A stretch of 28,034 nucleotides of DNA from an uncultured Gammaproteobacteria bacterium (lineage in GTDB: Bacteria; Pseudomonadota; Gammaproteobacteria; JADZEE01), in the NCBI GenBank assembly GCA_964610595.1, contig CAZSZW010000003.1, positions 1 through 28,034 of the forward strand. Direction: 5' to 3'. Made by a program: the position numbers and the translations under genes. Below the pieces are notes generated by a model. The model was given only the letters and a program-made list of their open reading frames with translations. It made no database searches and had not been told where the DNA came from. This document shows positions 1 through 28,034 of the stretch, one piece after another. Position 1 is the first letter of the stretch. Each line of letters begins with the position of its first letter.

Positions 1-187
1 GAGCGCCCGCGAACGCCACCGCGGTCCCGGCAGTGACCAGCACGCAGGCACCGGCCAGCTTGCGCCAGCGCCTGCCGGCGGCCGGCAGCTGTGCCGGCGC
101 GAGATCGTGCAACACCTGGTCCGCGTGCTGCGGCACGCCGCCGCGCCGGGCGTCCAGATCCGCAAGCATGGCGTTGATGAGACTCAT
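1..187 (-). CDS. mshN: MSHA biogenesis protein MshN-like, N-terminal part (runs off the window's left edge)
   Basis: Not in the ORF track. ATG at 187 overlaps the mshM stop (ATGA). It reads MSLINAMLADLDARRGG...RRWRKLAGACVLVTAGTAVAFAG, the typical MshN start (MSLINxMLxDL) followed by a hydrophobic segment, and lies directly after mshM. Confidence 0.75.
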   Translation of the reverse strand, partial: MSLINAMLADLDARRGGVPQHADQVLHDLAPAQLPAAGRRWRKLAGACVLVTAGTAVAFAGA

Positions 188-1119
188 CCGGCGAGCACCG
201 GCAGGACACCGGCATGGACCAGCAGCGCGGCGAGCACCGCGCCCAGGCCCACCGATCCGGCGACCCAGCGCAGCGGCCGCCATGGGCGGCCCGCGCCGGC
301 ATCGCAGCGGCGCGCGTCGTCGGTATCGCGCACCGCCAGGCGCACGTGCGCGCGGGTCACCGCGCGATCCCCGCGCCCGAACGCACTCAGCAAGGACTTG
401 TGCGCGAGGATGTTGACCAGCCGCGGGATCCCGCCGCTGGCGCGCTGCACCGCGTCCAGGGCCCCCTCGGTGAACAGCGCCGGCCCGTCGTAGCCGGCGA
501 CCGCCAGGCGATGGCGCACGTAGTGGCCCAGGGCCGCGCGGGTCAGGGGCAGCAGCCGGTAGGAGAAGGTGATGCGCTGGCGCAGCTGGCGCACGGCCGG
601 CTGCTCGAGCAGCGCCTCGAGCTCGGGCTGGCCGAACAGCACCACCTGCAGCAGCTTGCTCTTCTCGGTCTCGAGGTTGGTCAGCAGGCGCAGGGTCTCC
701 AGGGTCGCGACCGGCATCGCCTGCACCTCGTCCAGGCACAGGACCACCCGCCGGCCCTGCCGATGGCGCGCCATCAGCCCGGCCGTCAGGCGTTTCATGA
801 AACCGTGCTGGCCCACGTCCGGCGGATAGTCGATGCCGAGCTCGTCGGCGAGCGCCAGCAGCAGGGTCGCCGGCTTCAGGTACGGGTTGGGCACGTAGGC
901 GGTCGCGAAGCCGTCGCCGAGCCGGTTGATCAGGGTGCGGCACAGGATCGTCTTGCCGGTGCCCACCTCGCCGGTGACCTTGACGAAACCCTCGCCGCTG
1001 CGCAGCGCCACCAGCAGCACGTTGAGCGCGTCCTGGTAGCCCGCCCGGCTCATGAAATAGCTGGTGTCCGGCGTGAGCGTGAACGGCAGCTCGCGCAGGC
1101 CGAAATGTTCCACGTACAT
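184..1119 (-). CDS. mshM: MSHA biogenesis AAA ATPase MshM (ExeA family)
   Basis: Start trimmed to MYVEHFGLRELPFTLTPD. Walker A GEVGTGKT, Walker B LCLDEVQ, and ExeA-type motifs LLQVVLFGQPEL, LRQRI and GGIPRLVNIL. Follows mshL. Confidence 0.9.
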   Translation of the reverse strand: MYVEHFGLRELPFTLTPDTSYFMSRAGYQDALNVLLVALRSGEGFVKVTGEVGTGKTILCRTLINRLGDGFATAYVPNPYLKPATLLLALADELGIDYPPDVGQHGFMKRLTAGLMARHRQGRRVVLCLDEVQAMPVATLETLRLLTNLETEKSKLLQVVLFGQPELEALLEQPAVRQLRQRITFSYRLLPLTRAALGHYVRHRLAVAGYDGPALFTEGALDAVQRASGGIPRLVNILAHKSLLSAFGRGDRAVTRAHVRLAVRDTDDARRCDAGAGRPWRPLRWVAGSVGLGAVLAALLVHAGVLPVLAG

Positions 1120-1141
1120 GACCGATCCTCCCGCGCACCCC

Positions 1142-2884
1142 CTACTCGGGAATGCCCCCGCTGCGCCGCTGGCGCCAGCCGCCGAGCTCCTCGCGCACGC
1201 GCTCGAGGCCCTCGTAGGCCCGATCCAGCGCCTCGGCCCACTGCCCATCGTCCTCGACCACGAGCGGGCGCAGCAGGATGACCAGCTCGCTCTTGGTCGA
1301 ACGCTCGCGCTGCTGTTTGAACAGGCCGCCGAGCAACGGCAGATCGCCGAAGCCGGGCGCCTTGGCCTGTTCGTCGTCGATCCGATCCTGCATCAAACCG
1401 CCGATCACCACGACCTGGCCGCTGCGCGCGCGCACGATGGAGTCGGCCTCGCGCACGGTGCTGCGAGCCAACGGCAGGGTCTGCACCACGTCGCTGACCG
1501 TGATCGTCTTCTGCTGGTCGACGACCTCGCTCACCGTCGGGTGGATGTGCAGCGTCACCTCGTTGTGCTCGCTGATCTGCGGCGTCACGTCGAGCGCGAT
1601 GCCGGAGAAGAACGGCGTCAACTCGACGTTGGGCGTGGAGGTGGTCGCGGTTCCGGTGATGGTGGTGGTGGACACGTCGGTGACGAAGAACTCGTCGGTC
1701 CCGACCTTGATCACCGCTTTCTGGTTGTTCATGGTGGAGATGCGCGGGCTGGAAAGCACCTGCACGTTGCCCTGCGTTTCGAGGAATTCGATGAAGGCGG
1801 AGAAATCGTTGGCATTCACCGCCAGCCCGAAAACGCCGCCGAAAGCCGACGCGAGCTGGCCGCTGATCCCGGTCTCGCCCGGCACCAGCGCCACCGGCGC
1901 CCCGGCGATGTCGGACAGGCCGCTCTGGTTGTTGAGCGTGGTGCCGCCGCCGGTCTGCAGGGCGGTGAAGTCGCCGAACACGCCCGACCAGTTGATCCCG
2001 GTCTGGAAGCTCTCGCTGAGCTCGACCTCGAGGATCTTCGCCTCCAGGATCACCTGGCGCTGGGCGATGAGCTGGGTGGCACGCAGGAAGGCCTCGACTT
2101 CGCGCAGCTCGTTGGGGATGGCGCGCACCACCACCACCCCGGACTGCGGGCTGACTACCACGCTGCGCCCCTGGCCGGTGCCGACGATCGCCTCGAGCGC
2201 CGTGCGCAGCTCCTCCCAGAAGCTGGTCTGCGGCTGCTCGGTGCTGATCTGCGTGCCCACGACGGTGCGCTGGCCGCTGCGTCCGCGGGTACGCGCGGCG
2301 CCCCCCTCGAGTTCCTCGACCCCGGATGCGCTCGGTCCCTCCTGCAGCGTTCCGGAGCTGACGAAGGTCGACGATGTGCCGCGACGGCTGACGTTCAGGT
2401 AGTTGATCTGGTAGACGCGCGCCTCGAGCCGGCTCGGCAGCACCTGGAACCCGTAGCCGGTGCGCACGAACTCGTAGCCATACACGTCTCGGGCCGCCTC
2501 GAGCACCTCGGGGATGGTCGCCGACTTGAGGTTGAGGGTGATGGTACCGGCGACCTCCGGGTGCACCACCATGTTGTAACCGGTCCCCTCGACCAGGCTG
2601 AGGAAGAACTGCTCGGCCGGCACGTTGCTCACCGCGATGTCGAAACGCTGGGTGTCGTCGATGTGCGGCAGCGACGGCACGCTCAGGCGCAGCGAGGGCA
2701 GCAGCGCGTCGGCGACCTCCTCGGGCACCGTCCCGGCTTGCGGCGCCGCGCGTGCCTCGTGCACTTCCCCGCTCATGCGCTCGAGCGTCCCGCGCCGCGG
2801 CGGCAGCTCCGCGCAGCCCGCGAGCACGGCCGCGAGCACGCACAATGCCGGACCCGCTGCCGGCTTGCGGCTTCGTGCATTCAT
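1142..2884 (-). CDS. mshL: MSHA pilus secretin MshL
   Basis: Lipobox LAGC. Secretin motifs QVILEAKILEV, GINW, VLSSPRISTMNNQKAVIKVG, PFFSGIALDVTPQI and PLLGGLFKQ...KSELVILLRP. Confidence 0.93.
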   Translation of the reverse strand: MNARSRKPAAGPALCVLAAVLAGCAELPPRRGTLERMSGEVHEARAAPQAGTVPEEVADALLPSLRLSVPSLPHIDDTQRFDIAVSNVPAEQFFLSLVEGTGYNMVVHPEVAGTITLNLKSATIPEVLEAARDVYGYEFVRTGYGFQVLPSRLEARVYQINYLNVSRRGTSSTFVSSGTLQEGPSASGVEELEGGAARTRGRSGQRTVVGTQISTEQPQTSFWEELRTALEAIVGTGQGRSVVVSPQSGVVVVRAIPNELREVEAFLRATQLIAQRQVILEAKILEVELSESFQTGINWSGVFGDFTALQTGGGTTLNNQSGLSDIAGAPVALVPGETGISGQLASAFGGVFGLAVNANDFSAFIEFLETQGNVQVLSSPRISTMNNQKAVIKVGTDEFFVTDVSTTTITGTATTSTPNVELTPFFSGIALDVTPQISEHNEVTLHIHPTVSEVVDQQKTITVSDVVQTLPLARSTVREADSIVRARSGQVVVIGGLMQDRIDDEQAKAPGFGDLPLLGGLFKQQRERSTKSELVILLRPLVVEDDGQWAEALDRAYEGLERVREELGGWRQRRSGGIPE

Positions 2885-3225
2885 TGCGTGATCGCCTTTT
2901 TCACCGCCTGGTTCACCAGGGTCAGCACGACACGGCGGCCGTCGTGCTCGATGACCACCGCCGAGGCGCGGATCTCGCGCACGGTCGCCGCGCCGATGCG
3001 CTCACCGACCTCCACGCTGCGCTCGTTGATGATCGCCCGCCGGCCATCCTCGCCGATGCGCACCCCGCGCAGCACCCAGTCGCGCGCCACCGGCTCGGCC
3101 GCCGGCACGGGGAGCGCATCCCAATCGGCCGGACGCGTGGGATCGGGCAACGGCGCCGCCGCCGACGCACCGGCCCCGGGCAGCGCGGTGGCCAGCCAGA
3201 CAGCGAATGCCCGCGCCCGGTTCAT
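2881..3225 (-). CDS. mshK: MSHA biogenesis protein MshK
   Basis: C-terminal part of the 2881..3921 ORF: MNRARAFAVWLATALPGAGASAAAPLPDPTRP...RRAIINERSVEVGERIG. It has a signal peptide and the LxDPTRP motif, overlaps both neighbours by ATGA, and sits between mshJ and mshL. Confidence 0.82.
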   Translation of the reverse strand: MNRARAFAVWLATALPGAGASAAAPLPDPTRPADWDALPVPAAEPVARDWVLRGVRIGEDGRRAIINERSVEVGERIGAATVREIRASAVVIEHDGRRVVLTLVNQAVKKAITQ

Positions 3226-3896
3226 ACCCCGATCCAGCGCCGATCCAGGCTGAGCGTGTACACCGTGATGGAGGCGATCGCCTCGGGGTAACGCTGCACC
3301 TCGAACTCGATGCCCTCCCAGAAAAAGCGCCACGGCAGCGCTTCGAGCGCGCGCAGGTAGGCGAGGGTCTCGTGATAGCCGCCGGCGAAGGTGATCCGCA
3401 CGCCGTGTTTGAACGCCCCGGGGCTGCGCGCTCCAGCCGCAGCGAGCTCCGGCTGCTCCGCGGCCGGCTCCAGCAGCGGCCGCGCGCCGAGACCGCGCAC
3501 CTCGATCACGGTCAGACCGCGGGAGCGGCTCAGCACGGACTCGAGCACCGCGGCCATCTGCCCCGCGTCGATGACATTGGCCGTGGTCTGCGCGATGCGC
3601 GCATCGATCTCGGCAATGCGTGCACGATGCCGATCGCGCAACGCACGATTGGGAGCGTCGGGATCGGCCAACCCGCGGCGGGTGATGGCCTCGGCCTGCG
3701 CAGCGAGCGCCGCGACGGCGTCGCGGCGCGCCTCGATCCCGCTGCCCGCGCGCGCCTGGGCGGCCAGCAGCGGATCCATGAGCAGCACCTGCCACAGCGC
3801 ATACAAAACGAGCACCCCGGCCGCCAGCAGCAGCACCCGCTGGCGCACGGTGAGCGCATCGATCCGGGCGAGCAGCGCGGCGACACGAACGGTCAC
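3222..3896 (-). CDS. mshJ: MSHA biogenesis protein MshJ (GspM/PilO-like)
   Basis: N-terminal TM segment (RQRVLLLAAGVLVLYALWQVLLMDP), a coiled coil, and FKHGVRITFAGGYHETLAYLRALEALPWRFFW...YP...VYTLSLDRRWIGV. Confidence 0.85.
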   Translation of the reverse strand: MTVRVAALLARIDALTVRQRVLLLAAGVLVLYALWQVLLMDPLLAAQARAGSGIEARRDAVAALAAQAEAITRRGLADPDAPNRALRDRHRARIAEIDARIAQTTANVIDAGQMAAVLESVLSRSRGLTVIEVRGLGARPLLEPAAEQPELAAAGARSPGAFKHGVRITFAGGYHETLAYLRALEALPWRFFWEGIEFEVQRYPEAIASITVYTLSLDRRWIGV

Positions 3897-4513
3897 GGCG
3901 CGGCCTCCGGCGCCGCGGCACCTTGCGTGCGCAGCGCGAACGCGACCCGGCGCGGATCGTCGGCCACCCGCTCGATGGTCAGCTCGCTGAAAACGCGGCC
4001 GGCGAACACCTCCTCGCGCGCCAGGCGCTGCACGTACGCCGGAACCCGCTCCGGGGCCAGGGCCTGGCCGACCAGGGCCAGGGCGCGACCACCATTGCCG
4101 ATGGCGAATTGCGTCAACCAGGCGCCGTCCACGACCTGTCGCGCCAGGCCCTCGAGGTAGGCCGAGAAACCGCGCGTGTTGCCGAAGGCACCGTCATCGC
4201 CGAGCGCGGCGAGCAGACGCTCCTTGTGCGCCACTTCGCGCGCCAGCGCCGTGATCTCGGCCGCCAGGCGCGTGTCGGGACGGGTCTCGGGGTACTGTTC
4301 GTGCAGGGCCTGCAGGCGCTGCACCGCCTGGGCTTCGCGCGCGGCGAGCCGGTCCAGCTCGGCGCGCAGTCCGGTCAGTCGCCACTGCCCCCAGCCGTAC
4401 ACCAGGCCCATACCGAACCCGACCAGCACCATGATCTGCACCATCGCGCGCGCCGAGAACACCGGCTTGCGGCGCCGGAACCGGGGCTGGAAGAGGTTGA
4501 CCTGCTGCTTCAT
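3893..4513 (-). CDS. mshI: MshI C-terminal-type protein (PilN domain)
   Basis: Start trimmed to MKQQVNLFQP at 4513 (ATGA overlap). One TM segment, then GFSAYLEGLARQ...WLTQFAI...GQALAPERVPAYVQRL, typical of PilN/MshI. Confidence 0.75.
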   Translation of the reverse strand: MKQQVNLFQPRFRRRKPVFSARAMVQIMVLVGFGMGLVYGWGQWRLTGLRAELDRLAAREAQAVQRLQALHEQYPETRPDTRLAAEITALAREVAHKERLLAALGDDGAFGNTRGFSAYLEGLARQVVDGAWLTQFAIGNGGRALALVGQALAPERVPAYVQRLAREEVFAGRVFSELTIERVADDPRRVAFALRTQGAAAPEAAP

Positions 4514-5463
4514 TGCAAGCGTTCCGGTACGCGCAGCGCCGCGCCGACGGCGACCAGGCACTGCGGCTGCAGTGCCGGCTCCAACGCTTCGGCCGTGTCG
4601 ATGAGGTCATTGAGGTCCAGCACCCGCGCCGGGATGCCCAGCTGGCTGCCCAGATACCCCGCCGCAGCGGCAACCGGCCCGCCATGCGGGGCGAGCACGA
4701 CACCGGCGATGGGCGGCTGCGAGAAGTGGCTGTCGTAATAATCGAGCGAACGCTGCACCTCGATCACCACCGCGTCGAGCCAGCCCTCGATCTCGGGCGA
4801 CAGCGTCTCACCCTCGAGCTGCGCCAGGCGGTCACCGCCGGTTTCGATATGGCGCGACAGATACAGGGTGGCCTGACGGGTCAGGGTGATCATGCCCTGC
4901 TCACCGGCCAGGTAGACGAAGGCCACACCACCGACGTCCTCGGGCAGCAGCGCGGTCAGGTTGCGCATCACCAGCTCGGGAATGTCGATGGCGGTCAGGC
5001 GCAGACCGGCGTCGAGCAGCTCGTCGGCGCGCCGCTGCACCGCCGCGGCGCGCGCGACCACGGCATAGACCATGCGCGGACCGCGCAGCGCACCTCCGGC
5101 GGGCGCGTCGAACACGTCGATGACCGCTTCGTCGACCGGGAAGTCGATCAGATCCCTGACCCGCCAGCGCATGGCCGCCCGCAGCTCCGCCGGCGGCACG
5201 TCGGGCGCCTCGACCAGCAGCAGGGCGTACTGGTCGAGGTCGATCACGCTGGTGCACGCCATGGTGTCGAGGCGCCGTGCGCGCACCAGGCGCGCCAAGG
5301 CCGCGGACCGATCGGCGCCTGCCTCGACGGGTGCGAACACGCACGACTCGAGCACCGGCGGGGCGCCTGCCTGGTGGCGCACCGCAGCGCCGGCGATCCC
5401 GTCCGTCGACGGGCACACCGCGGCGAGGGCATCCGCCCGCATCCTGGGCCTGAACAAGCGCAC
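4510..5463 (-). CDS. mshI: MshI N-terminal-type protein (PilM-like, actin-like fold)
   Basis: GTG start at 5463 after a GGAGAGGAG purine tract. YALLLVEAPDVPPAELRAAMRWRVRDLIDFP, AIDIPELVMRNL and VIEVQRSLDYYDSHF match MshI/PilM-like proteins. First gene of the operon. Confidence 0.75.
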   Translation of the reverse strand: MRLFRPRMRADALAAVCPSTDGIAGAAVRHQAGAPPVLESCVFAPVEAGADRSAALARLVRARRLDTMACTSVIDLDQYALLLVEAPDVPPAELRAAMRWRVRDLIDFPVDEAVIDVFDAPAGGALRGPRMVYAVVARAAAVQRRADELLDAGLRLTAIDIPELVMRNLTALLPEDVGGVAFVYLAGEQGMITLTRQATLYLSRHIETGGDRLAQLEGETLSPEIEGWLDAVVIEVQRSLDYYDSHFSQPPIAGVVLAPHGGPVAAAAGYLGSQLGIPARVLDLNDLIDTAEALEPALQPQCLVAVGAALRVPERLQ

Positions 5464-5499
5464 GCTCCTCTCCCCTGGCCCAACGCACCGCACGGCCAT

Positions 5500-5580
5500 G
5501 CGACAGCGTGGGCACAATAGTGATAATTATTCTAGGTTTTCATAGTAACCCCATAAAGTCAATGCACTTTTACCTGCTGA
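5500..5580 (-). promoter_or_regulatory. AT-rich probable promoter region of the msh operon
   Basis: Sharp AT-rich island (tgataattattctaggttttcatagtaaccccataaagtcaatgcactttta) just upstream of mshI. It contains TTGACT, TACTAT and TAGAAT on the minus strand, but no pair with a clean 16-18 bp spacing. Confidence 0.5.
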
Positions 5581-5605
5581 CCGCCGCCCGGATCGGCTCC
5601 CGTGC

Positions 5606-5633
5606 AGAAACCGCCTCGCTTCCGGGGGCGGCT
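5606..5633 (-). terminator. Possible intrinsic terminator after the Na+ channel gene
   Basis: Minus strand AGCCGCCCCCGGAAGCGAGGCGGTTTCT: a GC stem (agccgcc/ggcggtt) followed by a short, interrupted U tract. Confidence 0.35.
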
Positions 5634-5656
5634 AATGGGTGACCCCGTGCGCTGCC

Positions 5657-6472
5657 TCACCCCGTTCGATCCGCGCGGTTGAGCCGCTCGCGCAGCTCAC
5701 GCAACTCTGCGCGCAGGGCGCGCAGCTCGGCGAGCATCTCGAGGCGTTCCTTTTTGCCCTCCTCGGCACGCACCGCGGCGGCCAGGTCGGTCTCGGCGTG
5801 CATGGCGTTGACGATCACGGCGATGAACAGATTCAGCATGGTGAAGGTGGTAATCAGGATGAAAATCACGAAAAACGCCCACGCCCAAGGGTACTGCTCC
5901 ATCACCGGGCGCACGATGCCCATCGACCAGCTTTCCAGGGTCATGATCTGGAACAGGGTGTAGGCGCTCGCGCCCAGCTGGCCAAACCACTGCGGAAACG
6001 CCTCGCCGAAGAGCTTGGTCGCGATCACCGCGCCGACGTAGAACACGAGTGCGAGAATGGCGGCTACCGCGCCGAGTCCCGGCAGCGACTGCAGCAGCCC
6101 CGAGACCACGCGCCGCAGCCGCGGCATGGCGGTAATGAGCCGCAGGGCGCGCAATACGCGCAGCGCGCGCAGCACCGACAGGGCACCGGCGGCGGGCACG
6201 AGCGCGATGGCGACGACCACGGCGTCGAACACGCTCCACGGATCGCGGAAAAAGCGCAGGCGGTGGACGGCCAGGCGCGCGCCGATCTCGACGACGAAAA
6301 AGGTCAGGCAGGCGCGATCGATGCCGGTGATGAGCGGCCCGTGGCTCGCCATCAGGGCCGGCCAGGTCTCCAGTCCGAGCACCACCGCGTTGACGGTGAT
6401 GACCGTGATAACCAGTCGCTCGACCGCCGGCGCCGCCAGCAGCCGCGCGAGCGCCGCATGCGTGCCGCTCAC
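5657..6472 (-). CDS. Bacterial voltage-gated sodium channel (BacNav, NavAb/NaChBac family; ion_trans)
   Basis: Six TM segments. S4 LRALRVLRALRLI, S4-S5 linker LRRVVSGLLQSLPG, pore TLFQIMTLESWSMGIVRP, S6 FTMLNLFIAVIVNAM and a C-terminal coiled coil. GTG start overlaps the upstream stop (GTGA). Confidence 0.9.
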   Translation of the reverse strand: MSGTHAALARLLAAPAVERLVITVITVNAVVLGLETWPALMASHGPLITGIDRACLTFFVVEIGARLAVHRLRFFRDPWSVFDAVVVAIALVPAAGALSVLRALRVLRALRLITAMPRLRRVVSGLLQSLPGLGAVAAILALVFYVGAVIATKLFGEAFPQWFGQLGASAYTLFQIMTLESWSMGIVRPVMEQYPWAWAFFVIFILITTFTMLNLFIAVIVNAMHAETDLAAAVRAEEGKKERLEMLAELRALRAELRELRERLNRADRTG

Positions 6473-6726
6473 CACCCGCCGCCCGCGCCGGCCGCAGCGT
6501 CGCACGCTTCGCTAATCTCGAGCCAGCGGGTCTCGCAGCGCACGCGCTCGGCTTCGAGCGCCGCGCGGCGATTGAGCGCCTCGATGCGCTCGCGGTCGCC
6601 GCCGCCGTACAGCGCCGGACTGGCGAGCAGGCGTTCGGCCTCGGCGCTCTGTTGCGAGAGGCGGTCCAGCTCCCGCTCGGGCCCGGCGAGCTCGCGATGC
6701 ACAGTGACGTTGCGCAAGGTGATCAT
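6469..6726 (-). pseudogene. Internally deleted ABC-F ATPase (YheS/Uup-like) remnant, 85 aa, frame intact
   Basis: MITLRNVTVHR resembles the extreme N-terminus of YheS-type ABC-F proteins. It is followed directly by ELAGPERELDRLSQQSAEAERLLASPALYGGGDRERIEALNRRAALEAERVRCETRWLEISE, which resembles their C-terminal coiled coil. No Walker motifs are present. Confidence 0.6.
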
Positions 6727-6765
6727 GATCGATATCCGCGGACGAGGCTTTCGGGGCCGGCTTTT

Positions 6766-6837
6766 GGGGTCGTGCAATCCAGCATCCGATCGAGCCCATG
6801 AGCCCGGATGCCGGGGTGCACGATCTGACCCCTATTT
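6766..6837. repeat. Long imperfect palindrome (REP-like hairpin) between gpsA and the ABC-F remnant
   Basis: Minus strand AAATA GGGGTCAGA TCGTGCA CCCC GGCATCCG GGCTCATGGGCTCGAT CGGATGCT GGAT TGCACGA CCCC. Nested arms GGGG/CCCC, TCGTGCA/TGCACGA and GCATCCG/CGGATGC. Only one copy in this window. Confidence 0.55.
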
Positions 6838-6873
6838 GCGCTGCTTGATGACGGAGGTGAAGCCAAGAGCGTT

Positions 6874-7887
6874 TCACCTGACCCGAACTTCCCGGGTCGG
6901 CTCGCGTGCGAGCAGCGCCTCGACCGCTTCACGCGGCTGGCACGCGCCGCTGAGCACGCGCGCGACCTGCGCCGCGATCGGCATCTCCACGCCGAGTTGC
7001 CCGGCCAAGCTGCCGAGTTCGCGGGCGGTACCCACCCCCTCCACCGCCTGGCCGATGACCGCCAGCGCCTGCTCGAGCGTGCGCCCGCGCGCGAGCGCAA
7101 GGCCCAGGCGCCGGTTGCGCGACTGATCGTCGGTGCAGCTCAGGACCAGATCCCCCAGGCCGGCCAGACCGGTGAAGGTCTCGCCGCGCCCGCCGAGCGC
7201 CACGCCCAGGCGGGTCATCTCCGCCAGCCCGCGGGTGACCACCGCGGCACGGGTATTGGCGCCCAGACCCAGGCCGTCGGCGACCCCGGCGGCGATGGCC
7301 AGGACGTTCTTGACCGCGCCGGCCACCTCGACCCCGATCACGTCGGTGCCGCTGTACACGCGCAGCGCGCCGCCGTGCAGGCGGGCGACGAAATCGCGGG
7401 CCAGGTCCGCGTCGGCACTGGCGATCAGCGCCGCCGTGGGCTGGCCCGCGGCCACCTCGGCGGCGAAGGTGGGCCCGGACAGGACCGCGCTCGGGATCGC
7501 CTCGCCGAGTTCCTCGGCGACGATCTCGTGCACCAGGCGCCGGGTCCCGGCCTCGATCCCCTTGCAGGCCCACACCACACGCAACCGCGGGCGCCCGGAG
7601 CGGGCCACCGCGTGCAGCACCGCGCGCAGCCCGCGCAACGGTACCGCCAGAAGCAGATCGTCACACCCGGACAGCGCCACCTCGATCGCGTCGACGATCT
7701 GCAGACCGTCGGGGAAGCTCACCCCGGGCAGATAACGCCGGTTGCAGCGTTCCCGGGCCAGGCGCGCACAGTGCTCGGCCTGGTGGCCCCACAGGCGGGT
7801 CGGCTGGCCGTTGCGCGCGAGCTGCACGGCAAGGGCCGTTCCCCACGACCCGGCTCCGGCCACCGTGACCGGCGACGGGACGCTCAT
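6874..7887 (-). CDS. gpsA: NAD(P)H-dependent glycerol-3-phosphate dehydrogenase
   Basis: Start MSVPSPVTVAGAGSWGTALA at 7887. Motifs WACKG, LSGPTFAAEV, GAVKNVLAIAAG, GLAGLGDLVLSCTDDQSRNRRLG and AVEG. Immediately downstream of secB. Confidence 0.95.
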   Translation of the reverse strand: MSVPSPVTVAGAGSWGTALAVQLARNGQPTRLWGHQAEHCARLARERCNRRYLPGVSFPDGLQIVDAIEVALSGCDDLLLAVPLRGLRAVLHAVARSGRPRLRVVWACKGIEAGTRRLVHEIVAEELGEAIPSAVLSGPTFAAEVAAGQPTAALIASADADLARDFVARLHGGALRVYSGTDVIGVEVAGAVKNVLAIAAGVADGLGLGANTRAAVVTRGLAEMTRLGVALGGRGETFTGLAGLGDLVLSCTDDQSRNRRLGLALARGRTLEQALAVIGQAVEGVGTARELGSLAGQLGVEMPIAAQVARVLSGACQPREAVEALLAREPTREVRVR

Positions 7888-7889
7888 TA

Positions 7890-8399
7890 TCAATGGGTGG
7901 CGCCGCCTTGCGCCCCGGAATCGCCCTGCTGCTGGCGGCGGCGCAGCTCCTGCGCGTACAGGTGCTCGAAATTGACCGGGGCCAGCAGCAGCTGCGGGAA
8001 TCCCCCGCGCGTCACCACGTCGCACACCGCCTCGCGCGCGAAGGGAAACAGGACGTTCGGGCACACCGTAGCCACCAGGATCTGGAATTGCTCCTGGGCG
8101 AACCCGGTGATGTTGAACAATCCGGCCTGCTGCACCTCCGCGAGGTACGCGGTGCGCTCCTCGAAGCGCACGGTGACGGTCACCGTGAGCACCACCTCGT
8201 GCAGGTCGTCCTGCACCGGGGCGGTCTGGCTGGCCATCTGCACGTCGATCTGCGGCTTCCACTGCTCGAGGAAGATCTGCGGCGCGTTCGGGGCCTCGAA
8301 GGACATGTCCTTCACATAGACCTTCTGGATCGTGAGGTTGCCGCTGCGGCCCTGGCCGGTCGTTTCGGCGGCCGGGGAATCGGGGGTCTCGTCTGCCAT
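7890..8399 (-). CDS. secB: Protein-export chaperone SecB
   Basis: IQKVYVKDMSFEAPNAP, EVQQAGLF, CPNVLFPFAREAV and GGFPQLLLAPVNFEHLY. Confidence 0.96.
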   Translation of the reverse strand: MADETPDSPAAETTGQGRSGNLTIQKVYVKDMSFEAPNAPQIFLEQWKPQIDVQMASQTAPVQDDLHEVVLTVTVTVRFEERTAYLAEVQQAGLFNITGFAQEQFQILVATVCPNVLFPFAREAVCDVVTRGGFPQLLLAPVNFEHLYAQELRRRQQQGDSGAQGGATH

Positions 8400-8432
8400 G
8401 TGCGTCCTTCGTCCGCGCCCGGTCCGGGCCTG

Positions 8433-8867
8433 TCAGTCCTGTTCGCGCTCGAGCGGCAGGGACTGGCCCTGCCAGGCCGTGATCCCGCCGCGCAGGCGGT
8501 GCAGGCGCGTCAGGCCCGCCTTGTTCAGGATCGAGGCCGCGCGCCCGGCGCTCGCACCGGTACTGCAGCACACCAGCACCGGACGCTCGGCGTAGCGCTG
8601 CACGAGTTCGCTGGCCTTGCCCTCGAGCCCCGACAGCGGCACGTGCACCGCATCGATGATGTGCCCGCGCCGGTACTCGGCCGCCTCGCGCACGTCGATC
8701 ACCACCGCCCCGTCGTGGTTGATGAGGTGGACCGCTTCAGCGGGCGATACCTCCTTGCCCGCAGAGACGATCCCGGCCCAGATATTGGCCGCCAGAAGTG
8801 ACAGGATCACGACCAGTGCCGCGACCAGCAGCATGTGGTTGGAGGCGAACTCGACGATTTGTTCCAT
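8433..8867 (-). CDS. Membrane-anchored rhodanese-like protein (YibN type)
   Basis: MEQIVEFASNHMLL plus a TM segment, then VIDVRE...GHIIDAVHVP, an active-site loop CCSTGASA and LRGGITAW. Canonical position upstream of secB. Confidence 0.85.
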   Translation of the reverse strand: MEQIVEFASNHMLLVAALVVILSLLAANIWAGIVSAGKEVSPAEAVHLINHDGAVVIDVREAAEYRRGHIIDAVHVPLSGLEGKASELVQRYAERPVLVCCSTGASAGRAASILNKAGLTRLHRLRGGITAWQGQSLPLEREQD

Positions 8868-9094
8868 GTCGATCCCGGTTCGGGCGGGCGCGCGGCGCGT
8901 GCCGTGGTCCAGTGATTGCAGGTGTGCAGCCTGTGGCGGCCGGCGTGCATGATACACTCGTGCGCGCGAGCGGCACACCAAGCGGGCGGGACCCGGCTGC
9001 GCGCACCAGCGGTGCCGGTGACACCGGGCCCCGACCGGACAGCGGCCGCTGTACGCCGGCGCTGCGGTCAGCCCCCGACCCGACGGCGACGGCC

Positions 9095-10687
9095 ATGAAG
9101 CAGGACTGCCAGGCGATCATCCTCATCGTACTCGACGGCTGGGGTTATTCCGAGGAAACCCAGTACAACGCCATCCACAGCGCCCGCAAACCGAACTGGG
9201 ATCGCTTCTGGGCCGAGTACCCGCACATGCTCATCGGTGCCTCGGGAACCGACGTCGGCCTGCCGGACCGGCAGATGGGCAACTCCGAGGTCGGGCACAT
9301 GCACATCGGCGCCGGCCGCCTCGTGCCCCAGGAGTTCACCCGCATCAGCATGGCCATCGAGGACGGATCGCTGCTGCACAACGAGACGCTGGCCGAGCCG
9401 ATGCGCAAGGCGGCGGCGAGCGGCCGGGCGGTGCACCTGCTCGGCCTGCTGTCGCCGGGCGGCGTGCACAGCCACGAAGAGCACTTCCTGGCGGTGCTGG
9501 AGATGGCCGCGCGCGCAGGCGTCGAGCACATCTACGTGCATGCCTTCCTCGATGGTCGCGACACGCCGCCCAGGAGCGCGGCCGAATCGCTCGCCCTGGT
9601 CCAGGCCAGGTGCCAGGCCCTCGGCCGCGGGCGCATCGCCTCGATCATCGGCCGCTACTACGCCATGGATCGGAACAAGAGCTGGGACCGCACGCGCACG
9701 GCGTATCAACTCATCACCGAAGGCCGCGCACCGCACAGCGCCGGCGATCCGCTGATTGCGCTGGACATGGCCTACCAGCGCGGGGAGAACGACGAGTTCG
9801 TCGAAGCGACCACGATCGTGCCGGCCGGAGCCGAAGCGGTGCGCGTCGCCGACGGCGACGTGGTGGTGTTCATGAACTACCGGGCCGATCGCGCGCGCCA
9901 GCTCACCGCCGCATTCACGGAAACGGATTTCGCCCATTTCGACCGCCTGCGGGTCCCCGCCCTGGAACGGTTCATCACCCTGACCCGGTACAACCCCGAC
10001 TTCGACGTCGCCGTGGCCTTTCCCCCGCAACACATGGAGAACACCTTCGGCGAGTACATCTCGCAGCTGGGCCTGACCCAGCTGCGCATCGCCGAAACCG
10101 AGAAGTACGCGCACGTCACCTTCTTCTTCAACGGCGGCGAGGAGAGCGTGTTCGAAGGCGAAGACCGGATCCTGGTGCCGTCGCCGCACGTGGCGACCTA
10201 CGACCAGTGCCCGCAGATGAGCGCCGTGGAGGTCACCGACCGCTTGCTCGAAGCCATCACGGCGCGGCGTTACGATGCGATCATCTGCAATTTCGCCAAC
10301 CCCGACATGGTCGGCCATACGGGCGACTTCGAAGCCACGGTGAAGGCCATAGAGACCATCGATGAGTGCCTGGGACGCATCGAGCGCGCGGCGCGCGCGG
10401 CCGGCATGGAGCTGCTCATCACCGCCGACCACGGCAACGCCGAAAAGATGCGCAGCACCGGCACCAGGAAGGCGCGCGCGCAGGCGCACACGGCGCACAC
10501 GGAAAACCCGGTGCCCCTGATCTACATCGGCCGCCCGGCGCGGATGGCCCGCAGCGGCACGCTGGCGGACATCGCACCAACCCTGCTCGCGCTCATGGGC
10601 CTGGAACGACCGCCGCAGATGACCGGCGTGCCGCTGGTGCGGCCCCTGGCGGCGGCGCCGACGCGCGAGGTCCGGGGCCGGCGGTGA
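9095..10687 (+). CDS. gpmI: 2,3-bisphosphoglycerate-independent phosphoglycerate mutase
   Basis: Start trimmed to MKQDCQAIILIVLDGWG. GQMGNSEVGH-type motif (RQMGNSEVGH), SPGGVHSH, GRYYAMDR, RIAETEKYAHVTFFFNGG, NFANPDMVGHTG, TADHGNAE and HTAHT. Confidence 0.96.
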   Translation: MKQDCQAIILIVLDGWGYSEETQYNAIHSARKPNWDRFWAEYPHMLIGASGTDVGLPDRQMGNSEVGHMHIGAGRLVPQEFTRISMAIEDGSLLHNETLAEPMRKAAASGRAVHLLGLLSPGGVHSHEEHFLAVLEMAARAGVEHIYVHAFLDGRDTPPRSAAESLALVQARCQALGRGRIASIIGRYYAMDRNKSWDRTRTAYQLITEGRAPHSAGDPLIALDMAYQRGENDEFVEATTIVPAGAEAVRVADGDVVVFMNYRADRARQLTAAFTETDFAHFDRLRVPALERFITLTRYNPDFDVAVAFPPQHMENTFGEYISQLGLTQLRIAETEKYAHVTFFFNGGEESVFEGEDRILVPSPHVATYDQCPQMSAVEVTDRLLEAITARRYDAIICNFANPDMVGHTGDFEATVKAIETIDECLGRIERAARAAGMELLITADHGNAEKMRSTGTRKARAQAHTAHTENPVPLIYIGRPARMARSGTLADIAPTLLALMGLERPPQMTGVPLVRPLAAAPTREVRGRR

Positions 10688-11847
10688 GCATCGGCCTTCG
10701 CGCCGCGCTCGCGCTCGCGGCGATCCTGGCCGCGGCCGGCGCCGGCGGCGAACCGACCGGCGCCGGCGATGGCGCCGCCGGCCACGCCGCCGCGCTCGAC
10801 GCCCTGCGCGAACGCATCGCGCAGATGGAAGCCGAGCTCGCGGGCCGGCGCCGCGAGCTGAGCAGCGCGAGCGCCGAGTTGAGCGCGGTGGACCGCGACC
10901 TCGAAGCCCGCACCCGGCACCTGCGCCAGATCGAGCAATCCCTGGCCGCGCGCCTGGCGCGCCTGCGCGAGCTGGAGGCCGAACGCGCCGCGCGCCGGCT
11001 CGAAGCCGGTCAGGGACGCGAGGCGCTGGCCCGGCAGCTGCGTGCCGTGCACCGCTTGGGCCGGCGCGACCGGCTGCGGCTGCTGCTCACGCAGGAGGAT
11101 CCGGACCGGGCCGGGCGCATGCTGGTCTTTCACCAGTACTATTCACGCGCACGGGCCGCGCGCATCGAGTCGCTGAGCGCGCGCCTGCGCGAACTGGAGG
11201 CGGTGCGCCAGGCGATCCGGCTCGAGACCGCCAAGCTGCGCCGGCTGCGCGCCGAGGCCGATCGCGCCGTGGCCGAGCTGGATTCGCGCCGTGCCGCGCA
11301 GCTTGCCGCGGTCGCCGCGATCGAGCGCGGCATCGACTCGCGCGCCGAAGCCCTGGCCGCCCTGCGCGAGAACCAAGCGCGCCAGCAGGCGCTGCTCGAG
11401 CAGCTCGAGGCGATCGAGCGCGCCGAGGGTGCGGCCCGCGAACCCTTTGCAACGCTGCAGGGGCGCTTGGCGTGGCCGGCCGCGGGCCGCGTGCTGCATG
11501 GCTTCGGCACCAGCCGCGGCGGCGATCTGTCCTGGCAGGGGGTCATGCTCGAGGTCGAGCCCGGAACCCCGGTCGCGGCGGTCAGTGCCGGGCGGGTGGT
11601 GTTCGCGGACGAATTCCGGCCCTTCGGCCGGCTCCTGATCGTGGACCACGGCGACGGCTACCTGACCCTGTACGGCCACATCGAATCCCTCGCCCGCGCG
11701 GCCGGCGATGCGGTCGAAAGCGGCGAGGTCGTCGGCACCGCGGGGCGCGGCGGCCGCGGCGCCGGCAACGTGTATTTCGAGATCCGCAAGGACGGCAAAC
11801 CGCTGAATCCGGCGCGCTGGTGCGGCACGCCGGCGACGAGCGGCTGA
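10684..11847 (+). CDS. envC: Murein hydrolase activator EnvC (coiled coil plus degenerate M23/LytM domain)
   Basis: GTG start overlapping the gpmI stop, signal peptide, long coiled coil. The M23 domain has WQGV and YFE where the Zn ligands would be, plus IVDHGDGYLTLYGH. Synteny gpmI-envC-ctpA. Confidence 0.88.
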   Translation: MSIGLRAALALAAILAAAGAGGEPTGAGDGAAGHAAALDALRERIAQMEAELAGRRRELSSASAELSAVDRDLEARTRHLRQIEQSLAARLARLRELEAERAARRLEAGQGREALARQLRAVHRLGRRDRLRLLLTQEDPDRAGRMLVFHQYYSRARAARIESLSARLRELEAVRQAIRLETAKLRRLRAEADRAVAELDSRRAAQLAAVAAIERGIDSRAEALAALRENQARQQALLEQLEAIERAEGAAREPFATLQGRLAWPAAGRVLHGFGTSRGGDLSWQGVMLEVEPGTPVAAVSAGRVVFADEFRPFGRLLIVDHGDGYLTLYGHIESLARAAGDAVESGEVVGTAGRGGRGAGNVYFEIRKDGKPLNPARWCGTPATSG

Positions 11848-11993
11848 CGTGCCGCTGGCCCGTGCCTTGCTTGTCACTCGAAGCGGGGGGCCTGTATGCT
11901 ATCCCGCGCTGCGTGCCGTGCCGACCTGCAGCCGACTGCCCGCGGTAGCGACCTCGTGAGCCCCACCCGCGCCATCCGAACGGAGCCGCGTCC

Positions 11994-13328
11994 ATGAGAC
12001 GTTCTGATCTGCTCGCACTGACCCTGCTGCCGTGGCTGATCCCCGGCCTGCCCGCGCCCGGCGCCGCCACGGACGAGACGGCCGTCGCCCAGACCCAGGC
12101 CGAGGCGCTGCCGCTGGACGACCTGCGCACCTTCACCGAGGTATTCGCCAAGATCAAGGCGGACTACGTCGAGCAGATCAGCGACCGGGAGCTGTTGGAG
12201 AACGCGATCCGCGGCATGCTCTCGGGCCTGGACCCGCACTCCTCGTACCTGGATGCCGAAGCGTTCAAGGGCCTGCAGGAAGGCACCAGCGGCGAGTTCG
12301 GCGGGCTGGGCATCGAAGTCGGCATGGAGGATGGCTTCGTCAAGGTCATCGCGCCGATCGACGATACCCCGGCGCAGCGTGCCGGCATCGAACCCGGCGA
12401 CCTCATCATCCGCCTGGACGACACACCGGTAAAAGGCATGAGCCTGGCCGACGCGGTCAAGCGCATGCGCGGCAAACCCGGCAGCGAAATCACCCTGACC
12501 GTGATCCGCGACGGCGAGCAGAAACCGCTGAAGATCACGCTCACGCGGGCGATCATCCGCGTCCAGAGCGTCAAGCAGCGGATCCTCGAGCCCGGCTTCG
12601 GTTACGTGCGCATCTCGCACTTCCAGTCGCACACCGGCGCCGATCTGCTCGCTGCGCTCGGGGCGCTCGAGCGCGACAACGGCGGTGAGCTCACCGGTCT
12701 GGTGCTGGATCTGCGCAACAACCCCGGGGGGATCCTCAGCGCCGCGGTGGACGTCGCCGACGCCTTCCTCGACGAGGGGCTGATCGTCTACACGCAGGGG
12801 CGGGTCAAGGATGCGGAGCTGTCGTTCAGCGCCAAGGCCGGCGACCGGCTCGAGGACGCACCGATCGTGGTGCTGGTCAACGGCGGCTCGGCCTCCGCTT
12901 CGGAGATCGTCGCCGGTGCGCTGCAGGATCTGAGCCGTGCGGTAATCATGGGCGAACCGACCTTCGGCAAGGGCTCGGTGCAGACCATCCTGCCGATGAA
13001 CAACGACGCGGCGCTGAAGCTGACCACCGCGCGCTACTTCACGCCGTCGGGCCGATCGATCCAGGCCGAAGGGATCCGCCCGGACATCGTCCTCGACCGG
13101 GTGCGGATCGCCGAGCTCGACAGCGACGACGACATGGTCAAGGAAGCCCACCTGCGCGGCCACCTGGAGAACGGCGACGGCGAGGAGCCCGAGGCCGGCA
13201 AGGATGACGAGGCACCGCCACCCGAGCAGCCGCCCGCGCCGGACGTTCCGCTCGCGCAGAGCGATTACCCGTTGTACGAGGCGCTCAATCTGCTCAAGGG
13301 GCTGGTGCTCCTGCAGGCGCGCCGGTAG
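11994..13328 (+). CDS. ctpA: Carboxy-terminal processing protease (S41, PDZ)
   Basis: LDPHSSYL, FGGLGIEV (PDZ), LVLDLRNNPGG, SASASEIVAGALQD and TFGKGSVQT. Confidence 0.93.
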   Translation: MRRSDLLALTLLPWLIPGLPAPGAATDETAVAQTQAEALPLDDLRTFTEVFAKIKADYVEQISDRELLENAIRGMLSGLDPHSSYLDAEAFKGLQEGTSGEFGGLGIEVGMEDGFVKVIAPIDDTPAQRAGIEPGDLIIRLDDTPVKGMSLADAVKRMRGKPGSEITLTVIRDGEQKPLKITLTRAIIRVQSVKQRILEPGFGYVRISHFQSHTGADLLAALGALERDNGGELTGLVLDLRNNPGGILSAAVDVADAFLDEGLIVYTQGRVKDAELSFSAKAGDRLEDAPIVVLVNGGSASASEIVAGALQDLSRAVIMGEPTFGKGSVQTILPMNNDAALKLTTARYFTPSGRSIQAEGIRPDIVLDRVRIAELDSDDDMVKEAHLRGHLENGDGEEPEAGKDDEAPPPEQPPAPDVPLAQSDYPLYEALNLLKGLVLLQARR

Positions 13329-13346
13329 CGTCCGGCCCCGGCCCGC

Positions 13347-14150
13347 ATGCCCGCTCCGATCGTTGCGGTGCTGGCGCTCAGCGCCCTGGTCGCGACCGCG
13401 GCCACGGCCGCCGAGGCGCAGCGGGCGCGACCGGCGCTGATCAGCGTGCTCATCGACGACATGGGTTACCGGCTCGGCGACGGACTGGCGGCGATCGCGT
13501 TGCCCGGCCCGCTCGGGTACTCCATCCTGCCCCACACCCCGCACGCCAAGCGCCTGCTCGAAGCGGCGCGGGAAGCCGGCCGGGAGGTGCTGGTACACCT
13601 GCCGATGGAAGCCGTGCAGGGCAACGGCCTGCTGGGTCCCGGCGCGCTGCGCGCGGACATGAACCACGAGATCTTCGTCGACACGGTGCACCAAGGGCTG
13701 GACTCGCTGCCCGCGGCGGTGGGCGTGAACAACCACATGGGCAGCCTGCTCACGCGCCACACGCTGCCGATGGGCTGGCTGATGCAATCGCTGAAGTCAC
13801 GCGGCCTGTTCTTCATCGACAGCCGCACCACCGCGCACAGCGTGGCCGCGCGCGTCGCCCGCGAACACGCCGTTCCGGTCCTGAGCCGCGACGTGTTCCT
13901 GGACAACGAGCGCGAAGCGGACCACGTGCGCGCCCAGTTCCATGCATTGGTCGCCATCGCCCGGCGCCGCGGCCATGCGCTGGGGATCGGCCACCCGCAC
14001 CCGGTCACCGTCGCGGTGCTGGCCAGCGAGCTCGCCGCCCTCGATCCGCTTGAGGTACGGCTGGTCAGCCCGGGCGAGCTGCTGCGTATGCGCGCCGTGC
14101 CGCCCGCACGCACCCTGCCCGCACCGCCGGCGATCCCGCTGCGTCATTGA
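13347..14150 (+). CDS. Divergent polysaccharide deacetylase (YibQ family)
   Basis: LIDDMG, VHLPME, GVNNHMGS, FFIDSRT, RDVFLDN and IGHPHPVT. Follows ctpA as usual. Confidence 0.9.
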   Translation: MPAPIVAVLALSALVATAATAAEAQRARPALISVLIDDMGYRLGDGLAAIALPGPLGYSILPHTPHAKRLLEAAREAGREVLVHLPMEAVQGNGLLGPGALRADMNHEIFVDTVHQGLDSLPAAVGVNNHMGSLLTRHTLPMGWLMQSLKSRGLFFIDSRTTAHSVAARVAREHAVPVLSRDVFLDNEREADHVRAQFHALVAIARRRGHALGIGHPHPVTVAVLASELAALDPLEVRLVSPGELLRMRAVPPARTLPAPPAIPLRH

Positions 14151-14410
14151 GCGGGCGGGCCGCAACGGTGACCGGGGCGGATTGGTTCGAGCTGGCGCGC
14201 CACCCGAGCGTGGTGCGGCGCGCCCTGAAGGTCGCGGTGCTGGTCGGCACCCTTCTCGTCGCCATCAATCACGGTGCCGCTCTGCTGGCCGGCGAGCTGG
14301 ATACGACGCGTGCGATCCAGGTGCTGCTCACCTACCTGGTGCCGTACTGCGTCTCCACCTATGCCGCGGTCGGGGCCTTGCGCGAGCAACCGGCGCAAGA
14401 CGATGTCTGA
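14147..14410 (+). CDS. Small two-TM protein resembling the nitrate/nitrite transporter NrtS family
   Basis: RRALKVAVLVGTLLVAINHG...LLTYLVPYCVSTY matches the NrtS pattern as I recall it. Overlaps both neighbours. Confidence 0.7.
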   Translation: MSGRAATVTGADWFELARHPSVVRRALKVAVLVGTLLVAINHGAALLAGELDTTRAIQVLLTYLVPYCVSTYAAVGALREQPAQDDV

Positions 14411-15473
14411 ACGTCGCCGCGCGGCCGCCGCGGCGCTGGCGCTGGCGCTGGCGGGCATCGGCCCGGCGGCGGCGCTCGATCGCGACGCGGCGCTGGCCGC
14501 CTACGCACGCGGCGACTACCGCAGCGCCGGGGTCGCCTTCGCCAGGCTCGCACGCCGCGGTGACGCCGTGGCGATGAACAATCTCGGGGTGCTGCACCTG
14601 CGCGGCCTGGGCGTGCCGCAGGACGATGCCAAGGCGCTGGCGCTTTTCCGCGCCGCCGATCGCAACGGGCTGACCGGCGCCAAGCACAACATCGGCATGA
14701 TGTACCTGCGTGGCCACGGGGTCGAGGCCGATCCGGCCGCGGCGGCGCACTGGTTCGCCGCCGGCGCCGAACGCGGCGACCGCGAGGCGCAATTCCAGCT
14801 CGCCCTGCTGCTGCACGCCGGCCGCGGGCTGGCGCGCGACCCCGAAGCTGCGCTGCGGCACTTCGAACAGGCCGCCGAGGCAGGGCTGCCCGCCGCGCAG
14901 TACAACCTCGGCGTGCTGTACCTGAACGGCGACGGGGCACCACCCGACGCCGAGCGCGCCGCGTTCTGGCTGCGACGCGCCGCCGAGGCCGGGCACGCCG
15001 AGGCGCAGCTGCAGCTCGGTTACCTGCTGTTCAAGGGCGGTGACGGCATCGAGCCCGACTACGTCGAAGCCGAGCGCTGGCTCGGCGCCAGCGCCGCCAA
15101 GGGCGATGCCGAAGCGCAGCTGAACCTGGGCATGATCGCGCTGCGCGGGCTGGCCGGCCCGCCCAATGCCGAGGCCGCCTTCCACTGGTTTCGCCGGGCC
15201 GCCGAGCAGGGCCACGTCGGGGCCCAGCACAACCTGGGGATCCTGTACTTCCAGGGGGTGGGTGCGCCGCTCGATCCGGTGCGAGCCTACGCGTGGTTCG
15301 ACGTCAGCGCCATGGGCGGCCACGAACAGGCTCGGCGCAACCTCGAGCTGCTCGATGCGCAGCTCACGGCCCAGGCCATCGCCGAGGCGCGCGCGCTGTC
15401 GGCGGAGTTCATCCGCGAGTTCGGCACTTACGGCAGCGCCGAGCGCGCGCCGGATCCGACCCCGGATCACTGA
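14403..15473 (+). CDS. Secreted Sel1-repeat protein
   Basis: Signal peptide MSERRRAAAAALALALAGIGPAAA, then seven Sel1 repeats (AMNNLG, AKHNIG, AQFQLA, AQYNLG, AQLQLG, AQLNLG, AQHNLG) and the typical AYAWFxxxA...A..ARA cap. Confidence 0.88.
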   Translation: MSERRRAAAAALALALAGIGPAAALDRDAALAAYARGDYRSAGVAFARLARRGDAVAMNNLGVLHLRGLGVPQDDAKALALFRAADRNGLTGAKHNIGMMYLRGHGVEADPAAAAHWFAAGAERGDREAQFQLALLLHAGRGLARDPEAALRHFEQAAEAGLPAAQYNLGVLYLNGDGAPPDAERAAFWLRRAAEAGHAEAQLQLGYLLFKGGDGIEPDYVEAERWLGASAAKGDAEAQLNLGMIALRGLAGPPNAEAAFHWFRRAAEQGHVGAQHNLGILYFQGVGAPLDPVRAYAWFDVSAMGGHEQARRNLELLDAQLTAQAIAEARALSAEFIREFGTYGSAERAPDPTPDH

Positions 15474-15601
15474 CCCGCGCCGAGCCTGCCCAGGCACCGC
15501 CCGCGCACCGGCGCGTCGTTTCCTGCCCCAACGCGGGCGGCGCGGCCCGGGTCCCCGGAAACGATCCATGCAGCCCGGTGCAACCACGCGCGAGCGTCAC
15601 G

Positions 15602-16360
15602 CTACTTCAGCATGACGCCCCCGTCGACGACGATGCTGGTGCCGACCACGTAGTCGCTCGCCGCCGAGGCCAGGAACACCGCTGCACCGGCGACGTCTTC
15701 GCAACGGCCGATGCGTCCGGCCGGGACCTTGCTCGCCGCCGCCGCGGTCACGCGCTCGATGGTCCGCGGATTCAATCCCGTGTCGATGTAACCGGGGCAC
15801 AGGGCATTGACCTGGATGTTGTGACGCACCAGCTCCAGCGCCATCGCCCGCGTGAGCATCATCACCCCGCCCTTGCTGGCGCTGTAGTCGGCGCTGCACG
15901 GCAGCGGCAGGAACGATCCCACCGAAGCGATGTTGATGATCTTGCCGTTGCCCTGACTCACCATGCGCCGGCCCGCCGCCTGTGCGCACAGGAACATGCC
16001 GGTCAGATTGATCGCGATCGTCTCCTGCCACTGAGCGGGCTCGATGTCCAGGAACAAGCGCGCGGCGCCGCCAGTGCCGGCATTGTTGACCAGGACGTCG
16101 ACGCGGCCGAAGCGCGCGACGACGGCATCGACCATCGTCTCGACCTCGGCGCGCTGCGTGACGTCGCAACGGTAAGCCGCGGCCTCGCTGCCCGCTGCAC
16201 GGATCGCCTCGCACGCCGCCTCGCACACCGCCAGGCGCCGCCCGCACAGGGCGACACGGGCGCCGGCCCCCGCCAGCGCCCGCGCGATGCCCAGGCCGAT
16301 CCCGCTGCCGCCGCCGGTGACGATCGCCACCCGGCCGGTCAGATCGAAAGTCACACTCAC
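15602..16360 (-). CDS. Short-chain dehydrogenase/reductase (SDR)
   Basis: TGGGSGIG, LVNNAG, IINIASV, catalytic YSASK and VNALCPGYIDT. Confidence 0.9.
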   Translation of the reverse strand: MSVTFDLTGRVAIVTGGGSGIGLGIARALAGAGARVALCGRRLAVCEAACEAIRAAGSEAAAYRCDVTQRAEVETMVDAVVARFGRVDVLVNNAGTGGAARLFLDIEPAQWQETIAINLTGMFLCAQAAGRRMVSQGNGKIINIASVGSFLPLPCSADYSASKGGVMMLTRAMALELVRHNIQVNALCPGYIDTGLNPRTIERVTAAAASKVPAGRIGRCEDVAGAAVFLASAASDYVVGTSIVVDGGVMLK

Positions 16361-17526
16361 GATGCGCCGACCGCGTCGCGCGCGGGCGGTGCGGCGCGGA
16401 CCTCGCCATCGAGCAGCTGCGCAGCCAGCGCCTCGAGGTGATCGTCAGCGTCGCCGAAGGCGCTCTCGGCCATGCGCGCGTGACGGAAGTAAAGCGGCAT
16501 CTCATGTTCCTCGCAGTAACCGATGCCGCCCATGACCTGGTGTCCGCGGCGCACGATGCGCCGGTAGGCCTGGCTGCAGCAGACCTTGGCCTTGGCGGCC
16601 AGCACCGGCTCCGGTGCTGCGCGGTCGATTGCCGCGGCCGCCTTGTACGTCAGCCAGCGCGCGCACTCCAGGTCCATGAGCATGTCCACGCAATGGTGCT
16701 GGATGGCCTGGAAGCTGCCGATCGGACGGCCGAACTGCTCGCGCTCGCGGGCGTAGGCGACGGCGGTATCCAGCACGCGCTGCGCGCCCCCGACCATCTC
16801 CGCGCACTTGCCCACCGTGGCTTCGAGCAACGCCCGGCGCAGCCCCTGCGCGGCCTGTTCGGGCTCGCCGAGCATGTCCGCGTCACTCACCTCTACGCCG
16901 GCGAAGTCCACCTGGTCGTACTGCGCGCCGCCGATGCACGGCATCGGCGTGCGCCGCACGCCGGGTGCATCCGCGGCGACGCGATACAGCGCCAGCGCCT
17001 CGTCCGCGCCGCTGCGTGCCGGGCACAGCAGCAGGTGCGCGGTCGCAGCGTCGGCGACGAACGGCACCGTACCCCGCAGCCTCACACCCGCGCGGACGGA
17101 CTCGGCGTGCACGGACACGGCGGACGCCTCGAGCGCCGCGCGCTGCGTGTCCAGCGCGAGCGCGAGGCGCAGTTCACCCCGGGCGAGGGGCGGCAACAGC
17201 GCCTGGCGCTGCGGCTCGGCGCCCGCGCGCAGCACACACAAGGCGCCGAGCACGGCGCTGGAGAACAGCGGCCCCGGCACACAGGCGTAACCAATCTCCT
17301 CGAGCAGGACGACCAGATCCACGAAACCGGCGCCGCTGCCGCCGTAGCGCTCGGGCACGAGCAGTCCCATCCAGCCGAGCTCGGCCATCTGCCGCCACAG
17401 CGCATCGTCGCAGCCGTGCGGCTGCAGGCGTGCGGCGCGCACCCGCGCCGGCGTGCAGGCCTCGGCCAGGAATTCCCGCGCGCTGTGCCGGATCAGCATC
17501 TGCTGTTCGTCGAGCTCCAGGTGCAT
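16357..17526 (-). CDS. Acyl-CoA dehydrogenase family protein, probable non-catalytic subunit of an alpha2beta2 pair
   Basis: MHLELDEQQMLIRHSAREFL, REQFGRPIGSFQAIQH and HQVMGGIGY. The SEPxAGSD FAD motif is degenerate and neither canonical catalytic Glu site is recognisable. Confidence 0.88.
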   Translation of the reverse strand: MHLELDEQQMLIRHSAREFLAEACTPARVRAARLQPHGCDDALWRQMAELGWMGLLVPERYGGSGAGFVDLVVLLEEIGYACVPGPLFSSAVLGALCVLRAGAEPQRQALLPPLARGELRLALALDTQRAALEASAVSVHAESVRAGVRLRGTVPFVADAATAHLLLCPARSGADEALALYRVAADAPGVRRTPMPCIGGAQYDQVDFAGVEVSDADMLGEPEQAAQGLRRALLEATVGKCAEMVGGAQRVLDTAVAYAREREQFGRPIGSFQAIQHHCVDMLMDLECARWLTYKAAAAIDRAAPEPVLAAKAKVCCSQAYRRIVRRGHQVMGGIGYCEEHEMPLYFRHARMAESAFGDADDHLEALAAQLLDGEVRAAPPARDAVGAS

Positions 17527-17551
17527 GCAATCGGTTCTCCGTAACGGACGC

Positions 17552-18763
17552 TCAAAGCCCGCGCGGCAGGCGCAATCCGCGCAGCGCCACGACGTTGCGC
17601 AGCACTTCGCTGGTACCACCGCCAATCGTGTCGATGACCGTTGCCCGGATCATGTGCGCGACCTCGCCGGCCAACGGCGCGCACGGTGAGCCCTGCTCGA
17701 GCCGGCCCCACGGCCCGAGGATATCCAGCGCCGCGTAGGCGATTCGCTGGCGCAGCTCACTGCCGACCAGCTTGACCAGCGTGCCCTCGGATTCGATGGG
17801 CTTGCCCGCACGCAACAGAAACAGCGCGCGCGCTTCGAAACACAGCGCGGCCTCCAGCTCGACCTCCATCTGCGCCAGTCGCCGGCGCACCCGGGGCTGT
17901 TCGGCGAGCCGGCGACCGTCGCGCACGGTCGTGCGCACGCAGGCGATCAGGCGATCGAGGAATGCCCGCAGCCGGATGTTCTGTGACAGCATCAAGCGCT
18001 CGTGCTCGATGGCCTCGATCATGTAATAGAAACCCCGGTTCGGCTCCCCGACCAAGCGAGTCTCGTGGACGCGCACCTCGTCGTAGAACACGGCGTTGGT
18101 GCGTTCGCCTCCCAGGGTCTGGATCGGGTCGATGGTGATCCCCGGGGCACGCTGATCGACCACGAACAGGCTGATGCCGCGGTGGCGCGGGGCCTGCGTG
18201 TCGGTGCGTACGGCCACCCAGTGGTAATCCGCGTAGTGGCTCTGGGTGTTGTACAACTTCTGTCCCGAAATGACGTAATACTCGCCGTCGCGCACGGCGC
18301 GCATCTGCATGGCGGCCAGGTCCGAGCCAGCCGGCGGCTCGGTGTAGCCGAGCCCGAACTCGATCTCGCCGGCGGCGATGCGCGGCAGGAACTCGCGCTT
18401 CATCCGCTCGCTGCCGTGGCGCAGGATCACCGGACCCGCCATCAGGCGCGCCACGCTGTTGGGCAGATACGCCTCCCGGCGCGCGAATTCCTGCGACAGG
18501 ATGATCTCCTGCGCCACGGTGCCGCCGCTGCCGCCGTATTGCGCCGGCCAGCCCGCGCCGAGAAATCCCGCCGCACCGAGGCGGCGCATGAACTCCCTGC
18601 CTTCGGGCCCCAGACCCTGGTCCAGCGGATGCTGGCGGCGCACCTGCTCGGTGAGCTCGCGATCCAGGAACTCGACCAGGCGGCGCTGGAAGTCGCGATC
18701 CTCGGCCGTGGAGTCCAGTTCGAAATCCAGGGACCGGCGCTGCGAGGACACGCTCGCGCTCAC
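17552..18763 (-). CDS. Acyl-CoA dehydrogenase, probable catalytic subunit of an alpha2beta2 pair
   Basis: C-terminal part of the 17552..19690 ORF; GTG overlaps the ligase stop. LGYTEPPAGSDLA, ISGQKLYNTQS, IEHER and TIGGGTSEVLRN. Confidence 0.88.
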   Translation of the reverse strand: MSASVSSQRRSLDFELDSTAEDRDFQRRLVEFLDRELTEQVRRQHPLDQGLGPEGREFMRRLGAAGFLGAGWPAQYGGSGGTVAQEIILSQEFARREAYLPNSVARLMAGPVILRHGSERMKREFLPRIAAGEIEFGLGYTEPPAGSDLAAMQMRAVRDGEYYVISGQKLYNTQSHYADYHWVAVRTDTQAPRHRGISLFVVDQRAPGITIDPIQTLGGERTNAVFYDEVRVHETRLVGEPNRGFYYMIEAIEHERLMLSQNIRLRAFLDRLIACVRTTVRDGRRLAEQPRVRRRLAQMEVELEAALCFEARALFLLRAGKPIESEGTLVKLVGSELRQRIAYAALDILGPWGRLEQGSPCAPLAGEVAHMIRATVIDTIGGGTSEVLRNVVALRGLRLPRGL

Positions 18764-20301
18764 TTGCGCACCAGCGCGCCGGCGCCGAGCCGCTCGCGCA
18801 GCTCGCCCTTGACCACCTTGTTCAGCGCATTGCGCGGCAGGCAATCGAGGAACACGACGTGGCGCGGGATCTTGTAGCGCGCCAGACGCCCGTCGCAGTG
18901 GCTCAGCACCTGTTCTGCACTGAGCTCGCAGCCCTCGCGCACGACCACGGCGGCGCACCCCACCTCGCCCCAGCGCTCGTCGGCCACACCGATGACGGCG
19001 GCCTCGGCGATGGCCGGCAGCTCGTACAACGCGTTCTCGACCTCGGCCGGGTACACGTTTTCGCCCCCGGAGATGTACATGTCCTTCCAGCGGTCGACGA
19101 TGTAGTAGTAGCCGTCGGCGTCGCGTCGTGCCGCATCGCCGGTGCGGAACCAGCCGTCGCAAAAGGCCTGCGCGGTGGCCTGCGCGTCGTTCCAGTAGCC
19201 GGGGGTCACCGACGGACCGCGGATCCAGATCTCGCCGACCTCGTCGACGCCCGCATCGCGCCCGTCCTGCGTGACCAGACGGATCTCGCCGTGCACCACC
19301 GGCATGCCGCAGGAGCCGACTTTCTCGAGCGGTTGGTCCAGCGCGCTGATGAGCACGCTCGGGCCGCCCTCGGTCATGCCGTAGCCTTCCTGGAAGGACA
19401 CGCCGCGTGCGCGCCAGCGCCGGTGCAGGCTCAGGGGCACGGGCGCTCCCCCCACCGCGGCAGCGACGATGCGCGACAGATCGACGCCATCGAACCGCGG
19501 GTGATCGCTCAACATCTGGTAGCTGGCCGGCACGCCCATCAGGTGAGTGATGCCGAGCGCCGTGTCGGCGACCAGATCGAGGATCCAGTCCGGATCGGAC
19601 TGGCGGCTGACGACCACGGTTGCGCCCGCGTGCAGGGCCGGATTGGAACCGTTGCTCAGACCGCCGACGTGGAACAGCGGCAGCGAGCACAGCTGCACCG
19701 AGGACTGCCCCACGCGCACGAGCATGCCGTAGTTCACGGCGTTGAACAGCGCCATCGCGTGGGTGATGACGACGCCCTTGGGCCGGCCGGTGGCGCCGGA
19801 GGTGTACAGGATGGTACAGGGCTCGTCGAGACGGGCCTCGAGCGGGGCGAAATCCGTGCGCGCGGCGCCGATCGCCCGTGCATACTCACCGCCGGTGCCG
19901 TCCTGCCCCCAGCCGAGCAGGCGCGTCCCGCTGCCCGCCGTGGCCGCTTTCGCGTTCCCGGCGTGGGTCTCGTCATGGAACAACACGCCGGGGACGGCGT
20001 TGGCGAGCTGCTGGCGCAGCTCCGTGGCGGTCAAGCGCCAGTTGAGCGGCACGTTGATCGCGCCGGCCTTGTGGCAGGCGTTCTGCACCACCAGGTGCTC
20101 GGGCGAGTTCTGCGCCAGTACCGCCACGCGCTCGCCGCGCGTGATGCCGAATTCATCGACCAGCAGCGCCGCCAGTGCACGGGCGCGGGCATCGAGCGCC
20201 GCGTAACCGAGCGTGCGCCGGCTATGGGCGTCGATCAGGGCGGGTTTGTCGGGCTGGCGCGCCGCGTGGCGCGCGATCCAGTCGTAGGCCTTCAGGTGCA
20301 C
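18760..20301 (-). CDS. Acyl-CoA synthetase / AMP-forming CoA ligase
   Basis: C-terminal part of the 18760..21333 ORF, starting VHLKAYDWIARHA. YTSGATGRPKG, EGYGMTE, FRTGD, ISGGENVYPAEVE and PRNALNKVVK. Confidence 0.92.
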   Translation of the reverse strand: MHLKAYDWIARHAARQPDKPALIDAHSRRTLGYAALDARARALAALLVDEFGITRGERVAVLAQNSPEHLVVQNACHKAGAINVPLNWRLTATELRQQLANAVPGVLFHDETHAGNAKAATAGSGTRLLGWGQDGTGGEYARAIGAARTDFAPLEARLDEPCTILYTSGATGRPKGVVITHAMALFNAVNYGMLVRVGQSSVQLCSLPLFHVGGLSNGSNPALHAGATVVVSRQSDPDWILDLVADTALGITHLMGVPASYQMLSDHPRFDGVDLSRIVAAAVGGAPVPLSLHRRWRARGVSFQEGYGMTEGGPSVLISALDQPLEKVGSCGMPVVHGEIRLVTQDGRDAGVDEVGEIWIRGPSVTPGYWNDAQATAQAFCDGWFRTGDAARRDADGYYYIVDRWKDMYISGGENVYPAEVENALYELPAIAEAAVIGVADERWGEVGCAAVVVREGCELSAEQVLSHCDGRLARYKIPRHVVFLDCLPRNALNKVVKGELRERLGAGALVRK

Positions 20302-21302
20302 GCGCCCGCGTCCTCGCCACCGACCGCCAGCACCACCTTGCCCATGACCTGACGGCTCTCCAGCAACCGGTGCGCCTCGGCGGCCTGCGCCAGCGGCAGC
20401 ACGGCGTGCACGTGCGGCGCGATGCGCCCGTTGCCGGCCAGGTCCACCAGCTCCTGCAGCGCCCGGCCCATGGCCGGCGCGTCGCTGGCCGCGACCGACT
20501 CCAGGCTCATCAAGCGCAGCGCCGGGCTGGCCCCGAAGGCGCCGAGCATGGCCGGCAGGAACTCGGGCGCCGGCGGCCCCTCGGCCATGCCGTAGAGCAC
20601 GATCTGGCCGAAGGGCGCGAGCATCGTCAGATCGTCGATCAAGGTGGCGCCCCCAACCGAGTTGAACACCACCTGCACGCCCAGGTCGCCGGCCTGCGCC
20701 CGCACCTGCGCGGCCAGCGCACCGGTGCCCGATTGCAGCACCGCGTCGGCGCCCAGGTCGCGCACGAAGCGGCACTTCGCCTCGGATCCCGCCAGCCCGA
20801 TCACGCGCACCCCCTGCAGGCGCGCGAGCTGCACCAGCGCCGAGCCCACGCCTCCGGCCGCCGCGTACACGACGATGGTGTCGCCGGCGCGTACCGGCGC
20901 CGTGCGCCGCAGCAGGAACCAGGCGGTGAGATAGTTCACCCCGATCGCCGCGCCGGCCGCGAAGGAAACCGCCTCGGGCAGGCGCGCGGCGAAAATCGCC
21001 GGGCAGGCCACGTACTGCGCCGCACAGCCGCCGGGCGTGACCACCGCGACCCGCGCGCCCATCCAATCGGGCGCCACCCCCTCGCCCGTCTCGACCACCA
21101 CCCCGGCCGCCTCGTAACCGGTCACGAAGGGCAGCGGCGGCATGTGCGGATACAGGCCGCGGCGCAGCTGCACGTCGCCGAAGCTGACGCCGACCGCGGC
21201 CACTTCGACCAGGAGCTGGCCGGGGCCGGCGCGGGGCCGCTCGACGCTTGCATGGTCCAGTACCTCGGCCGGACCCGTGTGCCGCAGCACGATCGCCTCC
21301 AT
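20292..21302 (-). CDS. Zn-independent MDR (quinone oxidoreductase / enone reductase type)
   Basis: GVSFGD and GYEAAG stand where Zn-ADH has GxCHxD and GHE. There is no four-Cys structural Zn lobe. Nucleotide motif AAAGGVG, and AHRLLESRQVMGKVVL. Confidence 0.88.
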   Translation of the reverse strand: MEAIVLRHTGPAEVLDHASVERPRAGPGQLLVEVAAVGVSFGDVQLRRGLYPHMPPLPFVTGYEAAGVVVETGEGVAPDWMGARVAVVTPGGCAAQYVACPAIFAARLPEAVSFAAGAAIGVNYLTAWFLLRRTAPVRAGDTIVVYAAAGGVGSALVQLARLQGVRVIGLAGSEAKCRFVRDLGADAVLQSGTGALAAQVRAQAGDLGVQVVFNSVGGATLIDDLTMLAPFGQIVLYGMAEGPPAPEFLPAMLGAFGASPALRLMSLESVAASDAPAMGRALQELVDLAGNGRIAPHVHAVLPLAQAAEAHRLLESRQVMGKVVLAVGGEDAGACT

Positions 21303-21342
21303 CACCGTCCTCCCTTCCATCTGCGCTTCGCATTCATTCTAA

Positions 21343-21371
21343 ATAGTAGGAAATTATTCTTTTGGGTACAA
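21343..21371 (-). promoter_or_regulatory. Putative sigma70 promoter for the MDR-ligase-ACAD-ACAD-SDR operon
   Basis: Minus strand TTGTAC-17 bp-TACTAT, about 40 bp upstream of the MDR start, in an AT-rich island. Confidence 0.55.
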
Positions 21372-21389
21372 GCGCGCAATGTGGTCCGT

Positions 21390-22175
<786 letters not shown>

Positions 22176-22316
22176 GGCGCACCGGTGCTCATCGATATGC
22201 TCCCATAGGCCTGTGGGTCACGGCGGCTATTGCACATCCGCACACACGGCATTATTCTTATCGGTATTGTATTATTCTTTTTAGTATAAATACCAGCCTC
22301 GAGCGAGGAAAATCGC
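22176..22316. promoter_or_regulatory. Divergent promoter region between the enoyl-CoA hydratase and serine hydrolase genes
   Basis: 141-bp intergenic region with an AT-rich core, ATTATTCT twice at 20-bp spacing (22251, 22271), a near-perfect palindrome at 22202-22217 and an RBS GAGGA before 22317. Confidence 0.7.
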
Positions 22317-23477
22317 ATGCAACTCACGGATCCGCACAGCGTCGGTATCGACGCGCAACGCCTGCTGCGGCTGCCGCAGGCCATCGCCCGGGACGTCGAG
22401 ACCGGCCTGTACGACGGTGCCGTCATCGCCGTCGGCCGCCACGGTAATCTCGTGCTGCACGAGGCGATCGGCTACGCGGATCGGGCCGCGGGCCGTGCAG
22501 CCCGACTCGACGACGTGTTCGCGGTACTGTCACTGTCCAAGACGCTCACCAACGTGCTGGTACTGAACCGCTGCGAGCAGGGGGCACTGCGCCTGACCAT
22601 GCCGGTCGCGGAGCTGATCCCCGAGTTCGCGGTACTGGGCAAGCAGCACATCACCGTACAGCATCTGCTAACGCACACCGGCGGCCTGGGCGGTATGCCG
22701 CCTTTCCCGCTCGACCACATGCCCCTCGACCAGGCCATTGCGGCCATCTGCACCTTGCCGCCGCTGTCACCGCCCGGGCGCGCGGTCAGCTACAGCGGAC
22801 TGGCGGCACACGCCGTGCTCGCCGAGCTGGTACGCCGTGCCGACGGCGGCGCCCGCCCGTACCGCCAGATCCTGGACCAGGATCTGCTGCAGCCACTCGG
22901 CATGCACGACACTGCGCTCGGGCTGCGCGCGGACCTCGCGCCTCGCCGCGTGCCCATCGTCGTGCGCGACCAGAGCCCGGGTCTGCTGCCGCCACCCATG
23001 CTCGAGGGGCTGAACCAGGTCCTGGGCGAACAATCAGAGGTTCCCGCGATTGGCGCCTTCTCGACCGCAGCCGATTTCTACCGCTTCAGCGAGATGCTGC
23101 GCCGCGGCGGCGAGCTCGACGGCACGCGCCTGCTTTCGCCGCGCATGGTGGCGCTGGCGAACAGCAACTGGACCGGCGCGATGGTCAACGAGCTGTGGGC
23201 CTACGCCCGCGAAAGCCGCGGCTGGGCCGATCACCCGGCCTGGATCGGGCTGGGCTTCGCGCTGCGCGGGGAAGGCATCTTCCCGCACTACTACGGAACC
23301 CTGGCCTCGGCGCGCACCTTCGGCCATCAGGGCGCCGGCTCGACCCTGTTCTGGGTGGATCCGGCGCAGGACATGTGCTTCGTCGCGCTGACCGCCGGCC
23401 TGCTCGAGGAGTCGGCCAGCGTCGAGCGCTTCCAGCGCCTGTCCGATCTGGCCCTGGCCGCGATCGTGGCTCCGTGA
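22317..23477 (+). CDS. Serine hydrolase, beta-lactamase/EstB-like family
   Basis: SxxK motif (LSLSK), LLTHTGG, PGRAVSYS (catalytic Tyr) and FGHQGAG. No obvious signal peptide. Confidence 0.88.
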   Translation: MQLTDPHSVGIDAQRLLRLPQAIARDVETGLYDGAVIAVGRHGNLVLHEAIGYADRAAGRAARLDDVFAVLSLSKTLTNVLVLNRCEQGALRLTMPVAELIPEFAVLGKQHITVQHLLTHTGGLGGMPPFPLDHMPLDQAIAAICTLPPLSPPGRAVSYSGLAAHAVLAELVRRADGGARPYRQILDQDLLQPLGMHDTALGLRADLAPRRVPIVVRDQSPGLLPPPMLEGLNQVLGEQSEVPAIGAFSTAADFYRFSEMLRRGGELDGTRLLSPRMVALANSNWTGAMVNELWAYARESRGWADHPAWIGLGFALRGEGIFPHYYGTLASARTFGHQGAGSTLFWVDPAQDMCFVALTAGLLEESASVERFQRLSDLALAAIVAP

Positions 23478-23582
23478 AGATGACGGGTCGCGCCACGCCG
23501 CGCCCGCTTGCGCCACGTCAACAGCCGCGCGCTCGCGCCGGTCATAGTGAGCGCGGCCGGCGGACTGACACGAGGACAAGTC

Positions 23583-26525
23583 ATGGCTAGCAACGAGCCC
23601 GGGATCCTGCCCGGCAACGGCGGCACGGCCGGCGGCACAACCCGCCGCGGCTTTCTCGCCTTCGGCGTCAGGTCCACGCTGGCGCTGGCGCTGTGCGAGC
23701 TCGCCCCCGCCCTCGACCGGGGCTTCATCGGCGAGGTACTGGCCGGCACCCGCAGCATCGCTTACGCCGGCTGGGAAGATCTGTATCGCAGACAGTGGCA
23801 CTGGGACCGGATCACCTGGGGCTCGCACACCAACGCCTGCTCGCCCGGCACCTGCCTGTTCCACGTCTACACCCGCAACGGCCTGGTATGGCGCGAGGAA
23901 CAGGCGGCGCGCACGCGCGCCAGCAATGCCGCGTACACCGATTACAACCCGCTCGGCTGCCAGAAGGGCTGCGCCTTCCACACCAGCCTCTACAGCGGCG
24001 AACGGGTCAAGTATCCACTCAAGCGCGCCGGTGAACGAGGCGAGGGCAAGTGGCAGCGGGTCAGCTGGGACGAGGCGCTGACCGCGATCGCCGACGCCAT
24101 CATCGACGGCCACCAGCGCGGCGGCACTTCGAGCTTCGTGCTCGACGGCCCGCACGTGCACGCCGGCAGCGTCGCCTCCGCGGCGGCATTCCGTTTCACC
24201 GATCTCCTCAATGGCATCCTGACCGACCACAACGTGCAGATCGGCGATACCTTCGTCGGCTGTCTCATCACCCTCGGCAAGATGCAGGTCGGCTACACGC
24301 CGGACAACTTTTTCGACGCACGCCTTGTGATCCTGACCCATTCGAACTGGTCCTATACCGCGCCGGCGCTGTACCACTTCATTACCGAAGCCCGCTACAA
24401 CGGCACCGAGATCGTGATGCTCGCACCGGACGCCAACCCGACCACGCATGCGGTGGACGTGCACGTACCGGTGCGGATCGGCACCGACGCCGCCTTCTGG
24501 CTGGCCGCCTGCCAGGTGATGATCGAGGACGGCATCTACGATGCCGGCTTCGTGCGCGAGCAGACCGATCTGCCGCTGCTGGTGCGCACCGACACGCGCC
24601 GCTATCTGCGCGCCGCCGAGGTCGACGGCGGCCGCGAGGACCAGCTGTATTTCTTCGACACAGCCGCCGGCCACATCGCGCCGGCGCCGCGCGCGACGCT
24701 GCGCCACGAATTCAACCCCGCTCTCGAGGGCGAGTTCCCGGTGATGCTGGCCGACGGTACGCGGGTAACGGTCACGCCCGTATTCGCGCTGCTGCGCAGC
24801 CAGCTCGACGCGCGCTACCGGCCGGAGCAGGCGCAGGCGCTGTGCGGCGTACATGCCTCGGTGATCCGGGACCTTGCCACCAGGATCGCGACCCGGCGCA
24901 CCTGCTGCTACACCGGCTTCAACAACGGCAAGCACTACCACGGTGACCTGATGGAGCGCAGCCTGCTGCTGGCGCTCGCGCTGTCCGGCAACGTCGGCAA
25001 GCCGGGCACCGGCATCACCATCTGGTCGTTTCCGGCGGACGGCATTTCGCTGCTCGCGGGGATGGAAAAGCCGGTCGCGCAGGGTGGCATGGCCATCGGC
25101 ATGGAGTTCGCCCAGGCGCTGGCGCGCGAGATGACGGCGCGCGATCCGGAGATCACCGAGGAGCTCGTCAACATCGAGATGATGAAACAGATGACGCGCC
25201 GGCTCGGCCAGTCGCCGTCGTCCTTCTGGCTCTACCATCACGTCGGCTACGACAAGCTGTGGAACCGGCGCGAGTGGCAGGATCCGGCCATGCCGCGCTC
25301 GTTCGGGGAGTACATGGAAGCCGCGGTGGCGAAAGGGTGGTGGGACGGACTGGTGCTGCCCGAACCCGGCAAGCCGCCCGAGGTCGTGATGTACATCGGC
25401 AACAATCCGCTGCGGCGCGTGCGCAGCGGCAACGTCCAGTACCCGAAGGAGCTGTTTCCGAAGGTCAAGACCATTTTCGCGGTCGAGACCCGGATGTCGT
25501 CGTCGGCGATGTACTGCGACTACGTGCTCCCGGCCGCGTGGTATTACGAAAAGGAGGACATGACGCTGTCGATGACCGCCAGCCCCTACATCTCGCTGAT
25601 CGAGAAGGCCGTGGAGCCGGTCGGGGAGGCGAAGGAGGAATGGCAGATCTTCGGTCTGCTGCTGCGCAAGATCGCCGAGCGCGCGGCGGCGCGCGGCATC
25701 GACGGGGTCACCGACCGCTTCGGCCAGCGGCGCGACTACGCCGGCCTCTACGAGCGCTACACGCTCGGCGGCGCCGTCAAGGACCACAACGCGGCGGTAC
25801 GCGAGATGGTCGCGGTCAAGGTCGCGACCGGCATCTTCCCGCGCGACTACAGCTACGAGCGCCTGCGCGAGGACGGCACCGTGCCCTTGCACGGCATGGG
25901 CGTGACCTTCCAGCGCCACGCGGTCGCGAACGAATACGATCCGGACAAGCCCTTCTACAGCCTGCGCTGGCACACCGAGGAGAAGCTCCCGTACCCGACC
26001 TATGCGCGACGCATGCAGTTCTACATCGACCACGAGTGGTTCCTCGAGGTCGGCGAGGAGCTGCCGGTGCACAAGGACATACCGCCGATCGGCGGCAACT
26101 ACCCGTTCCAGATCACCAGCGGCCACCCGCGGGTCAGCATCAACTCGGTGCATCTGGCCAACGAGCAGTTGAGCCGCCTGCACCGCGGCCAGCCGGTGAT
26201 CTTCATGAACGACGGCGACGCCGCTGCGCTCGGCATCGCCGACAGCGAGATGGTGCGCGTGTACAACGACGTCGCCGGGTTCGAGATCATGGCCAGCCTG
26301 CAGGCGTGCGTCGCACCGGGACAACTGATCGTCTACTACTGGGAACCGTACCAGTTCCGCGACTGGAACAACTTCGACGGCGTACTGGTCGGTCTGCCGA
26401 AGGCGCTGCACTTCGCAGGCGGCTACGAGCAGCTGCGTTACTTCTACATGCACGGCAGCCCCTACGCCTCGGTGGACCGCGGCGTGCGCGTGGGCGTGGA
26501 GAAACTGAACCGAGGAGTCGTGTGA
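23583..26525 (+). CDS. ebdA: Ethylbenzene-dehydrogenase-like molybdoenzyme, alpha subunit (type II DMSO reductase family)
   Basis: RBS GAGGA. Tat signal TTRRGFL. FS0 motif GSHTNACSPGTC...NPLGCQKG, GPHVHAG, IGDT (Asp Mo ligand), YHGDLMERS, ETRMSSSAMY, HPRVSINSVHL and YEQLRYFYMHGSP. Long stretches match Aromatoleum EbdA as I recall it. Confidence 0.88.
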   Translation: MASNEPGILPGNGGTAGGTTRRGFLAFGVRSTLALALCELAPALDRGFIGEVLAGTRSIAYAGWEDLYRRQWHWDRITWGSHTNACSPGTCLFHVYTRNGLVWREEQAARTRASNAAYTDYNPLGCQKGCAFHTSLYSGERVKYPLKRAGERGEGKWQRVSWDEALTAIADAIIDGHQRGGTSSFVLDGPHVHAGSVASAAAFRFTDLLNGILTDHNVQIGDTFVGCLITLGKMQVGYTPDNFFDARLVILTHSNWSYTAPALYHFITEARYNGTEIVMLAPDANPTTHAVDVHVPVRIGTDAAFWLAACQVMIEDGIYDAGFVREQTDLPLLVRTDTRRYLRAAEVDGGREDQLYFFDTAAGHIAPAPRATLRHEFNPALEGEFPVMLADGTRVTVTPVFALLRSQLDARYRPEQAQALCGVHASVIRDLATRIATRRTCCYTGFNNGKHYHGDLMERSLLLALALSGNVGKPGTGITIWSFPADGISLLAGMEKPVAQGGMAIGMEFAQALAREMTARDPEITEELVNIEMMKQMTRRLGQSPSSFWLYHHVGYDKLWNRREWQDPAMPRSFGEYMEAAVAKGWWDGLVLPEPGKPPEVVMYIGNNPLRRVRSGNVQYPKELFPKVKTIFAVETRMSSSAMYCDYVLPAAWYYEKEDMTLSMTASPYISLIEKAVEPVGEAKEEWQIFGLLLRKIAERAAARGIDGVTDRFGQRRDYAGLYERYTLGGAVKDHNAAVREMVAVKVATGIFPRDYSYERLREDGTVPLHGMGVTFQRHAVANEYDPDKPFYSLRWHTEEKLPYPTYARRMQFYIDHEWFLEVGEELPVHKDIPPIGGNYPFQITSGHPRVSINSVHLANEQLSRLHRGQPVIFMNDGDAAALGIADSEMVRVYNDVAGFEIMASLQACVAPGQLIVYYWEPYQFRDWNNFDGVLVGLPKALHFAGGYEQLRYFYMHGSPYASVDRGVRVGVEKLNRGVV

Positions 26526-27604
26526 TGGCATACGCACCCGAGGGCAGCAAGCAGGACCTCATCGCCGCGCAGCGCCAGCTCGCCACGGTCATCGACCTGA
26601 ACAAGTGCATGGGCTGCCAGACCTGCGTGGTTGCCTGCAAGAACCTGTGGACGCTGCGCGAGGGCACCGAGCACATGCGCTGGATGAACGTGACGACCTA
26701 TCCGGGTCGCGGTTATCCGCGCGACTACGAGCAAAAGGGCGGTGGCTTCCGCGACGGCGAGCCACAGCCGGGGACACTGACGACACTCGCCGAGTGCGGC
26801 GATCACTTCCAGTTCAACCACGACGAGGTGCTGAACCAGGGGCGGGGCCAGCAGGCGCGGTTCGAGCCGCGGACCGCCGCCGGCGAGCGCCCCGACTGGG
26901 GGTACAACTGGGACGAGGATCGCGGCGGCGGGCGGTGGCCGAACGGCTACCGCTTCTACCTGCCGCGCATGTGTTACCACTGCAGCAATCCGCCGTGCGT
27001 GCAGGCCTGCCCGAACAACGCGATCTACAAGCGCGAGGCCGACGGCATCGTGCTCATCGATCAGGATCGCTGCCGCGGGCACCGGCACTGCGTCGAGGCC
27101 TGTCCGTACAAGGCGATCTATTTCAACCCGGCAAGCACCACCAGCGAGAAGTGCATCCTGTGCTTCCCGCGCGTGGAGAAGAACGTCGCACCGGCGTGCA
27201 ATCGCCAGTGTCCGGGGCGCACGCGCGCCTTCGGTTACCTCGATGACGCCGACTCCCAGGTGCACAAGCTGGTGCGGAAATGGCGTGTCGCGCTGGCGCT
27301 GCACCCGGAGTACGGCACCGAGCCCAACGTCTACTACATCCCGCCCTGGTCGCCGTTCGCCTACGACGACCAGGGCCGGCTGACCGGGGAGATGCGCATC
27401 CCGGTCGAGTTGCTCGAGCAGCTCTTCGGCCCGGCCGTACACGGGGCGCTCGCGCTGCTCGCCAGCGAGCGCGCGAAGAAGATGAACGGCGAACCCTCGG
27501 TACTGATGGACATCCTCAACAGCCGGGTCTGGGAAGAGCGCTTTGCCGGCTTTACCGCCGCGCCGCTCGAAGCGCACGGCGCCGGCGGGGAGAGCGCCCC
27601 GTGA
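26525..27604 (+). CDS. ebdB: Ethylbenzene-dehydrogenase-like beta (Fe-S) subunit
   Basis: Start overlaps the alpha stop. Cys groups CMGCQTCVVAC, CYHCSNPPCVQAC, CRGHRHCVEAC (3Fe-4S type) and CILC...ACNRQC. GTEHMRW.NVTTYPG.GYPRDYE and WGYNWDED match EbdB as recalled. Confidence 0.9.
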   Translation: MAYAPEGSKQDLIAAQRQLATVIDLNKCMGCQTCVVACKNLWTLREGTEHMRWMNVTTYPGRGYPRDYEQKGGGFRDGEPQPGTLTTLAECGDHFQFNHDEVLNQGRGQQARFEPRTAAGERPDWGYNWDEDRGGGRWPNGYRFYLPRMCYHCSNPPCVQACPNNAIYKREADGIVLIDQDRCRGHRHCVEACPYKAIYFNPASTTSEKCILCFPRVEKNVAPACNRQCPGRTRAFGYLDDADSQVHKLVRKWRVALALHPEYGTEPNVYYIPPWSPFAYDDQGRLTGEMRIPVELLEQLFGPAVHGALALLASERAKKMNGEPSVLMDILNSRVWEERFAGFTAAPLEAHGAGGESAP

Positions 27605-28034
27605 AGGCGGCGAGGGTGGCAATCGCAACCGCGTCGCTCGCGGATCCCGCGGCACGCCCCTGGGCACGGGCCGCGCGCGAGACGCTGCAGATGGTGCCCA
27701 CGCCGCTCGCGCTGGTGCACGAGGTGTCGCCGTTCCTCGCGCGCAGCACCGATCACGGCCGCGTGACCGAGCTGTCGGTCGCGCTGCTGCACAACGGTGA
27801 GGTGCTGGCGCTGCGCCTGTCCTGGGACGCCCCGCGGCCGGTCGACGCGCTCGCCGATCTGGATCGCTTCGTCGACGGCGCCGCTGCGATCTTCCCGCTG
27901 GCCGAGGGTGCGAGCGCGGTGACCATGGGCTCGCCGGGCCGGCCGACCAATGCCTGGTACTGGAAGGCCGGCGCGAAGACGGCCTGGGATGTGATTGCCG
28001 AGGGATTCGGCAGCAGCCGGCGCAGCGCCGGCGC
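27601..28034 (+). CDS. ebdC: Ethylbenzene-dehydrogenase-like gamma (heme b) subunit, truncated by the window end
   Basis: Not in the ORF track. GTG overlaps the beta stop. It reads VKAARVAIAT...MVPTPLALVHEVSPFLARSTDHG...LHNGEVLALRLSW...FVDGAAAIFPLAEGASAVTMGSPGRPTNAWYWKA...IAEGFG, with the heme-ligand Met in AVTMG. Confidence 0.88.
   Translation, partial: MKAARVAIATASLADPAARPWARAARETLQMVPTPLALVHEVSPFLARSTDHGRVTELSVALLHNGEVLALRLSWDAPRPVDALADLDRFVDGAAAIFPLAEGASAVTMGSPGRPTNAWYWKAGAKTAWDVIAEGFGSSRRSAG

Follow-up and report, generated by a model that had tools for sequence, protein, structure and literature searches.

A three-subunit enzyme of the ethylbenzene dehydrogenase family with its own subclade and gene cluster in an uncultured gammaproteobacterium

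Gene surveys routinely equate any match to ethylbenzene dehydrogenase (EBDH) with anaerobic ethylbenzene degradation. To our knowledge, substrates in the EBDH family are established for only a handful of members, namely ethylbenzene, p-cymene, sterol C25/C26 and possibly alkanes. The question raised by the locus described here is whether an enzyme of this family, encoded at the end of a stretch of 28,034 nucleotides from an uncultured gammaproteobacterium (the window), is an ethylbenzene dehydrogenase or an enzyme with another substrate. An earlier note, made from the sequence, had taken it for a close EbdABC homologue that activates hydrocarbons without O2 in a host not known for this. The structural genes are the following:

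23583..26525, plus strand: alpha, Mo-bis-MGD catalytic subunit of 980 aa with a Tat signal, from the open reading frame and phmmer/PDB matches
26525..27604, plus strand: beta, four-cluster Fe-S protein of 359 aa with 65% identity to EbdB
27601..28034, plus strand: gamma, heme b protein with an EB_dh domain, first 144 codons (the gene is truncated by the window end)

The alpha subunit begins with MASNEPG and contains the twin-arginine motif TRRGFLAFG, and the start of gamma overlaps the stop of beta by 4 nt. Chains A, B and C of 2IVF were the top phmmer matches in the PDB for alpha (1209 bits), beta (565 bits) and gamma (144 bits), respectively; the second-best match of alpha was PcrA, with 392 bits. 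The motifs quoted in the earlier note were all found: alpha has GPHVHAG, beta has CRGHRHC, and gamma has EVSPFLA, AVTMG and NAWYWKA. The three-subunit enzyme of the EBDH family is genuine. The FS0 ligands of alpha are H82, C86, C91 and C126, while H191, located within GPHVHAG, D222 and K450 align with His192, Asp223 and Lys450 of EbdA. The FS0 ligands and the equivalents of these three residues are kept in all 138 group sequences at about 49% identity or more, and H82, C86, C91, C126, D222 and K450 are invariant in the window clade, in the EbdA clade and in the rest of the His192-bearing group (the clades are defined below). All four Cys motifs of beta align with those of EbdB. Gamma Met108, in AVTMG, lies inside the window; the position of Lys201, in GRKS[YF]SG, lies beyond its end and was found to be kept in the 98%-identical locus L001, from which the full-length gamma was read. 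In L001 (98.3%), L003, L084, L085 and L090 the structural genes A-B-C are followed after gamma by a gene for a NarJ-type chaperone (Nitrate_red_del). An exact-sequence look-up of the beta subunit gave no match, and a 99% relative, P0001, was used in its place. Metatranscriptome contigs covered alpha, beta and gamma by fragments of depth 2-3 only, a weak sign of expression that could be due to DNA carry-over.

The enzyme is less readily assigned to EbdABC itself. Identities from the phmmer alignments were 53% for alpha with EbdA, 65% for beta with EbdB and 53% for gamma with EbdC, the last from the partial gamma. The NCBIfam equivalog models for Ebd (NF042978-NF042981) were the best-scoring NCBIfam models, but none of the four cut-offs was reached and the margins were wide: the EbdA model gave 1290.9 against a cut-off of 2000 and the EbdB model 572.8 against 740 with the window proteins, and the EbdC model gave 255.9 against 400 and the EbdD model 145.1 against 360 with gamma and the chaperone of L001. 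At the level of the subfamily the scores lay near the thresholds, alpha slightly below that of TIGR03479 (980.7 against 984.75), beta above that of TIGR03478 (502.9 against 480.7) and the full-length gamma of L001 above that of TIGR03477 (173.2 against 169.85). Judged by these comparisons, the word "close" is an overstatement, although the enzyme is a genuine three-subunit member of the EBDH family.

The place of alpha was assessed in a neighbour-joining tree (154 sequences, 200 bootstraps), in which EbdA, ClrA and haloarchaeal NarG-type proteins were the named members. A tblastn search of plasmids had found no EBDH-like genes; its matches were confined to ClrA and haloarchaeal NarG-type genes with identity of about 31%, and these plasmid genes were used as the named outgroups. 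The window alpha belongs to a clade with 68-99% alpha identity and bootstrap support of 98.5-100% (the window clade), the next relatives having 59% or less. The EbdA clade consists of 28 representatives with 63-100% identity to EbdA and bootstrap support of 96-100%, the next step being at 56%, and the window alpha lies outside it. Both clades are contained in the His192-bearing group, which has 100% bootstrap support. The check on the alpha tree thus had two outcomes: alpha is outside the EbdA clade, itself supported at up to 100%, so that the proposal fails in its strict sense, and it is inside the wider EBDH group that carries His192. The 53% identity to EbdA is no closer than that of alpha to more than 100 cluster representatives. 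The branching order of the window clade and the EbdA clade has support of only 22-27%, and the two may therefore still be sisters. In terms of sequence, the window enzyme is the founder type of a distinct, uncharacterised subclade rather than an EbdABC orthologue.

The same tree bears on the idea that the enzyme handles an oxyanion or dimethyl sulfide (DMS), as a chlorate, perchlorate, selenate or nitrate reductase or a DMS dehydrogenase would. These enzymes belong to the same subfamily, whose models TIGR03478 and TIGR03477 are passed by beta and by the full-length gamma of L001, with alpha just below TIGR03479. However, alpha has identities of 34% with ClrA and 32% with Haloferax NarG compared with 53% with EbdA, its match to PcrA is far below that to EbdA in bits, and the tree places ClrA outside every EBDH-like group (97.5% support). 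Neither chlorite dismutase nor any other respiratory context was found near the enzyme, the flanks being catabolic, and such a function appears extremely improbable.

The genes upstream of alpha in the window are:

15602..16360, minus strand: SDR oxidoreductase, first gene of the conserved cluster
16357..17526, minus strand: acyl-CoA dehydrogenase, PimD/IpdE2-like small subunit type
17552..18763, minus strand: acyl-CoA dehydrogenase, PimC-like large subunit type
18760..20301, minus strand: acyl-CoA ligase of 513 aa, best solved relative a feruloyl/fatty-acyl-CoA synthetase (8wev/8weu)
20292..21302, minus strand: medium-chain reductase of the quinone-oxidoreductase/PIG3 type
21390..22175, minus strand: enoyl-CoA hydratase of 261 aa, EchA19-like, under the cut-off
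22317..23477, plus strand: family VIII (beta-lactamase-fold) carboxylesterase of 386 aa with S-x-x-K as SLSK

The esterase gene has the same direction as alpha and ends 105 nt upstream of it, and it is kept in clade members as far as a 73% alpha relative; the hydratase gene runs in the opposite direction, away from the esterase-ebd operon. About 17 genes make up the cluster of the window clade; they encode, together with the family VIII esterase and the ebdABCD-like proteins, a DUF35 protein and a thiolase-like protein, a VAO/PCMH-type flavoprotein, a Zn-dependent alcohol dehydrogenase, two SDRs, a TetR regulator, a CoA ligase, a pair of acyl-CoA dehydrogenases from two genes, an enoyl-CoA hydratase and a QOR-type reductase. 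This cluster flanks the enzyme in L001, L003, L004, L034 and L090 and is partial in L084 and L085. It was not found beside the other EBDH-like loci tested (L005, L011, L014, L017 and L019), with the exceptions of DUF35-like matches in L005 and L017 and a 29% acyl-CoA dehydrogenase match in L019. Scans for inverted repeats in three intergenic regions gave no convincing operator or terminator.

The arrangement differs from that of the canonical contig L091, where a co-directional ped SDR gene lies 72 nt after ebdD; in the window clade the gene after the ebd block encodes the DUF35 protein on the opposite strand. The SDRs of the cluster have 29-34% identity to the ped SDR of L091, the one at 15602..16360 having 34% to this ped SDR beside canonical ebdABCD. 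In none of the clade members was a ped orthologue, an acetophenone carboxylase (apc) gene or a hydantoinase-family gene found within 10 kb. The EbdA-clade locus L087 is likewise without ped and apc nearby, so gene context is an imperfect discriminator. All of this has to be weighed in deciding whether the enzyme works as an ethylbenzene (or propylbenzene) dehydrogenase with the role of EbdABC in Aromatoleum. That function would agree with EbdABC as the best solved match of all three subunits, with the Ebd equivalogs as top models, with the retention of His192, Asp223 and Lys450, and with the name given to close relatives in GenBank. It is opposed by the alpha identity of 53%, equalled by over a hundred relatives, by the position outside the EbdA clade, by the failure of all four equivalog cut-offs, and by the different conserved cluster found where ped and acetophenone carboxylase are absent within 10 kb. 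We regard it as unlikely. Ethylbenzene dehydrogenase itself turns over many alkylaromatics, and for this reason turnover of ethylbenzene in vitro would be quite possible.

The content of the cluster also recalls the degradation of steroids or of bulky acyl groups, and the enzyme could be a steroid or isoprenoid side-chain hydroxylase like S25DH, feeding beta-oxidation of a sterol- or terpenoid-type side chain. The best NCBIfam matches of the neighbours were an EchA19-like hydratase, PimCD/IpdE2-like heteromeric acyl-CoA dehydrogenases and a FadD3/CasG-like ligase, and the thiolase-like protein is of the lipid-transfer-protein type with a ChsH2-type DUF35 partner. All of these matches, however, are far under their cut-offs. 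Enzymes of the S25DH type are without His192 (PMC6153880, PMC7803848), while the window alpha has His. Groups with 43% identity or less show T, N, I, V or a gap in place of His, and the tree separates them well from the window alpha. A steroid side-chain function is, for these reasons, unlikely. More generally, the accessory genes all fall below their own curated equivalog cut-offs, so the pathway can be read from domain content only. The matches of the accessory proteins in the PDB are likewise at the family level (VAO/PCMH FAD domain, family VIII esterases, feruloyl/fatty-acyl-CoA synthetase, butanediol dehydrogenase) and so do not fix the substrate.

The association of this cluster with a gammaproteobacterial chromosome was assessed with the core genes that precede it:

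6874..15473, both strands: host core block, used for taxonomy and for the chimerism test

The block consists of gpsA, secB and a rhodanese gene on the minus strand, followed on the plus strand by gpmI and the genes for M23/EnvC, S41/CtpA, YibQ and a Sel1-repeat protein. Genes of the MSHA-type pilus (AAA_22, secretin, PilN, PilM) lie before gpsA. The flanking core genes are as the earlier note described them, and its view that the locus is chromosomal in a gammaproteobacterium is supported. The host reads as an uncultured gammaproteobacterium of sludge or bioreactor samples, not Rhodocyclales-like; Rfam and tRNA scans of the window added nothing usable for host taxonomy. Members of the window clade come from uncultured Gammaproteobacteria of sludge, bioreactor, groundwater and soil samples. 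The suggestion that such a host is not known for this enzyme proved weak, as near-identical proteins in GenBank are already titled "ethylbenzene dehydrogenase [Gammaproteobacteria bacterium]" and 12 of the 20 loci at 49% identity or above, among the matches listed, carry gammaproteobacterial labels (all are MAGs). Genes of the EBDH type are common in MAGs labelled Gammaproteobacteria.

An artefact of assembly or binning was also weighed, including at 15-16 kb, where the earlier note had asked for a check. The conserved cluster does occur in three different flanks among relatives (including L003 and L090), and the contig of L001 stops within the Sel1 gene. In L001, though, the 3' end of the Sel1 gene is still joined to the SDR gene, and Logan contigs from independent runs of at least two studies are unbroken over 13375-20000, 14430-20000 and 15103-15865. 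The junction of core and cluster is seen in independent assemblies, and the contig is therefore no chimera. Both GC and GC3 stay uniform from core to cluster, and the relatives in the clade were independently labelled Gammaproteobacteria; an artefact is hardly credible. Recent horizontal transfer, or an island, was also considered and rejected: GC and GC3 are uniform, and neither integrase nor tRNA genes are present, although the flanks do vary among relatives.

Taken together, we consider it likely that the window encodes an EBDH-type enzyme of its own subclade and with its own cluster, an alkyl side-chain hydroxylase whose substrate is probably not ethylbenzene because of the separate branch and the different gene neighbourhood. 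Most likely it hydroxylates alkyl C-H bonds without O2 and feeds a pathway of the beta-oxidation type, the pathway being read from domain content. It would be a periplasmic, Tat-exported alpha-beta-gamma molybdenum/iron-sulfur/heme b enzyme. By analogy with ethylbenzene dehydrogenase, Mo(VI)=O would take hydrogen from an unactivated alkyl C-H bond, an OH derived from water would rebound with assistance of the conserved His, and two electrons would pass through FS0-FS4 to heme b and on to an acceptor in the periplasm, for example cytochrome c. The enzyme probably acts on an aromatic, alicyclic or isoprenoid compound, at an alkyl side chain, and the alcohol formed would be oxidized, activated with CoA and shortened by beta-oxidation. 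With the catalytic residues conserved, the O2-independent C-H activation proposed in the earlier note can reasonably be assumed, while the hydrocarbon and the physiology attached to it are conjectural. More tentatively, the window clade and its cluster could represent an undescribed O2-independent catabolic route, in which the enzyme would hydroxylate a substrate other than ethylbenzene, such as an aromatic, alicyclic or terpenoid compound with an alkyl substituent, or an ester of it, and the product would enter a dedicated beta-oxidation; such a route would be widespread in uncultured Gammaproteobacteria of wastewater and groundwater.

At present the result is a solid yet unsurprising refinement of annotation. 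The locus illustrates why the usual reading of gene surveys is unsafe, since a 53% homologue with intact catalytic residues is found in a different, well-supported clade with pathway genes of its own. Characterisation of the clade would extend the known substrates of water-dependent C-H hydroxylation by one and provide a marker for a catabolic capacity of uncultured Gammaproteobacteria in sludge and groundwater.

Among the known systems, ClrABC, PcrAB and the archaeal pNarGH share with the window enzyme the type II DMSO reductase family, the Asp-ligated Mo and the subunit plan, but they are reductases in respiratory contexts, with 32-34% identity and a place outside the EBDH-like groups. CmdABC (p-cymene dehydrogenase), S25DH (steroid C25 dehydrogenase) and AhyABC (alkane hydroxylase) have the same architecture and hydroxylate alkyl groups independently of O2, and their products enter oxidation and CoA-dependent pathways, as proposed for the window cluster. 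In these families His192 is reported to be replaced (PMC7803848, PMC6153880), whereas the window alpha keeps it; they, and likewise EbdA2, are set apart here by this reported residue loss (PMC7803848) and by the groups without His192 at 43% identity or less, in a tree whose named members are EbdA, ClrA and haloarchaeal NarG-type proteins. The EBDH-like enzymes of Immundisolibacter, other Gammaproteobacteria, Myxococcota and 'Deltaproteobacteria' MAGs are likewise members of the His192-bearing group from mostly uncultured hosts, with 49-59% identity to the window alpha and similar identity to EbdA, but they form separate subclades, and the loci tested are without the accessory cluster of the window clade. 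EbdABC(D) of Aromatoleum aromaticum EbN1 (2IVF) differs in host class and neighbourhood, with ped directly downstream and apc genes that the window clade is without, and the window subunits, at 53/65/53%, fall outside its clade. It nevertheless has in common with the window enzyme the order A-B-C-D, the Tat signal, the FS0 motif, His192, Asp223 and Lys450, the four Fe-S motifs of beta and the heme ligands Met108 and Lys201 of gamma, and given these features the same chemistry, a water-dependent C-H hydroxylation in the periplasm, would be expected.

The window has a G+C content of about 70% along its entire length and contains many spurious long ORFs, so real genes were chosen by GC3 and domain content. 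The following features were retained around the putative dehydrogenase:

22317-23477, forward strand: family VIII esterase, 105 nt upstream of alpha
23583-26525, forward strand: alpha subunit, 980 aa, N-terminus MASNEPG, twin-arginine motif TRRGFLAFG
26525-27604, forward strand: beta subunit, 359 aa
from 27601, forward strand: gamma subunit, 144 codons up to the window end
down to 15602, reverse strand: divergent block of enoyl-CoA hydratase, QOR-type reductase, CoA ligase, two PimC/PimD-like acyl-CoA dehydrogenases and SDR

A 1167-aa ORF antisense to alpha (23034-26537, reverse strand) is absent from the list with GC3 > 0.8 and was rejected as a gene. Numerous further overlapping ORFs longer than 300 aa are likewise high-GC artefacts and lack the GC3 > 0.8 typical of real genes.

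Searching all PDB chains with phmmer gave the solved ethylbenzene dehydrogenase (EBDH), 2IVF, as the best match of all three subunits (alpha 1209, beta 565 and partial gamma 144 bits), with PcrAB (392 and 369 bits) and NarGH far below. This result, together with the presence of all five quoted motifs, confirmed the three-subunit EBDH-family match proposed in the earlier note; calling it a "close" homologue was generous, as the identities counted from the phmmer alignments were 53% for alpha, 65% for beta and 53% for gamma. The Mo ligand of EBDH is Asp223, held by Lys450, and the proton relay is His192, for which Ahy, Cmd and S25d sequences have other residues (PMC7803848; PMC6153880; PMC6308299). 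Window alpha, whose numbering is offset by one from that of EbdA from about residue 89 to 410, carries the corresponding H191, D222 and K450, as well as the FS0 residues H82, C86, C91 and C126. All seven were invariant in the 138 of 138 aligned sequences of the group at about 49% identity or more, and in the same alignment the His at position 192 was missing from unnamed groups further away, at 43% identity or below. All four Cys motifs of beta line up with EbdB, and gamma Met108 (AVTMG) is kept; the Lys201 position falls past the window end and is kept in the gamma of L001, a 98%-identical JGI contig. These conserved residues give the active site an EBDH-type signature, and the locus carries the full EBDH-type catalytic apparatus.

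Orthology to EbdA was contradicted by three independent tests, namely identity gaps, a neighbor-joining (NJ) tree and curated HMM cut-offs. Relatives of window alpha were found at 99, 83, 81, 77, 73, 71, 69 and 68% identity (the window clade), followed by a drop to 59% or less, whereas the separate series of EbdA (P0055, 100%) comprises 28 cluster representatives and runs down to 63%, followed by a drop to 56%; the window clade is 52-56% identical to EbdA. Identity of window alpha was 34% to ClrA and 32% to NarG. The tree, computed from Kimura-corrected distances over 959 columns of 154 alpha sequences with 200 bootstraps, was rooted on Haloferax NarG; Ideonella ClrA served as a further named outgroup. 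Support was 100% for each of the window clade, the EbdA clade and the entire His192 group, placing window alpha outside the EbdA clade to which the earlier note would have assigned it; branching between the two clades had 27% support. In an earlier run the values were 98.5% (window clade), 96% (EbdA clade) and 22% (branching between them). The NCBIfam equivalog models were missed by window alpha (EbdA, 1291 against a cut-off of 2000), window beta (EbdB, 573 against 740) and the L001 proteins (EbdC, 256 against 400; EbdD, 145 against 360). At subfamily level, alpha scored 980.7 against 984.75, and beta and full-length L001 gamma reached their cut-offs. The clade it falls in, the curated cut-offs and the surrounding genes all argue against the window enzyme being an ethylbenzene dehydrogenase orthologue. 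Within the EbdA clade, locus L087:7062-12895 (GCA_963853585.1; 68% to EbdA) carries tandem alpha genes of 972 and 964 aa before one beta-gamma-chaperone set, which suggests alternative catalytic subunits using one electron-transfer module.

Gene order past the window end was read from relatives on longer contigs. There, gamma is followed by a NarJ-type chaperone gene. The opposite strand then encodes a DUF35 protein of the ChsH2 type, a thiolase-like ("lipid-transfer") protein, a VAO/PCMH-type flavoprotein of 537 aa and a Zn-ADH. Beyond these lie genes for an SDR, for a TetR regulator and for a protein with a SnoaL domain. By tblastn, the accessory set was conserved in loci L003 (alpha 82%), L004 (86%) and L034 (76%) and in part in L084 (73%) and L085 (72%), with ligase, hydratase and Zn-ADH kept in all five. 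Next to the EBDH-like genes of L005, L011, L014, L017, L019 and L087, which belong to other subclades, the set was essentially missing, except that L005 and L017 had DUF35-like matches and L019 an ACAD match at 29%. Flanks of the cluster differ in L003 and L090, so on an evolutionary timescale it behaves like a movable module. In L090:14654-17292 (ERZ13693045, same 90% cluster) a SnoaL_4 gene lies between gamma and chaperone, and two PIN-toxin/antitoxin (VapBC-like) pairs lie between chaperone and DUF35 gene, showing that the cluster tolerates insertions. In L085:6225-9406 and L086 (alpha 71%), the place of the esterase directly upstream of alpha is taken by genes for the E1-alpha, E1-beta and E2 components of a dehydrogenase complex of the 2-oxoacid/acetoin type. 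TonB-dependent receptor genes flank the L085/L086 locus and L084.

Against solved structures the accessory proteins gave family-level matches only (feruloyl/fatty-acyl-CoA synthetase, butanediol dehydrogenase, family VIII carboxylesterases, VAO/PCMH FAD domain). Their top NCBIfam matches, EchA19, PimCD, IpdE2, FadD3, CasG and Ltp-type thiolase, were all below cut-off and hint at bulky acyl-CoA substrates. The periplasmic enzyme would hydroxylate an alkyl C-H bond in a water-dependent manner, and its Fe-S clusters and heme b would relay the electrons to an acceptor of the cytochrome c type (for the mechanism, see PMC8840923, PMC6308299). Judged from gene content, the physiological substrate is likely a compound whose oxidised product would be CoA-activated and beta-oxidised. 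One bioreactor metatranscriptome contained exact contigs of 150-260 nt at depth 2-3 on gpmI, hydratase, alpha, beta and gamma, compatible with low-level transcription or DNA carry-over.

The window is an entire GenBank contig of 28,034 bp (P0124), and the earlier note had proposed a check for chimerism at 15-16 kb. The junction at 15.47-15.60 kb proved real: L001 (98.3% nucleotide identity) spans 15366-28034, including the 3' end of the Sel1-repeat gene, Logan contigs from independent sludge/bioreactor runs cover 13375-20000, 14430-20000 and 15103-15865, each unbroken, and GC and GC3 are unchanged across it. Several independent assemblies break in the Sel1-repeat protein gene (14274-15473; L001 start at 15366, Logan ends near 14430), which probably explains why a junction was suspected there. 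Two studies contributed runs X1 and X2, whose contig tables were identical; they may represent the same data deposited twice.

The gammaproteobacterial host proposed earlier was upheld. The best named relatives of GpmI (64-74%) were "Gammaproteobacteria bacterium" and "Chromatiales bacterium" MAGs, with no Rhodocyclales or cultured organisms among its best 120 matches, and the window-clade relatives FW602_bin.2, SJ809 and TAK56106.1 are labelled Gammaproteobacteria. In the clusters of P0002 and P0004 (83% and 77%), members bear the labels Sphingomonadales and Phycisphaerales, a sign of binning noise or horizontal transfer. The layout of E. coli K-12 yibN-grxC-secB-gpsA / gpmM-envC-yibQ recurs in the core block, gpsA-secB-rhodanese / gpmI-envC-ctpA-yibQ, but without grxC and with ctpA inserted. 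The pilus block (184-5517, reverse strand) encodes PilM-like and PilN-like proteins, an unknown 346-aa protein, a secretin and an AAA_22 ATPase, an order that fits mshI-J-K-L-M; the top NCBIfam match of the ATPase was the XrtA/PEP-CTERM-associated model, below cut-off. A 282-aa single-domain Ion_trans protein (5657-6505, reverse strand; 134 bits), presumably resembling a bacterial voltage-gated cation channel, is encoded in the interval that separates the MSHA-type pilus genes from gpsA.

The description of the host as "not known for" such chemistry was weak. TAK56106.1, in the 90% cluster, and RIK95004.1, in the 83% cluster, are already deposited as 'ethylbenzene dehydrogenase [Gammaproteobacteria bacterium]', and among the genome matches listed, 12 of the 20 loci at 49% identity or more carry gammaproteobacterial labels (Immundisolibacter, Pseudomonadales, "Enterobacteriaceae", unclassified). 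An S25DH-like enzyme was noted in a review for the gammaproteobacterium Steroidobacter denitrificans (PMC6153880). A literature search for the window clade or its gene cluster found no publication. The window enzyme is a new member or subclade within the already known EBDH-type enzymes. Its surroundings differ from those of canonical EBDH: acetophenone-carboxylase-type genes were found within 10 kb of none of the window-clade members, and on the EbdA contig (L091) a co-directional SDR gene, ped, lies 72 nt after ebdABCD, whereas the two SDRs of the window-clade cluster share just 29-34% identity with its product.

Follow-up and report, generated by a model that had tools for sequence, protein, structure and literature searches.

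Ethylbenzene dehydrogenase (EBDH), the EbdABC(D) system of Aromatoleum aromaticum EbN1 (PDB 2IVF), shares a subfamily and a water-dependent C-H hydroxylation chemistry with CmdABC (p-cymene), S25DH/S26DH (steroid C25/C26) and AhyABC (putative alkane). EBDH-type enzymes with known substrates are few: the compounds are ethylbenzene, p-cymene, sterols at C25/C26 and possibly alkanes. EBDH proper converts ethylbenzene to (S)-1-phenylethanol; its genes stand in the order ebdABCD-ped, where ped encodes 1-phenylethanol dehydrogenase, and acetophenone carboxylase genes belong to the pathway. In EbdA, His192 is the proposed proton relay (PMC6308299), Lys450 hydrogen-bonds the Mo-ligating Asp (PMC7803848, PMC6153880), and the His ligand of the FS0 cluster has been described (PMC8840923). 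Only His192, Asp223 and Lys450 are named as EbdA substrate-pocket residues in PMC7803848, PMC6153880, PMC6308299, PMC8840923 and PMC6016249. The CmdA, S25dA/S26dA and AhyA types have no His at position 192 (PMC7803848, PMC6153880), and the products of S26DH and Cmd enter CoA ligation and beta-oxidation (PMC11061730).

We analysed a 28,034-nucleotide stretch of DNA ("the window") from an uncultured gammaproteobacterium that is found in sludge and bioreactor metagenomes. The reading that we favour, with a probability of roughly 70%, is that the segment under study codes for the active-site half of an alpha subunit, that the molybdenum hydroxylase to which this subunit belongs is periplasmic, of the EBDH type, complete and intact, and that this enzyme stands in a clade apart from EbdA, is encoded within its own catabolic cluster and acts on a substrate other than ethylbenzene.

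The catalytic subunit and its active-site motifs

The sequence identifies the product of the alpha gene (Table 1) as the catalytic subunit of a molybdenum hydroxylase that needs no oxygen and is a relative of EBDH. The gene has a ribosome binding site, GAGGA, 6 nt 5' of its ATG, and the full-length alignment of its product to 2IVF chain A covers residues 20-975 (1209 bits, E = 0) at 53% identity. An AlphaFold2 model of the subunit (pLDDT 86) superimposes on 2IVF_A with a TM score of 0.97 and an rmsd of 1.9 Å. Pfam PF00384 and PF01568 were matched on a near-identical protein (P0001), and more than 2,000 database homologs were found at E of 1e-50 or better. The marks of the type II DMSO reductase family are all present, namely a Tat signal, an FS0 site of one His and three Cys, a Mo-ligating Asp and a four-cluster beta subunit; on TIGR03479 the alpha subunit scores 980.7 bits, slightly below the cut-off of 984.75. 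The genes run in the order alpha, beta, gamma. On TIGR03478 the beta subunit reaches 502.9 bits, exceeding the cut-off of 480.7, and it is 83% identical to the beta subunit of locus L001. The partial gamma matches 2IVF_C (E 6e-42) and shows AVTMG, the motif of the heme Met ligand. The window stops within gamma, so that the full gamma gene and the delta chaperone gene were observed only in orthologous loci, from which the delta gene is predicted to lie just past the window end.

Table 1. Features of the window, in order of position (aa, residues of the alpha subunit)
Feature	Position	Strand	Remarks
Short-chain dehydrogenase/reductase (SDR) gene	15602..16360	-	Left edge of conserved cluster
Acyl-CoA dehydrogenase gene, PimD-like small subunit	16357..17625	-	Maximal ORF; ortholog match 16411-17526
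Acyl-CoA dehydrogenase gene, PimC-like large subunit	17552..18760	-	
Acyl-CoA ligase (AMP-binding) gene	18760..20304	-	
MDR-family (quinone oxidoreductase / enoyl reductase-like) gene	20292..21320	-	
Enoyl-CoA hydratase (EchA19-like) gene	21390..22175	-	First gene of divergent operon
Family VIII carboxylesterase-like (beta-lactamase fold) gene	22317..23477	+	Without signal peptide; in all clade loci
Alpha (catalytic Mo-bisMGD/FS0) subunit gene, EBDH-like hydroxylase	23583..26525	+	980 aa; ORF and translation
Tat export signal core TRRGFLAFG	23640..23666	+	aa 20-28; aligned to EbdA HRRDFLKRSG
FS0 motif GSHTNACSPGTC	23820..23855	+	aa 80-91; GSH82TNAC86S87PGTC91; ligands His82, Cys86, Cys91; Cx4C loop
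GPHVHAG	24147..24167	+	aa 189-195; His191 equivalent to EbdA His192; EbdA-type Val adjoins His191; Gly in place of EbdA Ala190
His216 (EbdA Ile217)	24228..24230	+	Clade-invariant, clade-private; aligns with PcrA Phe164
IGDT	24240..24251	+	aa 220-223; Asp222 equivalent to Mo-ligating EbdA Asp223; EbdA-type Thr224
GFNNGKHYHG	24915..24944	+	aa 445-454; Lys450; Gly449 and His451 in place of EbdA Ala and Ser
IWSFPADG	25020..25043	+	aa 480-487; Trp481 as in EbdA; Phe483, Pro484, Ala485 for EbdA Tyr, Ser, Asp
Beta (four Fe-S cluster) subunit gene	26525..27604	+	ATG overlaps alpha stop (TGATG)
Gamma (heme b) subunit gene	27601..28034	+	GTG start overlaps beta stop; cut by window end

A preliminary description of this DNA had singled out five motifs in the alpha subunit, and each occurs once in the plus-strand reading frame. 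The EbdA counterparts that it had given, GSHLNICWPQGSC, APHVHAG, IGDT, GFSSAKSYHG and AWAYSDDN, are all found in 2IVF chain A and align with the window motifs column for column. Since homology to EbdA spans the full length of the protein, this agreement is not due to chance. Residue numbers counted from the 2IVF alignment (H82, C86, W87, C92, H192, D223, K450, W481, Y483 and D485) agree with the numbering in the literature.

The catalytic core is as the preliminary description had it, with His, Mo-binding Asp and partner Lys conserved. The EbdA triad His192/Asp223/Lys450 is present as H191, D222 and K450 and is invariant in 119 of 119 homologs, as are the FS0 ligands, one His and three Cys. 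The fourth of these ligands is Cys126 (nt 23958-23960); H82, C86, C91 and C126 align with the EbdA ligands and are invariant in 55 aligned homologs. EbdA Val193 and Thr224 are also retained. The differences from EbdA that had been listed are equally real: W87S, a Cx4C in place of a Cx5C loop and A190G, together with S447N/S448N/A449G/S451H and A482S/Y483F/S484P/D485A in the two later loops.

Clade-private residues of the alpha subunit

These differences had been taken as an apparent remodelling of the substrate pocket. In the comparison of 119 homologs, Ser87 is the only flagged change specific to the window clade, and the others occur outside it too. Across the family, His451, Phe483 and Pro484 are found more often than any other residue at their positions, and Gly190, Gly449 and Ala485 appear in other clades as well. 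Nor is the FS0 loop shortened: Cx4C is found in 97 of the 119 homologs, and the Cx5C of EbdA is the exception, an insertion in EbdA. At several of the apparently substituted sites the window protein has the ancestral or majority state, and it is EbdA that departs from the family.

The window clade, made up of 8 database clusters with at least 68% identity, is marked instead by 16 residues that are invariant within it and essentially absent elsewhere, Ser87 and 15 that had not been flagged. They include, besides Ser87, Thr134, Ser135, His216, His289, Gly506 and Tyr647. His216 aligns with Phe164 of perchlorate reductase (PcrA), one of the gate residues named in the title of PDB 5ch7, and Ala485 (Ala or Ser across the clade) aligns with the other, Trp461, in a stretch where the family profile gives the match of Trp461 to EbdA position 485 a posterior of only about 0.7. 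Of the changed positions, these two alone gain indirect support from the alignment as candidates for lining the pocket. The clade appears to carry private residues around the substrate channel, for example Ser87, His216 and Ala/Ser485. Position 87 is the fifth most clade-discriminating of 954 alignment columns, and positions 193 and 224 are the fourth and sixth; outside the EbdA group and the window clade, Val193 and Thr224 are not found in combination.

A competing explanation, which we consider unlikely, is that the FS0-loop changes (Ser87, Thr90, Cx4C) tune the Fe-S cluster or the pterin, through redox potential or electron transfer, and not substrate binding, the substrate range being close to that of EbdA (alkylaromatics) and the different neighbourhood reflecting a different downstream route. 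Position 87 is indeed bonded to the FS0 ligand Cys86, within the ligand loop, and the literature examined does not place it in the pocket; the length of that loop varies across the 119 homologs while the ligands are never lost. Against this, position 87 ranks with 193 and 224, the neighbours of the catalytic His and Asp, in a pattern typical of specificity sites, and other private residues lie where PcrA has its gate and not at FS0.

Placement, gene neighbourhood and substrate

In a neighbor-joining tree of 121 sequences the window alpha subunit falls on a separate deep clade, outside the EbdA group. Its best NCBIfam match is the EbdA equivalog model NF042978, on which it scores 1290.9 bits against a cut-off of 2000; the beta subunit likewise scores 572.8 bits against the cut-off of 740 for the EbdB equivalog NF042979. 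The signature of the EbdA group, CWPxGSC (Trp87, Cx5C) with an AWAYSDDN-type loop, is replaced in the window by CSPGTC and IWSFPADG. Judged by these comparisons, the window alpha subunit is not an EbdA ortholog and is a member of a small, deep-branching, uncharacterised clade. A scan of metagenomes with family-wide patterns returned only one more clade locus, identical to L011.

A cluster of about 20 genes around the alpha gene is conserved in six loci (the window, L001/L003/L004, L002, L009 and L011). It includes an esterase, a CoA ligase, paired acyl-CoA dehydrogenases, a hydratase, a thiolase with a DUF35 protein, a VAO-type flavoprotein and a TetR regulator; NCBIfam and PDB matches are generic for the esterase, flavoprotein, acyl-CoA dehydrogenases, ligase and thiolase. 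Assignment of the VAO-type protein as a sterol delta-24 desaturase was ruled out, that enzyme being CtmAB-like (PMC11061730). The esterase-like gene is the first of the operon, 105 nt 5' of alpha. Clade loci have the order esterase-ebdABCD, followed by convergent DUF35/thiolase genes, with no ped-type SDR after the delta gene; at the true ebdA locus (L012), ebdABCD is followed directly by a ped-like SDR. Clusters of the clade type are absent beside that locus and beside the non-clade homologs L005-L008. Neither a carboxylase nor an aldehyde dehydrogenase is present in the cluster, so that no way of turning a secondary alcohol or ketone into a carboxylate can be recognised, and the pathway logic is incomplete. 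In metatranscriptomes the locus appears only in traces: four small perfect contigs from run X22, which may be DNA carry-over, match the hydratase, alpha, beta and gamma genes, and most other pieces are 20-45 nt fragments of foreign contigs.

Taken together, the separate branch, the scores below both equivalog cut-offs and a conserved neighbourhood unlike ebdABCD-ped make a substrate other than ethylbenzene likely, as had been proposed in the preliminary description. That the enzyme is nonetheless a true ethylbenzene or propylbenzene dehydrogenase, its differences being neutral drift in a distant lineage, seems to us quite improbable. EbdA is its best match both among solved structures (2IVF) and among NCBIfam models, and His192, Val193, Asp223, Thr224, Lys450 and Trp481 are as in EbdA. 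Yet identity is just 53%, the branch is deep and separate, the scores fall far short of the equivalog cut-offs, and the presence of 16 clade-invariant residues essentially absent elsewhere argues for selection, not drift. The ped-type SDR is also missing after the delta gene, and about 20 kb of the six orthologous loci hold neither acetophenone carboxylase nor benzoylacetate-CoA ligase genes; carboxylase genes may lie elsewhere in the genome. EbdA is itself reportedly promiscuous, many alkylaromatics being said to be accepted in the work of Knack et al. in 2012, so that the window enzyme may also turn over ethylbenzene. It is highly improbable that the enzyme is not a C-H hydroxylase but a member of the same subfamily that reduces an oxyanion (selenate, chlorate or perchlorate) or acts as a DMS dehydrogenase. 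The type II DMSO reductase architecture would be the same and PcrA is the second-best structural match, but identity is 29% to PcrA versus 53% to EbdA, the aromatic gate residues of PcrA are replaced, the His of EbdA is present, and the genes lie in an organic-acid/CoA catabolic cluster with TetR where no respiratory accessory genes were seen.

For the EBDH-type hydroxylase that we favour, the chemistry would be that of EbdA, an O2-independent, water-derived hydroxylation of an activated (benzylic or allylic type) C-H bond. His191 would serve as the proton relay during C-H activation and OH rebound, as its counterpart does in EbdA, and electrons would leave through FS0-FS4 and then heme b. The hydroxylated product would enter the cytoplasm, be oxidised by ADH/SDR enzymes and be activated by the CoA ligase. 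A beta-oxidation-like set suited to bulky or branched acyl chains, consisting of the PimCD-like paired acyl-CoA dehydrogenase, the EchA19-like hydratase, the SDR and an SCPx-type thiolase with its DUF35 partner, may then shorten the acyl chain.

With an altered substrate channel and breakdown genes of its own, the enzyme probably has a target other than ethylbenzene, which would probably be a hydrophobic molecule of larger size or higher polarity that bears an alkyl side chain. A more specific suggestion, which we offer as tentative and consider unlikely, is that the clade is adapted to something other than a plain hydrocarbon, a bulky substrate that already bears a polar or carboxyl group, such as an acid of the alkyl-aromatic, alicyclic, resin-acid-like or terpenoid kind, or a wastewater xenobiotic derived from an ester. 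Several clade-private residues are small or polar (Ser87, Thr134, Ser135, His216, His289), as would fit such a substrate. The occurrence of a CoA ligase with neither an aldehyde dehydrogenase nor a carboxylase would fit it too, as would the TonB-dependent receptor inserted in the cluster at L011. If this suggestion were true, the cluster of about 20 genes would represent a catabolic pathway, not described before, that denitrifying bacteria of bioreactors run without oxygen. An EbdA-like catalytic shell is combined here with a distinct channel and a clearly bounded pathway cluster under TetR control. This makes the locus a practical place to look for a new substrate of anaerobic C-H hydroxylation, and the clade enzyme might serve as a stereoselective biocatalyst whose substrate range differs.

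Comparison with known systems

The window enzyme and PcrAB (4YDD, 5CH7, 5E7O) have the same fold (TM about 0.81-0.89), the FS0 cluster and the Asp ligand in common, but PcrAB is an oxyanion reductase and only 29% identical. Its gate, Phe164/Trp461, serves as a landmark of the channel, occupied by His216/Ala485 in the window and by Ile217/Asp485 in EbdA.

Among the hydroxylases, S26DH and Cmd resemble the window system in what lies downstream, the cluster likewise suggesting CoA ligation and beta-oxidation. In the active site the window alpha subunit stands nearer to EbdA, since it keeps the His at position 192 that the hydroxylases of the CmdA, S25dA and AhyA types do not have. At that position homologs of at most 46% identity have Pro, Ser, Glu or Gly, and at position 87 they have Tyr. 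Retention of His192 here, and its loss both in these homologs and in the CmdA, S25dA and AhyA types, group the window enzyme mechanistically with EbdA.

Likeness to EbdABC(D) extends from the three-subunit periplasmic architecture, Tat signal and His/Cys3 FS0 site to the Asp-ligated Mo with its Lys partner, the pairs His192-Val193 and Asp223-Thr224, and Trp481; in both systems the beta subunit has four clusters and the gamma subunit holds heme b with a Met ligand. The two differ (window state first) in Ser87/Trp87, Cx4C/Cx5C, His216/Ile217, Gly/Ala190, Gly/Ala449, His/Ser451, Phe/Tyr483, Pro/Ser484 and Ala/Asp485, and in about 10 more residues private to the clade. They differ as well in the loci that encode them: the window operon begins with an esterase, and the genes that flank it are those of CoA ligation and beta-oxidation, not ped.

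The alpha subunit and its match to ethylbenzene dehydrogenase

The five motifs that a preliminary description had placed in an EbdA-like ORF of the window (G+C content approximately 70%) each occur once, all within a single plus-strand ORF (see table). The likely start of this gene is the ATG at 23583, with a GAGGA ribosome-binding site 6 nt 5' of it, and the 980-aa product carries a twin-arginine signal, TRRGFLAFG. Its top PDB sequence match is the alpha subunit of ethylbenzene dehydrogenase (EbdA, 2IVF_A; 1209 bits, residues 20-975). The EbdA strings used for comparison are all literally present in 2IVF_A, where they pair with the window motifs in the alignment, and residue counts reproduce the literature numbering (H82, C86, W87, C92, H192, D223, K450, W481, Y483 and D485), so both the observation and its EbdA reference were correct. 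Modelled with AlphaFold2 from 55 homologs (mean pLDDT 86), the protein matches 2IVF_A with a TM score of 0.97, an rmsd of 1.9 Å and 53% identity; the second structural match is the perchlorate reductase alpha subunit, PcrA, at 29% identity.

Active-site residues across the family

Motif columns were counted over 119 homologs, using EbdA numbering. His192, Asp223 and Lys450, all kept in the window protein, are invariant (119/119). The shorter FS0 loop, earlier read as remodelling, is the majority state: Cx4C between Cys86 and Cys92 occurs in 97/119 homologs, and the Cx5C of EbdA in 22/119. Substitutions relative to EbdA, read in the same way, fared unevenly. Pro484 is found in 105/119, the Ser of EbdA being the outlier (5/119); His451 (46/119) and Phe483 (30/119) are the commonest states at their positions; Gly449 (27/119), Ala485 (26/119) and Gly190 (21/119) are common to other clades. 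Ser87 occurs in 8/119, all eight within the window clade (the window protein and database clusters at least 68% identical to it), and among the residues flagged it alone is diagnostic of the clade. On these counts the family norm includes both the short loop and several of the "substitutions", and EbdA, not the window protein, is the derived sequence. EbdA is atypical at several active-site-proximal positions (the 86-92 loop and 484), and EbdA-centred comparisons therefore exaggerate the "remodelling" of its relatives.

A screen for residues invariant within the clade and present in at most 3% of other homologs returned 16 sites: W87S, S91T, N135T, N136S, I217H, P290H, L506G, A618N, M631T, I648Y, Q767T, A908Q, I934G, N958H, P963A and T965V. 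When 954 columns were ranked by mutual information with clade membership (six clades, 115 sequences), position 87 ranked 5th, and positions flanking the catalytic His and Asp ranked 2nd (220), 4th (193) and 6th (224). Positions 217, 451, 481 and 483 ranked 30th-45th and 485 ranked 92nd, while 190 and 447-449 were unremarkable (183rd-380th). At 193 and 224 the window protein has the residues of EbdA, and the combination of Val193 and Thr224 is confined to 11 sequences of the EbdA group and the 8 of the window clade. This makes the inner shell around the Mo EbdA-like and backs the claim of a conserved catalytic core more strongly than the three catalytic residues alone.

A literature search found no published list of EbdA pocket residues. 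PDB titles name substrate gate residues of PcrA ("Phe164 gate switch", "W461E"). Residue 461 aligns with EbdA Asp485, Ala485 in the window protein (profile alignment, posterior approximately 0.7), lending indirect, partial support to the proposed substrate-site change at that position. Phe164 aligns with EbdA Ile217, the clade-private His216 of the window protein, which by the same indirect evidence is an additional candidate substrate-site position, absent from the earlier list.

Gene cluster and genomic setting

Features of the window, with exact-match contigs from bioreactor RNA run X22
Feature	Position	Strand	Remark
AAA_22 ATPase	184-1248	-	
Secretin	1142-2884	-	Secretin_N_2/STN domains
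ORF	2881-3921	-	no family match
PilN-like gene	3893-4561	-	
PilM-like gene	4510-5517	-	weak match
Ion_trans protein	5657-6505	-	282 aa; single domain, E 8e-39
Housekeeping block	7890-15473		SecB, rhodanese-domain protein, cofactor-independent phosphoglycerate mutase, S41 C-terminal processing protease, divergent polysaccharide deacetylase, Sel1-repeat protein
Catabolic cluster (window portion)	15602-28034		
Alpha gene	23583-26525	+	
FS0 motif	23820-23855	+	
GPHVHAG	24147-24167	+	
IGDT	24240-24251	+	
GFNNGKHYHG	24915-24944	+	
IWSFPADG	25020-25043	+	
Beta gene	26525-27604	+	overlaps alpha stop codon; above cut-off of type II iron-sulfur subunit model
Gamma gene	27601 to past window end	+	match to 2IVF_C, E 6e-42; AVTMG heme-Met motif kept
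X22 contig, hydratase	21707-21857		
X22 contig, alpha	24865-25016		
X22 contig, beta	26808-26993		
X22 contig, gamma	27666-27834		

Orthologous loci carry the full gamma gene followed by an EbdD/NarJ-type chaperone gene, and the enzyme gene set is thus predicted to be complete. Gene order is common to the clade loci compared: the window, L001, L003 and L004 (82-83% identity), L002 (a Gammaproteobacteria MAG, 87%), L009 (77%) and, with exceptions, L011 (73%). The cluster comprises approximately 20 genes: on the minus strand an SDR, PimD-like and PimC-like ACADs, an acyl-CoA ligase, an MDR reductase and an EchA19-like hydratase; divergently, on the plus strand, a family VIII esterase and then alpha, beta, gamma and delta; convergently, on the minus strand, a DUF35 protein, an SCPx-type thiolase, a SnoaL-like protein, a VAO/PCMH-type flavoprotein and a Zn-ADH; and on the plus strand a second SDR and TetR. 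In L011 the first SDR, DUF35, thiolase and VAO-type genes are absent within the stretch read, and a gene for a TonB-dependent receptor separates the hydratase from the esterase (6331-9816). Its esterase (183 + 191 aa) and Zn-ADH are each split into two ORFs, suggestive of frameshifts or errors in assembly.

The accessory proteins have generic family matches only, and the esterase and flavoprotein lack signal peptides. Together the genes would make up a beta-oxidation-like, CoA-dependent route suited to an acyl chain that is bulky or branched. Neither a carboxylase nor an aldehyde dehydrogenase that would link a hydroxylated product to a CoA-activatable acid was found in the cluster; one possibility is a substrate with a carboxyl group already on board. 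Among the loci compared the cluster occurs only with this clade: its neighbour genes are absent beside the non-clade homologs L005-L008, and at the genuine ebdA locus (L012) ebdABCD is instead followed directly by a ped-like SDR. In the distant homolog locus L005 (27-8328) two alpha genes, each approximately 54% identical to the clade protein, flank one beta-gamma-delta set.

The housekeeping block adjoins the cluster and marks its left edge. Further left, the pilus or secretion gene set (184-5517) is similar to a biogenesis locus for MSHA-type type IV pili, and the Ion_trans protein fits, in size and type, the NaChBac-like voltage-gated cation channels of bacteria. Sludge and bioreactor metagenomes sampled in several studies contain the exact sequence. 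Metatranscriptomes of one such study yielded only four small exact contigs, all from X22, one each on the hydratase, alpha, beta and gamma gene; they are weak evidence of low-level transcription and could also be DNA carry-over.

Placement among known hydroxylases

A search of 5.8 billion proteins returned 2,027 homologs at E ≤1e-50. Only eight clusters and one fragment are at least 68% identical to the window protein; all others are 50-59% identical, including EbdA itself (cluster P0055, 99.8% identical to 2IVF). Neighbour-joining puts the window clade on a separate deep branch, and the NCBI equivalog models score below cut-off (EbdA, 1291 bits vs 2000; EbdB on the beta subunit, 573 vs 740). 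Together with the motif results, these findings argue for a protein that works like EbdA yet is not an ethylbenzene dehydrogenase ortholog. A literature search found no description of the clade, and a 2023 superfamily survey names only EbdA, CmdA and S25dA as hydroxylating members. Judged by sequence, the window protein is probably a new, uncharacterised EBDH-type hydroxylase that combines an EbdA-like catalytic shell with a distinct channel signature and a conserved pathway cluster of its own. The clade is a good lead for enzyme discovery, one of many comparable uncharacterised clades.

His192 of EbdA is the proposed proton shuttle in C-H activation and OH rebound (PMC6308299). Among 78 metagenomic loci it is kept in only 13, and in all homologs at ≤46% identity position 192 is Pro, Ser, Glu or Gly and position 87 is Tyr. 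The window enzyme keeps this His, which places it in the family's EbdA-type, His-bearing half, whereas the steroid, p-cymene and putative alkane hydroxylases are without this residue (PMC6153880, PMC7803848).
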